NCBI GenBank assembly: GCA_964395275.1
Contig: CAYNBQ010000004.1
Span: 504 to 64,503 of the forward strand
Reading direction: 5' to 3'
Source of the DNA: an uncultured Verrucomicrobiota bacterium
GTDB taxonomy: Bacteria; Verrucomicrobiota; CALLYA01; CAYNBQ01
Length of the DNA stretch: 64,000 bases
Shown: in pieces, positions 1 through 64,000 of the stretch
Position numbering within the stretch: the first letter of the stretch is position 1
Layout: each line of letters starts with the position of its first letter
The notes under the pieces: generated by a model
Told to the model about the DNA's origin: nothing
Database searches by the model: none
What the model saw: the letters and a program-made list of their open reading frames with translations, nothing else
Program-made: the position numbers and the translations under genes

Positions 1-161
1 GCGGCCGCGTGCGCTTCGAGCTGCCGCCGCTTCGGGAGTACGCCCTGGTCACCTTCGCCGACCGCGCCGAACTGGACAGGGTCCGCCGCTGGATGCGGGA
101 ACGGATCCGGCAGGACCGGGCCCGGGTGCGCAAGACGGCCCGGGAACAGAATCTGTATTGA
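1..161 (+). CDS. 3' end of a hypothetical protein (partial, runs off the window start)
   Basis: Open frame from the window edge to TGA at 159-161 (…ELDRVRRWMRERIRQDRARVRKTAREQNLY*) with strong GC3 codon bias. No recognisable family. Confidence 0.3.
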   Translation, partial: GRVRFELPPLREYALVTFADRAELDRVRRWMRERIRQDRARVRKTAREQNLY

Positions 162-230
162 CGCATCGGACCGGGGAAGCCCCCGCCGTGCGGGCGACCG
201 ATGTCCCCGGTGCGCGCGCCGACCGGCGCG

Positions 231-1229
231 TCAACGATCCCCGTCGTTCGCGCCGTCGAAGACCGTCGTGCCCGGATGCACGGACGCCCACGCGAACCAG
301 TAGCAGCGGACGGACGGAATCTCCCGGCCGTCCGCATCGCGCGCGGCCCCGCCCCGCCCGTCGGCGTCGGCCGTGACCCGGATCTCGCGCCCGCCGATCC
401 GCTCCGCGATCGTCCGCCCGGCCAGCAACCGCAGCGGATACGCCCGCCAATCCGCGGCCCCCGTGGCAATCCCGAGAACCGGGGTCTTCGGCGGGAAACG
501 CCCCAGGATCTCAGGCGGACAGCTCACGGGAAAGAGGATCGCGTCTTCCGAGGCGTACGCCCCGTACGGATCCCGGCCGTAGTCCCGGTTCCTGTCCCGA
601 GGCGGGGCCAGGACCGTCGTCTGCGGGTGATCGGCGAACCACTCCTCCCAGGTCGTGTAGAGGCACGGCAGCCGGGGCAGCGTCTCTCCCGCGCGGGCGC
701 CGCTGATCGCCCGGCCGGCGAGTTGGCTCCAGAGCGATTCGGTGCGGCGGTCGTAGAGGACCAGCGTGCTCTGGTGGAGAAGACCCGAGACCCCGAACAG
801 ATCCCGTTCCGCACCCCGTCCGGCGTCGAAGACGACGGCGGATCCGGCCAGGGGACACCAGGTCACCGTCACCTCGTCATCCGCGATCCTGTCGTTGACC
901 ACCTCGTGCCAGTTCAGGATCCGGATCGGGTACGCGCGTGCGACGCCGCCGAGGACGACGCCGATGACGGCGTCTCCGGCGCGCAGGAATCCCGCCGCCG
1001 CGCCGGGAACCGCGACGGGATCCGTCAGGGCGGGAATGCCGTCCTTCGGCGGACCGCCCGCCACCAGTTCTTCGCGGGGCACGAGCAGGGAATCGAGATC
1101 GAAATCCGGCGAGGGTCCCGTCCCCGCGTCCGGAACCGGCAGGAAAATCCCGAGAACGATGATCGCAACGAGTCCGAGGCCGACGGCGAGGAGAACCCGC
1201 ACGATGGAAAATCTCTTCTTCTTCTTCAT
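231..1229 (-). CDS. DUF3179 family secreted/membrane-anchored protein
   Basis: Translation has an N-terminal K-rich signal anchor (MKKKKRFSIVRVLLAVGLGLVAII) and the DUF3179-type core (ILNWHEVVND…VTWCPL). Start chosen at ATG ~1229, preceded by GGGGGGAG. The ORF-track start at 1334 is probably an upstream extension. Confidence 0.7.
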   Translation of the reverse strand: MKKKKRFSIVRVLLAVGLGLVAIIVLGIFLPVPDAGTGPSPDFDLDSLLVPREELVAGGPPKDGIPALTDPVAVPGAAAGFLRAGDAVIGVVLGGVARAYPIRILNWHEVVNDRIADDEVTVTWCPLAGSAVVFDAGRGAERDLFGVSGLLHQSTLVLYDRRTESLWSQLAGRAISGARAGETLPRLPCLYTTWEEWFADHPQTTVLAPPRDRNRDYGRDPYGAYASEDAILFPVSCPPEILGRFPPKTPVLGIATGAADWRAYPLRLLAGRTIAERIGGREIRVTADADGRGGAARDADGREIPSVRCYWFAWASVHPGTTVFDGANDGDR

Positions 1230-1388
1230 CCGGCCGATCTCCCCCCGCATCGTGACCGCACGGCGGCGGATTGGCAAACGCCATCGGCGCGCGCCTGCCC
1301 TGTCGACCCGGCCGCGGGGAACGGGTCTGGCCATGCGCGGATCGGGCCGCTATCCTTCCGACGTTCCGGCCAGGGGGGATTCGACTTC

Positions 1389-1976
1389 GTGAACGAGACC
1401 GATCTTCAACTTCTCATCGCCGCCATGGCCTTTGCCGCCGAAAGGCACGGCCCGATTCTTCGCAAGAGACCTCCGGGGCGCACCAACATCGCCCACGTCC
1501 TTTCCGTCGTGGAGATCCTCGCCGAGGTGGGGATCGTGGACCGCGATACGCTGGCCGCGGCGGCGCTGCACGATCTCCTGGAAGACGGGGTGGCGACGGC
1601 CGAAGAGATCGCCGAACGGTTCGGATCCCAGATCGCGGAGATGGTGGTCGAACTGACGGACGACAAGACGCTTGCCCGGCAGGAACGGCGCCGGGCGCAG
1701 GTCGAAACGGCGCCGGCCCTTTCGCCGGGCGCGAGGTTCATCCGCATCGCCGACAAGATCGACAATCTGCAGGCGATGATCGTCGCGATCGAGAAGGGAA
1801 CCGAGTTCGACGCCGAGGAAGGACTCGCCTACACCGACTGGGCGCGGGAGGTCTGGTCCGCGGCCCGCGGAAAGAACGCCGCTCTCGACACCCTCTTCCT
1901 CGAGGTCCTCGCGCGCGCCCGGATCCTCTGCCGGAAACGCCGGGACGAGGGTCGGTCTTCCGGCGAGAATCGTTGA
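1389..1976 (+). CDS. HD-domain metal-dependent phosphohydrolase (ppGpp-hydrolase-like HD fold)
   Basis: C-terminal ~195 aa of ORF 201..1976 matches the HD domain (H…HD…D pattern: RTNIAHVLSVVEIL…AALHDLLEDG…IADKIDNL). The upstream part of that ORF overlaps the DUF3179 gene on the other strand and is spurious. GTG at 1389 with AGGGGGGA RBS; ATG 1425 is an alternative. Confidence 0.7.
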   Translation: MNETDLQLLIAAMAFAAERHGPILRKRPPGRTNIAHVLSVVEILAEVGIVDRDTLAAAALHDLLEDGVATAEEIAERFGSQIAEMVVELTDDKTLARQERRRAQVETAPALSPGARFIRIADKIDNLQAMIVAIEKGTEFDAEEGLAYTDWAREVWSAARGKNAALDTLFLEVLARARILCRKRRDEGRSSGENR

Positions 1977-2089
1977 TTCCCCGACGCCGCCGGACTACCC
2001 TGCCCCACCGATTGTTCGTCCCGACCGTCCAGGCGGCGCGGAACCCGCCGGCGGAACGACGGTCGGGATCCGGAAGGAGAACCGTGTTC

Positions 2090-2845
2090 ATGAATCGATC
2101 CGCCGCGCTCTTTTCGATCCTCCTCGTGCTTTTTCTGGCCCTTCCCTGCGGCGTCTTCGCCGCCGACCCGGGGCCGTCCGATGCGGCCCCCGGGACCGGG
2201 GCCGCAAAGCCCGCGGAGACGACCGCCGCGAAACCGGCGGCCGACCAACCCCAGGGAGATCCCATGCAGATCATCGATGCCTACATCCGGGAGAAAACCT
2301 CCGAAGGCGCCATCGACAAGTCCGGAAGCGCTTGGCGGCAGCATCTGCCGAAGTTCCCGGCGGTGGAGTTTCCGAAAGGGGCCAGGTATTTCTGGAACCT
2401 GAAGACCAGCCTCGGCGACATCAAGGTCCGCCTGATGCCCGAGATCGCGCCGAACCACGTCGCGAATTTCCTCTACCTGACCGAACTCGGGTTCTTCGAC
2501 GGACTCGATTTCCACCGGGTGATTCCCGAATTCATGGCCCAGGGCGGCTGCCCGATGGGCAACGGCCGGGGCAGCCCCGGCTACCGGTTCGACGGCGAGT
2601 TCGATCCGAAGGTCAGGCACGACAGGCCGGGCCTTCTTTCCATGGCGAATGCCGGCCCCGGAACCGACGGATCCCAGTTCTTCCTGACCTTCGTCCCCTG
2701 TCCGTGGCTGGACGGCAAGCACACGATCTTCGGCGAGGTCGTCAGCGGCGAGGAGACGCTTCAGGCCATCGAGAAACGCGGATCGCGCTCCGGCCGGCCG
2801 ACCCAGAAGATCCTCATCGAAAAGGCGACGATCACCACGGAATAG
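2090..2845 (+). CDS. Cyclophilin-type peptidyl-prolyl cis-trans isomerase with signal peptide
   Basis: MNRSAALFSILLVLFLALPCGVFA signal, then cyclophilin motifs (FHRVIPEFMAQGG, GTDGSQFFLTFVPCPWLDGKHTIFGEV). It is the 3' part of ORF 1271..2845; ATG at 2090. Confidence 0.9.
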   Translation: MNRSAALFSILLVLFLALPCGVFAADPGPSDAAPGTGAAKPAETTAAKPAADQPQGDPMQIIDAYIREKTSEGAIDKSGSAWRQHLPKFPAVEFPKGARYFWNLKTSLGDIKVRLMPEIAPNHVANFLYLTELGFFDGLDFHRVIPEFMAQGGCPMGNGRGSPGYRFDGEFDPKVRHDRPGLLSMANAGPGTDGSQFFLTFVPCPWLDGKHTIFGEVVSGEETLQAIEKRGSRSGRPTQKILIEKATITTE

Positions 2846-2863
2846 GATCGAAACGGGTCCCGA

Positions 2864-4441
2864 TCAGGATTCGAGATCCCGCAGGACGGAGGGGATTTCC
2901 GCCAGGAGATCCCGCGGCAGCAGGGCCGTTTCGCCGGTGCGCAGCGCGGCGCGATCGGCCGCGGCGCCGTGAATCCATACGGCCGCCCGCGCGGCGGCGG
3001 CGGGGGAATGCCCGCCGGCCAGGAACGCGGCCAGCAATCCCGTGAGACAATCGCCGGTCCCGCCGGTCGCCATCCCGGGGTTTCCCGAGCCGTTCACCGA
3101 GAGGGATCCGTCGGCCGGGTCCGCAACGAGGGTTCCCGCCCCTTTCAGCACGGTGACCGCCCCGGTCGCCTCCGCGAACCGCCGGGCGATCTCCCACGCC
3201 CCGTCGCGATCGCCGGGATCCCATTCCGCGGCCCATTCATATCCTCGGACCAGCCGGGCCATCTCGCCCGGGTGCGGCGTGACGACCGTCGGCGCCCGGC
3301 GTTTCCCGATCGCCTCGGGGGGCGATCCCAGGACGTTCAACCCGTCGGCGTCCAGAACGATCGGTCGGGAAACCCGACCGAGAAGAGTCCGAACCAGGGA
3401 TGCCGCGCCGTCGCCCCGTCCGATCCCCGGACCGACCGCCAGCACGGTCGCCCGTTCCGCCAGGGCGAGAACGGTTTCCGCGGCGTCCCCGGCGAACCCG
3501 CCGTCCGACGCCGGCGCCGGATGGACCATCGCCTCCCGCAGCGACGACGCCGCGGCAACGTAGATCGGTTCGGGCACCGCCACGGAAACCAGGCCGCTGC
3601 CGCCGCGCAACGCCCCTTCCGCGCAGAGGACCGCGGCGCCGGCGAACCCGACCGAACCGGCGACGACGAGAACGTGCCCGCAGGTTCCCTTGTGCGCCGT
3701 CCGGGCGCGGCGCAGGAGGTCTCCGCCGGCGATCCCGGAGCGATCGATCCACCGGACCGCTTCGGACGGCGAAGGGGATCCGGGCCGGCTGCGGGGGATC
3801 CCGATATCGGCCACGAGAATCCGGCCCGCGTGATCGAGGCCGCGTCCCCGCACCAGGCCGAATTTCGGGAGGGCCATGGTCACCGTCACCCGGGCGCGGA
3901 CCGCCTCCGGCAGGGGCAGCCCGCTGTCGGCGTCCAGTCCCGAGGGGATGTCGACCGCCACGACCGGCGCTCTTGATCGGTTCACCTGCGAAATCGCGCC
4001 GCGGAACGGATCGCGGACCTCCCCACGGAGCCCCGTGCCGAGCAACCCGTCGATGACGATCCCGGGATCGCGCAGCGCCTCTTCGAGAAGCGCCTCGGTT
4101 TCGCATCGGACCGAGGGAACCCCGGCCAGGAGCGCCAGCCTGCGATGGTGCGCCGCGTCGCCCCGGATCCGTTCCGGATCGGCGAACTCCAGGATCCGTC
4201 CCCGCCATCCCCACGACTGAAGAACACGGGCGGCGACGTAGGCGTCGCCCCCGTTGTTGCCCACCCCCGCCAGGGCGAGAAAACGCCGCGGAAAGCCGTC
4301 CGCCGACGATTCCGCGACCTCGATCGCGGCTTCGGCGACGGCGCGCCCCGCCCGGGCCATCAGCACCTGTCCGGGTACGCCGAGATCCTCGATCGTGTGC
4401 CGGTCGAGTTCCCGCATTTCGGCCGCGGTGACCAGCCTCAT
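2864..4441 (-). CDS. nnr: Bifunctional NAD(P)H-hydrate repair enzyme Nnr (epimerase + ADP-dependent dehydratase, YjeF family)
   Basis: N-terminal YjeF-N (GVGNNGGDAYVAARVL) and C-terminal carbohydrate-kinase-like dehydratase domain (GTCGHVLVVAGS…GGTGDCLTG). ATG overlaps the stop of the upstream E1 gene (ATGA overlap at ~4438-4441). Confidence 0.9.
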   Translation of the reverse strand: MRLVTAAEMRELDRHTIEDLGVPGQVLMARAGRAVAEAAIEVAESSADGFPRRFLALAGVGNNGGDAYVAARVLQSWGWRGRILEFADPERIRGDAAHHRRLALLAGVPSVRCETEALLEEALRDPGIVIDGLLGTGLRGEVRDPFRGAISQVNRSRAPVVAVDIPSGLDADSGLPLPEAVRARVTVTMALPKFGLVRGRGLDHAGRILVADIGIPRSRPGSPSPSEAVRWIDRSGIAGGDLLRRARTAHKGTCGHVLVVAGSVGFAGAAVLCAEGALRGGSGLVSVAVPEPIYVAAASSLREAMVHPAPASDGGFAGDAAETVLALAERATVLAVGPGIGRGDGAASLVRTLLGRVSRPIVLDADGLNVLGSPPEAIGKRRAPTVVTPHPGEMARLVRGYEWAAEWDPGDRDGAWEIARRFAEATGAVTVLKGAGTLVADPADGSLSVNGSGNPGMATGGTGDCLTGLLAAFLAGGHSPAAAARAAVWIHGAAADRAALRTGETALLPRDLLAEIPSVLRDLES

Positions 4442-6654
4442 TCCCGCACCCCCCGCGCCTGGGCGTTCGCGCCGGGCTTGATCCAGACGCGTCCCTCAAT
4501 CGTTCTGCGCGCGGCCTCCACGACGTCGTCAACCGACGGATGGACGTAGGTCTCCAGGATCCTGGAGACCGGCGGCGGAACGTCGATCGCCGCGACGCGG
4601 TTGACCGGGGCGTCGAGTTCGTCGAAGAGATCCCGCTGGATGCGGTCGGCGAGGTGCATCCCGATCCCGCCGACCCAGGGGGCCTGTTCGACAAGCAAAA
4701 CCCGGTTGGTGCGCGTCACCGACCGGGCGATCGTCTCCAGGTCGATCGACAGCGCGTCCACGCTGCGCAGATCGATCACCTCGCAGCCGATCCCCTCCGA
4801 TTCCAGGATCTCCGCGGCGGCCAGAACGTCGTGAAGCATCGAACCGTAGGTGACGACCGTCAGGTCCGTCCCGGGGCGGACCGTCCGCGCCGCACCCAGC
4901 CGGATCCGGTAGTCGCGCTCGCCGCGGGGAACCTCGTCCTTCAACGGGTAGAGGCGCTGGTGTTCGATCACCAGCACCGGGTCGGCGCACTGCAGGGCGC
5001 TGTTGAAGAGCCCGATGTAATCGAACGCCGTGGCCGGCGTCACGATGCGCCAGCCGGGAAAGAGGGAATACAGGGGAGCGGGATCCATCGAATGCTGGGC
5101 CCCGTACCCGTTTCCGATCCCGATCCGCGTTCGCACCACGATCGGGATGTCCCGGTCGCCGCCGTACATGTGCCGGGCCTTGCCGATCTGGTTGAAGATC
5201 TGGTCGGCCGCCACGAGGGTGAAATCGGGGTACATGATCTCGACCACCGGGCGCAGGCCCCGCAGCGCGGCCCCGAGCGCCAGGCCGCAGAAACCCGCTT
5301 CCGAGATCGGGGTGTTCAGCACCCGGTCGGGGAACCGGGCCGGCAACCCCCGGGTCGCCTGGAAGGCGCCCCCCTTCATGTTGGCGACCTCCTCCCCCAG
5401 CACGACGACCCGATCGTCCTCTTCCATGCGCCGGCCGATCGTCTCGCTGATGACGTCAAGGTAGGTCTTGGTCTCCCATTCGCGGAACGATTCGCGTTCC
5501 GCGAACTCGACGCCTTCCCATTCGCGACCGTCGCTCCGCAGGCCGACGGTGACATCCCCCGGATCAGGCCAGGCCGACGGCAGGATCCGGCGTCCCCGCT
5601 CCGTCGATTCGACGAAGGCGCCCACCGCGGCCCGGACCGTCTTCCGGGCGGCGGACCGCATCCTCTTCAGAAGGCGGCCGTCGGCGATGCCCCGACGTTC
5701 GAGGGCTTCCGGGAAGGTCTTCAGCGGATCGCGGGCCTCCCACTCGCGCTCCTCGTCCCGCGTCCGGTAGCCGTAGGCGCTCCCGCGAAGGCTCTGGGCC
5801 TGGTGGCGGAAGCGGTACGTCCGGACCTCCAGGAAGGTCGGTTCCCGCCCCGCCCGCGCGCGGTGCGCCGCTTCCCCCACGGCCGCAGCGACGGCCACCG
5901 GGTCCATTCCGTCGACCACCCGCGCCGCCATGCCGTACCCGGCCGCCCGCTGGACGACCGGTTCCACGCAGACGGACCGGTCCACGCGGGTGCCGACCGC
6001 GTACAGGTTGTTCTCCAGGAGAAAAACCGTCGGAACGTTCCACAGGACCGCGAGGTTCATCGCCTCATGGAAACTCCCCTGGTTCAACGCGCCTTCCCCG
6101 AAGAAGGCCAGGGAGATCCGGCCGGTTCCCATCCGCGCCTCCGCCCACCCGGCGCCGACGGTCAGGGGCACGCCTCCGGAGACGATCGCGTTCGTGCCGA
6201 GAACCCCCGCCCCCGGGTCCGCCAGGTGCATCGACCCGCCGCGGCCCCTGCACCACCCCTCCGCCAACCCCAGGATCTCGGCCAGCGTCCGTCGAACGAT
6301 CCGGGATTCTTCCTCCGTGAACTCGTCCGCCGGGTCTTCGGGGCCGGCCGCCGCGGAGAGAAGCTTGGCCAGGAAATGGTGATGGGCCCGATGGGTCGAC
6401 GAGATCAGGTCGTCCGGACGCAGCACGGCCGCCGTTCCCACGGCCACCGCTTCCTGTCCGATGCTCGAATGAACCGGCCCGTGGACGAGATCCTCGTCCT
6501 TGAGTCTCAGAAGCCGCTCCTCGAACTCCCGGATCAGGAAGAGCTGCTGCATCATCCGCAGCAGGGTCCGATCGCCCAGCCGTTTCCAGTCGGCTTCCGT
6601 GACGCGGATGCGCCGGCAATCCCAGCGCGCGGAACATCGTTCGAACCTTGGCAC
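4438..6654 (-). CDS. Fused 2-oxoacid (pyruvate/acetoin-type) dehydrogenase E1 component, alpha and beta subunits in one polypeptide
   Basis: N-terminal half has the TPP-binding E1-alpha motifs (GGSMHLAD…GTNAIVSGGVPL…FFGEGALNQG). C-terminal half is E1-beta/transketolase-like (EEVANMKGGAFQATRGL…NTPISEAGFCGLALGAA…). The ORF-track N-terminus (to 7086) overlaps the cupin gene and is spurious. Start chosen at in-frame GTG ~6654 preceded by GGAGGAGGG; GTG 6603 or ATG 6555 are alternatives. Confidence 0.85.
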   Translation of the reverse strand: MPRFERCSARWDCRRIRVTEADWKRLGDRTLLRMMQQLFLIREFEERLLRLKDEDLVHGPVHSSIGQEAVAVGTAAVLRPDDLISSTHRAHHHFLAKLLSAAAGPEDPADEFTEEESRIVRRTLAEILGLAEGWCRGRGGSMHLADPGAGVLGTNAIVSGGVPLTVGAGWAEARMGTGRISLAFFGEGALNQGSFHEAMNLAVLWNVPTVFLLENNLYAVGTRVDRSVCVEPVVQRAAGYGMAARVVDGMDPVAVAAAVGEAAHRARAGREPTFLEVRTYRFRHQAQSLRGSAYGYRTRDEEREWEARDPLKTFPEALERRGIADGRLLKRMRSAARKTVRAAVGAFVESTERGRRILPSAWPDPGDVTVGLRSDGREWEGVEFAERESFREWETKTYLDVISETIGRRMEEDDRVVVLGEEVANMKGGAFQATRGLPARFPDRVLNTPISEAGFCGLALGAALRGLRPVVEIMYPDFTLVAADQIFNQIGKARHMYGGDRDIPIVVRTRIGIGNGYGAQHSMDPAPLYSLFPGWRIVTPATAFDYIGLFNSALQCADPVLVIEHQRLYPLKDEVPRGERDYRIRLGAARTVRPGTDLTVVTYGSMLHDVLAAAEILESEGIGCEVIDLRSVDALSIDLETIARSVTRTNRVLLVEQAPWVGGIGMHLADRIQRDLFDELDAPVNRVAAIDVPPPVSRILETYVHPSVDDVVEAARRTIEGRVWIKPGANAQARGVRE

Positions 6655-6677
6655 GCTGTTCCCTCCTCCGGGCGCGG

Positions 6678-7046
6678 TCAGGACGACGGGTTGCGGTCGT
6701 ACGACCCGGGCCGCACCGGAGGGGCGAAAACCGTCACCAGCCGCAGCGGTTCGTCGCCGGTCAGCCGGATCTCGTGCTCCGTCCCCGGCGCGATGAACAC
6801 GGTCGTGCCCGGGCGCAGCGGTTCGCAGCGGCCGTCCGCAAGGAATTCGCCCTCCCCGGAGAGGATGTAGATGACCTCCTCCTCCTTCTCGTGGCGATGC
6901 GGCCCGGCCGTTTCGCCCGGATGGAAGACGGCGGTTCCGAAAACCATCTCCTTCATGGAACTGTTCTCGGGACCGACCAGGTAATACCAGTCCCGGCCCT
7001 GGAGACGATGAACGACGGCTTCGGATTCGTTGACGACCTGATACAT
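6678..7046 (-). CDS. Cupin domain protein
   Basis: 122 aa; cupin motifs (GPHRHEKEEEVIYILSGEGEF…GTEHEI). Sits directly upstream of, and co-directional with, the E1 fusion. Confidence 0.7.
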   Translation of the reverse strand: MYQVVNESEAVVHRLQGRDWYYLVGPENSSMKEMVFGTAVFHPGETAGPHRHEKEEEVIYILSGEGEFLADGRCEPLRPGTTVFIAPGTEHEIRLTGDEPLRLVTVFAPPVRPGSYDRNPSS

Positions 7047-7230
7047 GTCGATCTCTCCCCTGTCGCAAAGCGCCGTGGAAAGGCACGGTTATGCTGCATC
7101 GGACGATAAACGTCGAGTCCTATCCGCCCCCCGGAAAAAGGGGGACGCGTCCATTCTTCCGTTCTTGACCCCGCGTGCCGGCCTTCCCCGGAAGGGGCGT
7201 CCGGGCCTCTGCGGCACGCACCGCGAAAAA

Positions 7231-7258
7231 CGGGCGCGGGAGGAGTCTCCCGCGCCCG
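7231..7258 (-). terminator. Rho-independent terminator downstream of the secreted-protein gene
   Basis: Perfect 12-bp GC-rich inverted repeat cgggcgcgggag-gagt-ctcccgcgcccg. On the minus strand it is followed by TTTTTC (plus-strand gaaaaa at 7225-7230). It lies ~35 nt past the stop at 7293. Confidence 0.6.
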
Positions 7259-7292
7259 TCGTGCTGTCTCCCGCTCCCCGGTCGGGGAACGA

Positions 7293-8987
7293 CTACTCCT
7301 GTTTCACCCGGTAGAACTGCCGGCCGATGGCCGTGACGTCCTCGGTGTAGGAACCCGGACCGTTCGAGGTGGCCTTCTGCGTCCAGGTCGGGGACGTGAG
7401 ATCGGCCTTCCCTTCGAGCGTCTGGGTCTTGCCGGGATCGCCGGTCCAGTTCACCTGCACCTCGGTGTCGCTCAACCGGGTGATCTCCGTGATCTCCGGA
7501 GGCACGACCACGGCTTCCCCGACCGTCACCGTGAACCAGCTCGGCGTGGTGAAGCTGTTCGCGCCGTCCGGCGGCGAGATCTGCCGGAGCAACTCGGCCG
7601 AGTTGTCGACCGTGTAGAGGTTGCCGGCGACGTCGACGTCCATCTCGCGGACGCTCGATCCCAGGAACTCGCCGAAGACCGTCCCCGGATCCAGGGTGCT
7701 CCACTGGATGTAGCTCACCCAGCCGTCATAGAACCCCGCGCCGTAGAGGCGGTCGTGCGACTCGTCGAGCGCAAGGGCCGTATGGGTCAGCTTGAAGGGA
7801 TCCGTGGTGATCTCCAGCCCCCAGCCGTCGAACTGCCCGCACAGATCCGCGATCGTCTGCCAGAGGACGTTGGATCCGTCGGCCGAAACCTTGATGATCG
7901 AATCCAGGTCCGTCGGGCAGGTGCCGTTGAACCGGTACTGGCTGATGAAGAAATCCCCGTTGGAATCACGGAGGATGTTCATCGCCCCGTTGAGGATCAA
8001 TGCCGGGTTGTCGTCGTAGATGATCTCCGGCGGCTCGGCGTACTCGACCGCGTTGCCGACGGCGTACTTCAGGACGCTGCCGCGATGGCGGGTATCGATG
8101 CCGTTGGCGTCGTCCCAGTCCTCGTCGACCGTGTAGACGACGGCGTCCGCGCCCTTGCCCTCGATGAACATGCCGGACACGCTGCCATGGTTCGTGGCCA
8201 GGCCGCTGGACTGTTGGCCGGCGTTGCTCAACACCTGGTAGGCCGTTCCGAAGTCAGGATCGTCGCTGGCCCAGAGACCGGCGTGGGCGTCCGACCAGTC
8301 GCAGACGTAGACCCGATCGTCGGGACCGATCTCGACGTGCCACGGGCTCGATCCGCTGGTGATCGCCCAGTCCACGCCGCCCGACTGCGCCGTGTCGCCC
8401 TGCGCGATGGCGGGGGTGTGGTCCGCCTTCAGGATGTAGAGACCGTCGGTGGTCACCCGGCCGACTCCCGTCGTGTAGGTGGGACCGGCGGTGCCGCCGG
8501 CCTCGGAGACGTAGATCCGGCCGAGGTACTTGCTGTCGAGATTCTTGTTCACGGCGACGCCGCGCGGATTGAAGAAGACGTTGTTCATGTCTCCGTCGTC
8601 GGAGATCTGCGTCCATGCGCCGTAGCCGTCGTCCGACGCCGTGATCTTGAACTTGTAGGTGCCGTCGGGAACGACCGTGGCCGAGTCGTCCTTGCCGTCC
8701 CAGACCCACTGCTGGGGCCCCTTGGCCTGGGGGCCGAGATCTTCCGCGCGGACCAGCGTGTCGCTCGCGTCGTAGACCTCGATCCGGACATTGTCGTCGG
8801 CATTCTCGTTGAGAATGTAACTGATGGTGATCGTTTCGCCTTCGGAAGGCTTGAACGCCGTCTTGTCGACGTCCAGCCCGCTGGCGTAGACATTGGCGTT
8901 CGCCGCGGGCGCCGCAACCAGGACCGACATCAGCACAGCGCCCAGCGTGCATAACACCTTCTGGAACCGTACTTTCCTGTGCCTCAT
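7293..8987 (-). CDS. Secreted protein with FlgD-Ig-like / beta-sandwich domains (function unknown)
   Basis: Signal peptide (KVLCTLGAVLMSVLVAAPAANA). A FlgD-Ig-like segment (KPSEGETITISYILNENADDNVRIEVYDASD…GTYKFKITASDDG) is followed by repetitive beta-rich sequence. ATG 8987 has a near-perfect RBS, AAAGGAGGAA, 8 nt upstream. The flanking sequence is lower in GC than the rest of the window. Confidence 0.7.
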   Translation of the reverse strand: MRHRKVRFQKVLCTLGAVLMSVLVAAPAANANVYASGLDVDKTAFKPSEGETITISYILNENADDNVRIEVYDASDTLVRAEDLGPQAKGPQQWVWDGKDDSATVVPDGTYKFKITASDDGYGAWTQISDDGDMNNVFFNPRGVAVNKNLDSKYLGRIYVSEAGGTAGPTYTTGVGRVTTDGLYILKADHTPAIAQGDTAQSGGVDWAITSGSSPWHVEIGPDDRVYVCDWSDAHAGLWASDDPDFGTAYQVLSNAGQQSSGLATNHGSVSGMFIEGKGADAVVYTVDEDWDDANGIDTRHRGSVLKYAVGNAVEYAEPPEIIYDDNPALILNGAMNILRDSNGDFFISQYRFNGTCPTDLDSIIKVSADGSNVLWQTIADLCGQFDGWGLEITTDPFKLTHTALALDESHDRLYGAGFYDGWVSYIQWSTLDPGTVFGEFLGSSVREMDVDVAGNLYTVDNSAELLRQISPPDGANSFTTPSWFTVTVGEAVVVPPEITEITRLSDTEVQVNWTGDPGKTQTLEGKADLTSPTWTQKATSNGPGSYTEDVTAIGRQFYRVKQE

Positions 8988-9223
8988 GCGCAATTCCTCC
9001 TTTGTTGAGGGACAACCAGAACCGATGCCCGTCCTTCTCCGACAGGCTCATCGGGAGGCTACTCCCCCCGTTTCCCGAAATCAAGCCCGGAAACCGCCTC
9101 AAATTCCGATGATTATCTTCGACAACTCATTGCAATCATGGAAGTTATGAATATCCTCGGCTCTCCGGGAGCCCTTAGAAGGCCGATTTCGGGTCAAAAT
9201 CGTACCTCTAAGAATGCGAAGAC

Positions 9224-9247
9224 GCCCCGATCCGCGGGGTGATCGGG
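9224..9247 (-). terminator. Possible terminator hairpin at the end of the dcw cluster (after ftsZ)
   Basis: Inverted repeat cccgatc-cgcggggt-gatcggg ~130 nt downstream of the ftsZ stop. The U-tract on the minus strand is weak. Confidence 0.3.
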
Positions 9248-9378
9248 ACCGTGCGGCAGGGAGCCTGCCCGCCGTTCGCCCGACGGAGATCACCCGTGAA
9301 AAGGGGTGCGTCACTGAAGCCGGCGTTTCGGCAGACGGCGGGAATCGGGAGAAAGCGCGGGAAGGCCGGCCGCCCGGC

Positions 9379-10563
9379 TCACCGTCCCAGGGCGAGTCCC
9401 CTGCGGATGTAGGTCGGAACGTCCAGGTCCTGCCCGTCGACGACCGTCGGTTCGGCCTTGTCGAATCGTCCCTTGCTCGGCTCGTCCAGCGGAAAGAGGG
9501 TCGGACTCGGTTCTTCCGGCTGCGCCGCCGCGGCGGCCTCCGTCGACGACGGCTCGGCCCGCCCCTGTGCGGCGCCGGTCGCATACGCGCTCGGGACGGG
9601 TCCCCGCGCCGCGAGCACGGTCACGGAGAAACGCCCGGCGTATTCCTCGTCGATGCCGGCGCCGACGATCGTCAAGGCGTCCGGACGGGCGATCCGGCCG
9701 AGTTCTTCCACCGCGCGATAGACCTCTTCCAGCGCGAGATCGGGACCCCCGACGAAACTCATCAGGATGCGGTCCGCTTCGGAGAGGGCTTCGCCCCGCT
9801 CGAGGAACGGGCTCGACATCAGTTCCGAGATGGCGCCCTGCACCTTGTCCGGATCCCGTCCCTCGGCGCAGACGAAGAAGGTTCCCCCTTCCGCGCCGGC
9901 CAGAACCGTGCGGACATCCGCGAAATCCACGTTGACCAGGCCCGGCTTCGTCAGAAGGCGCCAGATCGCCTGGATCCCGCGGCAGAGGTGCATATCCGCG
10001 ATCCGGAACGCCTCCAGCACGGTCGTTTGGGGGCCGATCGTTCCGAAGAGTTTGTCGTTCGGCACGGAAACCACGGCATCGGCCTTCCCGCGGATCTCGC
10101 CCAGCCCCTGCAGCGCGATGGTCCGGCGCTGTTCGCCTTCGAAGGCGAAGGGTTCGGTCAGAAACGCCACGGTGAGGGCGCCCTGTTCCCGGGCGAGTTC
10201 GGCGACGACCGTCACCGCCCCCGTCCCCGTCCCGCCGCCCAGACCTGCGACGAGAAAGACGATGTCCGCATCCGACAGGAGTTCCCGCAGGCGATCCCGG
10301 TCTTCCTCGGCGGCCTTCCGTCCGCGGACCGGATCGCCGCCCGCGCCCAGTCCCCGGGTTTCCCGCCGGCCGAGCTGGATCTTTTCCGGGGCCATGCATC
10401 CCGCCAGCGCCTGCGCGTCGGTGTTGGCCGCAATGAGCCGGACTCCGGCCATGCCTTCCATCACGAGACGATCGATGATGTTGCATCCCGCACCGCCGAG
10501 CCCGATCACGCGGATCCGGCAGAGCGGTTCGTCGACCCCCTGTTCCTCGCGTCCGTCGCTCAT
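9379..10563 (-). CDS. ftsZ: Cell division GTPase FtsZ
   Basis: Tubulin signature GGGTGTG (LVAGLGGGTGTGA) and the typical FtsZ N-terminus (IRVIGLGGAGCNIIDRL), with an acidic/Pro-rich C-terminal tail. Confidence 0.95.
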   Translation of the reverse strand: MSDGREEQGVDEPLCRIRVIGLGGAGCNIIDRLVMEGMAGVRLIAANTDAQALAGCMAPEKIQLGRRETRGLGAGGDPVRGRKAAEEDRDRLRELLSDADIVFLVAGLGGGTGTGAVTVVAELAREQGALTVAFLTEPFAFEGEQRRTIALQGLGEIRGKADAVVSVPNDKLFGTIGPQTTVLEAFRIADMHLCRGIQAIWRLLTKPGLVNVDFADVRTVLAGAEGGTFFVCAEGRDPDKVQGAISELMSSPFLERGEALSEADRILMSFVGGPDLALEEVYRAVEELGRIARPDALTIVGAGIDEEYAGRFSVTVLAARGPVPSAYATGAAQGRAEPSSTEAAAAAQPEEPSPTLFPLDEPSKGRFDKAEPTVVDGQDLDVPTYIRRGLALGR

Positions 10564-10590
10564 CCCCGTCGCCCTCCTCTCCCGCTCGTC

Positions 10591-11820
10591 TCAGGCCATC
10601 AGGAGATTGCGCACCGCCTGCAGCATGCGGCCGAACCCGCGCTCGCCGGTGCGCCCCCGCGTTTCGATCTGTTGATTCCTCGCATAACGGAGGAGCCCCA
10701 GCGCCGTCGCGCACTCCGGGGCGTTCAGAACGTCCTCGATCCCGTCGAACCGCTGGGCGACGCCGATCTGGGCGGGAAGATGGAAGATCTCCTCGGCCAG
10801 TTCGCGCATCCCCTTCATCCGCGCGCAGCCGCCGGTCAACACGACCCCGGCGCCCGCCGCCGACAGCAGGTGCCTGGCCTCGACGTCCTTGCGGATGATC
10901 TCGAAGATCTCCCGGGCCCGGGCCCAGAGGATCGTGTAGATATCGCGCCGCAGGACGTTGCGCGCCGGGTAGCCGCCCCCGCCGCCGACCCGCACGGCCG
11001 GATCCCTGGCGCCGACCAGGTCGGCGCGCCGGAGATTCCCCTCTTCCTTCTTGAGACGCTCGGCCCGCGGCAACGGGATCTTGAGCCCGATCGCCAGATC
11101 GTTCGAAAGATGGTCCCCGCCGACCGCCAGCACGCCCGTGTGCCGCACGGCCCCCCCCGCGTACACGATGTAATCCGTGGTGCCCGCTCCCAGGTCCAGG
11201 CAGAGAACGCCCCGCTCCTTCTGTTCGGGCGAGAGGACGGCCAGCGAAGAGGCCAGCGAGCCGAGCACGACGTCCTCGACGATCAGGGAAAGTTCGGTCA
11301 CGCAATTCACGCGCGTTTCGATCCGCGACCGCAGTCCGTGCACGATGTGAACCTCGGCCTCGAGCCGCGAGCCGCTCAACCCCCCGGGCCGCAGGGTCGG
11401 ATCGCCGTCGTCCACGCGGAATCCCTGGCGGATCGTGTGCAGGATCTCGTGGTCGGCCGGGATGTTCACGGCCTTCGCGTTCGCCACGGCCTGCTGCATC
11501 ACCGCGGCCGTAACGACCCCTTCCGCGCCGACGGGCGTGGATCCGCGGCTGCCGAACCCGCGGATATGGCTGCCGCTCACCGCGACGTAGACCGACCGGA
11601 TTTCGACCCCGGCCCGGTTTTCCGCGTCGCGCACGGCCCGGTCGAGGGTCTTTCGCGCGGCCTCGAGATCCACGATCTCCCCCTTGCGAACGCCGCCGCT
11701 CTGGGACTCGCCGATCCCGAGCACGGTCAGGGGTCCTTCCGGCGGGGATTCGCCGACCGCCACCCGCACGTGCGACGTTCCGATCTCGACACCGACGAGG
11801 ATCTGATTTCGTTTCTTCAT
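10591..11820 (-). CDS. ftsA: Cell division protein FtsA
   Basis: Actin-like ATPase, SHS2/FtsA family (LVGVEIGTSHVRVAVG… LCLDLGAGTTDYIVY…). Confidence 0.95.
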   Translation of the reverse strand: MKKRNQILVGVEIGTSHVRVAVGESPPEGPLTVLGIGESQSGGVRKGEIVDLEAARKTLDRAVRDAENRAGVEIRSVYVAVSGSHIRGFGSRGSTPVGAEGVVTAAVMQQAVANAKAVNIPADHEILHTIRQGFRVDDGDPTLRPGGLSGSRLEAEVHIVHGLRSRIETRVNCVTELSLIVEDVVLGSLASSLAVLSPEQKERGVLCLDLGAGTTDYIVYAGGAVRHTGVLAVGGDHLSNDLAIGLKIPLPRAERLKKEEGNLRRADLVGARDPAVRVGGGGGYPARNVLRRDIYTILWARAREIFEIIRKDVEARHLLSAAGAGVVLTGGCARMKGMRELAEEIFHLPAQIGVAQRFDGIEDVLNAPECATALGLLRYARNQQIETRGRTGERGFGRMLQAVRNLLMA

Positions 11821-11854
11821 GGCATTCGTCCCTGCGATCGTCTTCGTACCGGGT

Positions 11855-12728
11855 TCAGGCTCCGTTTCGATAGGTCACCGGGACGTTCCGTCCCGAGGTG
11901 AGATCCACCGTCGCCACGCGGCGTCCCCGGTTCCACGATCCGTCGAGGATGACCTCGAGGCGCCGCAGCTGGAGATCGACGCCCTCGGGCTCCATCAGAA
12001 CGGTTTCGCCGCCGGAGAGGTAGAGGGTGAGGCCGTGGCGCGCGGCCAGGTCGATGCATTCCACCCGGACGATGTCGCCCAGGCGCTCGCGCTGCAGGTA
12101 CCGGAGGACCTCCAGGGCCGGCCCGACCCATTCCCCCGGAACCCGTTCGCCGGGCCGAAAGGGGCCGCCGGGCACGCCGGCGATCACCGGCAGCATCCGG
12201 AACACCCGATCGCCGCCGCCGGGGCGCCGCCAGAGGTCCGGATCCAGCACCATTCCGTCGCCCGCGAGAAGGGCACCGTTCTCCGTTCCGATGCGGGCGA
12301 CCGGCAGGCGTTCCCGGACGGAGATCAGCAGCCGGTCGGGCATCTCCCGGCGGACGGTCGCCTCCGCGACGTTCGGGATTTCCTGGAGACGACGGCGAAT
12401 CGCCGCCAGATCCAGCGCCATCAGGTTCCGCCCCGGGGAGATGCCCGTTTCGCGCAGCAGACGATCCCGCGGAATCGTCACCAGACCCGCGATGTCGATT
12501 TCGCGGAGCGTGAACCGCGGGTTCTCGGTCAACAGCGACCGCCGGATCCCCCCGAAACCCCGCGCCACCAGGAATGCGACCAGGGCGACCGTCCCCAGGG
12601 CGAGCAGGCCGGGGGTCAGACGCCGCAGAAACGGTTCCGCGCGGCGGCGCGATCGGTTCCTGGTGCGCACCGTCGCCGGTTTGCGCACCCTGCGGTTTCC
12701 GCGTTTCGCCGTTCGTTTTCTCGGGGAC
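11855..12728 (-). CDS. ftsQ: Cell division protein FtsQ (POTRA domain)
   Basis: TM anchor (LALGTVALVAFLVA) plus POTRA/FtsQ-type domain. The ORF-track N-terminus (to 13501) overlaps ddl. GTG ~12728 sits just after the ddl stop and has a GGGAGGAG RBS. Confidence 0.8.
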
Positions 12729-12735
12729 CCCACCG

Positions 12736-13713
12736 TCAGATCTCCTCCCGGGCGCGGGTTCCGTTCCGCGCCGCCGCCGTCTCGACCAACCGCGAACAAA
12801 GCTCGCGGAACCCCATCCCGGCCTCCGCGGCGGCCATCGGCAGCAGGCTGGTTTCGGTGAATCCCGGCATGGTGTTCATTTCCAGGACGCAGGGTCGGCC
12901 TTCCCGGGTCAGGATCAGATCGACCCGGCCGAGATCCCGGGTCTGCAGCACCTCCCAGGTCGCCAGGGCGGCGGAGCGCACGGCGTCCTGCTGCCGGGAG
13001 TCGAGATCGGCGGGACAGTGGTACTGCGTTCGCCCCTTGGTGTACTTGGAAACGAAATCGAAGACCGGCCCCGGCGGAACGATCTCCACGATCGGCAGGG
13101 TTCGCCCCCCCAGGATTCCGACGGTCAGTTCCCGTCCCTCGAGCCGTTCCTCGACCAGCACGCGGGAATCGTGCGCGAAGGCCTCCCGCAGGGCCGAATC
13201 GAGTTCCCGCGGTTCCCGGACCAGCGTGATCCCGATGCTGGAGCCCTCCCGGCAGGGTTTCACGACCAGGGGCGGTCGGAAGGGAATCGCGTTGCCTCCG
13301 TCCTCCGGACCCAGGACGCACCACCTCGCCGTCGGAATCCCGACCGAGGCCAGGCGGATCTTCGTTTCCTCCTTGTCGAAGGCCGCCGAGCTGGCGCGCG
13401 CATCGCTGCCGACATACGAAAGGCCGGCCGATTCCAGAAGTCGCTGTACGCCGCCGTCCTCTCCGAACCGGCCGTGCAACGCCGGGAAGACCACGTCGCA
13501 ATCGAAGACCTCGGCCGGAAGCCGTTCGTCGTCGATCTCGACGGCGCGAACGCGATACCCGGCGTCGGCGAGCGCCCGGGCGATCGCCCTGCCGGACCGC
13601 AACGAGACCTCCCGTTCCGAGGACGGACCGCCCATCAGGACGGCGACGCGCGCCGCCGCACTCTCCGGATCCCTCGTTCCGGCGTCGTTCGCCTCTCTCC
13701 GCTCGTCAGGCAT
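12736..13713 (-). CDS. ddl: D-alanine--D-alanine ligase
   Basis: ATP-grasp Ddl family (VAVLMGGPSSEREVSLRSG…PLVVKPCREGSSIGIT…EMNTMPGFT). The start overlaps the stop of the murG-murB ORF. Confidence 0.95.
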   Translation of the reverse strand: MPDERREANDAGTRDPESAAARVAVLMGGPSSEREVSLRSGRAIARALADAGYRVRAVEIDDERLPAEVFDCDVVFPALHGRFGEDGGVQRLLESAGLSYVGSDARASSAAFDKEETKIRLASVGIPTARWCVLGPEDGGNAIPFRPPLVVKPCREGSSIGITLVREPRELDSALREAFAHDSRVLVEERLEGRELTVGILGGRTLPIVEIVPPGPVFDFVSKYTKGRTQYHCPADLDSRQQDAVRSAALATWEVLQTRDLGRVDLILTREGRPCVLEMNTMPGFTETSLLPMAAAEAGMGFRELCSRLVETAAARNGTRAREEI

Positions 13714-15880
13714 GCGATCCTCCCCCGCCTCCGGCGCCGGCGCCCCCGGGGACGAGGAATCCGTCCCCTTCCTGCGCGGAAGACTTCGGACCGGCGTCCT
13801 CGCCGAAGACGATCACCTCCGGTTCCAGATCGATCCCGCGGTCCCGTCGGACCGTCCGTCGGATCCGGTCCATCAGCCAGAGAACGTCCGCCGCCGTGGC
13901 GCCTCCGTCGTTCATGATGAAATTCGCGTGGATCTCCGAGACGTGGGCCCCGCCCCGGCGCAATCCCTTCAGACCGAGTTCCTCGATCAGCCGCCCCGCG
14001 GGAATCCCTTCCGGGTTGCGGAAGGTGCACCCCGCCGTTCTTCCCCCGGGCTGACTCTCCCGGCGCCTGCGGCCGAGTTCCTCGAGCCTTGCGAAGATGC
14101 GCTCCGGATCGGCCGGCGTCCCTTCCAGCTCGACGGCCGTCACGCAGGCCTCGCCGAGTCCGTCGCATCCCCGGTAGCGGAACCCCAGCTCGGCCGGGTC
14201 CCGCCAGGCCGGTTCCCGCCCCGGAACGGCGAGCTGCACGCCGCGCAGGACGTCGACCATCTCCGATCCCATCGCGCCGGCGTTCATCCGCACCGCCCCG
14301 CCGACCGTGCCCGGGATCCCCTCGAGAAACTCCAGGCCGCCGATCCCCCATTCCCGGGCGGCCCGGATCACCGCCTTCAGCGACGCCCCGGCCCCGGCCC
14401 GGATCCGGTTTTCGCCCACGCGCTCGATCCGGGTGAATTCCTCCGAGCGCAACCGGACCACGATCCCCCGCACGCCCCCGTCGCGCACGAGCACGTTCGA
14501 ACCATGTCCCAGGAAATAGACCGGCCAGCCGTTTTCCCGCGCCCAGGTCATCACCCGCGAGAGATCCTCCACGGACGCCGGTTCCACGAAGAGATCCGCC
14601 GCGCCCCCGATTCGGAGCCGCGTGTACCGCGCCATCGGTTCGCCGTGACGCACCACGCTGTCCTGCGAAAGAAGCCGGCGCAGATCCCCGGCCGCGTCGC
14701 GGGCCCTCTCGCCGCCGGGAGGATCGGCCGTTTCCGCCGGGGGCGGCGGGGTCGTGCGCAGCGCGCCCCGGGCGGCCGGATCCAGGTACGCCGTGATCCG
14801 TTCAACGACCCGCTCGGCCGCCGACCTCGGATCGGGCCCTTCGGCGAGGGCGCGGGCCATCCGCCGGAGCCGCTCCGGATCCCGCGCCAGGGAAACGATC
14901 CTCTCGGCCAAGCGTTCCGCGTCCAGGTCGTCCGGATCGATCACCACCGCCGCGCCGTTGCGGGCGTGAATCCCGGCGTTGGCATGCTGGTGGCGATCGG
15001 CCGCGTGGGGATAGGGCACCAGGATCGCGGGCGTCCGGGACGCCGCCAGTTCCGCCAGCGTCCCCGCCCCGGCCCGCGACACGACCAGGTCGGCCGCCGC
15101 GTAGATCCGCCCCATCCGATCCTCGAACTCGATCACCCGGAACCGGCCGGGACGGCCTTCCGCCCCCGTTTCGTGCGCCGGAGCCTTCCCGTGGCCGGCA
15201 AGAAGAATCATGACCGTCCCGGACTCCTTTTCCCGGATCTTTTCGAACGCGTCCCGGGCCGCCCGGTTCAGTTCCTCGGCGCCCTGGCTGCCGCCGATCA
15301 CCGCGATGACGAAGGCGTCCGGATCGAGCCCGAGGGATCGACGCGCCTGCGCCCGATCGACGTTGAAGATCTCCCGGCGCACCGGGATCCCCGTGACCCG
15401 GGAGCGGGCGCCGCCGAGGGGGGGCGACGTCTCCGGCCATCCCAGGAGGACCTCTTCGGCGCCCCGGGCCAGCCATCGGTTCGCGCGTCCGGGGACGGCG
15501 TTGGCCTCGTGGAGAAGAAGCGGGATCCTGCGTCTTCGGGCGGCCAGCGCCGGTACCAGCGTGGGGAATCCTCCCATCGCCAGAAGCACCCGGACATCCC
15601 TCTCCCGCAGCCGGTCGCCGAACCGTCCGGCCTCGATCCAGAGGTTCCAGGCGAACGCGGCAAGTCCCGGCCCCGGCCGCGAAGGCGGTCTGCGCGAGGG
15701 CGCGCGAACGGGCGTCAGCCATTCCGGCAACGACCGCGCCAGGCGTCGGTCGCGCTCGGAATCTCCCGTGCAGAGAAGGACCTCGATCCCGCGCTCGCGC
15801 AACCGTTCGGCGACGGCCACCGCGGGGAAGAGATGTCCCCCGGTGCCGCCCGCCGCGATCGCCGCCGTGCCGTGTGCCAT
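13706..15880 (-). CDS. murG-murB: Fused MurG (UDP-GlcNAc:lipid I GlcNAc transferase) and MurB (UDP-N-acetylenolpyruvoylglucosamine reductase) in one 724-aa ORF
   Basis: N-terminal ~370 aa is MurG (GGTGGHLFPAVAVAERL, GT28 family). C-terminal ~310 aa is MurB (FAD-binding YTRLRIGGAADLF… through the C-terminal substrate domain). No stop codon separates the two parts, and no RBS-preceded internal start is visible. Confidence 0.85.
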   Translation of the reverse strand: MAHGTAAIAAGGTGGHLFPAVAVAERLRERGIEVLLCTGDSERDRRLARSLPEWLTPVRAPSRRPPSRPGPGLAAFAWNLWIEAGRFGDRLRERDVRVLLAMGGFPTLVPALAARRRRIPLLLHEANAVPGRANRWLARGAEEVLLGWPETSPPLGGARSRVTGIPVRREIFNVDRAQARRSLGLDPDAFVIAVIGGSQGAEELNRAARDAFEKIREKESGTVMILLAGHGKAPAHETGAEGRPGRFRVIEFEDRMGRIYAAADLVVSRAGAGTLAELAASRTPAILVPYPHAADRHQHANAGIHARNGAAVVIDPDDLDAERLAERIVSLARDPERLRRMARALAEGPDPRSAAERVVERITAYLDPAARGALRTTPPPPAETADPPGGERARDAAGDLRRLLSQDSVVRHGEPMARYTRLRIGGAADLFVEPASVEDLSRVMTWARENGWPVYFLGHGSNVLVRDGGVRGIVVRLRSEEFTRIERVGENRIRAGAGASLKAVIRAAREWGIGGLEFLEGIPGTVGGAVRMNAGAMGSEMVDVLRGVQLAVPGREPAWRDPAELGFRYRGCDGLGEACVTAVELEGTPADPERIFARLEELGRRRRESQPGGRTAGCTFRNPEGIPAGRLIEELGLKGLRRGGAHVSEIHANFIMNDGGATAADVLWLMDRIRRTVRRDRGIDLEPEVIVFGEDAGPKSSAQEGDGFLVPGGAGAGGGGGSHA

Positions 15881-15896
15881 CTCGATCCGCCTCTCC

Positions 15897-17039
15897 CTAC
15901 AGGGTCGGAGTCCGATCCGTCAGCGCCAGGGGCATCGCGTCGGCCAGTTCCCCCGAGGCGTGCCGGTAGATGTTGATGAGGATCCCCACCGAAGCGAGGT
16001 TCACCACCAGGTTCGATCCGCCGAAACTGATGAAAGGCAGCGGCAGGCCCTTCGTCGGAAGCAGCCCGGTCACCACCCCCATGTTGATGAACGCCTGCAG
16101 GCCGATCAGCAGGGTCACGCCCAGCCCGAGCAGGCTCATGTAGAGATCTCCCGAGCGGAAGCTGACCCAGAGGGCGGCCAGGAAGAAACAGACGAAAAGG
16201 GTCACCACCACCAGCGTCGCCACCAGGCCGAGTTCCTCGCCGATGATCGGGAAGATGAAGTCCGTGTGCGCCTCCGGCAGGTAGAACATCTTCTGGCGGC
16301 TGCCCGCCAGTCCCAGGCCGTAGATTCCCCCCGAGCCGAAGGCGAGAATGGCCTGCTTGACCTGGTAGCCGGCGGTCTGTCCGTAGGCGTCCAGGTCGAG
16401 GAACGCCAGCATGCGTCCCATGCGCACGGGGTCCCGGAGGATCGCCAGCGCGAACGCGCCGGCCCCCGCCAGGATCGTCGGCACCAGGTAGATCAGGCGC
16501 GTTCCGGCCACGAACATCATCGTGAACGCCACCGCCGCCAGCAGGGCGCTGGTCCCGTAGTCGGGTTCCAGGAAGATCAGGAAGACGACGGCGCCGGTGA
16601 CGGCCATCGGAACGAGGAAGCCGTGGACGAACCGCTGGATCCGGCGCTGGTCCCAGGCCAGCCGATGGGCCAGGAAAAAGACGAGGGCCAGTTTCGCCGG
16701 TTCCGAGGGCTGAAACCGCAGCGATCCCATGCCGATCCACCGGCGCGCCCCGTTCACCAGGGTGCCGATCGACGGGTGCAGCGTGGCGGCCAGCAGCCCG
16801 ATCGCCCCGAGCAGGAAGAAGGGGCTCAGCCGCCGCAACCCGTGAACGTCCACGCGCATCGCCGCCAGCAGGGCGACGATGCCGATGACGATCCACAGGA
16901 GCTGCCGTTTCAGGAAATGATAGCTGTCGCCGAACCGCTGCTGCGCGAACGGGGCGCTGGTGCTGTAGAGCATGACGACCCCGAACGCCACGAAGAGCAG
17001 CGTGATCGTGATGACGACGACGGCCGACAGATGCGTCAT
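15897..17039 (-). CDS. ftsW: SEDS-family peptidoglycan glycosyltransferase FtsW
   Basis: Ten-TM FtsW/RodA/SpoVE family (…GLPLPFISFGGSNLVVN…). Confidence 0.9.
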   Translation of the reverse strand: MTHLSAVVVITITLLFVAFGVVMLYSTSAPFAQQRFGDSYHFLKRQLLWIVIGIVALLAAMRVDVHGLRRLSPFFLLGAIGLLAATLHPSIGTLVNGARRWIGMGSLRFQPSEPAKLALVFFLAHRLAWDQRRIQRFVHGFLVPMAVTGAVVFLIFLEPDYGTSALLAAVAFTMMFVAGTRLIYLVPTILAGAGAFALAILRDPVRMGRMLAFLDLDAYGQTAGYQVKQAILAFGSGGIYGLGLAGSRQKMFYLPEAHTDFIFPIIGEELGLVATLVVVTLFVCFFLAALWVSFRSGDLYMSLLGLGVTLLIGLQAFINMGVVTGLLPTKGLPLPFISFGGSNLVVNLASVGILINIYRHASGELADAMPLALTDRTPTL

Positions 17040-17053
17040 GCCCCGCGTCTCCC

Positions 17054-18013
17054 TCAGCGGATCGGAACCCGGATCGCGTCGAAGTCGCCGACCTCGTCCG
17101 CGCTCTGGAGCTCGTTCAGCTTCAGCAACACCTCCACGGTGGTGTTGTACTGTTTCGCGACGTCCTCGAGGGTTTTGCCCGGTTCCATGAACGTCAGCGT
17201 CGTTTCGGTCGCCTCGACCTCCGCAGCCGTTTCCTTTGCGGGCGCGGGGGTCGTCTCGGCCCCGGTCCCGCCCGCCGGGGTCGACGGCACGTCTTCGACC
17301 GGTTCGACCGCCGGTTCCGCGGCCGGTTCCGCGGGCGCCGCGCCGGGGATGATCAGTTCCTGGCCGGGATGGAGCAGGTCGCTGGTCAACCCGTTCGCCT
17401 CCCGGATGGCGTCGATGGTGGTCCCGTGGCGGCGGGCGATCGTCCAGAGGTTGTCGTTGGGTTGCACGACGTACTTGCCCCCGGCGGAGACGGCCGGCGC
17501 CGTCGTCGGTGCGGAGGGGGCCGCCGGCGCCGACGCCTTCGGCGCGGGTTTCGGGGCGGGTTTGGGCGCCGGCACGCTCCGGGCGCCGGCGGGGATGACG
17601 ATCTTCTGTCCCACAATGATCTTCGAATCCTCGCTAAGCCCGTTGCGGGCGAGCACCTGGCTCATGGAAATGCCGTAGCGCTGCGAGATCCCCCAGATCG
17701 TGTCGCCCTTCTGGACGATGTAGACCTGTTCCCCGGCGGCCGGCACCGTCGAGGGCCGGCGCGTGGTCGTCGGCCGCGGCGCCACCCGGACGTCTTCCGG
17801 CCGGATCCGCGGCGCGGGACGGGTGGTGCGCGCCGGCGGGATCGTCGTGGTGGTCGGGGGCGGCGGCGGCACCCGGTGATCGATTCGCGCCGGCGGCGGG
17901 GGTTGACTGATGACCTCGACGCCCCGGGTCCGGCATCCGCCGATGAACAGGACCATGCAGACCAGGAGCACATGCATCACCACGACGACTACGAACACCC
18001 TCGTCAGTTTCAT
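17054..18013 (-). CDS. Membrane-anchored protein with three LysM (peptidoglycan-binding) domains
   Basis: N-terminal TM, a Pro/Thr-rich spacer, then three LysM repeats (YIVQKGDTIWGISQRYGISMSQVLARNGL; YVVQPNDNLWTIARRHGTTIDAIREANGL; a degenerate third). It occupies the position murD normally has between mraY and ftsW. Confidence 0.85.
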   Translation of the reverse strand: MKLTRVFVVVVVMHVLLVCMVLFIGGCRTRGVEVISQPPPPARIDHRVPPPPPTTTTIPPARTTRPAPRIRPEDVRVAPRPTTTRRPSTVPAAGEQVYIVQKGDTIWGISQRYGISMSQVLARNGLSEDSKIIVGQKIVIPAGARSVPAPKPAPKPAPKASAPAAPSAPTTAPAVSAGGKYVVQPNDNLWTIARRHGTTIDAIREANGLTSDLLHPGQELIIPGAAPAEPAAEPAVEPVEDVPSTPAGGTGAETTPAPAKETAAEVEATETTLTFMEPGKTLEDVAKQYNTTVEVLLKLNELQSADEVGDFDAIRVPIR

Positions 18014-18086
18014 TTTCTTCGCCCCTCCCGCGCCCTGTCGCGCATTCCCCGGCCGGTGCGCCTCGCGCGCGCAGCCGGCGGGTGTT

Positions 18087-19220
18087 TCAGCGCAGCTTCA
18101 GCGTTCCGAGGCCGAGCAGCGCAAACAGAATCGATAAGATCCAGAACCGGACGACGACCTTCGTCTCCGGAATCCCTCCCAGCACGAAATGATGGTGGAT
18201 CGGCGCCATGCGGAAGATCCGCACCCCGCGGCTGCGGAACGAACCGACCTGCAGGATCACCGAGACCGCCTCGATCACGAAGACCCCGCCGACGATCGGC
18301 AGGGTCAACTCCTGCCGGATGAGAATCGCCACGATCCCGACCCCGCCCCCCAGCGCGAGGCTGCCCGTGTCGCCCATGAAGATCTCGGCCGGCGCCGCGT
18401 TGAACCAGAGAAACCCCAGCCCGGCGCCGAGCAGGGCCGCGCAGAAGATCGTCAGTTCCCCGGCGCCCGGCATGTAGGGAACCAGCAGGTACGACGACAG
18501 CTTCGCGTTGCCCGCGACGTAGCTGAGCAGGGCGTAGGCCATCGAGGCGGTGATGCCCGTGCCGATGGCCAGCCCGTCGAGCCCGTCGGTGAGGTTCGCG
18601 GCGTTGGAACTCCCCACCAGGATGAATCCGAAGAAGGGCAGCGCCAGCCACCCGAGATCGAGCACCGGGCGTTTCAGGAACGGCACCATCAGTTGCGTGT
18701 AGGAGACGTCGCCGGGGGTGCGCCACCCGATCAGCACCCAGCCGGCGGCGATCCCGATGCCGATCTCCAGCAGCATCTTCGTGCGGGCCCGGATCCCCCC
18801 GGTGTCCCGGCGGCGCACCTTCGACAGGTCGTCGAAGAAACCGAGCACCGCCAGGGCAAGCGTCACGGCGAGGGCCATGGCCGCGTAGCGGTTGTCCCAG
18901 GGGACCCAGAGGATCGTGCTCAACACGAGGCTGCCGACGATCAGCACCCCGCCGAACGTCGGGGTCCCTTCCTTGGCCGCATGAAACCGCTCGAGTTCCC
19001 GGAAATGATCCCCGGAGCGCTGCGGCTGGCTCGCGTCCCGCCGACGCAACCGCCGGATGAAGGGCGGCCCGAAGACGAGGGTGAGGAGCAGCGCCGTGAT
19101 CGCGGCGCCCGTCGCGCGAAACGTGATCGACTGAAAGACCCGCAGCGGGCTGAGAAACTCCGCCAGCCGGGGCATCGTCGAACGCAACGCTCCGGGAATG
19201 AGATGAACGTAATAGAACAC
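18087..19220 (-). CDS. mraY: Phospho-N-acetylmuramoyl-pentapeptide transferase MraY
   Basis: MraY/WecA family motifs (NAANLTDGLDGLA, MGDTGSLALGG, HHHFVLGG). Confidence 0.95.
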   Translation of the reverse strand: MFYYVHLIPGALRSTMPRLAEFLSPLRVFQSITFRATGAAITALLLTLVFGPPFIRRLRRRDASQPQRSGDHFRELERFHAAKEGTPTFGGVLIVGSLVLSTILWVPWDNRYAAMALAVTLALAVLGFFDDLSKVRRRDTGGIRARTKMLLEIGIGIAAGWVLIGWRTPGDVSYTQLMVPFLKRPVLDLGWLALPFFGFILVGSSNAANLTDGLDGLAIGTGITASMAYALLSYVAGNAKLSSYLLVPYMPGAGELTIFCAALLGAGLGFLWFNAAPAEIFMGDTGSLALGGGVGIVAILIRQELTLPIVGGVFVIEAVSVILQVGSFRSRGVRIFRMAPIHHHFVLGGIPETKVVVRFWILSILFALLGLGTLKLR

Positions 19221-19227
19221 GGTTCAT

Positions 19228-20664
19228 TCAGCCTCGTCGGTTCTCCAGTTCCGGGACCAGGGCCTCCAGGATCGCCTCCGGCTGCGCCCCGCGCGATCCC
19301 TTGATCAACACGGCGTCGCCCGGGACCATCTCGTCCAGGAGACGTCGGGCCGCCTCCCGGTTCGTCTCCACGGCCTCGGCGCGCAGCGCGCTTCCCGAGA
19401 CGCCGGCGCTCTCGGCCGCCGCCCGGGCCGCCCCCACCGCCAGCAGCCAGTCGACGCCCAGCAGCGCCGCCTGCCGCCCGACCCGCCGATGCCATTCGTC
19501 CGCCCCGGGCCCCAGCTCGAGCATCTCGCAGACGACCGCGATCCGCCGTCCCGCCACCGGCAGCTCCGACAGCGTCCGCAGGGCCGATTCCATCGATTGC
19601 GGATTGCTGTTGTAACAGTCCGCGTAGATCGTGACCCCCCCGACGGTCCGGATGTCCGACCGCAGGGCCGGCAGGGTCGCCCGCGCGATTCCGTCCAGGT
19701 ACGATTCGATCGGCACCTCGAAATGATGTCCCACCGCCGCCGCCGCCAGGGCGTTCAGGATGTTGAACCGCCCCGGATACGGCAGGTGCACCCGCGTGGT
19801 CGTTCCGTCGGGCAGATGGAGGAGGAAACTCGACATCTCCCAGTTCATCTCCACGCGGGAGGCGCGGAACTCCGCCCGGCGATCGAAGCCGAAACTCAAC
19901 ACCGGCGCCCCGGCGCGCCCGAAGAAATACGCGAACCAGTCGTCGTCGTACGGAAGAACCGCCGCGCCCTCCGGCGGCAGATGGCGGATGGCCGTCGATT
20001 TCTCGCGCGCCACGCCTTCTTCGTCGCCGAAGAACTCCAGGTGCGCCGGACCGACCCCCGTGATCACCGCCAGGTCCGGGCGGCAGATCTCCACCAGCGC
20101 GGCGAGTTCGCCGGGGTGATTCGTCCCGGCCTCGATCACCGCGTATTCCTCGTCGACCAGCTCCAGCAGAGTCAGCGGCACGCCGATCTCGTTGTTCCGG
20201 TTGCCCCGCGTCTTGAGAACGTGGCCGACCGTCCCGAGAACGGAGGCGGTGAACTCCTTCGTGGTCGTCTTGCCGCAACTGCCGGTCACCAGCACCACCC
20301 GCACGTCGCATGACCGGCGGTGGGCCGCCGCCAGCCGCTGCATCGCGCGCAGCGGATCGTCCACCACGTAGAAGGGCAACGCGCGCGGCAGGTCCGCCGC
20401 CCGGGAACGATCGACCACCGCCGCGGCCGCACCCGCCTCCGCGGCTTCCAGCAGGTAGTCGTGCCCGTCGAACCTCGGTCCGCGCAGCGCCACGAAGAGG
20501 TCGCCCGGGCGAAGCGTCCGGGTGTCGATGCTGATCCCCCGGACCGGCTGCCGGACCGTTCCCTGCAGATCCCCCTCCAGCCGGTCGGCGAGCGTCTGCG
20601 CATCCTGCGCCCATGTCGGCATCCGTTTTCTCGAAGCCCCCCTGCGTTGGTCCACCGCTCTCAT
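19228..20664 (-). CDS. murF: UDP-N-acetylmuramoyl-tripeptide--D-alanyl-D-alanine ligase MurF
   Basis: Mur ligase with VTGSCGKTTTKE and the MurF-type GNRNNEIGVPLTLL motif. Start is ATG 20664 (AGGGAG RBS) or the ATG at 20685 that overlaps the ftsI stop (ATGA). The ORF-track N-terminus (to 21927) overlaps ftsI and is spurious. Confidence 0.9.
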   Translation of the reverse strand: MRAVDQRRGASRKRMPTWAQDAQTLADRLEGDLQGTVRQPVRGISIDTRTLRPGDLFVALRGPRFDGHDYLLEAAEAGAAAAVVDRSRAADLPRALPFYVVDDPLRAMQRLAAAHRRSCDVRVVLVTGSCGKTTTKEFTASVLGTVGHVLKTRGNRNNEIGVPLTLLELVDEEYAVIEAGTNHPGELAALVEICRPDLAVITGVGPAHLEFFGDEEGVAREKSTAIRHLPPEGAAVLPYDDDWFAYFFGRAGAPVLSFGFDRRAEFRASRVEMNWEMSSFLLHLPDGTTTRVHLPYPGRFNILNALAAAAVGHHFEVPIESYLDGIARATLPALRSDIRTVGGVTIYADCYNSNPQSMESALRTLSELPVAGRRIAVVCEMLELGPGADEWHRRVGRQAALLGVDWLLAVGAARAAAESAGVSGSALRAEAVETNREAARRLLDEMVPGDAVLIKGSRGAQPEAILEALVPELENRRG

Positions 20665-20681
20665 CATTTCACCCGCTCCCT

Positions 20682-22463
20682 TCATTTCAAGGCCAGCTTC
20701 AAGTTTTCCCTGGCAGGGGGAATCCCGAGGTATTTCATGATCCGATAGGCGATCTCCCGGAAGATCGGCGCGGCGGTCTTCCCGCCGTACATGGAGGTCC
20801 TGGGCTCGTCGAGAACGACCACGATGCAGACGACCGGGTTCTGCGCCGGAACGAACCCGACGAACGAGGCGACGTGCCGGGTGCGCGAATACCGGCCGTC
20901 GACCAGCTTCTGGCTGGTGCCGGTCTTGCCCGCCACCGGATAGCCCCGCAGGGCGGCGGCCTCGGCCGTCCCCTCGGCGGAGGCAACCCGCATCATCGGA
21001 CGCAGCATCAGCGCCGCGGTCCGCTCGTCGATCACCCGCCGGATCGGCTTCGGAGGATAGGTCCGCAACACCCGTTCGTCCGGATCGCGCAGTTCCCGCA
21101 CGATCCGCGGCTGCATCAGGATCCCCCCGTTCGCCACCGCCGAGAAGGCCATGGCCATTTGCAGCGGGGTGACGTCCACCTCGTGTCCCATCGGAATCCG
21201 GGTGATGGAAATCCCCGACCACCGGGAAACCGGATGCAGCATGCCGGCCACCTCGCCCGGCAACTGGACGCCGGTCTTCGCCCCGAAGCCAAACCGCCGC
21301 AGGTAGTCGTACAGGCGCCGCGCCCCGAGCCGCAACGCGATCTTGGCCGCCCCGATGTTGCTCGAATGCACCAGGATGTCTTCCGCACTGAGCATCCCGT
21401 AGCTGTGGTGATCGTGCAGGATCCGGCGGTTGTAGAGAAAATAGCCGTTCTCGCAGTCGAACTGCTGATCCAGGGTCACCACCCCGTCGTTGAGCGCCGC
21501 GGCCAGGGTGAAGACCTTGAACGTCGAACCGGGCTCGTAGCGGTCCGTGATGGCCCGGTTCCGGCGGGCCTCCGCCGGGGAAGCGCCCGGGGCGTTCGGA
21601 TCGAACGCCGGCCGGTTGGCCATCGCCAGGATCTCGCCGGTGCGCGGATCGACGACCACGACCGTCCCCGCGCGCGGACCGTGTTCCTCCATGCCGAGGT
21701 CGAGCTCGGTCTCCACGATGTGCTGGATGACCTCGTCGATCGTCAGCACCACCGTGCAGCCGTTGCGGGCCTCGACGTGGGCGGCGCGGCTCGGCAGGAT
21801 TTCCCGGCGCAGCCGGTCGCGCTCCGTCACCGTCCAGCCGGGCAATCCCTGGAGCGGATCGTCCATCGCCAGCTCGATCCCCTCCACCCCGCGCTGCTTG
21901 TAATCCACGAACCCCAGCACGTGGCACAACGCGACGCCCTGGGGGTAGACCCGGACCGGTTCCTGCCGGAAGAAGAGCCCCGGCAGTCCCAGATCCCGGA
22001 TCCGTTCGGCCTCCTCCGGATCCATCCGGCGTTTCACGTAGACGAAGCGCCGGCCGCTCGTCAGGCGCCGTTCCAGAAGATCCCGGTCGACGTCCAGCTC
22101 TTCCGAAAGCCGGGCGGCCATCGCCAGGGCCTGCTCGCGGCTCAGTTGCGACGGATCCGCGCAGAGCGTCTCGGCCACCCCCGAGATCGCCAGAACCTGT
22201 TCGTTCCGATCGAGAATATGACCCCTTCTCGCACGAGTTTCCTGGATCGTTCGGCGCGTTCGATTCGCCTCGGCGAGAAGGGGTTCATGTTGGAGGGCTT
22301 GGAGGGTGATGAGTTTCGCGCCGACCGAGATGAAAGCCGCCAGTACGGCCAGGGCAACCAGCGCGGCCCGGATGCGGTGTGCGGGGCGGAGGCCCGATTG
22401 AATTCGGATTCCATCGGACGATCTGCCTTTCGATCTTCCGCCTGCACCAGTTCTCCGGGCCAC
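20682..22463 (-). CDS. ftsI: Peptidoglycan D,D-transpeptidase FtsI (PBP3-like class B PBP)
   Basis: TM anchor, PBP dimer domain and transpeptidase motifs (STFK, SSN, KTGT). Confidence 0.9.
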   Translation of the reverse strand: MARRTGAGGRSKGRSSDGIRIQSGLRPAHRIRAALVALAVLAAFISVGAKLITLQALQHEPLLAEANRTRRTIQETRARRGHILDRNEQVLAISGVAETLCADPSQLSREQALAMAARLSEELDVDRDLLERRLTSGRRFVYVKRRMDPEEAERIRDLGLPGLFFRQEPVRVYPQGVALCHVLGFVDYKQRGVEGIELAMDDPLQGLPGWTVTERDRLRREILPSRAAHVEARNGCTVVLTIDEVIQHIVETELDLGMEEHGPRAGTVVVVDPRTGEILAMANRPAFDPNAPGASPAEARRNRAITDRYEPGSTFKVFTLAAALNDGVVTLDQQFDCENGYFLYNRRILHDHHSYGMLSAEDILVHSSNIGAAKIALRLGARRLYDYLRRFGFGAKTGVQLPGEVAGMLHPVSRWSGISITRIPMGHEVDVTPLQMAMAFSAVANGGILMQPRIVRELRDPDERVLRTYPPKPIRRVIDERTAALMLRPMMRVASAEGTAEAAALRGYPVAGKTGTSQKLVDGRYSRTRHVASFVGFVPAQNPVVCIVVVLDEPRTSMYGGKTAAPIFREIAYRIMKYLGIPPARENLKLALK

Positions 22464-22475
22464 CGTCGGCCCTCC

Positions 22476-22865
22476 CTATCGCAGTTGCGCCAGCCGTGTT
22501 TGTTCTTCTTCGATCACGTTGCCCACCGGTTCCCAGACCAGCACCGTGTGCGCGTCGTCCGGGACCCGGAGATCCAGCCCGAACTCGCGAAGTTTCCGAT
22601 CGAGGCTCCGCGGGGATTCCAGGGTGAAGACGCGCGCCTGGTTTCGCGTGTTCGTCTCCCGCCAGGTCTCCAGTTCCCGGTTCAGGTTCTGGATCTCCAG
22701 ACCCAGCTGGTAGGCCTCGTTGACCAGCCAGACGTAGGCGAGTGCGACCAACGCGCCGCCCCCCAGCAGGAGCCCGAGACGGGTCATCAACCGCCCCCGT
22801 ACCACGGATCCGCTCCGGGCGCGGGAGGTCCTACGCGAACGCCGACTCGATCTTTGCCGCGTCAT
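22476..22865 (-). CDS. ftsL: Cell division protein FtsL-like (small bitopic coiled-coil protein)
   Basis: Position between rsmH and ftsI. One TM (LGLLLGGGALVALAYVWLV) followed by a coiled-coil-like segment. The real start may be internal (~22787), since 22865 overlaps rsmH. Confidence 0.55.
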   Translation of the reverse strand: MTRQRSSRRSRRTSRARSGSVVRGRLMTRLGLLLGGGALVALAYVWLVNEAYQLGLEIQNLNRELETWRETNTRNQARVFTLESPRSLDRKLREFGLDLRVPDDAHTVLVWEPVGNVIEEEQTRLAQLR

Positions 22866-23874
22866 CGATCATCGCCTCCGTCGGTTCCCCGATCTTTTCC
22901 GCCACTCGAAACCGCGCGCTTCTCGCACGCGGGTTGTCCCTCAGTTCCGCCTCCCCCGGCTTCACCGCCCGCCGGGTGCGCCGGAGGAACGCCGGCGACC
23001 GCCCGCAAACGCAGACCGGCGATTCCGGTCCGCAGATGCAAGGGCTCTCCATCCTCGTCATGAAGCGCTTCACCATCCTGTCCTCGAGGCTGTGATACGC
23101 GATCACCCCCAGCCGTCCCCCGGTGGCCAGCCGGCATGCCGCCGCGGCCAGCGCGCGGGACAACGATCCCAGTTCGTCGTTGACGGCGATCCGCAGGGCC
23201 TGGAAGACCCGCGTGGCCGGATGCCGGCGCCCCCGCCGGGGCGAAACCGATTCGACCAGCTCCGCCAGCTGCCGGGTCGTCTCGATCGGCTTCTTCTCCC
23301 GGGCGCGGACGATCGCCGCGGCGATCCTTCCGGCGGCCGGTTCCTCCCCGTAGCGCCGGAGAATCCGCGCGATTTCCCGGCGGTCCCATTCGGCCAGCAG
23401 CTCCCGGGCGGGCCGTCCCCGGTCCGGGTCGAACCGGAGATCCAGCGGCCCGTCCCGCAGGAACGAGAAGCCGCGCGAGGGGTCGTCCACGTGGATCGAA
23501 CAGAGACCCAGGTCGAGCAGGATGCCGTCGACCCGGTCCAGGCCGATCTCCGAGAGGATCGCGGCCAGATCCCCGAAATCCCCCCGCACCAGGCGCAGCC
23601 TGGGTTCGACCCCTTCCAGCGCGAAGCGCGCAAGATCCAACGCCCCCGGATCCAGATCGATCCCGACCAGGACCCCGCCGGTCCCCAGCCGTTCGGCCAG
23701 GGCCCGCGCATGGCCGCCGGCCCCCAGGGTGCCGTCGACGAATCGCTCTCCCGGCCGCGGAGCGAGAAGCTCCACGACCTCGGCGAGCAGGACTGGTTTG
23801 TGAAAGATCGTCCCCGTGCCGCCCTCGCCGGCGACCGTCCCCGCCCGACCGCATGGGCGGCCTCCCATTTCCAT
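22831..23874 (-). CDS. rsmH: 16S rRNA (cytosine1402-N4)-methyltransferase RsmH (MraW)
   Basis: HKPVLLAEVVELL…VDGTLGAGGHA SAM-binding region and a conserved C-terminal region. Start uncertain within the first ~10 codons. Confidence 0.9.
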   Translation of the reverse strand: MEMGGRPCGRAGTVAGEGGTGTIFHKPVLLAEVVELLAPRPGERFVDGTLGAGGHARALAERLGTGGVLVGIDLDPGALDLARFALEGVEPRLRLVRGDFGDLAAILSEIGLDRVDGILLDLGLCSIHVDDPSRGFSFLRDGPLDLRFDPDRGRPARELLAEWDRREIARILRRYGEEPAAGRIAAAIVRAREKKPIETTRQLAELVESVSPRRGRRHPATRVFQALRIAVNDELGSLSRALAAAACRLATGGRLGVIAYHSLEDRMVKRFMTRMESPCICGPESPVCVCGRSPAFLRRTRRAVKPGEAELRDNPRARSARFRVAEKIGEPTEAMIDDAAKIESAFA

Positions 23875-23883
23875 CCCCCCGTC

Positions 23884-24315
23884 TCAGATCCCCAGCTGCC
23901 GCGCCGTCTCCTCGAACCCGGGACGGCGCATCTCTTCGAGTTCCGCGAAACGCCGGGGATCCCAGATTTCGAACTGGTTGATCAACCCGACGAGCAGGAC
24001 TTCCCCATCAAGCCCGGCGTGCTGGATATGCTCGCGGCTCAGCGTCATCCGTCCCTGCCCGTCGCAACGGGTCGACTCCATCTGGGAGCCGTAGAGACGG
24101 ATGAAGTCCCAGCGTTCCGCGTCCCCGAGTTTCAACGAGTCCAGCTTCTCGTAGATCCGTTGAATCCCCTCCGGAGGCATGACGGTGAGCGATGCGCGTC
24201 CGACGGTGGGCACGACGAACAATTCGCGGTCCTCGTCGGGTTTCGGACGCCACTTGGGCGGGAGAACGATGCGATGGTTCCCGTCGATCCCGCGAAGGAA
24301 CCGTCCGGCGAACAC
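23884..24315 (-). CDS. mraZ: Transcriptional regulator MraZ
   Basis: Duplicated MraZ fold (FAGRFLRGIDGNHRIVLPPKWR… / …GRMTLSREHIQHAGLDGEVLLVG). GTG start at 24315, with GGGAGG ~10 nt upstream. The ORF-track start at 24393 is probably too long. Confidence 0.8.
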   Translation of the reverse strand: MFAGRFLRGIDGNHRIVLPPKWRPKPDEDRELFVVPTVGRASLTVMPPEGIQRIYEKLDSLKLGDAERWDFIRLYGSQMESTRCDGQGRMTLSREHIQHAGLDGEVLLVGLINQFEIWDPRRFAELEEMRRPGFEETARQLGI

Positions 24316-24591
24316 GCGCCGTATCCCTCCCCCCGGCCTCCATGGCGCACCAGCTTCCACCATATTCCTCCAAATCGCCCCATTTCCTACCAAACCCCGC
24401 CAGACCGTGTCAACGCTCCTCCATCACTTTTCCCCGAAATTTTCCGGCCCCCAAAATCCCCCCGACCCCGTTTCCAGGGTTGCCTTCCACCCCCGCCTTT
24501 CCCACCCTACCCGCTGCCGATCGCCCCGGACACCGGTCCAACCCGGCCCCGGTCGCACCGGCCTTGCGGAACCACAGGAGGAATCCATCCG

Positions 24592-25629
24592 ATGCCCAGG
24601 AACGCCAAGTCCCAGACCATCCGTACCGCCGTCGTCGGCTACGGCGGCGCCTACAACATGGGCAAGGCCCACGCCACCGCCGTCCGCAACACCCCCGGCC
24701 TCTCCCTCGTCGCCGTCTGCGACCTCGATCCCGAACGCACCCGCGCCGCCCAGCAGGACTGGCCCGGAATCGACGTCTTCACCGACGTCGCCGAGATGCT
24801 CGCCCGCGACGACATCGATCTGGCCGTCTTCGTCACCCCCCACAACACCCACGCACCCCTCGCCGTCCAGGCCCTCCAGGCCGGCAAACACGCCATCGTC
24901 GAAAAGCCCATGTGCATCACCGCCCGCGAGGCCACCGAGATGATCGAGGCCGCCCGCCAGAACCACCGGATGCTCAGCGTCTACCACAACCGGCGATGGG
25001 ACGGGGATTACTTGACCGTGCGCGGCATCGCCGAACGCGGCATCCTCGGAAAGATCTTCCTCGTCGAAATGGCCGTCGGCGGCTTCGGCCGCGCCGGAGG
25101 GTGGCGCGCCGAAAAGGAAATCTCCGGAGGCGGGCTCTACGACTGGGGCGCCCACCTCGTCGACTGGACCCTGAACCTCATCCCCAGCCGCGTCGAAAAC
25201 GTGAACGGCTTCTTCTACGACGGCGTCCACAAGCAGACGATCGAAGACCACACCCGCGTCTCGATCCGATTCGAGAACGGCGCCAGCGCCGATATCCAGG
25301 TCTCCCACATCGCCTGGGTCGGCAAGCCGAAATGGAGGGTCCTCGGCGAGAAGGGCGGCCTGATCGACACGCCCCGCGAACAGCCCCCCTGCGCCACGAT
25401 CCGCACCTCCGTCAAGGGATTCAACGGCGAACTGAAGATCCCCTACGGGCCGACCCGCTACCAGGACTTCTACCGCGGCATCTCCGAACACCTGCGCCAC
25501 GGCAAACCCGTCCCCGTGCGTCCCGAGGACGCCCGGCGGGTCATCGCCGTCATCGAGGCCGCCGGCAAGTCCAACCGCAGCGGCCGCGCCGAGGCCGTTC
25601 CCTACGAGGACGAGGTCGCCGTCGACTGA
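24592..25629 (+). CDS. Gfo/Idh/MocA family NAD(P)-dependent oxidoreductase
   Basis: Rossmann N-terminus (IRTAVVGYGGAYNMGKAH) and GFO_IDH_MocA C-terminal domain. It is the 3' part of ORF 23092..25629; ATG at 24592 follows a pyrimidine-rich intergenic region shared with divergent mraZ. Confidence 0.9.
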   Translation: MPRNAKSQTIRTAVVGYGGAYNMGKAHATAVRNTPGLSLVAVCDLDPERTRAAQQDWPGIDVFTDVAEMLARDDIDLAVFVTPHNTHAPLAVQALQAGKHAIVEKPMCITAREATEMIEAARQNHRMLSVYHNRRWDGDYLTVRGIAERGILGKIFLVEMAVGGFGRAGGWRAEKEISGGGLYDWGAHLVDWTLNLIPSRVENVNGFFYDGVHKQTIEDHTRVSIRFENGASADIQVSHIAWVGKPKWRVLGEKGGLIDTPREQPPCATIRTSVKGFNGELKIPYGPTRYQDFYRGISEHLRHGKPVPVRPEDARRVIAVIEAAGKSNRSGRAEAVPYEDEVAVD

Positions 25630-25653
25630 GGAAAAAGGGGACCCGTCCCCTTT

Positions 25654-28600
25654 TTATTTTCTTGCGGGACGCAGTTCGATCCGCAGGACGCCGGCGGGCA
25701 CCTCCAGGCAGACGGTTCCGCCTTCCGCCGCCAGCGGAAGATCCTCGGGGCTCCGGCCGGGATCCGCGAAGACCGCCGTCGCCCGGCATCCCTCCGGGCC
25801 GACGCCGCCGGGCAACCGGCCCGCCGGCAACTCCACCCGGAACGCCGGTTCCCCCGGCAACGGCGTCAGCCGGAGAACCCCGTCCCCGGAATCGGGCGGC
25901 GCCAGGAGAAACGCCCCGTTCGTCCGCAGGTCCCCGAACCGGATCATCTTCCGCTCGCGGTTCCAGCGGATCGGTCGCGCCTTGACACCCCCGGCGCCGG
26001 CCGGACGCCAGTGCGAAACCCGCAGGCGCCCCCCGTCCCCGCGGTCGATCCGGAATTCCCCGAGCGGGATCCGCCGGTCCTGCGGGGATGTGCCCGCCGG
26101 CCAGAGACGCCGATCCGTCTCCGGGTTCCACATTCCCGCAAGGATCCGGTACCGGCCCGGCCCGACGTCGTCGGGCACCGTTCCGCTCGCCGTCAGGAGG
26201 ACCTTCTCCGGCCACTCGGCCGAGTCGGGCGCCCCCGGCGCGCCGAGCTGGAAGAGGATTCCGGCGCGGCCGGAATCCGGATCCGCCGCCTCGACATGCA
26301 CGAAGGGGACAAACCCCGCCGGCATCGGCCGGCCGACCCGGAAGGACAGCACCAGCGCGATTCCGTTTCCTTCCGCGCCCGTCGCGCGCAATCCCCTTGC
26401 GCGGATCCAGATCGGGAACCGCGGGTCGGGATCCCGTCCCCGCGCGTTCACGTAGATCCGCCCGTCGGGCCGGCCCGACGATTCGACGATCACCCCGTCC
26501 CGCCGGACCAGTTCGCTCCACCAGTCCGCGCCCCGGGCCGCGAACCCGTACGGGGGAAGCACATCGCCCGTCGGCGTCTTCCAGTCGCGCGCCCCGTCCC
26601 GGTTCACCGCGACCGTCACGATTTCCCCGCCGCCGTCCGCAGGAATCTCCCAGGTCACGATCTGCCGTCGGAGATCGCCCCCGTCGAACCGCACCTCCCG
26701 CACCGACGCACCGCCCAACGCCCGCGCCGCCGGATCGGTCAGCCAGAAATGCCGGACGGTGTTTCGTCCGAAGGCCCGGTCGGTCATGCCCGGATGTCCG
26801 CAGAGGATCTCCGTGGCGATGTAGTCGTCGCTGCCGACCCCGTGATCGATCCGGTCCAGCCCGCCCCGGAACCGTTCGGGATATCCCGCCCCGTGCAGGA
26901 CGAACCGGTCGTGCCAGACGAGATCGATCCACGGAACCCGCGCCGCGGCCTCGCATGGGATCGGCCAGGTCCACTCGGGTTGGGAGGCGTCGACCCGCAG
27001 ATGCTGCGCCTGCGCCCCGTCGAGCGTGCCGATCAACTGATCGTGTCCGGATTCGCTGATCTGCGGGGCGCCGTCGAGGCTCTCGCGCAATACGCGGAAC
27101 GCCTCCGCCCAGCGGTCGCGGGTCTCGACCTGCGAATGGTACGCCCCTTCGCGATCGAACCATCCCATCGGCATCCGCGATGCGAAGACGTCGACGAAAT
27201 AGGCGGTCGGCCCGATCCCCTCCCGGATCCGCCGGATGTTCCGCTGGAGAAACGGCAGGAACCGGTCCGGGCGGAAGAGATAGGATTGCGCGTCGCGCCC
27301 CCGGTTGTACCAGGCCTCCTGGGGACGGCCCCGCGCGTCGAACGCGACGATGTCGTAACTGAATCCGGTGCTGTCGGGGTAGATGTCGATGTAGTTGTCG
27401 TGCAACGCGAAGAGAAGATCGTTGCGATCGCAGAAATCGACCAGTTCCCGGAAATCCTCCACCGAGCCGATCTTCGGGTTCGGCGGATAGACGTCCGGCA
27501 GCCGGTAGTCGTAGCCCCACCGCTGCCAGTTGTGCCACACCACCACCGCGCGGCCCAGGCCGTACTCGAGCGCCCGTTCGAGCTGTTCGCGGACCTCCGC
27601 GGGACGCCCTCCCCAGAGGTCGAATACGAATCGTCCGCGCAACCGGTCCACGCCCGGCGACGCCTCGATTCCCGCCGTCGTCGCCCGGTAGCGGATCGCC
27701 GCCTCGAAGGGCCCGCGAATCCCCGGAACCAGCGTCCAGGTCGCCGGGCCCTCGACGCAGATCGTCGCCGTCCGTTTCGCCGGGTCGAAGACGAACCGCG
27801 AGAGGGGCAGATCCACGGCGCTGACCAGGTCGATTCCCCCCTCGTACCCCACCCCGACGAAACGGGTCGACAGGGAATGACCGTCGGCGTTGAGGACGAA
27901 GGCCTCGGGCCGCAGGATGTAGTTCCCGTCGCCGGCGGCGACGCCGTACGGAACCCGGTCGGCGGGACCGAGCCGGGTCTCGACGATGCGTCGTCCCGAG
28001 GAAACGGCGATCCGGATCCCTTCCTCCAGGGCATCGATCCGCCAGGAGACCCACGTCTCGCCCCGGCGGTCCAGCAGCGGCAGACGGATCGTGCGCGATC
28101 CGTCGGGCCGGGTCTGCACCTCGACCGTCCCCGCCGGCCGCGGTCCGCCTTCCGCGCCGACCGCGCCCGTCTCCAGGCGGACGCGGATCCCGCGAATCGC
28201 CAGATCCCGGCCGTTCCCGGCCGACACGGCGATCCAGCCGTCGACCAGTCCCAGCGTTCCGGGCCCTACCGCGATCCCGATCGGCTCCTCCCCCGCGAGA
28301 ATCCGCCGGCGCCAGAGTCCGGCAACGTCCGGACCGGGATCTCTTTCCTCCAGCGCGACCCGGGCCGCCTCGATCGCCGGGGCGGGGTCGCCCGGCGGCA
28401 GTTCGAGGGTTTCCGGGGACCGGACGTCCGGGGCCGGCTGCGGCTGATCCGGACAACCCGATTCCCAGGAGGCCAGCACTCCCGCCGATTCGGTCGCGCC
28501 ACCCAGCCTCAGCAACTCGAACGCGCCGGCGTCGCGCCAGTACGCTCCGTCCCGGGTCCCCAGAACCAGCTCGCGTTCGCGCGATCCCTCGTCGGCGTCC

Positions 28601-29538
28601 CCGACGATCACCTTGAACCCGAGTTCCGCCCCGGCGGCGGGACGAACGCCGAGCAACGGCCAGGGCACCTTCAACCACAGCCGGTATCCCCCCTCTTCGC
28701 GGAAGGTCCGGCATTCGCACCGGCACCCGCGGGGAGGATCCGGCCGGGGGCCGTCGTACCGGACCGCCCGGATCCTCGGACGATCGTCGGGACCGAAGGG
28801 AAGAATCGCCAGCACCAGATCGTCGTCGCGCAGGGGAGTCTCCCGATCCCTCGGCGCGGGATCGGCGCCCAGGTAGACCCGCACGTAATCGCTGTCCCGG
28901 AAATCCGGGCTCACCAGGTCGTCGCCGGCGATCACGTCGTCCCAGACGCGGACCACCAGGTGCAGGACCTCTTCGTCGTAAAGGACGCCGACCCTCACCT
29001 CGATTTCCGTCGAAGGACCGGCCTCGACGTTCCGGGCGAAGGCGCGGACCGCCGCGTCGACCGCCCCCTCCGGGCGGGCGGCCACCGTCACCGCGCGCGG
29101 CGGACGCCGGATCCGGGCCGGCCGGCGACACCGTACCAGCGCGATCGCGTGCAACGAGATGCGATCCGCGGAATCGGCCGAACCGACGGCCAGCCGGCCG
29201 TGAACGGGATAGAGGCCGTCGACCGTCGCCTCGCCCGGTCGAAAGACGAAAGTCTCCTCGAGGACCGATCCGGCCTTCACCGACACGGGGCGGATCGTTT
29301 CGCCCTCGGGGATCCACTCCGGCAGCGATTCAAGCCCCAGCATGCCGTCGAACCCCTCGTCGCGCTCGTTGCGGATCCGCGCGACGATCCGCACCGAATC
29401 TTCGCCGGGCCCGACCTCCGCGGGCGCCGCCAGTTCGAGGGTCACGCCGTCTTTTTCATCCACCGGCGGGTCGAAGGCCAAGGCACGAATCGAACCGACG
29501 AGCAGAAGGACCGGGATCCAGCAGGTATTCCGCAACAC
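25654..29538 (-). CDS. Very large (1294 aa) secreted protein with a putative TIM-barrel glycoside-hydrolase-like central domain
   Basis: Signal peptide (MLRNTCWIPVLLLVGSIRALA). Central region (VVVWHNWQRWGYDYRLPDVYPPNPKIGSVEDFRELVDFCDRNDLLFALHDNYIDIYPD) resembles glycoside-hydrolase catalytic cores. Exact family not assignable by eye. Confidence 0.7.
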   Translation of the reverse strand: MLRNTCWIPVLLLVGSIRALAFDPPVDEKDGVTLELAAPAEVGPGEDSVRIVARIRNERDEGFDGMLGLESLPEWIPEGETIRPVSVKAGSVLEETFVFRPGEATVDGLYPVHGRLAVGSADSADRISLHAIALVRCRRPARIRRPPRAVTVAARPEGAVDAAVRAFARNVEAGPSTEIEVRVGVLYDEEVLHLVVRVWDDVIAGDDLVSPDFRDSDYVRVYLGADPAPRDRETPLRDDDLVLAILPFGPDDRPRIRAVRYDGPRPDPPRGCRCECRTFREEGGYRLWLKVPWPLLGVRPAAGAELGFKVIVGDADEGSRERELVLGTRDGAYWRDAGAFELLRLGGATESAGVLASWESGCPDQPQPAPDVRSPETLELPPGDPAPAIEAARVALEERDPGPDVAGLWRRRILAGEEPIGIAVGPGTLGLVDGWIAVSAGNGRDLAIRGIRVRLETGAVGAEGGPRPAGTVEVQTRPDGSRTIRLPLLDRRGETWVSWRIDALEEGIRIAVSSGRRIVETRLGPADRVPYGVAAGDGNYILRPEAFVLNADGHSLSTRFVGVGYEGGIDLVSAVDLPLSRFVFDPAKRTATICVEGPATWTLVPGIRGPFEAAIRYRATTAGIEASPGVDRLRGRFVFDLWGGRPAEVREQLERALEYGLGRAVVVWHNWQRWGYDYRLPDVYPPNPKIGSVEDFRELVDFCDRNDLLFALHDNYIDIYPDSTGFSYDIVAFDARGRPQEAWYNRGRDAQSYLFRPDRFLPFLQRNIRRIREGIGPTAYFVDVFASRMPMGWFDREGAYHSQVETRDRWAEAFRVLRESLDGAPQISESGHDQLIGTLDGAQAQHLRVDASQPEWTWPIPCEAAARVPWIDLVWHDRFVLHGAGYPERFRGGLDRIDHGVGSDDYIATEILCGHPGMTDRAFGRNTVRHFWLTDPAARALGGASVREVRFDGGDLRRQIVTWEIPADGGGEIVTVAVNRDGARDWKTPTGDVLPPYGFAARGADWWSELVRRDGVIVESSGRPDGRIYVNARGRDPDPRFPIWIRARGLRATGAEGNGIALVLSFRVGRPMPAGFVPFVHVEAADPDSGRAGILFQLGAPGAPDSAEWPEKVLLTASGTVPDDVGPGRYRILAGMWNPETDRRLWPAGTSPQDRRIPLGEFRIDRGDGGRLRVSHWRPAGAGGVKARPIRWNRERKMIRFGDLRTNGAFLLAPPDSGDGVLRLTPLPGEPAFRVELPAGRLPGGVGPEGCRATAVFADPGRSPEDLPLAAEGGTVCLEVPAGVLRIELRPARK

Positions 29539-29761
29539 CGTCGCACCTCCACATTTCCACCGCGCGCTCGCCGCGCCTCCGCTCCGGATCCCCCGCGACC
29601 GCGGCCCGTTCGGTGCGGCGGCCCGCCGGGCCGCGGCATTCTATCCGATCCCGGGAGCGGCTCCAACGCCGACCGCGTCGGGTCCGCTTGCGATTCCCCG
29701 GGCATGGGCTATTGGTTTCTTTCCGGGCGATCCGCCCGCCGCAGCCGGAGGATACGAAACC

Positions 29762-31015
29762 ATGAGCGAACTGATCCGGGATCGACGACGACGCAAAGAC
29801 CTCCTGAAACACATGATCCACCAGCTTCATTCGGGAGAGGCGCCCGAAGCGGTGCGCCCCCGGTTGATGCAGCTGCTCGGCCGGGTTCCCTACGACGAGG
29901 TCGTCGAGGTGGAGGAGGAACTCATCGCGGAAGGAATGGATCCGGCCGAGATCCTCCGCCTGTGCGACATCCACACCGCCGCCCTGCAGGGTGCGCTCGA
30001 CTCGGGACCTCCGCCCGACCTGCCTCCGGAACATCCCGCCCAGGTCCTGCGCGCGGAGAACCAGGCCCTCGGCTGGGAACTGGAGGGCCTGGAAAAGCTC
30101 TTCCGGCGCCTGGCGGAGATGCCGGACGACGAGGACGCCTCCGAACTCATGCACGACGTCCGCGTGCGGTTCAACGCCCTGACGGACGTGGAAAAGCATT
30201 ACCGGCGCAAGGAAAACCTCGTCTTTCCGTTCCTGGAGAAACACGGCATCACCGGTCCGCCGACGGTCATGTGGGGCAAACACGACGAGGCCCGGGCCCT
30301 GCTGCGCGCCGCCGTCGAATCCCTCGAGGCCGCCGGTTCGATCACCGCCGGGGAAGCCCGCACCGTGGTCGATCTCGTCCTGCGCCCCGCCGTCGAGGCC
30401 GTTGCGGGGATGATCGACAAGGAGGAACAGATCCTTCTGCCGATGTGTCTGGAAACGCTGAGCGACGAGGAGTGGTACGAGATCGCCCGCGGCAGCGAGG
30501 AGATCGGCTACTGCCTCGTCGCCCCCGAAACCGTCTGGCGTCCGGAAGGCGTGCGGGAACCGCCGCCGGCCGCGGCGACGACCGACTCCGGGCGGATCCG
30601 CCTGCCGACCGGCGCCTTCACCCCGACGGAACTCGAGGCGATCCTTAACACGATCCCGTTCGACATCACCTTCGTCGACGCCGACGACACCGTGCGCTAT
30701 TTCAGCCACGGTCGCGAGCGGATCTTCGCCCGGACCCGCGCCGTCCTCGGTCGGAAGGTCCAGTATTGCCACCCCCCGAAGAGCGTCCATATCGTCCGGA
30801 AGATCCTTGACGATTTCCGGAACGGGCGCGAGGACCACGCCCGGTTCTGGATCGAACTGGACGGCCGGTTCCTCTGCATCGAGTACTTCGCACTGCGGGA
30901 CGCCGACGGCGGTTTTCTCGGCACCCTGGAGGTCAGCCAGGATCTCACCGAAAAGCGGGCGCTGAAGGGCGAACAGCGGTTGCTGAACTACGTGTCGAAG
31001 GCGGACTCGAAATGA
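29762..31015 (+). CDS. DUF438 domain protein (hemerythrin-like HHE region + DUF438 + PAS-like C-terminus)
   Basis: MSELIRDRRRRKDLLKHMIHQLH… with the DUF438 core and a C-terminal PAS-like fold (ILNTIPFDITFVDADDTVRYFS). ATG at 29762 has a GGAGGA RBS. Confidence 0.85.
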   Translation: MSELIRDRRRRKDLLKHMIHQLHSGEAPEAVRPRLMQLLGRVPYDEVVEVEEELIAEGMDPAEILRLCDIHTAALQGALDSGPPPDLPPEHPAQVLRAENQALGWELEGLEKLFRRLAEMPDDEDASELMHDVRVRFNALTDVEKHYRRKENLVFPFLEKHGITGPPTVMWGKHDEARALLRAAVESLEAAGSITAGEARTVVDLVLRPAVEAVAGMIDKEEQILLPMCLETLSDEEWYEIARGSEEIGYCLVAPETVWRPEGVREPPPAAATTDSGRIRLPTGAFTPTELEAILNTIPFDITFVDADDTVRYFSHGRERIFARTRAVLGRKVQYCHPPKSVHIVRKILDDFRNGREDHARFWIELDGRFLCIEYFALRDADGGFLGTLEVSQDLTEKRALKGEQRLLNYVSKADSK

Positions 31016-31539
31016 GCGACGAAACGCAGAAACCGGCGATCACGCCGGACCTCAAGATCGGCGATCTCCTGGACGCCTGGCCGGAGCTGGAAGATCTCCT
31101 CATCGAAACGATCCCGGCCTTCTCCAGGCTCCGCAATCCCGTTCTGCGCCGCACCGTGGCGAGGGTGACCACGATCCACCAGGCCGCCAGGGTCGGCGGC
31201 GTTTCCCTGGGCGACCTGATCACCCGCCTGCGCCGGGCCGTCGGACAGGAGGAAGATCCGCCGCCGGACGCGGGGGAAGCGGATGGGGACCGTCCCGCCT
31301 GGCTGGAGGGGATCCGGCCGAAGAACGTCCTGGACGCCCGCGCCATGATCGAAGAAGGCGGACATCCCCTGGGCGAGGTTGTCGCCGCCGTGCGGGAACT
31401 CCGGCCGGGCGAGGCCTACGGGCTGGTGACCCCCTTCGTTCCGGCGCCGTTGATCGACCGGGTCCGCGCCCTCGGGTGCGACGCCTGGACCGAACGGCGC
31501 GGGCCCGACGAATACCTGACGATCTTCCGGAAACGCTGA
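31012..31539 (+). CDS. DUF1858 + DUF2249 domain protein
   Basis: N-terminal DUF1858 (ITPDLKIGDLLDAWPELEDLLIETIPAFSRLRNPVLRRTVARVTTIHQAA) and C-terminal DUF2249 (LDARAMIEEGGHPLGEVVAAVRELRPGEAYGLVTPFVPAPL). ATGA overlap with the DUF438 gene. Confidence 0.8.
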   Translation: MSDETQKPAITPDLKIGDLLDAWPELEDLLIETIPAFSRLRNPVLRRTVARVTTIHQAARVGGVSLGDLITRLRRAVGQEEDPPPDAGEADGDRPAWLEGIRPKNVLDARAMIEEGGHPLGEVVAAVRELRPGEAYGLVTPFVPAPLIDRVRALGCDAWTERRGPDEYLTIFRKR

Positions 31540-31679
31540 GGCCCGGAAAGGAACCGCGCCTCGGGGAAACGCTCCCGCACCGGCGCCGGCCCCGGTCCCT
31601 TTACGGAAGCGACGCCGTGCGGAGCTTCGTAGAAGGGCCCCGTCCCTCTCCCCTTCTCCGGGGTGAGATCACCCCGGCT

Positions 31680-32270
31680 CCACGGGTTTTCCTTCGCGGG
31701 ACGAAGGAATCGGCCGACCCTACTCCGTCCCGCCCGCCGGGTGGAACTTCCTCCTTCGTTCCGGAAATCCGGAACTACGGAGGACAAGTCGAAGGGCAAG
31801 CCGGGATCGGCCTCCTACTCTGCTCTCCAGAACCTGGGGCGGTAACCCAAGAAAGTAGGAGCCCGACCCCGTTCGGGCGATCGAGATTCACGGAGCGGCC
31901 GCGCGGCGCATCGTCCTTCGCGGGGCGGAACGCGACGGGAGCGTCCCGGATCCGGCAGGTTTTCCTTCGCGGGCTGAACGGGTCGGCCGATAGGGATCGG
32001 CCTCCTACTCTGGTTTCCAGAACCTGCGGCGGTAACCCAAGAAAGTAGGAGCCCGACCCCGTTCGGGCGACCGTTTGCGTTCGCCATGGCGCGGGCGGAA
32101 AGATCGAGATTCACGGAGCGACCGCGTGGCGGGGCGCCCTTCGCGGGTCGGAACGCGACGGGGGCGTCCCGGATCCGGCAGGTTTTCCTTCGCGGGTTGG
32201 GGGAATCGGCCGAACTTTGCTTCGTCCCGCCCGCGGGGCGGGCGGCTGTTGGGGATTGTCGCCGGCGGCG
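31680..32270. repeat. Tandem array (about 2.5-3 units of ~190-210 nt) of a multi-hairpin structured repeat; locus A of a dispersed family
   Basis: Period ~189 nt (gatcggcctcctactctg at 31806 and again at 31995). Each unit holds three hairpins: GGCCTCCTACT-[25-30 nt variable loop]-AGTAGGAGCCC; GCCCGA-cccc-GTTCGGGC; and TTCCTTCGCGGG…CGAAGGAA. The ORFs called across this region carry no protein signal. Confidence 0.7.
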
Positions 32271-32317
32271 ATCGGAGATAGAAGGATCCCCCACCCCAAC
32301 CGGGAGGAAAAGAATCC

Positions 32318-35300
32318 GTGGAAACCGCCCGAGAACCCTTCGAACACCCCCCCGCCATGGAGTTCCGCCCGGCGCCGTTCTGGTTCTGGAACGACGATCT
32401 CCAGCCCGACGAGCTGCGCCGTCAGATCGCCGAGATGCACGCCCACGGCATCGGCGGCTTCTTCATGCACGCCCGCATGGGACGCCTGACCCCCTACATG
32501 AGCGACCGCTGGATGGAATGCGTCCGCGCCGCCGTCGACGAGGCCGAACGGCGCGGCATGAAGGCCTGGATCTACGATGAGGACAACTGGCCGAGCGGAT
32601 ACGGCGGCGGGATCGTCAACGCCCTCGGCCCGGACATGCTGCAGCAATACCTCTTCTGCGACGAGATCCCTCTCGACCGCAACGAGGGGGTTCCCCTCTT
32701 CTTTCCCGAGGAAACCGTGGCGGTCTTCGGCGGGGCGAAACGCGACGGGCGATGGAGCGATCTGCGGCGGCTCACGGAAAAGGATTTCCGCGCCATCGTC
32801 CGCAACGAGACCGACCCCGGCATCGAACGGCTCCTCGTCTTCCGGTGCGAGGTCCACGACCGGGAGCGGTTCTTCTGCCCGGAGGTTTCCACCCGGGGCT
32901 ACGTCGACATCCTCGACGAGAAGGTCACGCGGGCGTTCATCAACCATATCCACGAGGCCTACGCCCGGGAGGTCGGCGACCGGTTCGGCACCACGATCCC
33001 CGGGTTCTTCACCGACGAACCGAGCTACCACGAGCTGGACTGGCGGCACAACGTCCAGCGGCTGCCCTGGACCTCCGCGCTGCCCGATCTCTTCCGCAAG
33101 GAGAACGGGGGCGACCTGATCGAACAGCTCCCCTCGCTGGTGGCGGAAGTCGGCGACTGGTTCCGCGTCCGCCTGGATTACTACCGGTGCCTGGCGCGGC
33201 TTTTCGCGGAGAACTTCACGCGGCCACTGGCCGAATGGTGCGAACGGCACGGCCTGGAACTCACCGGCCACTACATCGTCGAGGAATCCCTGCCGGGCGC
33301 CGCCCAGTGCACGGGCGACCCGATGCTGCACTATTTCTACGAACACGTGCCCGGCATCGATCATCTCGGCAAGGACATCGACCTGGGGGATTTCTGGTCG
33401 TCGGCGCGCGTGCTGGTGAAACAGCCGGCCAGCGTGACGCATCAGTTCGGCAAGTCCCGGATCATGATCGAGACCTTCGCCGGCGGCGGATGGGATTTCG
33501 GCCTGCGCGAACAGAAATGGATGGGCGACTGGCTCTACGCGCTCGGCGTGAACCTGCTCTGTCAGCACGCGTTCCATTATTCGCTGCGCGGCTATCGGAA
33601 ACGGGATTACCCGCCGTCGCTTTCCCTGCAACAGCCCTGGTGGGCGGCCGCCGAACCGCTCGGCCTGCATTTCGGACGGCTGGGAGCGATGCTGACCCGG
33701 GGGAAACGCGAGCCGGAGCTGCTGGTGCTCCACCCGCTCGAAAGCCGGTTCGGCGTGCACCGGGTCGACGGCCATCCCTGGACGGGCGACACGCTGACCG
33801 GATCCTTCGAACGAATCACCGAGGAACTCCTTTCCCGACAGATCGATTTCGATTACGGCAACGAGGAGTTGATGGCCCGGCACGGAAACGCCGGGGACGG
33901 CCGGATCCGGATCGGCGAGGCGTCGTACCGGGTGATCCTCGCGCCGCACGCGCACACCTGGCGCGGAACGACTCTGGATCTGCTCGAGCGTTTCCTAGAA
34001 TCCGGCGGACGGATCCTCTCGGTCCGGCCCGCGGCCACGCGGGTCGACGGCAGGGAATCCGACAGGGTCGGCCGGATCCTGGAAAAGGCGATCGACCTCG
34101 GGGAATGGGACGCCGAGGATTTTCCGGAACGACTCGCCGCGGCCATCGACGACGCCCTCGATCCCCCGTTCCGGATCGAGACCGACGATCCGGAAGAGGC
34201 CCGGTCCATCGTGCACCAGTATCGCCGGGACGGCGACGAACGGATCCTGTTCCTGACCTCGGCCCTGCGGAAGCCGTTCCGGGCGCGGATCCGCGTACGC
34301 GAGGCGGTTTTCGTGGAACGCTGGGAAACGGCCGACGGAAGCATCTCCTCGGTCCCCGCCGAACGCGTCGGGGACGAACTCGCGTTCGAACTGCCGTTCG
34401 ACGACGGGTTGTCGCATCTCCTCGTGCTGCGCAGCGAAGCCTCCGAAGCGTCCCCGGATCCGCGCGTCCTGGGGCGGGTCGTCGAGAAGAGGGTTCTCGT
34501 GTCCGAAGGGCAGACCGTCCCCGCGGAACGGCTCCAACCGAACGTGCTCATCCTCGATGCCGCGAGCCTGACCCTGCGGAAACATCCGCCCGGTCCGCGA
34601 ACCTTCCTGCTCGATCTCCAGGAACAGATGCAACGATTGCCGGCAAACTTTCCCTGTCGACTCGATTTCGAGTGGGAGAGCGATCTCGAGGTCGACAACG
34701 CCGAGTTGCTCCTGGAACCGTTGCCCGGGGGAAGTCGAATCCTGTTCAACGGCGAACCGGCGGATCCGTCGGCGGATTCGCCCTCCTGGATCGACGTGCA
34801 TCTGCGCCGGATTCCCCTCCCCGGACCGATCCGGCGGGGCGCGAACCGGTTGACCCTTGAAGTGCGGGCCCGTCCGGGGATCGAGATCGAACCGCCGTAC
34901 GTGGCCGGAGATTTCGGGGTCGAGCTGCGGGGGGGCGAACCGCCGCGGATCGTTCCGCCGCCTGCGATGCTTGCGCTGACCGGCTGGGAAACGCAGGGAT
35001 TGCCCTTCTACGCGGGCGGAATACGGTTCGAACTGGAGACGGAACCGGTCGGCGGCGGGTTCTGGGCGCTGGAGGCGGAGGATCTGCGGGGCGGATGGAC
35101 GGTTCGTGTCAACGGACGGGAGGCCGGTACGGCGGGATGGCGTCCCTTCTGCGTCCCCTTGAAAGATGTAAGCCGTACGGAGCGCAACCGGATCGAGGTG
35201 ACCGTGTACAACAGCCTGCGGAACTTCTACGGGCCGCATCATCTCGGTCACGAAGACCGGATCGACTGCCTGGGGCCGCATTCCTTCTTCGAGAAGGATC

Positions 35301-35392
35301 ACCGGGTGGCGGAATACCGTCTGAAACCGGCGGGGATCCTGGGAGAGATCCGTCTGGTGCGGCTTGCGGTTCCCGCCGGGAGGGGGTCATGA
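32318..35392 (+). CDS. Large (1024 aa) cytoplasmic glycoside-hydrolase-like protein (N-terminal TIM-barrel-like domain; family not assigned)
   Basis: GTG start. N-terminal FWFWNDDLQPDELRRQIAEMHAHGIGGFFMHARMG…KAWIYDEDNWPSGYGGG pattern is typical of a glycoside hydrolase TIM-barrel, followed by beta-sandwich-like C-terminal domains. No signal peptide. Confidence 0.75.
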   Translation: METAREPFEHPPAMEFRPAPFWFWNDDLQPDELRRQIAEMHAHGIGGFFMHARMGRLTPYMSDRWMECVRAAVDEAERRGMKAWIYDEDNWPSGYGGGIVNALGPDMLQQYLFCDEIPLDRNEGVPLFFPEETVAVFGGAKRDGRWSDLRRLTEKDFRAIVRNETDPGIERLLVFRCEVHDRERFFCPEVSTRGYVDILDEKVTRAFINHIHEAYAREVGDRFGTTIPGFFTDEPSYHELDWRHNVQRLPWTSALPDLFRKENGGDLIEQLPSLVAEVGDWFRVRLDYYRCLARLFAENFTRPLAEWCERHGLELTGHYIVEESLPGAAQCTGDPMLHYFYEHVPGIDHLGKDIDLGDFWSSARVLVKQPASVTHQFGKSRIMIETFAGGGWDFGLREQKWMGDWLYALGVNLLCQHAFHYSLRGYRKRDYPPSLSLQQPWWAAAEPLGLHFGRLGAMLTRGKREPELLVLHPLESRFGVHRVDGHPWTGDTLTGSFERITEELLSRQIDFDYGNEELMARHGNAGDGRIRIGEASYRVILAPHAHTWRGTTLDLLERFLESGGRILSVRPAATRVDGRESDRVGRILEKAIDLGEWDAEDFPERLAAAIDDALDPPFRIETDDPEEARSIVHQYRRDGDERILFLTSALRKPFRARIRVREAVFVERWETADGSISSVPAERVGDELAFELPFDDGLSHLLVLRSEASEASPDPRVLGRVVEKRVLVSEGQTVPAERLQPNVLILDAASLTLRKHPPGPRTFLLDLQEQMQRLPANFPCRLDFEWESDLEVDNAELLLEPLPGGSRILFNGEPADPSADSPSWIDVHLRRIPLPGPIRRGANRLTLEVRARPGIEIEPPYVAGDFGVELRGGEPPRIVPPPAMLALTGWETQGLPFYAGGIRFELETEPVGGGFWALEAEDLRGGWTVRVNGREAGTAGWRPFCVPLKDVSRTERNRIEVTVYNSLRNFYGPHHLGHEDRIDCLGPHSFFEKDHRVAEYRLKPAGILGEIRLVRLAVPAGRGS

Positions 35393-35937
35393 GCGCCCCG
35401 CGACGGAAACCGGTCCACCCGGGCGACGGCGGCGAAACATCGGTGCCGGGCGCCGGCCGGGTGCCGAAGAATCATCCCATCCCGGTCGCGTGCGGGACGC
35501 TGGACGAACTGAATTCCGCGATCGGGTTCGCGCGGGCGGCCCCGGGCCGGTCGGACCCGGAGATCGACGGTATGCTGGTGCGGATCCAGTCGGCCCTGTT
35601 CGTGGCGGGCTCGGTGCTCGCGGGGGTGGCGGTCGCCGACGGAATCGACGGGGAACTCGCGTGGATCGAGGAACGCCTGGCCGCGGTCGAGGAGGAGATC
35701 GGGCCGCTGCGCACCTTCCTTCTGCCCGGCGGAACGGACCGCGCCGCGCGGCTCCACCTGGCCCGGACGATCTGTCGCCGGGCCGAACGGGACGTCGTGG
35801 CGGCGATCCCGGCGCGGCCGGAGGCCCGGGAAGTCGTTCCCTATCTGAACCGGTTGTCGCTGTTGTTCTTCGAACTGGCGCGCCTTGAAAACCGCCGGTC
35901 CGACGTGGAAGAGACCCCTTGGCGCGCCGCCCCGTGA
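35389..35937 (+). CDS. PduO-type ATP:cob(I)alamin adenosyltransferase
   Basis: PduO/MMAB family (…PKNHPIPVACGTLDELNSAIGFAR…LRTFLLPGG…ARLHLARTICRRAER). The ATG overlaps the upstream TGA (ATGA). Confidence 0.85.
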   Translation: MSAPRRKPVHPGDGGETSVPGAGRVPKNHPIPVACGTLDELNSAIGFARAAPGRSDPEIDGMLVRIQSALFVAGSVLAGVAVADGIDGELAWIEERLAAVEEEIGPLRTFLLPGGTDRAARLHLARTICRRAERDVVAAIPARPEAREVVPYLNRLSLLFFELARLENRRSDVEETPWRAAP

Positions 35938-36046
35938 AAGGCGCGGACGGCCCCCTTTCCCGCCGTCCCCGGCGGGGAAGAATCCCTCGCGTTCGTGGTA
36001 CGGCGGCCTATAATCCGGCGACGGAGCCGGGCTCCGGGGAGAAACG

Positions 36047-36799
36047 ATGTCGACAGCCCTCCTGATGATCCATCCAGTGAATCTGCCGCCGTTGGCCGCC
36101 GGGCTTTCCTATGCCTGGAGGGAATCGGGGCTCTACAGCAAGGCCATCATCATCCTGCTCTTTCTCGGCTCGATGTTCGCGTGGTCGGTCATGATCAACA
36201 AGGGACTGTCCCTGCGGCATGCGAAACGGGAGGCCCGGAGGTTTCTCCGTTTCTATCGTTCGCACAAGGAACCCCTGGCGGCGTACGTGCAGAAGTTCCA
36301 TGCCACCGAATGCCCCCTGCTGGAGGTCTACCGGGCGGGGGCGAAGGAAGCCGTCCGGCAACTCGGCGGCGACACGGACCGGGGCGCGGAACTCTTCGCG
36401 GAGAACCGGATTCCCGAGGGACGGCTCGACGTCGGCCAGATCGACCGGATCCAGGACGCGGTGGACCGCGAGATCAACACGCAGAGCCTCATCCTGGAGT
36501 CGTACCTCGGGGCGTTGGCGACGGCCGTGAGCGCCGGGCCGCTGATGGGACTGCTCGGAACCGTCTGGGGGATCATGGACGCCTTCGGCGCGATGGCCGT
36601 GGTGGGAACCGCCACGATCTCCGCCGTCGCCCCCGGGATCAGCGGCGCCCTGATCACGACGGTGATCGGGCTGCTCGTGGCGATCCCGTCGTTGATCGGA
36701 TACAACGTTCTGATCCACCACGTCGAACGCCAGACGGTGGAGATCGAGAACTTCGCGACCGAATTCGTGGCCGCCCTGGAAACTCGGTACAAACGGTAG
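36047..36799 (+). CDS. tolQ: Tol-Pal system protein TolQ (MotA/TolQ/ExbB proton channel)
   Basis: Three-TM MotA/TolQ/ExbB family (…AVSAGPLMGLLGTVWGIMDAF…). It is first in the tolQRAB-pal gene order. Confidence 0.85.
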   Translation: MSTALLMIHPVNLPPLAAGLSYAWRESGLYSKAIIILLFLGSMFAWSVMINKGLSLRHAKREARRFLRFYRSHKEPLAAYVQKFHATECPLLEVYRAGAKEAVRQLGGDTDRGAELFAENRIPEGRLDVGQIDRIQDAVDREINTQSLILESYLGALATAVSAGPLMGLLGTVWGIMDAFGAMAVVGTATISAVAPGISGALITTVIGLLVAIPSLIGYNVLIHHVERQTVEIENFATEFVAALETRYKR

Positions 36800-36811
36800 G
36801 GGCCTACGGCG

Positions 36812-37222
36812 ATGCCACGGACCGCGCGCCGGCGACGGCGATCCCATCTGAGCGAGGTCAACCTCACCCCGCTGATGGACCTCGCTTTCCTGCTGTTGAT
36901 CACCTTCGTGATCACCTTTCCCCTGATCGAAAACGGCGTGGAGATCAACCTGCCCAAGGCGACGACAGAACCCGTGGATTCCGACAAGACCCGCACCATC
37001 TCGATCGACGCGCGGGGGAATCTCTATCTCGACGGCGACCCGATCGACATGGAAACCCTCCGCATGGAGATGGAGGGATTCGCCGCCGTCTCCGACAAGC
37101 ACGCCGTGCTGGTCCGCGCGGATTCCGACCTGAAATACTCGCGCGTGATCGAGGTGCTTCAGCTTCTCTATGACGCCCGCGTCCAGCGGATGGCCCTGGT
37201 GACCCGGGGCGAAGGTCCGTGA
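36812..37222 (+). CDS. tolR: Tol-Pal system protein TolR (ExbD/TolR family)
   Basis: ExbD/TolR fold (EVNLTPLMDLAFLLLITFVI…VLVRADSDLKYSRVIEVL). Confidence 0.85.
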   Translation: MPRTARRRRRSHLSEVNLTPLMDLAFLLLITFVITFPLIENGVEINLPKATTEPVDSDKTRTISIDARGNLYLDGDPIDMETLRMEMEGFAAVSDKHAVLVRADSDLKYSRVIEVLQLLYDARVQRMALVTRGEGP

Positions 37223-38010
37223 CCCGACGGGAGAACCCGACGATGGATCCTTCGTTCCGACGGAGTCTCCTGATCTCGGCCGTTTCCCACACGATCCTCC
37301 TGTTCGCCTTCCTCATCGTGCCTTCCTGGTTCGCCCCCCGAAGACCCCGGGGCGCCGTGATCCGCCTGGTCAGCCCGGCGGAGCTGCTCCCGCCTCCGCC
37401 GGTGACCACCGTTGCGCCGCCGAAAGAGGAGAAGGCCGTCTTCTCCCGGACGACGCGGCGTACGACACGCCGCACGACGAGCCGCCGCCGCACCACGTCG
37501 AAGAAGGCGACGACAACGAAGAAGAAAACGTCCAGCACGAAGAAGACCACCCGCAAGACGTCCCGGCGGACGACCTCGGCGCGCCGGACCACCAGCGCCC
37601 GGCGCACGACGAGCCGGCCGGTCCTGGACACGAAGAAACTGCGGGAACGCCTGAAGAACCGCGTCGGCGCGGCGCCGACCCCCGGAAGCGCGACGGGGCC
37701 CGCAGGCGGCGCCCCGGGAGGATCGGGTCCGGTCTCCTGGTATTACTCCGCCGTGCGGGAACGCCTCTACCGGGCGTGGCGTCCTCCGCCCCATGCCCCC
37801 CGCGGGTTGCAATGCGACGTGACGATCCGCGTGGAAAAGAACGGATCGATCAGCCGCACGAGGATCGTCCGGTCCTCCGGCGACCGCGAGTTCGACGACT
37901 CGGTGCTGGAAGCCGTCCGGTCGGTCGATCGCCTTGCCCCCTTGCCGGGGGCCCTCGGTACAAGATACAAGGAAATCACCGTCGCCTTCAGAGTGGAACC
38001 CGGAGATTGA
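37219..38010 (+). CDS. tolA: TolA/TonB-like energy-transducer protein (TonB-C domain) with a low-complexity Thr/Arg/Lys-rich spacer
   Basis: N-terminal TM and a C-terminal TonB_C-like domain (…WYYSAVRERLYRAWRPP…VTIRVEKNGSISRTRIVRSSGDREFDDSVLEAV). The spacer is TTRRTTSRRRTTSKKATTTKKKTSS… rather than the usual Pro/Ala/Glu/Lys-rich linker. 4-nt overlap with tolR. Confidence 0.75.
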   Translation: MTRRENPTMDPSFRRSLLISAVSHTILLFAFLIVPSWFAPRRPRGAVIRLVSPAELLPPPPVTTVAPPKEEKAVFSRTTRRTTRRTTSRRRTTSKKATTTKKKTSSTKKTTRKTSRRTTSARRTTSARRTTSRPVLDTKKLRERLKNRVGAAPTPGSATGPAGGAPGGSGPVSWYYSAVRERLYRAWRPPPHAPRGLQCDVTIRVEKNGSISRTRIVRSSGDREFDDSVLEAVRSVDRLAPLPGALGTRYKEITVAFRVEPGD

Positions 38011-38011
38011 T

Positions 38012-39226
38012 GTGAAACCAGGAACGATCCGTCCGGCCGCCGCCGCGCTTTTCCCCCTTTTCTTCGCCGCCGCAGCCGTCTTCGCACAGCGACCCGACAT
38101 CGAGGTCGTCAAGAGCCCGACGAGCCGGCCCCGGCTGGCGATCGGCCCCTTCTCGGGCGACCAGGGCAAGGCCCTGGCCGAGATCGTCCGCAACGATCTC
38201 GCGATCAACGGATCGTTCGAAATGGCCGCCCCGGCGTCCGCGGACTACATCGTCCGGGGATCGGCCGAGTCGAAGGGAGGCTCGCCCGCGGCCGTCTGCC
38301 GGATCTTCGCCGGGGGGACAACCCGCCAGATCCAGGGCCGCAGCTACAAGGGAGGCGATCTCCGGGCCCTGGCCCACCGGATCAGCGACGACATCGTCGA
38401 AACGCTCACCGACCTCAAGGGAATCGCCCGGACGAAGATCGCCTTCATCTCGAACCGGACCGGCAAGAAAGAACTTTACATCATGGACTACGACGGGCAC
38501 CGGGTCCGGCAGTTGACCCGCGACCGGTCGATCAGCGTCGCGCCGGCCTGGACCCCGGACGGACGGAAAATCGTCTACACCTCCTACCGGCTCGGCTGGC
38601 CGGACGTCTACCTGATCGATCTGGCCGCAGGAAAACGGCGGCGGATCTCGGCCTTCCCCGGGTTGAACAGCGGGGCCGCCGTCTCGCCGGACGGCCGGTG
38701 GATCGCCCTGACCCTGAGCCGGGACCGCAATCCCGAACTCTACCTGCTGCCCCTGACCGGCGGCACCCCGCGGCGGCTGACCCGAACCCCCCGGGCCGGG
38801 GAGGCCTCGCCGACATGGTCGCCCGACGGCCGCCGGATCGCCTACGTGTCCGACATGGCCGGCACGCCCCAACTGTACATGATCTCCTCCAACGGCGGCG
38901 CGCCCCAGCGGATCACGCGCACCGGCAGCGAGAACGTCGAACCGGACTGGTCGAGGGCGAACGGGCTGATCGCCTTCGTGACGCGGCGGGGCGGCCGGTA
39001 CCGGACCGCCCTCTACGACCCGAACACGCGCGAGGCGCGTATCCTGACGCCGGCCGACGCCGACTACCAGGATCCCTCCTGGGCGCCCGACGGGGTCCAC
39101 CTGGTCTGCAGCCGCACGGTCCGGTACCGGTCCGACCTGGTGATTCTGGACACCCGCGACGGAAAGATCGTTCCGATCACGCGGAACATGGGCGACTGCC
39201 ATTCCCCGGCCTGGTCGCCGCGCTGA
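38012..39226 (+). CDS. tolB: Tol-Pal system beta-propeller protein TolB
   Basis: Signal peptide, TolB N-terminal domain and six-bladed WD40-like repeats (PAWTPDGRKIVYTS, AAVSPDGRWIALT, ASPTWSPDGRRIAYVS…). GTG start 1 nt after the tolA stop. Confidence 0.9.
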   Translation: MKPGTIRPAAAALFPLFFAAAAVFAQRPDIEVVKSPTSRPRLAIGPFSGDQGKALAEIVRNDLAINGSFEMAAPASADYIVRGSAESKGGSPAAVCRIFAGGTTRQIQGRSYKGGDLRALAHRISDDIVETLTDLKGIARTKIAFISNRTGKKELYIMDYDGHRVRQLTRDRSISVAPAWTPDGRKIVYTSYRLGWPDVYLIDLAAGKRRRISAFPGLNSGAAVSPDGRWIALTLSRDRNPELYLLPLTGGTPRRLTRTPRAGEASPTWSPDGRRIAYVSDMAGTPQLYMISSNGGAPQRITRTGSENVEPDWSRANGLIAFVTRRGGRYRTALYDPNTREARILTPADADYQDPSWAPDGVHLVCSRTVRYRSDLVILDTRDGKIVPITRNMGDCHSPAWSPR

Positions 39227-39567
39227 TCGACCCGGACGAGGCGCGGAGGATCCCGACCCGCGAAGGACGACCTGCCGGAGCCGGAACGCCCCCGTTTCCC
39301 TTGCGCGACGCGGATTCGCCTCCGCAACGCTCTCTTTCGCAGGATTTCGCGGCGGACCGGCCGCCGCCGACCGCCTTGGGACTTGATTCCCCGCATTTCA
39401 TGCTCGATTCTGGCAGGTGTCGCGTGCATCGTGACGCCGTGGAACGTATCCTTCCCGCGAAACGGACCGGGGAGACCGGTTCCCGCGTCGGCAACCCGGC
39501 GGTTGCAGGACGCTTCGATGGGAGAAGTTGCGGGTAAGAAACGGGGGCCTGGGCCCGGGAGGAGTCG

Positions 39568-40128
39568 ATGTCGACCGTACGGAGAATCGGAATCGAACTG
39601 GTCATCGGAATCGTGTTGGTGAGCTTCGTCACCGGATGCGGCAAGCCGAAGACGCGAGCCCAGGAGCGATGGACCCAGGCCGACGGCAGCATTTCCGAAA
39701 TCGAGGATTTCAACACCGGACTGGCCTATGAACCCGGCGTCGAAGACGCCCTCGCCGCGCGTCCCGCCGAAGGCGCGGCCCTGGAAACGATCGAGGGGCA
39801 GTTCCAGAACGTCCTGTTCGACTTCGACAGCGCCGTCATCCGGCCCGATCAGATGCCGGTCCTCGACGCCGTGGCGGATTACCTGCTGCAGAATCCGGAC
39901 GAGTACGTGCTGATCGAGGGACATTGCGACGAGCGGGGCAGCCGGGAATACAACCTGGCGCTCGGCGAACGCCGCGCACAGGCCGCCCGGGATTATCTCA
40001 TCGCCGCCGGCGTCGATCCCGCGCGAATCCAGACGAGAAGTCTCGGCGAAGAAGACCCGGTCGATCCGGGGCACAACGAGGCCGCGTGGCGGCTGAACCG
40101 CCGGGCGGAATTCCAACTGATCCGGTAG
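39568..40128 (+). CDS. pal: Peptidoglycan-associated lipoprotein Pal (OmpA-C domain)
   Basis: Lipobox (LVSFVTGCG) and OmpA-like domain (NVLFDFDSAVIRPDQMPVLDAVADYL…IEGHCDERGSREYNLALGERRAQA). Confidence 0.9.
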   Translation: MSTVRRIGIELVIGIVLVSFVTGCGKPKTRAQERWTQADGSISEIEDFNTGLAYEPGVEDALAARPAEGAALETIEGQFQNVLFDFDSAVIRPDQMPVLDAVADYLLQNPDEYVLIEGHCDERGSREYNLALGERRAQAARDYLIAAGVDPARIQTRSLGEEDPVDPGHNEAAWRLNRRAEFQLIR

Positions 40129-40216
40129 CCGGCGCCGATCGGCACATCATCCTTCGCAACGATCCCGGAACGGGATGGACGTCCTGCGGCGTTCATCCCG
40201 TTTCTTCGTTGCCGCA

Positions 40217-40669
40217 TCAGCCCCCGGGCTTTCCGCGCCGGGACGGCGATCTCCCGCCGCTCCCGATCCGGATCCCCCGTCCCTCCCGCGGAACGAACAG
40301 ACCCCACACGGCGCACAGCAGCAACAACCCCCAACCCAGGGCCGCCGCCCAGGGGCCGATCGATCGCGGCCCCTGCGCGACATGGGTCAACGCGATCCCC
40401 AGCACCGCCCACGCACCGAGAACCAGGGACGTCCAACGGGAGGACCGCTCCGGCGCGTAGAAGAAGGCGAAAGCCAGGACCCCCACCGACAGGGCCAGGT
40501 GTCCGACGAACCCCGCGCCCGGATCGCGTCCCAGCGTCTCCAGCACACGGTCGTAGCCGGTCCAGTCGGTGAAATGCGAGAAGAAGAGAATCGCCACCCC
40601 TGCGTAGAGCGGGATCTCCCAGGGGCGGATGCGCACGGCGTGGTTCGGCGGGCGGTGAGCGGAGTTCAT
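40217..40669 (-). CDS. Hypothetical 4-TM membrane protein
   Basis: ORF 40217..40759; the likely start is at MNSAHRPP… Four hydrophobic helices, no family recognised. Called on codon bias and placement only. Confidence 0.4.
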   Translation of the reverse strand: MNSAHRPPNHAVRIRPWEIPLYAGVAILFFSHFTDWTGYDRVLETLGRDPGAGFVGHLALSVGVLAFAFFYAPERSSRWTSLVLGAWAVLGIALTHVAQGPRSIGPWAAALGWGLLLLCAVWGLFVPREGRGIRIGSGGRSPSRRGKPGG

Positions 40670-42810
40670 CGATCGGCCGGCCTTTCGGAGGGTTGGCTCT
40701 CGGTCGCCGCACGCGATCCGCGCATCATCAGGTCGAGCACGTCCGATTCCGGTACCCACCGCACAGCGCCGTCGAGAAAGAGCACCGAACGTCCGCGACG
40801 CGATCCCCTGCCGTCCCGAATCACCACCGGAATCACGGACGGATTCTCGACTTTCGCAGGCCGGATCCCGGGACAGAGGTAGAGATACGATCCGCCCCAG
40901 GGGGTTTCCAGGATCCCCGGATCCGGAAGATATTTCGGAACGAGATCCTTCAGCCGGGCCGGGTACCGGCCTCCGTGATCGGCTCCGTACGATTCCAGCG
41001 CCGCCCCAACGGCGGCGAGTTTCGCCTGCGAGGCCGATCGGCGCGCCCGATCCCTAGCGCGCGCCAGCACCGGCCACGCGATCGCCGCGCCGAGGGACGA
41101 CACCGTTGGGTCCATCGGGTTTCCCGCTCCCAGAAAACCGACGGGGGATTCCCATTCGAAACGCACCGCGTCCCCCTCGGTCCATCGCCAGGCGAACGCC
41201 GGTTCGAGATACGGCGTCAGCGATTCCGGCCGGGGAAGGTTCGACGGATCCATGGTCCCGCCCGCGGCTGCGGCGATCACCGGCGCCGCGACAAGCAGCG
41301 AACCGTAGATCCCCGGCAACGTGCGGCCGAGGTCTTCCCACTGGAGCCAGGTTACCCCCCGGTCCTTCAGAGCGGCCCAACGCGCGGCGAAGGCTTCATC
41401 ATCCAGGATCGATCCGTCGGAACGGGGGTCCCGCGCGAGTTCGGCGCGGCAGACCTCCGGATGCAGGGAGACGACGACCCGGCCGCCGCCGACGCCGACC
41501 GACGGGACGAACCATCCCGCGCCCGCAAGGGACCAGATCTCCGCGTCCCCGTCCCCGGACCGCTCGATCCGCCAGGCGGCCGTCCGGGGGTTCCCCGCCC
41601 CCCGCTTCGCCCAGACCTCGGAAAGATGCGCCAGGAGCCGGCCCAGCGACGTGCGGAAGGCGTCCTCGTCGCGCAGAGTCCACGCGGCCGTCGATCCCGC
41701 GAAGCTCGAAGGGAAAAGCCCTCCCGCGCCGGCGGTCGATGCCGGCGACGCATAGAAGAACCCCGTGTCCCCAAGGGCCTCCACCAGATCCCGCTGAAGA
41801 TCCACCCCCGTGGCCTCGAAAAGACGAGTCGACGCCGCGGCGATCCGCAGGACCGTCTCCGGACGAGCCGCGACCAGGCCGTTCATGACGTAGTCCCACC
41901 AGGGCTTGAGATCGAAACGGACCACCGAAAAGGCCGCCGCGCCTGCGGGCACCCGGCGGAGATCGTCGTCGGTGATCGGCCGTTCCTCGAAGAGGCCGCG
42001 CAACCGCCCTTCGCCGTCTTCGGTCCCGCGAAACCGCAACATCCCCGCTCCCCGGATCCTCGAACCGTCGAAACCGATCTTCACGACGAACCGATCCAGT
42101 TCGTCCAGGGAAAACGCCCCGGCGATCCGCGCGATCTTCGGCTGCGCCGCCCGGAGGTAGGAGACGATCTCCGAGACATCCAAGAAGACCTCCGCCACGG
42201 GCCGCCCCGTCTCCAGCCCGGCGAAAGTCTCCCCGATCCGGGGATCGAGCCGGTCGGAACTCAGCGCCTCGACCAGCAGATCCGGGTTCGAAGCGCTGAC
42301 CAACCGATCCCCCGCGGCCGCGAACCAGTCGGCGCCTTCCCGGCCGACGACGTGAAACGCCTCGATCTTCCCGTCCCCGATCGTCCGGTTCTCGACCCCG
42401 TCCTCTCCCATCTCTGCGGCAAGGGCGTCGCGCAGCCGGCCCCGAAAGAGCTCGGCCCGGTCCCCCACCTCCGCGCTGAGCACGAGTTCCGCGGATCCGC
42501 TCCCTTCCAGGGGCGGATAGATGCCCACGGCCCACGGCGCCGACAGAAACGCCTTGAGGGTGTCGATCGTCTCGGGGTCCCCGATCCGGCCCCGGATCGT
42601 TTCGCCGAGACTCCGAATCGACGGAGCGATGTCCGGATCGTTCAGCATCCGACCCAGCCCCGTTTCGGCGAACCCCGGCCGGACGGACTCGACCCCTTCG
42701 AACCGGACCAGCAACCACGGGCGTCCCGGCAACGCGGGCGCCGCCGTCAGCGACGGACCCAGCGCCATCACGATCAGCAACCACCCACCGGCCGTCCGTC
42801 GTCGTTTCAT
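40666..42810 (-). CDS. Secreted protein with a large N-terminal domain of unknown function and a C-terminal pseudopilin-like (GspG / H-X9-DG-type) domain
   Basis: Signal peptide (MKRRRTAGGWLLIVMALGPSLTAAPA). The C-terminal ~130 aa resemble T2SS GspG / PVC-type pseudopilin C-termini (ARARDRARRSASQAKLAAVGAALESYGADHGGRYP…PWGGSYLYLCPG…SVLFLDGAVRWV). Confidence 0.7.
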   Translation of the reverse strand: MKRRRTAGGWLLIVMALGPSLTAAPALPGRPWLLVRFEGVESVRPGFAETGLGRMLNDPDIAPSIRSLGETIRGRIGDPETIDTLKAFLSAPWAVGIYPPLEGSGSAELVLSAEVGDRAELFRGRLRDALAAEMGEDGVENRTIGDGKIEAFHVVGREGADWFAAAGDRLVSASNPDLLVEALSSDRLDPRIGETFAGLETGRPVAEVFLDVSEIVSYLRAAQPKIARIAGAFSLDELDRFVVKIGFDGSRIRGAGMLRFRGTEDGEGRLRGLFEERPITDDDLRRVPAGAAAFSVVRFDLKPWWDYVMNGLVAARPETVLRIAAASTRLFEATGVDLQRDLVEALGDTGFFYASPASTAGAGGLFPSSFAGSTAAWTLRDEDAFRTSLGRLLAHLSEVWAKRGAGNPRTAAWRIERSGDGDAEIWSLAGAGWFVPSVGVGGGRVVVSLHPEVCRAELARDPRSDGSILDDEAFAARWAALKDRGVTWLQWEDLGRTLPGIYGSLLVAAPVIAAAAGGTMDPSNLPRPESLTPYLEPAFAWRWTEGDAVRFEWESPVGFLGAGNPMDPTVSSLGAAIAWPVLARARDRARRSASQAKLAAVGAALESYGADHGGRYPARLKDLVPKYLPDPGILETPWGGSYLYLCPGIRPAKVENPSVIPVVIRDGRGSRRGRSVLFLDGAVRWVPESDVLDLMMRGSRAATESQPSERPADR

Positions 42811-43099
42811 CGGATGTCCTCCTGAAAACGGATCCGTAAGTCCCACCCCGCGCTCCCCCGACCCCGGGGATCACCGGGACGTGCGCCGGCGGCCCTTCGT
42901 ACCCGGGAGTCGAATATCCGATATCCGGCGGGGAGTCACCAACAACCGTCGCAAGCCCGCTGTTCCCGCACAGTGGGAACCCCTTCCGGCAGAACAATGA
43001 CACGAGCCAGCGCATACTCCCGCGAAAACCGGGACTGGGAAATCACGGGAGGATGCGATATCATTTCGGTCCGCGGAACGCAGACATGGGGGTTATGCC

Positions 43100-43336
43100 A
43101 TGCCCGAGGTTTTCCGCAGCAGGGGATACGTTTTCTTCTTCTACATAAACGAGGGACACGAGCCGATGCATGTTCACGTGAGGCGCGCCGGAGGGTTCGC
43201 GAAATTCTGGATGCATCCGATCACGCTCGCCTATGCGGAGAACATGAAGGTTCGCGAACTCGCGGCCGCTGAGAAGATGATCCGGGAACATTCGGACCTC
43301 ATCAAGGGGAAGTGGCATGAAGTCTTCGGTCCCTGA
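43100..43336 (+). CDS. DUF4160 domain protein
   Basis: MPEVFRSRGYVFFFYINEGHEPMHVHV… is characteristic of DUF4160. The region is lower in GC than its surroundings. Confidence 0.8.
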   Translation: MPEVFRSRGYVFFFYINEGHEPMHVHVRRAGGFAKFWMHPITLAYAENMKVRELAAAEKMIREHSDLIKGKWHEVFGP

Positions 43337-43577
43337 TCTCCGGACAAGAGCCAGGCGCGTTCGCGTGACCCGAGGGTGGGTCAGCGTCCATCTCAAGGAT
43401 GATCGCGTGATCCGTTTTCCGGTGAGCAAGAGTCGTCGACTCCGCAACGCCACCCTGGATCAACTCCGAAATGTCGAGTTGATCTGCAACGGCACGGGCC
43501 TCCACTGGCCGGACCTGGACGAGGATCTATCGGTGCAGGGAATCCTGGAGGGACGTTTCGATCCTTCGGGCGAGTGA
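43317..43577 (+). CDS. DUF2442 domain protein
   Basis: 86 aa with the DUF2442 pattern (…VHLKDDRVIRFPVSKSRRLRNATLDQLRNVELICNGTGLHWPDLDEDLSV). Overlaps the DUF4160 gene by 20 nt. Confidence 0.75.
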   Translation: MKSSVPDLRTRARRVRVTRGWVSVHLKDDRVIRFPVSKSRRLRNATLDQLRNVELICNGTGLHWPDLDEDLSVQGILEGRFDPSGE

Positions 43578-43843
43578 TGCGCCGCCCATCGCCCGGGACT
43601 GTACCGGACCCCTCCTCACCGATTGATGGCGGGTCGGACGGTTCCGCCGCACAAGACGGCCGTCCCCCCGTCTCAGGAAGGATCCACGAAACCGTCGGGA
43701 CGCGGACCCGCCCTGTTGCGCGCAAGGGCAAGACCCCGCCGCTCGAGACGGCCGATGTCGCCCCTCTCTTGCCAGTTCGGGGTGTCGGCTTTCCCCCCAC
43801 CCTATCCCTCGTCAGAAGCGGCGGCTGCTGGTAGAACCCGGCC

Positions 43844-44362
43844 ATGCGAACGGATTCCCGGAATTCGCATCCCGATCCCGTGCGGAGCGGCCCTTTTCAC
43901 GTGGTTCTCGTGGAACCGGAGATCCCGCCGAACACCGGAACCGTCGCCCGCCTCTGCGCCGCGGTCCGATGCCCCCTGCACCTGGTCGGAGAACTCGGGT
44001 TCCGTCTCGACGAACGCCGCCTGCGCCGCGCGGGCCTCGACTACTGGCCGTGGGTCGATCTGCGATACCACGAATCCCTGGCGACGTATCTCGATTCGCT
44101 TGAGGAATCGGGGGGCCGGCCCTGGCTCTTCACCACCGCCGGAGACCGGCTCTACACGTCGGCGCGGTTCCGGCCGGGCGATCACCTCGTCTTCGGCAGC
44201 GAGACCCGCGGTCTTCCCGCGGAACTCCATGCGCGGTTTCCGGATCGCCGGCTCCGGATCCCGATCCTGGAATCCGCCGTGCGGAGTCTGAACCTCGCGA
44301 CGGCCGTGGCGATCGGGTTGTACGAAGCCCTCCGGCAATGCGGCTTCGATTCCGCAGGATGA
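43844..44362 (+). CDS. trmL: tRNA (cytidine(34)-2'-O)-methyltransferase TrmL (SpoU/TrmH family)
   Basis: FHVVLVEPEIPPNTGTVARLCAA… LVFGSETRGLP… LNLATAVAIGLYEALRQ: SPOUT-class small methyltransferase. Confidence 0.85.
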   Translation: MRTDSRNSHPDPVRSGPFHVVLVEPEIPPNTGTVARLCAAVRCPLHLVGELGFRLDERRLRRAGLDYWPWVDLRYHESLATYLDSLEESGGRPWLFTTAGDRLYTSARFRPGDHLVFGSETRGLPAELHARFPDRRLRIPILESAVRSLNLATAVAIGLYEALRQCGFDSAG

Positions 44363-44369
44363 CGGCGGC

Positions 44370-44765
44370 GTCCGGCTCCACGGGTCGTCCTTCGCGGGAA
44401 TGAAGGGATCGGCCGACCCTACTTCGTCCCATAGGGACTTCGAAGGGCACGGAGGGATCGGCCTCCTGCTCTGGTTTCCATGAACTCCGCCGGAAATCTC
44501 AACAGAGTAGGAGCCCGACCCCGTTCGGGCGATCCGTGCCGCCCCGCATATCGGAATCGGCCGACCCTCCTCCGCCCCGCACCGCAGGCGCAGGGCTTCC
44601 TCCTTCGTCCCGAGGCCGCGGAACTTCCTCCTTCGTCCCGAGGCTCCGGGACTACGGAGGACAAGACGAAGGGCACGGAGGGATCGGCCTCCTACTCTGC
44701 CGACAACGCCGCTCGGATACCCCAAAGTAGGAGCCCCGCGTCTGCGGGGCGATCCGCAGCAACGC
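44370..44765. repeat. Locus B of the same structured repeat family (two full units plus partial units)
   Basis: Carries gatcggcctcct(a/g)ctctg…agtaggagccc(g) and the second hairpin in two variants (gcccga-cccc-gttcgggc; ccccgc-gtct-gcgggg), plus the upstream cttcctccttcgtcccgaggctccggga…ggaggacaagacgaagg module seen at locus A. It lies between convergent trmL and the M50 protease gene. Confidence 0.7.
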
Positions 44766-44806
44766 GGCCTGAAAGGCCGCCGGTCCTCAGCCCGGGGCAA
44801 CCGCCG

Positions 44807-45463
44807 TCAGGCGGGGAACCCCAGGAGCCGCATCATCCCTGCCAGCCCCCAGAAGGCGGCGATGCCCAGCCAACGGCCGAAGTCGAAAACCACGAAGAGA
44901 ACGATCACCGCGAAAAAGCCGTAGCGGCTGATCCGCATGTACGTGGCCGGGCTCATGCGGACGACGTGGCGCAACAGATGCGATCCGTCCAGCGGCGGGA
45001 CGGGAAGCAGGTTGAACAGCCCGAGGAAGATCGAGATCAACGCCATTTCCAGTCCGTACGAAGCGAAGGACTCGATGGCCGACTGCGCCGACGGCAACAG
45101 CAGCGCGATCCGGATCGTCCCCAGGACGAGAAACGCCAGCACCAGGTTCGAGAAGGGCCCGGCCAGGGATACCAGGACGTCGTCCCGCCTCGGATGACGC
45201 ATCCGCGCCGGGTTCACCGGCACCGGTTTTCCCCAGCCGATGATGAAGCCGCCCGTGATCAACCCGAGCAGGGGCAGGATCACCGTGCCCAACCGGTCCA
45301 TGTGGGGAATCGGATCCAGGGTCATCCGCCCGGCCGACTTCGCCGTATCGTCGCCGCACCGGTGGGCCGCCCACGCATGGGCCCACTCGTGCACCGTCAG
45401 GATCGGGATGAACATCAGGTAGCGCAGGGCCACGTCGACCCAGTCGGTCTGCATCAGGTTCAA
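44807..45463 (-). CDS. Site-2 protease family (peptidase M50) membrane metalloprotease
   Basis: HEWAHAWAA (HExxH) in a TM helix and the distal LDGSHLL motif; multi-TM. Confidence 0.8.
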   Translation of the reverse strand: MNLMQTDWVDVALRYLMFIPILTVHEWAHAWAAHRCGDDTAKSAGRMTLDPIPHMDRLGTVILPLLGLITGGFIIGWGKPVPVNPARMRHPRRDDVLVSLAGPFSNLVLAFLVLGTIRIALLLPSAQSAIESFASYGLEMALISIFLGLFNLLPVPPLDGSHLLRHVVRMSPATYMRISRYGFFAVIVLFVVFDFGRWLGIAAFWGLAGMMRLLGFPA

Positions 45464-46779
45464 CGGAGGGTTCCTTCCAGCAGTTCTCCCGCCAGGGCGC
45501 CGCCGTCCAGGACGGACGTCGCGCGCACCCTGCCGAGATCGTTTTCCGACGCCGCCGCCCCGCCGTCGGCCGACACCCGGAGGTAGTTGTCGGTGAGCCC
45601 CCGGGGCCGTCCCGCCGCGTCCCGGTCCTCGAAAAGAACGTCGAGTTCCCGTCCGAGGTGACCTTCGGCGAAGGCGGTCCGCTTGCGGGCCGAGAGTTCC
45701 CTCAGGATCCCCGCCCGTTGGGAAATCACGCGCGGATCCGGACGATCCGGGTACGCGGCTGCGGGCGTCCCCGGTCTCGGCGAAAAGGAAAAGACGTGGA
45801 GATAGGCCAGGGGCAGCCGTTCCACCAGCGAGCGCGTCCGTTCGAACGCCTCCCCGTCCTCGCCCGGAAAGCCGACGATGACGTCGGCGCCGACCGCCAG
45901 CCCCGGGATCCGTTCGACCGCGCGGTTCACGAACGATTCGTATTGCCGGACCCGGTACTTCCGCCGCATCCGTTCCAGGATCCGGTCGTCCCCGCTCTGC
46001 AGCGGCAGGTGCAGATGCCGACAGATCCGGCGGTTCGCCGCCATGCGTTCCAGAACCTCTTCCTCGGCCGTCGCCGGTTCCACGGAACTGATCCGGATCC
46101 GCTCGATGCCTTCGACGGCGGCGAGACGGTCGAGAACGTCGCGCAACCGTCGATCCCCGTCACGGTACGTGCCGATGTTCACCCCCGTAAGGACGATCTC
46201 CCGGTAGCCGCATGCGGCCAGTTCCCTTGCCTCCCGTTCCACGTCCGCCAGGAGACGGCTGCGGGCCGGACCCCGCGCCCGGGGGACGATGCAGTAGGAA
46301 CAGACGAAACTGCAGCCGTCCTGGATCTTCAGGTGCGCGCGGGTGCTCTGCGGATCGTCCGCTGCGCCTTCCTGCGTGAACGGTTCCGGCCCGTTCCGCC
46401 GCGAGGGCCCCGTTTCCCCGGCGGAATCGCCGCGGGTCAACAGGTCCGGGAGTCTCATCTTCTCCGCCGTACCGACGACCCGGTCCACGCCCGGGATCTT
46501 CCCGAGCGCCGCCGGCGCCAGTTCCGCGTAACATCCGGTGACGACGATCCGCGCCCCGGGATGCCGGCGGATCGCCGCGCGGATCGCCTGCCGGCATTTC
46601 TGCTCGCTGACGTGGGTGACCGAACAGGTGTTGATGACGCAGAGATCGGCCGGCTCCTCGAAGGACACGATCCGCCAGCCCCGGCGCCGGAAGGCGTCCA
46701 TGAGCGCGGCGCTCTCGGCCTGGTTCAACCGGCAACCGAGCGTGTGAAAAGAGACGCGGTTCTGGGGATCGTTCGTCAT
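45460..46779 (-). CDS. mtaB: MiaB/MtaB-family radical-SAM methylthiotransferase (tRNA ms2t6A/ms2i6A synthesis)
   Basis: UPF0004 N-terminal domain (FHTLGCRLNQAES), radical SAM CxxxCxxC (CSFVCSYC) and a TRAM-like C-terminus. Lacks the long MiaB-specific insert, which favours MtaB. Stop overlaps the M50 gene start. Confidence 0.85.
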   Translation of the reverse strand: MTNDPQNRVSFHTLGCRLNQAESAALMDAFRRRGWRIVSFEEPADLCVINTCSVTHVSEQKCRQAIRAAIRRHPGARIVVTGCYAELAPAALGKIPGVDRVVGTAEKMRLPDLLTRGDSAGETGPSRRNGPEPFTQEGAADDPQSTRAHLKIQDGCSFVCSYCIVPRARGPARSRLLADVEREARELAACGYREIVLTGVNIGTYRDGDRRLRDVLDRLAAVEGIERIRISSVEPATAEEEVLERMAANRRICRHLHLPLQSGDDRILERMRRKYRVRQYESFVNRAVERIPGLAVGADVIVGFPGEDGEAFERTRSLVERLPLAYLHVFSFSPRPGTPAAAYPDRPDPRVISQRAGILRELSARKRTAFAEGHLGRELDVLFEDRDAAGRPRGLTDNYLRVSADGGAAASENDLGRVRATSVLDGGALAGELLEGTLR

Positions 46780-46853
46780 CGGGACGGGAAACCGTAAGAA
46801 GGGCCGCTTCGAGGGTCAAATCCCCGGACCCCGCCGCGCGGAGAGGCTCGGAA

Positions 46854-48299
46854 TCAATACTGCCGCCGGAGATTCGAAGGCAGGATGTTCAGTTCCTGGC
46901 GGTACTTGGCGATCGTGCGCCGGGCGATCTTCACGCCCTGTTCCTTGAGGATCTCGACGATCTCCTGGTCCGAAAGGGGACGGGTCGGATCCTCGCGGGC
47001 GATCAGGTCGGCGATGGTCTCCTTCACCGCGACGTTCGACATCTGCTGGCCGGAATCCGTCGTGTAGCCGGGCGAGAAGAAGAACTTCATCTCGTAGATC
47101 CCCTGCGGCGTCTCCATGTACTTGCCGGAGATGGCCCGGCTTACCGTCGTCTCGTGGACGCCGACCCGCTCGGCGATCTGCGCCATGGTCAGGGGCTTGA
47201 GATAACCGATCCCCTTTTCCAGGAACTCCCGCTGGTGGCGGACGATTTCCACGGCGATGTTGCGGATCGTCTGCTGCCGCTGGTGGATGCTCTTGATCAG
47301 GAACTTCCCGGAACGGATCTTGTCGCGGACGTAGTCGCGCGTCTTCGGATCGGCCGACTCCTGCCGCATGAGCCGGCGATACTGCTTGCTGATGCGCAGG
47401 TGCGGGATCTGTTCGTCGTTGAGGATCACCACGTATTCGTCGTCGACCTTGCGCACGACCACGTCGGGGATGATGTAGTGATCCGGTTCCGCGCTGAAGG
47501 CCCGTCCCGGCTTGGGTTCCAGCGTGGCGATCAGGTTGGCCGCTTTCTGGACCTCGTCGACCGACACGCCCAGGGCGCGGGCGATCTCCGGGTAGCGTTT
47601 CTTGCCCAGGGCGTCCAGGTGTCCGGCCACGATCCGGGCGGCGAGCGTCTTGCCCTGGCCGACCCGGTCGAGCTGCAGCAGGAGGCATTCGCGCAGATCG
47701 CGGGCGCCGACCCCCACCGGGTCGAAGGACTGCACCAGTTCCAGGATCGGTTCGAGATCCTTCGGCTCCAGGCCCGAGGCGTGCGCGAGATCCTCCAGGG
47801 AAGAGGAGAGATAGCCGGAATCGTCGATGCTGCCGATCACCAGCTCGGCCAGCCGCCTCCTGCGGGTGTCCAGATCGGTCATCTCCAGCTGGGCCAGGAG
47901 ATGGTCTTGGAGCGTTTCCTGCTTGACGATGCTGTCGAGCATGAACCGGCGCCGTTCCTCGTCTTCGGAACTCGGCTGCCGCACGGCGCTGCTCTGGAAG
48001 AAGTATTCCCGCCACTCGTCGTCGAGCTGCGCCAGCTCTTCGAACTCCTTCTGGAAATCGTCTTCGACCTCGTTTTCCTTCTTCTTGTCGTTCGATTCGG
48101 TGATCCCCGGTTCGATCTCCAGGTTCACGTTGTCCACCGGACGCTCCTCGAGCGTCGGATTCGTGCGCAGCTCCTCCTGCACCATCTGCCGCAATTCCAG
48201 CAGCGGCACCTGCAGCACCTGCAACGACTGCTGGAGCTGCGGCGCCAGGATCTGCACCTGCGACAGACGCTGAACCTGTTGAAGTCCCTGTTGAGGCAT
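46854..48299 (-). CDS. rpoN: RNA polymerase sigma-54 factor RpoN
   Basis: Gln/Leu-rich N-terminal region I (MPQQGLQQVQRLSQVQILAPQLQQSLQVLQ), a core-binding region, the C-terminal HTH, and the RpoN box (ARRTIAKYRQEL). ATG at 48299. The ORF-track N-terminal extension to 49385 is spurious, as it overlaps the MBL gene on the other strand. Confidence 0.95.
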   Translation of the reverse strand: MPQQGLQQVQRLSQVQILAPQLQQSLQVLQVPLLELRQMVQEELRTNPTLEERPVDNVNLEIEPGITESNDKKKENEVEDDFQKEFEELAQLDDEWREYFFQSSAVRQPSSEDEERRRFMLDSIVKQETLQDHLLAQLEMTDLDTRRRRLAELVIGSIDDSGYLSSSLEDLAHASGLEPKDLEPILELVQSFDPVGVGARDLRECLLLQLDRVGQGKTLAARIVAGHLDALGKKRYPEIARALGVSVDEVQKAANLIATLEPKPGRAFSAEPDHYIIPDVVVRKVDDEYVVILNDEQIPHLRISKQYRRLMRQESADPKTRDYVRDKIRSGKFLIKSIHQRQQTIRNIAVEIVRHQREFLEKGIGYLKPLTMAQIAERVGVHETTVSRAISGKYMETPQGIYEMKFFFSPGYTTDSGQQMSNVAVKETIADLIAREDPTRPLSDQEIVEILKEQGVKIARRTIAKYRQELNILPSNLRRQY

Positions 48300-48470
48300 C
48301 GTCTCTCTTCTCGGATTCCCGTCGGTTGGACCGGCCGCCGGCCGGCTCGATCGCAGTTCCTCCGCGTGTGGCGCCACCTTACCCCGTCTTTCCCGCAACG
48401 TCGAGCCGGTATCGGGTTGACCCCGCACAGGCCGGCTCCGATGATGAACGCACCAACGGAGGAAAACTCG

Positions 48471-49259
48471 ATGCGGTTCTGCGTGCTCGGCAGCGGCAGC
48501 CGGGGGAACAGCACGGTCGTCGCGCATTCGAAGGGCGTTCTGCTCCTCGATGCCGGGCTTTCGTGCCGCGCGGTGGAGAACCGCTTGCGGGAGGCCGCCG
48601 GCATCCCGCTGGAAGACGTCGAGGGCATCCTGATCAGTCACGAACACGCCGATCACGCGCGCGGACTCGATGTTCTCCTCCGGCGCTGCCGGGCCCCGGT
48701 CTACTGCAACCGCGAGACGTTCAACGCGCTGCAGTCGATCTGGCCGCGACTCGAGCGCAGCCGGTTCCGCCTTTTCTCCACCGGACGGGAGTTCGAGGCG
48801 GCGGGCTTCCGCCTCTTCCCCTTTTCGGTATCCCACGACGCCATGGACCCGGTCGGGTTCCGGATCGAGAACGGCGACGCGCGCCTGGCGGTGGTCACCG
48901 ATCTCGGCCGGCCCACGCACCTGGTGGCCGAACACGTCCGCGGATGCGACGCCGTCATTCTGGAGTTCAACCACGAACCGGAGATGCTCCAGGAATCGCC
49001 CCGCCCCTGGTCGCTCAAGCAGCGGGTTCTCGGTTCCCAGGGGCATCTGTCGAACGGCCAGGGCGCCGCCCTCCTGCAGGCGGCCCTTTCCCCGCGGCTG
49101 CGCTGGGCCGTGCTGGCGCATCTCAGCGCCGAATGCAACGATCCGGAGACCGCGCTGGACTACGCGCGCGAGGCCCTTCGCCGGCGCAGCGGCAACGGGA
49201 TCCGGCTTCTCGTCGCCGATCAGCGGACCCCGACGGACCCGGTGAACCTGGCGGGATGA
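48471..49259 (+). CDS. MBL-fold metallo-hydrolase
   Basis: HxHxDH motif (ILISHEHADHARGL) in a beta-lactamase-like fold. It is the 3' part of ORF 47154..49259, whose upstream portion is antisense to rpoN. Confidence 0.85.
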   Translation: MRFCVLGSGSRGNSTVVAHSKGVLLLDAGLSCRAVENRLREAAGIPLEDVEGILISHEHADHARGLDVLLRRCRAPVYCNRETFNALQSIWPRLERSRFRLFSTGREFEAAGFRLFPFSVSHDAMDPVGFRIENGDARLAVVTDLGRPTHLVAEHVRGCDAVILEFNHEPEMLQESPRPWSLKQRVLGSQGHLSNGQGAALLQAALSPRLRWAVLAHLSAECNDPETALDYAREALRRRSGNGIRLLVADQRTPTDPVNLAG

Positions 49260-49378
49260 CCACGCAACCGCAGGCCCGGGCCGCCGCGGGGGCCTCCGGC
49301 CCTCCGCCTTTGACACGGGCCGCGGGGCCATGATACCAAGGCCTTCCACGACACCGACCCCATGGAGATGAGCGGACG

Positions 49379-50482
<1,104 letters not shown>

Positions 50483-50501
50483 CGCCGGGACCCGACGCGC
50501 C

Positions 50502-51635
50502 ATGCCGACGCTTCTTCCCCTGCCGGAACATTGGCCGATCCTCCTGGCGGACACCCGCCGGTACGTTCCCGTACCGATTCAGTTCGTGCTGGCGTCGATC
50601 GCCGGGGCCTTCCTGATCGCGTTCGTCATCGGCCTCTGGCGCCGGGAACGCAAGGAAGAAGCCGCCACGACCGACCCCGAAACGGGGTTGCTGCGCCCGG
50701 ACCCCTTTCTCGGGGCCGCAGCGACGCTGCTGGACCGGGAAGATCCGCCCTCGGTTCTCGTCCTGGACGCGGATTCTCCGGAGGGCCTTCGCGAGCGCCT
50801 GGGCCGGCTCCGGCCCTTCCTGCGAAACCGCGACGTCGTCGGACGAATGTCGGAAACCCGGATCGCCCTCGTCCTGGCCACGTCGCCCGAAGGCGCCCTG
50901 CGGGTCGCGCGCGGCGCGTCGGACACCGGCTGGCGCGCGGGCCTGGCCTTTGCACCGCGGCCGCGCGGCGCGCGGTCGATCTCGAAACTCCTCGAGGAGG
51001 CCGAAGAAAACCTCGGCGGAGATCCTCCCCCTCCCCCGCCGGCGGAGGAGAAACCCGATCGGCGCAAGCGCCGGCGGCTGCGCCGCCTTCGAAAAGATCC
51101 GGTTACCGGCGCCCTGGCCGTGAAACCCTTTCTGCGCGAACTCGAATCGATCATGTTCCAGCACAGAATCGAAAACGGCGCGTGCGTCTGCGTCGCGGTC
51201 CTCGGCCGGTCCTTCCCAGACACGACCGGCCCGGACGGCGATCACATGGAACGGACGATCCGGGAGATCGTCCGGGTCGGGCGTCCCGAAGACCTCGCGA
51301 CCCGGATCGCCACCGACGCCCTGGCCGTGGCCGCCGCCCTGCCGTCGGACGCCGTCGACGATTACCTCGCCCTGCTGAAGAAGGCCGCCGAATCCGTGGA
51401 CCCCGATCCGAGCGCCATCGCCGACCCCGGGCCCGTGCGGATCGGGTTCGCCCTCTTCCCGCAGGACGCGCCCACGCCGGTGCGGCTTCTGCGCAGGGCC
51501 CGGACCGCCTTCCGCCACACCGGCGAACAAGACAACCCGGCCGTTCTGCGCTATGATCCGGCCATGAAGGATCCCGACGAGCCGGCGTACGGATCCGAGG
51601 AGGACGAGTCGGCCGTCGGCGATGACCGCTACTGA
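50502..51635 (+). CDS. Membrane-anchored protein with two tandem degenerate GGDEF-like domains
   Basis: N-terminal TM (VPVPIQFVLASIAGAFLIAFVIGLW). Two segments align to the GGDEF fold (DPETGLL…VLVLDAD…DVVGRMSETRIALVLA… and DPVTGAL…GPDGDHMERTIREIVRV…DLATRIATDALAVAA…VRIGFALFP…LLRRARTAF). The GG(D/E)EF catalytic motif is replaced by SETR and ATDAL. Starts 20 nt after the ABC ATPase stop. Confidence 0.6.
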   Translation: MPTLLPLPEHWPILLADTRRYVPVPIQFVLASIAGAFLIAFVIGLWRRERKEEAATTDPETGLLRPDPFLGAAATLLDREDPPSVLVLDADSPEGLRERLGRLRPFLRNRDVVGRMSETRIALVLATSPEGALRVARGASDTGWRAGLAFAPRPRGARSISKLLEEAEENLGGDPPPPPPAEEKPDRRKRRRLRRLRKDPVTGALAVKPFLRELESIMFQHRIENGACVCVAVLGRSFPDTTGPDGDHMERTIREIVRVGRPEDLATRIATDALAVAAALPSDAVDDYLALLKKAAESVDPDPSAIADPGPVRIGFALFPQDAPTPVRLLRRARTAFRHTGEQDNPAVLRYDPAMKDPDEPAYGSEEDESAVGDDRY

Positions 51636-52033
51636 TGGCATGGCCCGAATCCCACGTCTTCTCCCGCGGCCAGGCCGCCCGCCGGATCCTCGTCTCGATC
51701 CTGCTCGGCGTTGCGATGACGCAGTTCGTCCTCGGAATCACCGTTCTGGAGGGACGGTTCTCTCCCGGAATCTTCTTCCTCTACTGGGGATCCTGTTTCC
51801 TGCTGGTGATGACCGTTCTGGCCCTGGCCGTGCACGACCTGCGGGAAATCCGCGCCGAAGCCCGCCGGGAAAACCGCGACCTGGTCCGACGCCATTTTCT
51901 CGACGACGATTTTCTCGAACGGATCCGCGAGGCGACCGAACCCGAAGACGCCGAACGCGGCCCTTCCCCTCCCCGCCCCCCTTCGCCGCCTCCGTCCGGT
52001 CCCTCCCGGGCCCGGCAAAAGGAGAATCCATGA
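51635..52033 (+). CDS. Small membrane protein (2-3 TM) with Pro-rich C-terminal tail
   Basis: TGATG overlap with the upstream gene and ATGA overlap with the downstream gene. Hydrophobic helices (ILVSILLGVAMTQFVLGITVL; IFFLYWGSCFLLVMTVLALAV) and a PPSPPPSGPS tail. Confidence 0.45.
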   Translation: MAWPESHVFSRGQAARRILVSILLGVAMTQFVLGITVLEGRFSPGIFFLYWGSCFLLVMTVLALAVHDLREIRAEARRENRDLVRRHFLDDDFLERIREATEPEDAERGPSPPRPPSPPPSGPSRARQKENP

Positions 52034-53835
52034 AAACCTCTTCCCGCTCCCGACGCCTCCTCGGCGTTTCGATGGTTCTCCTGCATCTGGGTGCGGCCGC
52101 CGCATTCGGCGCCGGCGACTGCCGCCTCTACGAGGCCGCCGGCGACGAGGCCGTCGGATACCTCCGCGTTCCCCGCCCCTCGGATTTCTTCGGACGCCTG
52201 GACACGATCCTGGCGCCCGCCGGGTTCCGTTCCCGCATGATCATGCCCCTGATCGGCGACCGCCTCTTCCAGAACCCCACGCTGGGCGGCATCGACCTGA
52301 CCCGCCCCTTCACGGTCGTTTTCCTCGACCCCGAACGTCATGCCAAACCGTACGCCTTCTCCCTGACGACGACCGACCCCCGGCTGTTCATCCGGTCCGT
52401 CGGCGGAGATCCCGTCCAGGGCCTCCGGCTCAACCCGGAGACGGCCGCCTCGCGGGTGAAGGAGTTCGTCAAGGAATCCTTTGTCTTCGACCGCGAGGGG
52501 TACATGGCGGCCCTGCGCGCCGGCGAGAACCCCGATCTGCAGGATTACCGTCACGCCGAGACGATCCGGTTCTACGTCGGCAACGCCGGCCGGTTCACCG
52601 TCGGCGCCGACGATCGGGACCTGGTGATGCGGACCCTGAAGAGCGAGGGCGTCTCCCCCCGGGAGATCCTGGAGGGCGATCTCGTCGTCCATCTCCGCCC
52701 CGAAAAGCTGCGGGCGATGCTCGATCGGATCACGGGGGACGAACAGCCCTTTGCCGCCGCGGCGTCGTTCGATACCGGGCGGCTGCGCGCCGTCCTCGGT
52801 TCGATGCTCGATCAGCTCGAAGCGGTCGAGAACGCCCTGGCCTTCGGCACCGGGCGCCTGCGGCTGCGATGGGGCGCGGCCGCGAGACCGGAGAGCCCGC
52901 TTTCGCAGTGGATCTCGCGCCAGAGCCCCGGCCGAAGCGACCTGATGCGCTTCGTCCCCGAGGAGAGCATCGGCGTCATCCGATCCTCGGTCCGGCTCAC
53001 CGGGGAGGAATGGCGCCGGATCCTTTCGGCCTTCGCCTCCCTGGAGAACGCGTCGGACGAACCGCTGAAATTCTCCGGCGAAACCGCCGCCGCGCTCGAT
53101 GCGTGGGGCGAAGCTTCCGTCGGAAGCAGCTTGAACGTGCTCCTGGCCAACCCCCCGGGCAGCGGCGGATTCCGCACGCTCCTCATCTACGAGGTGAAGG
53201 ATCCCGAGCGGGCCCGCACCGCCCTGCGCACGCTCTATTCCGACCCGGAGATCCTGCCGTTGATCACCGGGTCGATGATCCCCCCGGGCCTGACCTCCAC
53301 CTATCGAACGAACGTCGCCCAGTACCGGGGATACGACATCGACAGGTTCCATTTCTCCGAACCCGAAAACGAAACCCCGGCCTCCGTCCAGGCGTGGCGG
53401 ACGATCCGGACCTTCTACGGGGACAACCCCGCCGGGTACGTCGCCTGCATCCCGGGCTACGCCGTGGTGACGACGGGAATGGACGGACTGACCACCCTCA
53501 ACCAGACCCTTTCCCGGATCCTGGAAAACCGTTCCACGCGGTTCACGGCGTCGCCCCGCTACCAGAGCCACCTCGCCCGGGTGCCCTCGGACGCCAATAT
53601 CCGCTTCTGGATCTCGCTGGGCGCCTACGTCTCGGCCGTCGCCCCCGCCCTCCAGGGCGCGGCCGGGACGGAACCGGATCCGGCGGCGCTCTTCAGGGAC
53701 CGGTCGCTGGATATTTCCGGATTCGCCCGATTCCGCGACGCCGTCGTTCAATCCGAACTCGTTCTGCCCGTAACCGACCTCCTGGAGATCGTCCGATCGT
53801 TCGGACTCGGCCCCTCGCCCGGCGCCGGGATGTAG
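52030..53835 (+). CDS. Secreted hypothetical protein (601 aa)
   Basis: AAGGAG RBS and a signal peptide (MKTSSRSRRLLGVSMVLLHLGAAAAFGAG). No recognisable family. Translationally coupled to the small membrane protein gene. Confidence 0.55.
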   Translation: MKTSSRSRRLLGVSMVLLHLGAAAAFGAGDCRLYEAAGDEAVGYLRVPRPSDFFGRLDTILAPAGFRSRMIMPLIGDRLFQNPTLGGIDLTRPFTVVFLDPERHAKPYAFSLTTTDPRLFIRSVGGDPVQGLRLNPETAASRVKEFVKESFVFDREGYMAALRAGENPDLQDYRHAETIRFYVGNAGRFTVGADDRDLVMRTLKSEGVSPREILEGDLVVHLRPEKLRAMLDRITGDEQPFAAAASFDTGRLRAVLGSMLDQLEAVENALAFGTGRLRLRWGAAARPESPLSQWISRQSPGRSDLMRFVPEESIGVIRSSVRLTGEEWRRILSAFASLENASDEPLKFSGETAAALDAWGEASVGSSLNVLLANPPGSGGFRTLLIYEVKDPERARTALRTLYSDPEILPLITGSMIPPGLTSTYRTNVAQYRGYDIDRFHFSEPENETPASVQAWRTIRTFYGDNPAGYVACIPGYAVVTTGMDGLTTLNQTLSRILENRSTRFTASPRYQSHLARVPSDANIRFWISLGAYVSAVAPALQGAAGTEPDPAALFRDRSLDISGFARFRDAVVQSELVLPVTDLLEIVRSFGLGPSPGAGM

Positions 53836-53946
53836 ACGCAGGGGACCGCACGCCCGGCGATTCCGCCCCACGGATCCGCGAGACCGGCGAAGCCCGTCCG
53901 CAGGGGCGGAGAGAAGAAACGGACGCGTTTCCGGAAGCGCGCGCAA

Positions 53947-54897
53947 TCACCGGCCGACGCCCTCGACCCCCGTCTCCATCAGGGACCGCAGCATGCCGAG
54001 GGTGAGACGGCCGACGGTTTCCAGGCTCGCGGCCGAAACCGCATCGAGACGGTCCCCCTCGGTGTGCCAGAGGTCGTTGGCCAGCGGCCGGGTGCCGAAC
54101 TCGAAGTCGATCAGGTCGATCGCGGGAATCCCCCGGTCCGCAAAGGGAACATGATCGTCCAGAACCTCGCTCCCCAGGCTGGTCAGACGATCCCGGAACC
54201 CGAGCCGTTCGGCGGTTTCGTACGCGAGCCGGATCAGCCGCGGATCGCCGTCGGTCGGCAGCGTCAGGGTCAGGTCCCGGTCGCCGACCATGTCCAGAAG
54301 GATCATCGCTTCCATGCGGTCGAGTTCGCCGCTGCGCTCCCACGCCCCGGCCAGGGCGCGGCTGCCGACCAGGCCGTCGTCGGGACCGTATCGCACGATG
54401 CATTCCTCGCCGTCGAAAAAGGCGAACCGGAGGGTCAACCGGGGCGTGCCGGCCGCCTGCAGCACGCGGGCGAGTTCCAGAAGCAATCCGGTCGACGACC
54501 CGCCGTCGTTCGCGCCGACGAAACGGATCCCGGGCAGGCGTTTCGTGTCGTAATGGGACCCCAACAGGATGAACCGGTCGGAATCGCCGGGGATCGTCGC
54601 CAGAACGTTCACGAACTCGATTTCCCCCAGGGGGGTCGGTCGCCGGACCCTCTGTTCCTCCACCGGGAGGCCGAAGCCTTCCAGCGCCCGGCGGATGTAC
54701 TCCCGGCAACGGACGATCCCCTCGGACCCGGAGGGGCGTTCGCCGATGGCCACCTGGGCCTCCACGTGCCGAAGGGCGGCCTCTCCGTCCACGCTCTCGG
54801 GCCATTTCGAAGTCATGCCCCCGTCTCTCCGTTCCGCCCGCCCTCCGCATCCCGCCGAAACGACGGCGACCGCCGCCAGCCGAACCCACCGGTTCAT
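53947..54897 (-). CDS. M28 family zinc peptidase (aminopeptidase / glutaminyl-cyclase-like) lipoprotein
   Basis: Lipobox-like N-terminus (AVAVVSAGCGG) and M28 motifs (LGSHYDT…DGGSSTGLLLELAR…FFDGEE…DHVPF). Confidence 0.85.
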   Translation of the reverse strand: MNRWVRLAAVAVVSAGCGGRAERRDGGMTSKWPESVDGEAALRHVEAQVAIGERPSGSEGIVRCREYIRRALEGFGLPVEEQRVRRPTPLGEIEFVNVLATIPGDSDRFILLGSHYDTKRLPGIRFVGANDGGSSTGLLLELARVLQAAGTPRLTLRFAFFDGEECIVRYGPDDGLVGSRALAGAWERSGELDRMEAMILLDMVGDRDLTLTLPTDGDPRLIRLAYETAERLGFRDRLTSLGSEVLDDHVPFADRGIPAIDLIDFEFGTRPLANDLWHTEGDRLDAVSAASLETVGRLTLGMLRSLMETGVEGVGR

Positions 54898-56099
54898 TCA
54901 CAGGCCCCTTCCGCCGCCGGGATGTCGATCCCCTTTCGTTCGGCCCATTCGCGGGCGGCCCGGATCCGCCGCTGCAGCGATGGATGACTGTGGAGCAGCC
55001 ATTCGACGGCCGGGTGCGGATCGAAGACCGCGAGGTTCTGTCGTCCCAACCGTTCCATCGCCCGGACGAAGGCCGCCGCGTTGCGGGTCATCTCCAATGC
55101 GAAACGGTCCGCGGCGCGTTCGCGCCGGCGCGCGTACCCGTTCAACAGGGGCATGGCCAGCAGGAGGCACCCGCCCAGTACGAGGCAGAAGAGCGGAAGG
55201 CCGGCGATGTCCGCGATCTCGGTGATCCCCAGGGAGGGAAACCGCGCGAAAACCCAGTGCAACAACCGGTCGGCCGCCAGGAAGGAGCCGAAGATGACCA
55301 GCCCGTTCACCAGGAGCAGCCGCCAGAGATCCCGGTTGCGGTAGTGGCCCATCTCGTGGGCCATGACGACCTCGATCTCCTCGTCGGGGAACCGGTCGAG
55401 CAGCGTGTCGCCCAGGAGGATTCGACGGGTCGATCCGAGTCCCGCAAAGGCGGCGTTGGCCTGGCGGGTCTTGTCGCTGAGACGCAGCCGGTACACGCCG
55501 ACCAGGCGGACGCCGACGCTCCGGGCCATCTCGCGGAGTCGTTCCCGGAGCGGACCGGGTTCCAGCGGTTCGCCCTTGTGGAACAGGGGAAGAATCAGGA
55601 CCGGGTAGAGCTGGGTCAGGAGAACGCCGAGCCCGAACCAGATCAGCCCCGCCCAGAACCACCACCAGGATCCGGCCAGATCGAGGCAGACGTAAACCAC
55701 TTCCATGGCGACGACCATCTGGATCACGTTCAGGACGAGACGCTTGCCGAAGTCCGCAAGCCAACCCGCCGGCGACTGCGGCGTCAGATCGAACCGGCGG
55801 TCCAGCAGGTAGCCGGTGCAGAAGTCGTACGGGAGAATGAACCCGACCATGTACGCGGTCGTGGCGATCGCCAGGTAGAGCCCCCGGGCGGCCCATCGCC
55901 AGCCGACGACTCCCTCCGCCCAGCGGGCCAGGGAGGCGGAGGCGCCGCTGACCTGGAAGATCCAGAGGATGAGGGCGGTCAGAACGAGATCGAGAACGAA
56001 GAAAAGGTTCTCCAGCCGTTCGTGCCGCCGCGCCTTTTCCTGTTTCCGGTCGCCGGGAGAACCGGCGCTTCCGGGCGGGGAAACCGTCGTTTCATCCAT
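54894..56099 (-). CDS. M48 family (Ste24/HtpX-like) membrane zinc metalloprotease
   Basis: Multi-TM N-terminus, HEMGH (HExxH) and a downstream E in the C-terminal region. Stop overlaps the M28 gene start. Confidence 0.85.
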   Translation of the reverse strand: MDETTVSPPGSAGSPGDRKQEKARRHERLENLFFVLDLVLTALILWIFQVSGASASLARWAEGVVGWRWAARGLYLAIATTAYMVGFILPYDFCTGYLLDRRFDLTPQSPAGWLADFGKRLVLNVIQMVVAMEVVYVCLDLAGSWWWFWAGLIWFGLGVLLTQLYPVLILPLFHKGEPLEPGPLRERLREMARSVGVRLVGVYRLRLSDKTRQANAAFAGLGSTRRILLGDTLLDRFPDEEIEVVMAHEMGHYRNRDLWRLLLVNGLVIFGSFLAADRLLHWVFARFPSLGITEIADIAGLPLFCLVLGGCLLLAMPLLNGYARRRERAADRFALEMTRNAAAFVRAMERLGRQNLAVFDPHPAVEWLLHSHPSLQRRIRAAREWAERKGIDIPAAEGACE

Positions 56100-57018
56100 C
56101 GAACGGCAGACCCAGCAGTTCCAGAAGACGGTTCAGTTCTTCCGCCGAGTAGTATTCGATTTCGATCCGGCCGCGCTCTCCCTTCGCATCGATCCGGACC
56201 CTCGTGCCGAGCCGTTGCTGAAGCCGGTTTTCCACGTCGGCCAGGATCGGGTCGCGTTCCGATCGGGGGCGCGGCGCGCGTTTCGATCCGCCGCCCCGGG
56301 CCTTCTCCACGAAGGCCTCGAGCATCCGGACGGACCAGCCGTCCCGCACGCATCGCCGCGCGAGAGCCGTCCGGGCGGCCGCCTCCGGGATCGAAAGGAG
56401 CACCTTCGCATGGCCGACGGAAAGGTCCCCGGATTGAATCCATCCGCGGATCTCCTCGGGCAGGCGAAGCAGACGCAGGGAGTTTGCCACCGCCGACCGG
56501 CTCCGTCCCACGCGGTCGGCCACGTCTTCCTGGCGCAGACCGAACTCCTCGACCAGGACGCGATATCCCTCCGCCTCCTCGATCGGATTGAGATCCTCCC
56601 TCTGGAGATTCTCCACCAGGGCCAGCTCGAGAGCTTCCCCGTCCGTGCACTCGCGCACCAGGACCGGCACCTCCGACAGCCCGGCCGCCTCGGCAGCACG
56701 CCATCGGCGTTCCCCCGCGACGATCTCGTAGCCGCCGTCGACCGGACGGGCCACGATCGGTTGAACCATCCCCCGTTCCCGGATCGATTCGGCCAGCTCG
56801 CGCAGGGATTCCTCGTCGAACGAACGGCGCGGTTGCACCGAGCTGGGGCGCAGATGCTCCCGGGAAATCATGCGCAGCCCTTGGGGGCCGGACCCGACCT
56901 GCTCCGCCCCCGTCTCGGCGGCCCCGGCGCCCATCAGGGCATCCAATCCTCGTCCCAACCCTCGTTTGGCCAACGCACGAACCCTCCCGCCGCCAACGGC
57001 CGATTCTCGCCGACCCAT
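56092..57018 (-). CDS. parB: Chromosome partitioning protein ParB/Spo0J
   Basis: [12 protein letters not shown]-terminal motif, ParB box (GERRWRAA), an HTH, and a C-terminal dimerisation region. The true start is probably a few codons inside the track ORF. Confidence 0.9.
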
Positions 57019-57165
57019 TCATACGGCCGAGCGGCGATTTGGCGCAAGTGAGAACCGTTGCGCGGATCTGCGAAAGGCGGGAGCGCGACGCCGAGCCGCG
57101 CGCCGTCGCATCCCCGCAGACGATCTCCGCCGCAGCCCTGCACCTGCTGCGCGGCGGACCTTCGC

Positions 57166-57600
57166 CTACGGCAGCTCGTGTTCGGCGATGTCGCAGGTCG
57201 GATTGGCGCCGACGACGCCGTAGTCGTACGTCCCGTTCGAGGGACAGGCCAACGGCTCCTTGATGTAGGAAAGAACGGCGGATTCATCGGTGGATTCCCC
57301 GTCGGTCTTCCCCATCGCCATGGCCCACTGCTCCTTTGCGTAATAGATCTGGCGGAGGTTGTTGATGCACATCTGGCGGTGGGTCCGGCTCCGGACCTTC
57401 TGGATCGAGGGATAGGCCAGGGAAGCGAGAATGAAGATGATGCCGAGTACGATCGAGATTTCGACGAGCGTGAATCCCCGCTCCGTCCTGCCCGACCGGT
57501 GCGCCGCTCCGGCGTATTCCCCGTCGACCGCCCGTTCTCCGGGTCGTGGTGCCCCCTTCCATCGCCCCGGCCCGCGCCGCATTCGACGAGAGCCTTTCAC
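57166..57600 (-). CDS. Prepilin-type N-terminal cleavage/methylation domain protein (type IV pilin / T2SS pseudopilin-like)
   Basis: G|FTLVEISIVLGIIFILASLA is the class III signal-peptide/pilin N-terminal helix, followed by a short globular domain with Cys residues. The leader is unusually long if translation starts at GTG 57600 or ATG 57582. Confidence 0.75.
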   Translation of the reverse strand: MKGSRRMRRGPGRWKGAPRPGERAVDGEYAGAAHRSGRTERGFTLVEISIVLGIIFILASLAYPSIQKVRSRTHRQMCINNLRQIYYAKEQWAMAMGKTDGESTDESAVLSYIKEPLACPSNGTYDYGVVGANPTCDIAEHELP

Positions 57601-57671
57601 GGAATTCTTACCCTCCTGCCCGCGTCGGTGAACCCCCGGAACGTCCTGCTACACCTCCCGCCCTCTTTCGA

Positions 57672-57688
57672 GCAGCGCACGTGCCAAT
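57672..57688 (-). promoter_or_regulatory. Candidate sigma-54 (-24/-12) promoter upstream of the pilin-like gene
   Basis: Minus-strand sequence TTGGCACGTGCGCTGCT matches TGGCAC-N5-TTGCW at 14/16 positions (GG and GC correctly spaced), ~70-90 nt upstream of the pilin ORF start. rpoN is encoded in this window. Confidence 0.4.
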
Positions 57689-57810
57689 CCTCCCGGAGCC
57701 CGACGGGCGGTCCGCCGGGAAGACGGTTCTCTTGACTCCGCCCGCGGCGAAACGTAAACACGGGGCGCGACCCCACGGCACGTGGGTCCTTCGGCGCAGG
57801 GGGAGACGCG

Positions 57811-59754
57811 GTGCGAACGAACCGAACGCCTCATGGACAGTCCTCTTTCCGCACGCGGCCGGCGCGCGTCGCCGGAAACGGCGCCGTATCCTTCTTCCTC
57901 GCCCTGATCCTTCTCCTCCCTTCCGGCTGCCGGCGGAACGAATCCGCGGAACTGGCCCGGGGACGGGCCCTCCTCGAGGAAGGCCGTCCCGCGGAAGCCG
58001 TCGCGCCCCTCGAATCGGCCTGCCGGCGCCTGCCCGATTCCGCGGAACCCGCCGTGTTGCTCGGCCGCGCCCTGCGGGACTCGGGCGATTTCGACCGCGC
58101 GGAAGCGGCCTTTCGCGAGGCCGTGAAACGGGATCCCTCCTCGGCCGACGCCTGGAGAGGGCTGGCCGACACGCTGGTCGATCTCGGCAGGCTCGAGGAA
58201 GCGGCCGAGGCCTACGGCGAAGTCGTCGCCCTCGACGGCGCGGACACCGCCGCCCTCCTGGCCCGGGGCCGCTGTCTCGCCGCGCTGGGCCGGACGAAAG
58301 AGGCTTCGAGATCGCTGCTCGCCGTCATCCAGCGGGGCGATCCCTCCCTGGGCGGCGCCGCCTCGCTGGTGCTGGCCGACATGGCGCTGGCCTCGGGCGA
58401 ACCCGTGGAAGCCGAACGGCGTCTCCTGGGCGCCCTGGCCCTGGACGATTCCCTGGCGGTCGCCCACCTGAAACTGGCGCGTCTCTACGACGGCCGCCTG
58501 CGGAACCCGCCCAGGGCCCTGGAACATTACCGCGCCTTCCTGCCGGCCGCCCGCGACGAGGTTCTGAGGGCCGCCGTCGAAGGGGCGATCGCGCGCCTCG
58601 AACGCGAGACGGGCGGAACGACGGCCGCGGCAGCGTCCCCGACGACCACGACATCGAAGCCGCCCGCGCCGACCCCGGAACAACGGATCATCGCCAGGGC
58701 CAACGCGGCCCTCGAAGCGGGGAACAACGCGGAGGCCGCCGGTCTCTTCCAGGCCCTCGCTCAGCGTTACCTGCTGCGGGGCGACCGGGAATCGGCGTAC
58801 GCCGCCCTGGGGAAGGCCGCCGATCTCGTCCCCGACGACCCGGCGCCGCTGCGTCAGCTCGCCGAACTCCGGGAAAAAGACGGGGACTCCAGGGCCGCCC
58901 TGGCGGCCTGGAAACAGGTCGTCGACCGCAGCCCGAACGATCTGGCCGCGCTGATGCAGGCGGCCAACCTGGCCATGGAACTCGGGGAAAACGACGCGGC
59001 CGCGATCTACCTGCGCCGGATCACGGAACTCTCGCCCGACTCCGCCCAGCCTCTCCTGCTTCTCGCGCAGATCTACGACCGGAAACTCGGCATGCGGGAC
59101 GAGGCCCGCCGCGCCTACGTCACCTTCCTGGTGCAGCACCCGAAACACCCGCAGAACGTCGCCGTCCGGGCGCGCCTGGTCGAACTGGTCCGCGAAGACT
59201 CGAAACCGGGCGAACCGTGGCCCTGGCCGGTGCCCGAGCTGCCCGGGGCCGGTACGTCGGCCCCGGCGAAATCGGAAGCGCTGGCGCGGTTCCGCGACGC
59301 CTTCGAGAAACAACGCCGGGGGAATCTGGACGAGGCGATGGCCCTCTACCGCGAGGCGATCCGCCTCGATCCGCAGATGGCCCGCGCTTTCTACAACCTG
59401 GCCATCTGCCACCGCCAACGGGAAGAAAACCCCGAAGCGATCGGCTGTTACCTGGCGGCGATCCGCATCCGCCCCGCATACGTCGACGCGCGGCACAACA
59501 TCGCCCTGCTGCTTGAGAAGATGGGGGATCTCCAGGGGGCGATCCTCCAGTGGAGCAAGATCCTTGAATCGGATCCCCGCGACGCGACCGCGCACGTCGC
59601 CCTCGGCGACATCTACCGGCGCGACCCGGCCACGATCGACAAGGCCCGCTACCACTACGAATGGTTCGTGAAACTCGATCCGCAGAACCCCCTGGCGCGG
59701 GACGTGCGACGATGGCTTCAGATCAACGCCGGCGGTTCCCGCCGAAGCCCCTGA
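57811..59754 (+). CDS. TPR-repeat lipoprotein
   Basis: Lipobox (LLLPSGCRR) followed by many TPR-like repeats (…AEAAFREAVKRDPSSADAWRGLADTL…; …AMALYREAIRLDPQMARAFYNLAICH…). Confidence 0.8.
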   Translation: MRTNRTPHGQSSFRTRPARVAGNGAVSFFLALILLLPSGCRRNESAELARGRALLEEGRPAEAVAPLESACRRLPDSAEPAVLLGRALRDSGDFDRAEAAFREAVKRDPSSADAWRGLADTLVDLGRLEEAAEAYGEVVALDGADTAALLARGRCLAALGRTKEASRSLLAVIQRGDPSLGGAASLVLADMALASGEPVEAERRLLGALALDDSLAVAHLKLARLYDGRLRNPPRALEHYRAFLPAARDEVLRAAVEGAIARLERETGGTTAAAASPTTTTSKPPAPTPEQRIIARANAALEAGNNAEAAGLFQALAQRYLLRGDRESAYAALGKAADLVPDDPAPLRQLAELREKDGDSRAALAAWKQVVDRSPNDLAALMQAANLAMELGENDAAAIYLRRITELSPDSAQPLLLLAQIYDRKLGMRDEARRAYVTFLVQHPKHPQNVAVRARLVELVREDSKPGEPWPWPVPELPGAGTSAPAKSEALARFRDAFEKQRRGNLDEAMALYREAIRLDPQMARAFYNLAICHRQREENPEAIGCYLAAIRIRPAYVDARHNIALLLEKMGDLQGAILQWSKILESDPRDATAHVALGDIYRRDPATIDKARYHYEWFVKLDPQNPLARDVRRWLQINAGGSRRSP

Positions 59755-59845
59755 CCCCGCCGATCGATCCGCGGCGCCCCCCGACCGGTCCGTCTCGCTC
59801 CGCTTTCTTGCGTCCGGTGCGGCCGCGCCCTATCCTCCGGACGGA

Positions 59846-60490
59846 ATGCCGAACCCCATGTTCCACCCTCTCGACATCGCCATCCTGGTCGTCCTGCTCG
59901 TCGGCTTCTGGCGGGGCTGGCGCAACGGCCTGTCGGGAGAACTGCTGCGGGTCGCCGCCCTGGTCGTCGCCTTCGTCGTGGCCAACCGCTGCCACGCCCT
60001 CCCCGCCCGCTGGATCGCGGAACACACCTCCATGAAGGGCGCCGCGGTCCCCTTCCTGAGCTACGCGGTGATCTTCGTCGGAATCTGGGCGGTCGGCTGG
60101 TTCGTGCGCACCGTGGTCCACAAGATCCTGACGATCAGTTTCGTGAAACATCTCGAAACGATCGGCGGCGCCTTCGCGGGAGCCCTGAAAACGGCGGTGA
60201 TCCTGGCGCTGGCGCTGGTCGGGATGACCCTCGTACCGCTCCTGCAGCCGCTTGCGGAAACGATCGCGGAACACTCGACCCTGGCCGCGTTCACCGTCGC
60301 CAAGGCGCCGACGGTCTGCACCGAACTGAACGAGATCAAGAAAAAATACATCCCGTCCGAGGACCGGCCGGAGGATGAGGCCGCCGAACCCGAACCGCGG
60401 GAGGAACCGGCCGAAGACGAGGATACGATCGAACCGATCGAGATCCCGGACGAGGAGATCGATCTGCACCCGGACCGGCTGCCGCTCTGA
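59846..60490 (+). CDS. cvpA: CvpA family membrane protein (colicin V production protein-like)
   Basis: Four-TM CvpA family (IAILVVLLVGFWRGWRNGLSGELLRVAALVVAFVVA…) with an acidic C-terminal tail. Confidence 0.8.
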   Translation: MPNPMFHPLDIAILVVLLVGFWRGWRNGLSGELLRVAALVVAFVVANRCHALPARWIAEHTSMKGAAVPFLSYAVIFVGIWAVGWFVRTVVHKILTISFVKHLETIGGAFAGALKTAVILALALVGMTLVPLLQPLAETIAEHSTLAAFTVAKAPTVCTELNEIKKKYIPSEDRPEDEAAEPEPREEPAEDEDTIEPIEIPDEEIDLHPDRLPL

Positions 60491-60543
60491 ACGGACGCGG
60501 CGGGCGATCGGGGCGAGTTCCACGGGGGGAGCCGGCACGTCTC

Positions 60544-62370
60544 ATGGCGCGTTTCATTTCGGACAACCAGATCGAGGAGATCCGGGTGCGCAACGACATC
60601 GTCGATGTCGTCGGATCCGTCGTCCCCCTGAAGCGCGCGGGCGCGAATTTCAAGGCGCTCTGTCCCTTCCACAACGAGAAGACGCCCTCGTTCCACGTCA
60701 ACCCCTCCATGCAGATCTTCCACTGCTTCGGATGCGGGGTCGGGGGCGACGTCTTCAAGTTCGTGATGCTCTACGAGAATCTCTCCTTCCCCGAGGCCGC
60801 CCGGTGGTTGGCCGAGCGGGCCGGGATCGTCATCGAGGCCCCGGACCCGGCGCAACGCAGGAAGCGGGAGGTCCGGGACTGGATGCTGGAACTCCACGAA
60901 GAGGCCGCGCAATGGTTCGCCCGGCAACTGGCCTCGCCGGACGGCGCTCCCGCCCGGGAATACCTCGAGAGCCGGGAGTTTCCGGCCGAATGGGCGGAAG
61001 CCTGGCGCCTCGGCTATGCGCCGTCCGGATGGGACGGGTTCCTTTCCTGGGCCGTCCGACGGAAATGGTCGCCCGAGCAGCTCGTGCAGGCCGGTCTCGC
61101 CATGCCGCCGTCCGGCGGGGGCGGCCGTCCCTACGACCGCTTCCGGGGACGGCTCATCTTTCCGATCGCCGACGAACGGGGCCGCGTGGTCGGCTTCAGC
61201 GGCCGCGTCCTCGATCCGGAAGCGAAGGAGGCCAAGTACATCAACAGTCCCGAGACGCCGATCTTCGTGAAGGGACGCCTCCTGTTCGGACTGCACCGGG
61301 CGCGGCGGGCCATCCTCGAGAAACGCCGGGTCGTCGTCTGCGAAGGCCAGATCGACGTCATCCGCGCCCAGATGAGCGGCATGCCCGAGACCGTCGCGCC
61401 TCTCGGAACGGCTTTCACGCCGGACCATGCCCGGCTCCTGAGACGCTACGCCGACGAAGCGGTCCTCCTGTTCGACGCCGACCGCGCGGGCCAGGAGGCG
61501 GCCGTGCGATCGTTCGAAACGCTCCTGTCCGCCCGGATCAGCACCCGGATCGCCCGCCTGCCGGCCGGCGAGGATCCCGACAGCCTCCTGCGGCGCGACG
61601 GCGTCGACGCCCTGCGCAGGATCGTCGACGACGCCGTGGAGATGATCGATTTCCGGATCGACCTCCTGCTGAAGGACCACAGCCTGGCCCAGGCCGCCGG
61701 CCGCATGCGGATCGCCGACGAGATCGTCGCCCTCCTCTCGCGGATCGAGGACCCCATCCTGCGGGACGATTACCTCGTGCGGGCGGCCGATCGGACCGGG
61801 CTTCGGCGCGACGCCCTGGAATCCCGCCTGTCGCGCTCCCCGGGACGAAGGGCCCCGGCCGCAGCCGACGACGCTCCCGCATCGAAGGCGGCCGGGATCC
61901 AGGCCGGTCGGGATCCCGAGTGGATCCTGCTCGGGCTCCTTCTGCGGGAACCGGAAAGCGCCGCCGACCTCGCCGAAGAGATCCCCGAAGAAAGCCTGTC
62001 GGAGGAGCCGGCCGGCCGGCTTCTGCGCCGGATCCTCCGTCTCCTCCGGGAGGACCGGTGGGAAGGGCACCTGAGCCTGCTGGCGGAGGTCGAAACCGAT
62101 CCCGACGCCCAGAAGACCATCACGGCCGTCCTGATGGACCCGATCCGGGCCGGGGACCCCCGCCGGCTGCTCCAGGACTGCCTGGATGCCCTCGAACTGC
62201 GCCGGATCCGCACGGAAATCGAGGCGTTGAAACGCCGGCTCGTGGAACTCTCCGCCGCCGGGGGCGGCGCCGGGGAACTCCGGGAGACCCAGGAACGGCT
62301 CCAGGAACGGATCCGCCGGGAACGCTCCCTGCGGCCGCTGGAGCGAAATCTCCGGGGCTGCGTCCCTTGA
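60544..62370 (+). CDS. dnaG: DNA primase DnaG
   Basis: Zinc-binding domain (CPFHNEKTPSFHVNPSMQIFHCFGCG), RNA polymerase domain and TOPRIM (VVVCEGQIDVI…DADRAGQEAA). Confidence 0.95.
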   Translation: MARFISDNQIEEIRVRNDIVDVVGSVVPLKRAGANFKALCPFHNEKTPSFHVNPSMQIFHCFGCGVGGDVFKFVMLYENLSFPEAARWLAERAGIVIEAPDPAQRRKREVRDWMLELHEEAAQWFARQLASPDGAPAREYLESREFPAEWAEAWRLGYAPSGWDGFLSWAVRRKWSPEQLVQAGLAMPPSGGGGRPYDRFRGRLIFPIADERGRVVGFSGRVLDPEAKEAKYINSPETPIFVKGRLLFGLHRARRAILEKRRVVVCEGQIDVIRAQMSGMPETVAPLGTAFTPDHARLLRRYADEAVLLFDADRAGQEAAVRSFETLLSARISTRIARLPAGEDPDSLLRRDGVDALRRIVDDAVEMIDFRIDLLLKDHSLAQAAGRMRIADEIVALLSRIEDPILRDDYLVRAADRTGLRRDALESRLSRSPGRRAPAAADDAPASKAAGIQAGRDPEWILLGLLLREPESAADLAEEIPEESLSEEPAGRLLRRILRLLREDRWEGHLSLLAEVETDPDAQKTITAVLMDPIRAGDPRRLLQDCLDALELRRIRTEIEALKRRLVELSAAGGGAGELRETQERLQERIRRERSLRPLERNLRGCVP

Positions 62371-62436
62371 CACCCCCGGGGGCTGGCCCTAGCTTTCATC
62401 CTCAGGGTCCCATTCCGCCGCGCGGGCCCGCATTCT

Positions 62437-62442
62437 TATAAT
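62437..62442 (+). promoter_or_regulatory. Possible -10 element (TATAAT) for rpoD
   Basis: An isolated AT-rich TATAAT at 62437-62442 in ~70% GC sequence, ~24 nt upstream of the rpoD ATG. No convincing -35 element. Confidence 0.3.
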
Positions 62443-62465
62443 AGTGGGGGTGTGTCTCCGTTACA

Positions 62466-64000
<1,535 letters not shown>

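Follow-up and report, generated by a model that had tools for sequence, protein, structure and literature searches.

A tightly packed, eroded dcw operon in an uncultured Verrucomicrobiota bacterium, with a triple-LysM protein gene directly before ftsW and without murE, murD and murC

The 64,000 nt stretch of DNA analysed here (the window) carries one dcw operon, tightly packed and eroded, of the Verrucomicrobiota/Kiritimatiellota type. The gene of a membrane-anchored triple-LysM protein within it belongs, to judge from the loci compared, to the lineage-specific core of the operon and is always situated right before ftsW. The reading we favour, and hold to be reasonably probable, joins the two: an eroded dcw operon in which this core member acts as a membrane-anchored peptidoglycan (PG)-binding partner of FtsW/FtsI.

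The operon occupies positions 9379-24393 of the minus strand, and Pfam and NCBIfam scans gave the order mraZ-rsmH-ftsL-ftsI-murF-mraY-LysM-ftsW-murG/murB-ddl-ftsQ-ftsA-ftsZ, exactly as originally predicted. The genes are, in order of transcription:

23884..24393 (-), mraZ; PF02381 MraZ, E=1.6e-13; the real start is perhaps closer to 24315
22831..23874 (-), rsmH (mraW); PF01795, 329.8 bits
22476..22865 (-), ftsL-like, 129 aa, between rsmH and ftsI; basic N-terminus, transmembrane segment and coiled coil; no match in the Pfam and NCBIfam scans
20682..22463 (-), ftsI (PBP3-type transpeptidase); PF00905, 275.6 bits, and PF03717
19228..20685 (-), murF; TIGR01143, 384.9 bits; Mur ligase N, M and C domains
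18087..19220 (-), mraY; TIGR00445, 360.3 bits (cut-off 192)
17054..18013 (-), gene of the triple-LysM membrane-anchored protein, 319 aa; PF01476 in 3 stretches, 141.6 bits
15897..17039 (-), ftsW (SEDS glycosyltransferase); PF01098, 333 bits
13706..15880 (-), murG-murB fusion, 724 aa; TIGR01133 and PRK13905/TIGR00179, and Pfam
12736..13713 (-), ddl; PF07478 and PF01820
about 11855..12760 (-), ftsQ (start approximate); PF08478 POTRA_1 and PF03799
10591..11820 (-), ftsA; PF14450 and PF02491
9379..10563 (-), ftsZ; PF00091 and PF12327

The block is collinear and lies on one strand throughout, with mraZ-rsmH-ftsL-ftsI at its start and ftsQ-ftsA-ftsZ at its end, and the order from mraY to ftsZ is identical in two independent assemblies (L001 and L002). 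At the junction of ftsI and murF, stop and start overlap as ATGA, murF beginning either with the ATG of this overlap or with an alternative ATG at 20667. The gap between mraY and the LysM gene is 73 nt, and the stop of the LysM gene is followed after 14 nt by the start of ftsW, which is preceded by GGGAG. The junctions are so tight that no room is left for ligase remnants, in line with the original prediction, which had seen neither large gaps nor pseudogene remnants at the ligase positions.

At the canonical positions of murE, murD and murC no ligase gene was found, MurF alone being present. Its TIGR01143 score (384.9 bits) exceeds the cut-off of 288.6, it contains the motif GNRNNEIGVP, and PF01225, PF08245 and PF02875 matched in one stretch each, i.e. 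a single N-M-C ligase set. With the MurE model it scored 102 bits (cut-off 257), and the murC and murD models were likewise far under their cut-offs. murF is the sole Mur ligase gene of the window and encodes a true MurF, a single ligase as had been argued and not a fused multi-ligase. The absence of murE, murD and murC, claimed for the cluster, extends to the whole 64 kb: tblastn queries with the relatives' proteins returned only cross-hits on MurF, and none of the other large ORFs of the window encodes a Mur ligase.

In the lineage of the window, murC, murD and murE would have been taken out of the cluster, and their place is presumably another part of the genome, of which 64 kb was seen. 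A precedent is Verrucomicrobium spinosum, in which murB and murC are located outside the cluster (PMC1845146). The alternative that the organism truly has no MurC, MurD and MurE, and obtains UDP-MurNAc-tripeptide by another route such as an Mpl-type ligase with scavenged tripeptide, would agree with 64 kb devoid of the three genes and with the same cluster content in a second lineage (L088). We consider it highly improbable: MurB, MurF, MraY, MurG, Ddl, FtsW and FtsI are intact without exception and reach the scores of genuine family members, mur genes have demonstrably been relocated in the same superphylum, and the genome was seen only in small part. In addition, the relatives lose their ligases stepwise, with a remnant, as would be expected if a copy elsewhere had made them redundant.

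Compared by gene content, these relatives form a graded series of ligase erosion. The ancestral order in the group would have been mraZ-rsmH-ftsL-ftsI-murE-murF-mraY-murD-LysM-ftsW-murG-murC-murB-ddl-ftsQAZ. murC normally lies between murG and murB, and its removal would have been accompanied by an in-frame fusion of the two neighbours. Loci L083 and L086 carry the murG/B fusion and have no murC; L087 has the fusion, no murC, and of murD only a C-terminal remnant at 4766-4918; in the second, distant lineage (L088) and in the window all three ligase genes are gone. In an Opitutae locus (L075) murD and murC are missing, as an independent loss. Graded loss of murC, murD and murE, together with the murD remnant and a rare MurG-MurB chimera, would provide a clean natural series, in which the most conserved bacterial gene cluster is seen dismantling while functional.

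The predicted murG/murB fusion is borne out by complete MurG and MurB domains within one ORF, and the same fusion is present in independent assemblies (P0122-P0129). The MurG half (aa 7-354) reached 232.3 bits with TIGR01133, under its cut-off of 250.25, with both GT28 Pfam domains above threshold, and the MurB half (aa 407-695) scored 315.3 bits with PRK13905 against a cut-off of 259. Like the natural Mur chimeras, the fusion joins adjacent dcw genes in one polypeptide; unlike those, it joins genes which are ordinarily parted by murC. Natural chimeras include MurC-MurB (Verrucomicrobia), MurG-MurC (Actinobacteria) and MurE-MurF, and the MurG-MurB combination is absent from the types given in a survey of 2023 (PMC10214165). 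As a whole, the cluster is similar to the fragmented dcw of the V. spinosum type in the PVC superphylum, where mur ligases have moved out and the remainder is collinear (PMC1845146, PMC12283558). It differs from V. spinosum, in which murCB lies away from the mraW cluster, as the window misses murC, murD and murE, yet retains an uninterrupted operon from mraZ to ftsZ.

The LysM ORF was located immediately upstream of ftsW in 37 loci, namely L001 and L002 of the window's clade, the unlabelled L018, and 34 loci labelled as Verrucomicrobiota or Kiritimatiellota. The latter are all of the so labelled loci with upstream sequence (34/34), and of 40 loci from other phyla not one has the gene before ftsW. 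The spacer between the LysM gene and ftsW is estimated at about 69 nt in the median and about 122 nt at most, and the window gene, with ftsW next on the same strand after 14 nt, conforms to the family. The LysM gene and ftsW stay together even where the cluster is interrupted on one flank or the other of the pair (P0005 contig, L018, L038 and L051). No description of this unnamed family was found in the searchable literature; the published dcw surveys consulted here looked for canonical genes only (PMC1845146, PMC12283558).

The original prediction had placed the LysM gene in the murD slot, and in the window it does lie exactly between mraY and ftsW, the usual place of murD. Comparison of dcw synteny in relatives, proposed as a check, went against this placement. 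Canonical clusters carry the LysM gene too, and in them the orthologue is situated between murD and ftsW (P0005 contig and Prosthecobacter L085; likewise in the murC-less L083 and L086), from which it follows that the LysM gene and ftsW are the ancestral pair and that murD was deleted in front of it. The murD remnant in L087 is accordingly upstream of the LysM gene. With a slot of its own in 34/34 against 0/40 loci, the LysM gene did not replace murD. That it took the murD position by recent insertion or replacement, or else that the MurF call conceals a multi-ligase, is hence hardly credible; against the latter, MurF has one ligase domain set and lies above the cut-off of the MurF model only. 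As a substitute for murD, the LysM gene is refuted by the synteny data.

The prediction that the operon includes the gene of a membrane-anchored protein with three LysM domains is upheld, the LysM domains being recognised by Pfam and in an AlphaFold2 (AF2) model. Its parts are:

17942..18007 (-), N-terminal hydrophobic helix, aa 3-24 (AF2), with His14, followed by Gly26-Cys27 (FIGGC)
17591..17728 (-), LysM domain 1, aa 96-141 (Pfam; AF2 pLDDT above 90)
17345..17479 (-), LysM domain 2, aa 179-223 (best Pfam stretch 181-223; AF2 pLDDT above 90)
17063..17203 (-), LysM domain 3, aa 271-317, divergent (third PF01476 stretch; AF2 pLDDT above 90)

Each LysM unit is modelled as strand-helix-helix-strand with pLDDT above 90, the PF01476 gathering score is exceeded, and the linkers between the three confident folds are disordered. 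Common to the family are the N-terminal helix, in which a His is nearly invariant, the Gly-Cys motif, a Pro-rich linker without order, and one to three LysM domains; H14, G26 and C27, all present in the window protein, are each kept in at least 90% of the members (alignments A1 and A2). The product would thus run from a short cytoplasmic N-terminus through the helix and a spacer of about 70 disordered, Pro-rich residues to three LysM domains strung out like beads in the periplasm.

The helix may serve as a transmembrane anchor or else as the signal of a lipoprotein. By the PROSITE-type rule, a lipobox reads [LVI][ASTVI][GAS]C and follows a hydrophobic signal; FIGGC of the window and the xQGC variants agree with it when checked by eye and with a script. 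After cleavage and lipidation at Cys27 the mature protein could therefore be a lipoprotein, possibly residing in the outer membrane, where it would be an envelope tether or an NlpD/DipM-like organiser of septal hydrolases and not an inner-membrane partner of FtsW/FtsI. The conserved Gly-Cys at the helix end, the NlpD-like succession of lipobox, disordered linker and LysM, and DipM among the best partial NCBIfam matches speak for this alternative. We nevertheless regard it as unlikely: the helix itself is conserved including the invariant His, which is unusual in a cleaved signal peptide, members from Verrucomicrobiaceae have no Cys but a cytoplasmic tail of 45 aa that is highly conserved, in other groups QGC occurs together with a conserved tail of 20-30 aa, the xPGC of Opitutae (Pro at position -2) falls outside the lipobox rule, and a LytM/M23 domain is absent.

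The protein is most likely a PG-binding partner of the septal FtsW/FtsI machinery with an FtsN-like layout, as suggested by synteny and by an indirect essentiality call in V. spinosum. It would be co-produced with FtsW and kept by its helix in the inner membrane beside the FtsW-FtsI synthase, so that the LysM domains could bind septal glycan strands; this binding may stabilise, position or activate septal wall synthesis, or hydrolases coupled to it. In V. spinosum, VSP_RS19445 was essential by TraDIS (PMC12283558 Data S5). By locus-tag order it is located between murD and ftsW, and by this position it is presumed to be the LysM homologue; V. spinosum is not among the 120 matches listed. In Prosthecobacter, of the same family, the LysM homologue is the sole gene between murD and ftsW. 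With the homologue assigned by gene order, the LysM protein is probably essential in V. spinosum, or the call could alternatively stem from polar effects of the insertions on ftsW and murG.

For the PVC superphylum, cell division is still an open field: FtsZ is missing from some of its members, and we know of no recognised FtsN in any of them, nor of an occupant of the activator/anchor role of FtsN. A wall-binding membrane protein always encoded directly before ftsW in these lineages, and probably essential in V. spinosum, is thereby a candidate for a lineage-specific divisome component, and targeted mutagenesis is established in that species. The stronger proposal, of an essential Verrucomicrobiota/Kiritimatiellota divisome subunit in which the His-helix docks on FtsW/FtsI and the LysM domains sense septal glycan, thus taking the activator/anchor role of FtsN, is put forward only tentatively.

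The divisome-associated PG-binding factor of the original prediction, comparable to FtsN, DipM or EnvC-type proteins, is consistent with the conserved synteny and architecture and remains a proposal; the domains that define FtsN (SPOR) and DipM, NlpD and EnvC (LytM/M23) are absent. FtsN, the divisome activator of E. coli, has a bitopic N-in layout, which the LysM protein would share if its helix is an uncleaved anchor; the conserved cytoplasmic tails of relatives favour an anchor, while the lipobox-like FIGGC would allow cleavage. Both have a short tail and one helix, then a long disordered linker rich in Pro, and a PG-binding module at the C-terminus. Restriction to one lineage is a further shared trait, and a tie to FtsW/FtsI function is proposed for the LysM protein as well. 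The differences are a SPOR domain in FtsN against 1-3 LysM domains in the LysM family, and an ftsN located elsewhere in the genome against a LysM gene in dcw beside ftsW. Moreover, the cytoplasmic tail of the window protein is only 5 residues, which makes an FtsN-like contact with FtsA unlikely. Neither a SPOR match (Pfam, NCBIfam) nor the essential-helix motif of FtsN was identified in the LysM protein.

With DipM of Caulobacter and NlpD/EnvC the protein would have in common that a periplasmic factor is brought to septal peptidoglycan by several LysM domains. NlpD, in addition, has a disordered linker after its lipobox, to which the lipobox-like motif and linker of the LysM protein are similar. 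In contrast to these, whose genes lie outside dcw, it gave no match to LytM/M23 (PF01551), and the DipM models reached 76.6 and 36.6 bits, where the cut-offs are 740 and 900, respectively.

YneA and ChiZ likewise combine a single transmembrane helix with LysM and are division-related. A division inhibitor of this type is suggested by the layout and by 53.9 bits with the YneA model NF010723, slightly below the 60-bit cut-off, but it is only the LysM domain that accounts for the score. Genes of the YneA type are under SOS control and located outside dcw. An inhibitor is therefore a very remote prospect: YneA and ChiZ are small and damage-induced, whereas the LysM protein has three LysM domains, is probably essential in V. 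spinosum, and is encoded constitutively within the core operon directly before ftsW in at least the two lineage groups sampled, the Verrucomicrobiota- and the Kiritimatiellota-labelled.

The dcw cluster lies on the minus strand from position 24393 down to 9379, in the order mraZ-rsmH-ftsL-like-ftsI-murF-mraY-LysM-ftsW-murG/murB-ddl-ftsQ-ftsA-ftsZ as assigned with Pfam and NCBIfam. Raw ORF lists were noisy due to the high G+C content (ca. 68%) of the window, and genes were therefore chosen by codon-position G+C and then tested against the two databases. The products of the cluster include:

between RsmH and FtsI, minus strand: FtsL-like protein of 129 aa, with a basic tail, a transmembrane segment and a coiled coil
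17054-18013, minus strand: protein with three LysM domains (319 aa), between MraY and FtsW
13706-15880, minus strand: MurG-MurB fusion protein (724 aa), between FtsW and Ddl

The sole Mur ligase of the cluster was MurF, which scored 384.9 bits against TIGR01143 (cut-off 288.6) and 102, 66 and 47 bits against the murE, murC and murD models, respectively, far under their cut-offs. With one ligase-domain set, the motif GNRNNEIGVP, and a score above cut-off for the murF model alone, it is a single ligase and not a fused multi-ligase, in line with the original prediction. The stop codon of ftsI overlaps the murF start (ATGA), 73 nt separate mraY from the LysM gene, and 14 nt separate the LysM gene from ftsW, with GGGAG before the ftsW start; these junctions are too tight for ligase-gene remnants. 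Queries with MurE and MurD of Prosthecobacter (locus L085) and MurC of an Opitutia genome (locus L006) against the 64 kb by tblastn returned cross-matches on murF only, and none of the remaining large ORFs of the window was related to Mur ligases. The gene order and the absence of murE, murD and murC from the cluster, both stated in the original prediction, were thereby confirmed in full. An assembly artefact was ruled out by the in-frame, tight junctions and by the same order in independent assemblies. The Rfam scan of the window gave no match, and the promoter and terminator scans stayed at chance level.

The nearest homologues of the LysM protein, with 48% and 44% identity over the full length, were encoded in two loci (L001 and L002) sharing the order mraY-LysM-ftsW-murG/B-ddl-ftsQ-ftsA-ftsZ with the window; L001 stops inside mraY, and its order is comparable over the mraY-ftsZ stretch. 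Following these two among the full-length homologues, P0005 (37% identity, 97% coverage) is encoded in a canonical cluster, mraZ-x-rsmH-ftsL-ftsI-murE-murF-mraY-murD-LysM-ftsW. This contig is the decisive point, since it gives the LysM gene a position of its own in the interval between murD and ftsW. Prosthecobacter in turn has rsmH-ftsL-ftsI-murE-murF-mraY-murD-LysM-ftsW-murG. The earlier view that the gene occupies the "murD slot" is thus contradicted by the canonical clusters of relatives: synteny supports a LysM gene embedded in the operon, and not a substitute for murD.

Species-representative (GTDB) genomes were scanned with FtsW as anchor, and each locus was mapped by tblastn and a LysM profile, in a sample without Lentisphaeria and Planctomycetota. 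A LysM ORF stood immediately before ftsW in 37 loci. Of these, 34 bear the label Verrucomicrobiota, Opitutales, Kiritimatiellia or a similar one, and they make up the full set of so labelled loci with sequence upstream of ftsW; the other three are L001, L002 and L018, the last of which has no label. None was found at this position in the 40 loci of other phyla, among them a MAG each of Chlamydiae and Omnitrophota; in these 40 loci, the mraY-to-ftsW gap of ca. 1.4 kb corresponds to murD alone. LysM domains were also recognized by Pfam in the more divergent versions of Verrucomicrobiaceae, Akkermansia and Chthoniobacteraceae. The LysM-ftsW pair, with an estimated median spacer of ca. 69 nt, stayed together in loci with a break of the cluster on one side or the other (Pontiella L038, L051, L018 and the P0005 contig). 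No close relative of the window was found in the FtsW-anchored GTDB scan (best 46-50% identity), and the metagenome scan with MurF gave no match above 38% identity.

The MurG-MurB fusion is rare: in a set of 5.8 billion proteins, it accounts for about ten sequence clusters, and one MurG-MurC-MurB triple fusion (P0130) was found as well; one protein (P0121) was 100% identical to the fusion of the window. The combination is missing from the natural Mur chimera types of a 2023 survey (PMC10214165). Among the other fusion carriers, L083/L084 and L086 have kept murE and murD and lost murC and ddl. In L087 (GCA_040960315.1) murE is kept, and a fragment at 4766-4918 between mraY and the LysM gene corresponds to MurD residues 384-434 only, the last ca. 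50, and is what is left in place of a deleted murD. From the cluster of the window, murC, murD and murE have all been lost. The exact gene content of the window recurs in a distant lineage (L088, GCA_964458575.1, 2109-18870; 40-48% protein identity, 62% G+C), in which murG and murB are not fused but overlap as two genes. In addition, murD and murC are absent independently from the Opitutae locus L075, and murD is absent from three loci, two with non-PVC labels (L025 and L035) and one of an unclassified bacterium (L060). Taken together, the graded series and these further loci show that the cluster has shed ligase genes recurrently and step by step. Since the window has intact MurB, MurF, MraY, MurG, Ddl, FtsW and FtsI, the pathway must be in use, and most simply murC, murD and murE would be encoded elsewhere in the genome; there is a precedent in V. 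spinosum, whose murB and murC have a separate location in the genome (PMC1845146). An extra gene of ca. 187 aa without Pfam match is present between mraZ and rsmH in the P0005 contig and in L088 (2576-3139), while the two genes are adjacent in the window.

In alignments of the LysM family (A1 and A2), the N-terminus reads MKxxKxFGxVxxxHV...GC, with His14, Gly26 and Cys27 each conserved in at least 90% of members, and is followed by a Pro-rich low-complexity linker and up to three LysM domains. The AlphaFold2 model obtained with A2 placed a helix at 3-24 and three LysM folds (pLDDT >90) at 96-140, 179-222 and 271-317, with disordered linkers between the domains; the pTM of 0.32 indicates a beads-on-a-string arrangement in the model. 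The PDB sequence search returned generic LysM proteins only. Opitutae LysM ORFs (L006, L009, L010, L016, L040, L046, L052, L058, L064 and L075) carry an extra acidic C-terminal tail ending in PVI(R/K)(V/L)(D/E), which is absent from the protein of the window. Lineage-specific, highly conserved cytoplasmic N-terminal tails were also present in the family (P0244-P0354 of Verrucomicrobiaceae; P0070, P0077, P0096 and P0108), in one group of ca. 45 aa (MKTKKSKKDSLIIKLIDGDRHKHRVALVTDEGEWNQHEPNTGMARMF) and in another NPLIPQGSLLEQK, and their conservation hints at cytoplasmic partners.

The helix may be read in two ways. The sequence FIGGC of the window matches the classical lipobox rule, by which the helix would be a lipoprotein signal; in this main rival reading, the lipoprotein would act like NlpD or as a tether. 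However, conservation extends to the helix as such, position -2 is Pro in Opitutae, Verrucomicrobiaceae have no Cys and carry the highly conserved tail of ca. 45 residues, and in other groups the conserved NPLIPQGSLLEQK-type tail occurs together with QGC. An N-in transmembrane anchor is accordingly the probable reading, and the lipoprotein signal a less likely one of appreciable weight.

Operon membership, strict adjacency to ftsW (at least in the Verrucomicrobiota- and Kiritimatiellota-labelled groups), the conserved membrane helix and the periplasmic LysM modules characterize the protein. In the TraDIS data of V. spinosum, VSP_RS19445 has an insertion index of 0.016 and falls in the essential class, and the gene is not discussed in the paper (PMC12283558). 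By locus-tag order, VSP_RS19445 is flanked by murD (VSP_RS36300, whose place in the list is from RS19435 to RS19455) and ftsW; this order and the Prosthecobacter synteny indirectly point to it as the LysM homologue. The homologue search for V. spinosum gave only Prosthecobacter-like proteins among the best 120 matches listed, and polarity on ftsW is a caveat to the essentiality call. Adjacency, helix, LysM modules and the TraDIS call together suggest that the protein may serve the FtsW/FtsI septal synthase as an accessory that is anchored in the membrane and binds the wall. The proposed divisome factor is plausible and now more sharply defined: its layout is analogous to that of FtsN, with LysM replacing SPOR, but it belongs to none of the known families compared, as the protein lacks the defining domains or scores of FtsN, DipM/NlpD and YneA.

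The locus is a variation on known themes, namely the erosion of dcw clusters, chimeric Mur proteins and division factors with LysM domains. Among searchable papers, none combined LysM, ftsW, murD and dcw, papers on PVC dcw clusters searched canonical genes only (PMC1845146, PMC12283558), and public annotation names the family just as "LysM peptidoglycan-binding domain-containing" proteins; the lineage-wide dcw LysM gene is apparently undescribed.

Directly downstream of ftsZ, the window holds a gene for a FlgD_ig-domain protein (7293-9047, minus strand), also the ftsZ neighbour in L001. A very large ORF of ca. 1,328 aa (25654-29640, minus strand) shares the strand of mraZ, begins ca. 1.3 kb from it on the upstream side and has a single match, a weak one to DUF5696. 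A Tol/Ton-like block extends over 36014-39226 on the plus strand, perhaps to 40128:

36014-36799, plus strand: ExbB/TolQ
36800-37222, plus strand: small ORF in the ExbD position, by position alone
37174-38010, plus strand: TonB_2-domain protein
37823-39226, plus strand: PD40 beta-propeller protein, TolB-like

At 60379-63998 on the plus strand, dnaG is followed by rpoD, the latter cut by the window end; the two form the usual macromolecular-synthesis gene pair.

Follow-up and report, generated by a model that had tools for sequence, protein, structure and literature searches.

Clustered hairpin-forming DNA repeats, probably of REP/REPIN-like type, in a Kiritimatiellota-like PVC bacterium

The abundance of short words is the signature by which REPs were found. 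REPs are conserved extragenic stretches of about 20-40 nt, each an imperfect palindrome, that number tens to hundreds per genome and go with a cognate single-copy RAYT gene, usually with REPs at its sides; in BIMEs, consecutive REPs change orientation in turn. In E. coli, REPs act on the stability of mRNA 3' ends or on translation termination, and BIMEs bind IHF and gyrase. To our knowledge, repeats of the REP/REPIN type have been studied almost only in Proteobacteria. As to the published systems, REPINs are inverted REP doublets with a less conserved spacer and common compensatory changes, and their tandem clusters repeat the REPIN together with its flanks, leave a short unrepeated stretch in between and reach up to about 700 bp (PMC3116915). 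RAYT requires the 5' GTAG of E. coli REPs in order to bind and cleave them (Messing et al. 2012, PMC3479197), IHF recruitment has been mentioned for BIMEs (PMC3479197), and the characterised REPIN/RAYT systems come mainly from Gammaproteobacteria (PMC5581495).

Here we describe one family of short hairpin-forming DNA repeats that the window, i.e. the whole stretch of DNA analysed (64 kb), carries at three loci only, A, B and C. Locus A (31674-32245, spanning ~570 bp) and locus B (44372-44754) are mosaics built from four common modules, M1 to M4; locus C (39252..39307, minus strand) is a partial M4/X copy. In total, the window holds four copies of M3, five to six of X/M1, and two each of M2 and M4. 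The modules are arranged as M1-M2-M3-M4-M3-(29 nt unrepeated)-M4-M1' at locus A and as M1-short hairpin-M3-M1'-M2-M3, without M4, at locus B. The two M3 copies are 190 nt apart at locus A and 226 nt apart at locus B, and the M4 copies of locus A are separated by 223 nt; locus A comprises two M3+M4 units at 190 nt spacing with a 29-nt unrepeated insert. Module order and number differ among the three loci and both orientations occur: M1, M2, M3 and M4 are all co-oriented in A and B, only locus C is inverted, and the two arms of M3 are mutually inverted.

These repeats are real and far beyond chance. The sequence GATCGGCCTCCTACTCTG occurs three times exactly (31805, 31995, 44682) and once with a single mismatch (44456); when up to three mismatches were allowed, there were six matches in the window versus 0.06 expected. 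All of the commonest 14-mers and 16-mers of the window originate from the repeat modules, the M3 arms supplying five of the seven top 16-mers, and an inverted-repeat scan revealed the pieces of the family to be consistently palindromic. An earlier note on this DNA had reported two loci only, made of tandem ~190-nt units of three hairpins, with a unit start recurring at 31806 and 31995 and a period of 189. The repeats and their recurrence were reproduced, with the start at 31805 and the period at 190; the loci turned out to be four-module mosaics and not simple arrays, and the third, partial M4/X copy had been missed at locus C (blastn 90% over 40 nt; nhmmer M4 E = 6.5e-7). Overall, the observation made in that note was confirmed in part, and its interpretation was in part supported.

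Locus A opens on the plus strand with M1 (31674..31731; inverted repeat I19), an X box followed by a palindromic core, with 90% identity to 44372-44430 (nhmmer E = 3e-20). The X box, CCGGCTCCACGGGTTTTCCTTCGCGGG, carries the hairpin TTCCTTCG/CGAAGGAA, and the palindromic core reads GGAATCGGCCGACCCTAC, or GTAGGGTCGGCCGATTCC on the minus strand. Then comes M2 (31743..31804, plus strand; inverted repeat I3; 88% identity to 44620-44700), where a hairpin TCCTCC..GGAGGA encloses GTTCCGG-AAAT-CCGGAAC and precedes CAAGTCGAAGGGCA. The first M3 copy, A1 (31802..31882, plus strand; CM 101.5 bits), corresponds to the inverted repeat I2 with its 18-nt arms, 89% complementary, and consists of the left arm CGGGATCGGCCTCCTACT, an interior of 34 nt, the right arm AGTAGGAGCCCGACCCCG, the hairpin GCCCGA-CCCCGT-TCGGGC and, finally, GATC. 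It is followed by M4 copy a (31883..31990, plus strand; 88-92% identity to 32102-32213), in which the palindrome CCGGATCCGG occurs along with two CCTTCGCGGG boxes; a second X box, ending in GGGTCGGCCGA and matched by the M1 HMM at E = 4.6e-10, makes up its final ~45 nt (31947-31990). The second M3 copy, A2 (31992..32072, plus strand; 95-96% identity to A1), is almost symmetric when taken together with the upstream hairpin GCCGAT-AGGG-ATCGGC, and the corresponding inverted repeat I1 has 46-nt arms that are 72% complementary. The M3 CM also matches the reverse strand of A2 with 47 bits, and the element is thus near-symmetric. Beyond the unrepeated 29-nt stretch between the tandem units (32073..32101), the locus ends with M4 copy b, a degenerate M1 and a closing hairpin (32102..32245, plus strand; inverted repeat I21). 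The degenerate M1, GGAATCGGCCGAACTTTGCTTCGTCCCGCCCGC, was matched by nhmmer with M1 at 32170-32241 (E = 1.7e-17), and the closing hairpin is CCGCCCGC/GCGGGCGG.

Locus B, likewise on the plus strand, starts with M1 and the short hairpin CCCTACTTCGTCCC-ATA-GGGACTTCGAAGGG, which replaces M2 (44372..44455). The adjoining M3 copy, B1 (44453..44534; CM 104.6 bits), has one change in its left arm (CTCCTGCT), resulting in a G-T/G-U pair on the plus strand. The segment 44553..44681 includes a partial M1 core, AATCGGCCGACCCTCCTCCGCCCC, a duplicated segment and M2 (44620-44681), with 21 nt repeated in tandem at 44596-44616 and 44624-44644 (28-nt period). The last copy, B2 (44679..44754; CM 85.2 bits), shares its arms with the other M3 copies; its interior is shorter and its second hairpin is another one (GCCCCGC-GTCT-GCGGGGC). 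The loops and both versions of this second hairpin (hairpin 2) quoted previously are present in the sequence as written.

In the core module M3, a 17-nt arm, AGTAGGAGGCCGATCCC / AGTAGGAGCCCGACCCC (17-18 nt by inverted-repeat scan), forms an inverted doublet around an interior of 27-36 nt. Comparison between the loci gave 0-1 differences in 28 arm positions versus 10-20 in 32 interior positions (Fisher p 7e-3 to 1e-7), and the arms are conserved as sequence, beyond pairing alone. Interior differences amounted to 3/32 between A1 and A2, 10-13/32 between the A copies and B1, and 17-20/32 between B2 and the rest; the loops had been said to diverge completely, which they do not. GTAG sits next to the spacer in each M3 arm. 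Seven of the eight arms read AGTAGGAG and the eighth AGCAGGAG, M1 has GTAGGG on its minus strand, and nine of ten occurrences of AGTAGG in the window, both strands counted, fall within loci A and B. All four right arms are GTAGGAG, with a 5-7-bp GC hairpin after them. As for the left arms, their own hairpin is clear in A2 (6 bp, GCCGAT-AGGG-ATCGGC), weak in A1 (4 bp) and ambiguous in B1 and B2; some M3 arms are not classical palindromic REPs. Conserved sequence extends past the inverted arms into common flanks, GTTCGGGCGATC on one side and GAAGGGCA..GG on the other. The basic block of the family is best described as ~17 nt that start with GTAG and are usually followed by a short GC-rich hairpin, in the forms AGTAGGAG-GCCGATCCC, AGTAGGAG-CCCGACCCC and, in M1, GTAGG-GTCGGCCGAT. 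Box counts were ~12 for the K core and 7+1 for CCTTCGCGGG, both of them invariant in sequence and found in both orientations.

From the comparison with described systems, the clusters probably represent a lineage-specific REP/REPIN/BIME-like family of extragenic palindromic DNA; a REP-like family was among the readings of the earlier note and is supported. Similarly to REPINs, two short conserved sequences stand inverted around a less conserved spacer with a long hairpin predicted (ssDNA or RNA), compensatory changes are seen, the site is extragenic, no 16-mers are more abundant than those of the arms, and the clusters consist of a tandem doublet with flanks and a short unrepeated stretch between the units. 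In contrast to REPINs, the doublets number four here (in the 64-kb window only) as against hundreds in SBW25, the arm length is 17 nt and some arms are not palindromic alone, no RAYT gene is known for the genome, and the host belongs with the Kiritimatiellota-like PVC bacteria and not with the gammaproteobacteria. The REPIN/RAYT analogy as applied to a PVC bacterium is an extrapolation. Features in common with E. coli REPs and BIMEs are the several short palindromic motifs in a mosaic whose order varies by locus, the conserved GTAG adjoining a GC-rich imperfect hairpin, and the sites after stop codons, between convergent genes and within operons. However, the motifs are other ones, without sequence similarity to known REPs, GAG separates GTAG from the hairpin, and most modules are co-oriented instead of alternating. 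MITEs (Correia/NEMIS, RUP, ERIC) are comparable as small non-coding intergenic elements with inverted ends and hairpin potential, whereas the repeats described here are much shorter (about 80 nt), lack a target-site duplication and a known parent IS, and have shuffled modules with no fixed unit. Like structured RNAs of Rfam, including Acido-Lenti-1, the repeats are intergenic, rich in GC and able to form hairpins, in a PVC bacterium, but no family reached its gathering score.

The window covers the core dcw/tol region. Loci A to C are its three longest stretches without coding signal, all copies are placed between called genes, and codon-position GC bias is absent in the repeat regions. The gene upstream of locus A encodes a DUF1858/DUF2249 protein (31012-31539, plus strand). 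Locus B begins 10 nt past the stop of a SpoU/TrmL-type methylase gene (43844-44362, plus strand), and beyond it lies a convergent gene for an M50 peptidase (44807-45463, minus strand). Locus C is antisense to its operon, in the tolB-pal spacer, ~25 nt past the tolB stop. The position 3' of plus-strand genes proposed in the earlier note was thus seen at A and B, and the rule fails at C. The tolB-pal spacer measures 341 nt here versus 87 nt in L075, the closest relative found (TolB identity 63%); ~50 nt adjoining pal are conserved between the two, and therefore the extra ~250 nt of the spacer are an addition. This single spacer comparison, at 63% protein identity, suggests that the family may be mobile; neither a target-site duplication nor an excision footprint was seen.

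Searches beyond the window returned no further member of the family. In GTDB representative genomes, the pattern GGCCTCCTACT-N15-45-AGTAGGAGCC gave two chance matches and no copy; a slightly degenerate arm pattern gave 70 matches in JGI metagenomes, all in coding sequence or by chance; the arm, M1 and X-box patterns gave chance matches only in IMG/VR; and blastn against plasmid and phage collections gave no match. The relatives L073 (DUF438 protein 76% identity, GC 58%) and L075 are without any module.

Several other readings were rejected. A coding repeat disagrees with the periods of 190, 223 and 226, none divisible by 3, with the flat GC by codon position (0.69/0.64/0.68) and with the mostly non-synonymous substitutions between the A and B copies of M2 in their common open frame; moreover, the translated repeat ORF (31815-32294, minus strand) had no match among protein homologues. 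The neighbouring genes required for attC/integron, retron, bridge RNA, omega RNA or riboswitch are absent, and locus B has no co-oriented downstream gene. GATC is not enriched, its 932 sites being accounted for by trinucleotide composition (ratio 1.06). It was also correctly noted before that the loci are no CRISPR array: inverted arms and long mosaic modules make up the repeats, and Tandem Repeats Finder reports no array at the loci.

A structured ncRNA or cis-acting RNA family (3' UTR stabilisers, terminators/attenuators or small RNAs), with hairpins selected as RNA, seems quite improbable, even though shuffled sequence folds less well than the units (z of -1.5 to -3.8 for single units, -2.3 to -5.5 for whole loci), the changed pair of B1 is a G-U pair on the plus strand, and all modules of A and B run in the same direction as the upstream gene, as a transcribed RNA element would. 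Alternative structures are also available to such an RNA: hairpins 1 and 2 of the earlier note overlap at the bases GCCC, and CCCGACCCC can pair downstream or, in three copies, with the upstream GGGATCGG, which yields one long 15-bp hairpin. The stems had been reported to co-vary, as a mark of selection on structure rather than on sequence. Double-sided changes do exist, at two pairs of hairpin 2 and at one compensated pair between the two copies of the M2 hairpin. However, those of hairpin 2 are confined to B2 and were equalled in 33 of 500 shuffles (four sequences, very low power), and the main stem is conserved in sequence, without covariation: among the eight pairs of hairpin 1 seven are invariant, one changes from A-U to G-U, and none is compensatory (four sequences). 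Statistically supported covariation in the proposed helices was not found among the four M3 sequences. Furthermore, the strands conflict, the fold of the minus strand being in most units no worse than that of the plus strand; the composite units share no conserved predicted fold; and locus C would be antisense to its operon. Neither a sigma-70-type promoter nor a canonical intrinsic terminator (U-tract, plus strand) was found at the repeats. A known Rfam RNA family was rejected with 0 matches over the whole window at gathering score; relaxing E to 10 added only sub-threshold matches, mostly generic miRNA-type hairpins, and the sole bacterial near-match, Acido-Lenti-1 (RF01687; 21.4 bits versus gathering 37), lies outside the repeats at 44765-44825 on the minus strand. 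The main argument of the earlier note, which took stem-preserving substitutions as a mark of selection on structure, fails, and no structured RNA is demonstrated at the loci. It should also be considered that compensatory changes cannot separate an RNA from a DNA repeat, because REPIN hairpins were reported with common compensatory changes (PMC3116915).

We also regard it as unlikely that M3 is a MITE, that is, a non-autonomous derivative of a DDE-type IS whose terminal inverted repeats would be the 17-18-nt arms and whose transposase would reside elsewhere. The size of ~70-80 nt, the conserved inverted ends with a variable interior, the extragenic, clustered location and the extra DNA in the tolB-pal spacer relative to L075 would all suit such an element. 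However, no target-site duplication flanks M3 or the composite M1-M3 unit, conservation runs beyond the arms into the common flanks, and the window contains no IS or transposase, with the plasmid and phage collections equally lacking a match; GTAG with a hairpin, and tandem clusters that take in the flanks, typify REP/REPIN more than MITEs. It is very improbable that a non-coding stretch was simply duplicated, segmentally or in tandem, and is decaying neutrally, with neither family nor function. Only three loci are known, no copy came from the public collections searched, and A1/A2 as well as the two M4 copies are local tandem duplicates with 88-96% identity, as this explanation would have it; it does not predict the uneven divergence of arms and interior, the reshuffling of modules in order, number and orientation at A, B and C, or the consistently palindromic pieces. 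The earlier note had already set aside a decayed duplication, in agreement with the almost invariant arms and an interior diverged by 30-60%. Finally, the short invariant boxes GGGATCGGCC / CCTTCGCGGG, recurring in both orientations, might form a binding-site array for a nucleoid-associated or regulatory DNA-binding protein of the host, in the manner in which BIMEs bind IHF and gyrase. This is hardly to be expected as a separate explanation: no candidate regulator gene adjoins loci A to C, the three flanking gene sets are functionally unrelated, and binding of this kind is compatible with the REP/BIME reading and not an alternative to it.

There is, moreover, a small chance that the loci belong to a functional system so far undescribed in the PVC superphylum, either a REPIN-like population kept by an unrecognised domesticated Kiritimatiellota transposase or a multi-hairpin RNA family with a CCCGACCCC switch. 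In the RNA version, CCCGACCCC would switch between upstream pairing (one long hairpin) and downstream pairing (hairpin 2) and could in this way control, for the preceding gene, how the 3' end is formed or translation terminates.

Returning to the REP/REPIN/BIME-like DNA family as the preferred reading, two GTAG blocks inverted around a spacer of 27-36 nt make up M3, which can fold as a long hairpin in ssDNA or RNA. A trans-acting protein would recognise the arms and thereby hold their sequence constant; by analogy, it might be a single-copy Y1/HUH REP-associated transposase (RAYT), or else another transposase. A Pfam scan of the ~47 ORFs of the window, itself a core dcw/tol region, revealed no Y1/RAYT or other transposase. 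Propagation would be limited to copies with intact arms, with the spacer free to drift within hairpin-forming limits. New copies would enter the few long intergenic gaps, often beside stop codons or existing hairpins, and local expansion by tandem duplication together with flanks would generate the mosaics seen at A and B. Where transcription includes them in a 3' UTR or operon spacer, the hairpins may, as a secondary effect, alter the stability of mRNA 3' ends or translation termination. It is from the analogy with the described systems that we infer both an enzyme acting on the repeats and any effect at the RNA level.

What is unusual about these repeats is the lineage; as elements they are fairly ordinary, and they open no new mechanism. 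For annotation, they advise caution: palindromic DNA repeats are expected to show conserved stems, loops that vary and a few compensated pairs, and such a pattern should not be taken as evidence for an RNA gene. A family of this sort would also provide a handle for strain typing and for quality checks of MAG assemblies. If the preferred reading is true, the known range of REP/REPIN-type elements would extend to an uncultured, deep-branching lineage of Kiritimatiellota-like bacteria, in a family that is unrelated in sequence and has their anatomy: inverted arms with GTAG at the start, a drifting spacer and clustering in tandem.

The repeats are real in substance, with word counts, self-comparison and flanking genes in agreement. 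The 18-mer GATCGGCCTCCTACTCTG has three exact copies (31805, 31995 and 44682) and a further copy at 44456 that carries one mismatch; six matches were found at up to three mismatches versus 0.06 expected from shuffles, and AGTAGGAGCCCGACCCCGTTCGGGCGA occurred three times versus 0 expected. Self-comparison revealed several blocks, 86-100% identical, common to 31674-32250 and 44372-44760. In the window, the longest runs of sequence lacking a codon-position GC bias were those of locus A (31674-32245), locus B (44372-44754) and a third region at 39181-39601. The earlier note counted two loci and overlooked a partial repeat copy on the minus strand at 39252-39307 (locus C; blastn 90%; nhmmer E = 6.5e-7). 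No further copy in the window was detected beyond these three loci with profile HMMs of all four modules described below and a covariance model of module M3 run with filters off. The repeats themselves stood, whereas their period, unit plan, covariation and locus number had to be revised; the unit start at 31806 with period 189 became 31805 and 190.

Self-comparison, blastn, nhmmer and alignment resolved the loci as mosaics of four modules instead of tandem three-hairpin units of about 190 nt. In M1 an X box, CCGGnTCC..GGTTTTCCTTCGCGGG, precedes the palindromic core GGAATCGGCCGACCCTAC; M2 is a nested hairpin, TCCTCC..GTTCCGG-AAAT-CCGGAAC..GGAGGA, with CGAAGGGCA after it; M3 contains the two hairpins named 1 and 2 earlier; and M4 (112 nt) carries a pair of CCTTCGCGGG boxes and ends in another X box, the partial copy at locus C being of this M4/X type. 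The order is M1-M2-M3-M4-M3-(29 nt unrepeated)-M4-M1' at locus A, M1' being a degenerate or partial M1, and M1-(short hairpin)-M3-M1'-M2-M3 at locus B, where M4 is absent. At locus B a 21-nt segment, CTTCCTCCTTCGTCCCGAGGC, is tandemly doubled with a 28-nt period (44596-44644), which indicates small-scale slippage or duplication inside modules.

Genes for DUF438/hemerythrin/PAS and DUF1858/DUF2249 proteins lie upstream of locus A and a GH106-like gene downstream, while locus B is flanked by a SpoU/TrmL-type methylase gene upstream and a convergent M50 peptidase gene; the DUF1858/DUF2249 gene, the trmL-type gene and the convergent arrangement at locus B had been given correctly before. Locus A is immediately preceded by a perfect 9-bp hairpin, CCGGGGTGA-GA-TCACCCCGG (31658-31677), which shares bases with the start of the first module; this may represent the DUF438/DUF1858 operon's native 3' hairpin, beside which repeats accumulated.

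The four M3 copies are A1 (31802-31882), A2 (31992-32072), B1 (44453-44534) and B2 (44679-44754). Hairpins 1 and 2 overlap, having the bases GCCC in common. In A1, A2 and B1, CCCGACCCC can pair either downstream with GTTCGGG, forming hairpin 2, or upstream with GGGATCGG, extending hairpin 1 to 15 bp, the latter being the fold favoured by RNAalifold and RNAfold. The inverted ends of M3, its arms, are one and the same 17-mer when each is read outwards from the centre: the left arm gives AGTAGGAGGCCGATCCC (minus strand) and the right arm AGTAGGAGCCCGACCCC (plus strand). M1 bears a minus-strand variant, GTAGGGTCGGCCGAT. No 14-mers or 16-mers of the window are more abundant than the arm words, in miniature the signature by which REPs are detected. 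Of ten AGTAGG occurrences across the 64 kb, both strands counted, nine fall within loci A and B. In every right arm GTAGGAG leads into a 5-7-bp GC hairpin. Not all left arms show a clear hairpin of their own; that of A2 bears the mirror-image GCCGAT-AGGG-ATCGGC, making this copy nearly symmetric, and its reverse strand was also scored by the M3 covariance model (47 bits).

Locus C lies antisense to the tolB-pal operon, beside the tolB stop. In the nearest relative found, L075, tolA-tolB-pal has an 87-nt tolB-pal spacer, compared with 341 nt (39227-39567) in the window, and only about 50 nt adjoining pal are kept between them (GGGGGCCTGGGCCCGGGAGGAGTCGATG). The extra DNA contains the repeat and, besides it, boxes of the TTCGCGGG type at 39345 (+) and 39454 (-). 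TolB of L075 was the best non-self match (63% identity), others reaching at most 52%; homologues bearing names were from Kiritimatiellae, Lentisphaerae or Verrucomicrobiota. Judged from these sequences, the host belongs to the PVC group, and the collections searched contain no close relative of it.

The window is core chromosome, with the dcw cluster, tolQRAB-pal and rpoN, and the ORFs scanned yielded no transposase, a cognate RAYT included. Within the dcw cluster, a single uninterrupted 724-aa ORF (13706-15880, minus) in which MurG domains (Glyco_transf_28 N and C) precede MurB domains (FAD_binding_4, MurB_C) looks like a MurG-MurB fusion. The sigma-54 (RpoN) ORF (46854-49385, minus; 843 aa from a TTG start) has Pfam domains from residue ~370, and either carries a long N-terminal extension or starts further downstream. 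The ORFs at 25654-29538 (minus, 1294 aa) and 26011-30648 (plus, 1545 aa) are both very long and overlap each other, only the former having coding-type GC3 and a weak DUF5696 match; the genome, at 68% GC, commonly shows long antisense shadow ORFs, by which gene callers could be misled. It should be added that CTAG is strongly avoided (3 observed, where trinucleotides predict 34). GATC occurs very often window-wide (932 sites, 14.6 per kb), and trinucleotide composition accounts for it fully (ratio 1.06).

Selection on RNA structure, proposed earlier from co-varying stems and completely diverged loops, was not demonstrated. Only four M3 sequences were available, two of them recent duplicates, so that power was minimal: in hairpin 1 seven of the eight pairs are invariant and the remaining one changes from A-U to G-U, and in the 15-pair hairpin none is altered on both sides. 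Hairpin 2 has two double-sided changes (G-C to C-G; A-U to G-C), equalled in 33/500 shuffles; as both sit in B2, one event or the replacement of a module could account for them. Alignment of the two M2 copies showed one compensated pair (T-A to C-G). The loops are not unrelated, those of A2 and B1 aligning through GGTTTCCA(T)GAAC. When the loci are compared, 0-1 of 28 arm positions differ, versus 10-20 of 32 in the interior separating the arms (Fisher p 7e-3 to 1e-7), so the stem is kept as sequence, not merely as pairing. This points to arm recognition, or to spread from intact copies only, rather than free RNA-helix evolution. Strand signals conflict: the plus strand gave whole-locus fold z values of -2.3 and -3.8, the minus strand -5.5 for each locus, and single units fold at least as well on the minus strand as on the plus, B1 with its plus-strand G-U pair excepted. 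Predicted folds of composite units differ from unit to unit; neither a sigma-70-like promoter nor, on the plus strand, a stem with a T-run was found. The Rfam comparison proposed in the earlier note returned no known family and nothing at gathering score in the window; up to E = 10 only weak sub-threshold matches appeared, chiefly generic miRNA-type hairpins. One, to Acido-Lenti-1 (RF01687; 44765-44825, minus; 21.4 bits versus a gathering score of 37, E = 0.014), lies outside the repeats just past the M50 peptidase stop, overlaps the hairpin GCGGCC-TGAAA-GGCCGC (44764-44780) and may be merely a terminator-like hairpin. A true RNA family is, on balance, improbable.

A DDE-type MITE is also less likely, since target-site duplication is absent and conservation extends past the arms. 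Arm-pattern scans of GTDB representative genomes, JGI metagenomes and IMG/VR gave chance or coding matches only; plasmid and phage collections, and a protein search with the translated repeat, gave no match. The anatomy of the repeats fits the description of REPINs, in which two conserved REP sequences are inverted around a less conserved spacer, the key properties of this spacer are length and hairpin-forming ability, and compensatory changes are 'common' (Bertels and Rainey, PMC3116915). Furthermore, the arms resemble E. coli REPs, where TnpA_REP binding and cleavage require that a conserved GTAG lie at the base of the GC hairpin (PMC3479197), and the loci match BIMEs in variably combining several palindromic motifs. 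Of the earlier interpretation, the REP-like part is thereby supported, unlike selection on RNA structure. By analogy, the repeats probably form a lineage-specific REP/REPIN/BIME-like family; they would be mobile, would be acted upon by an enzyme and may affect mRNA.
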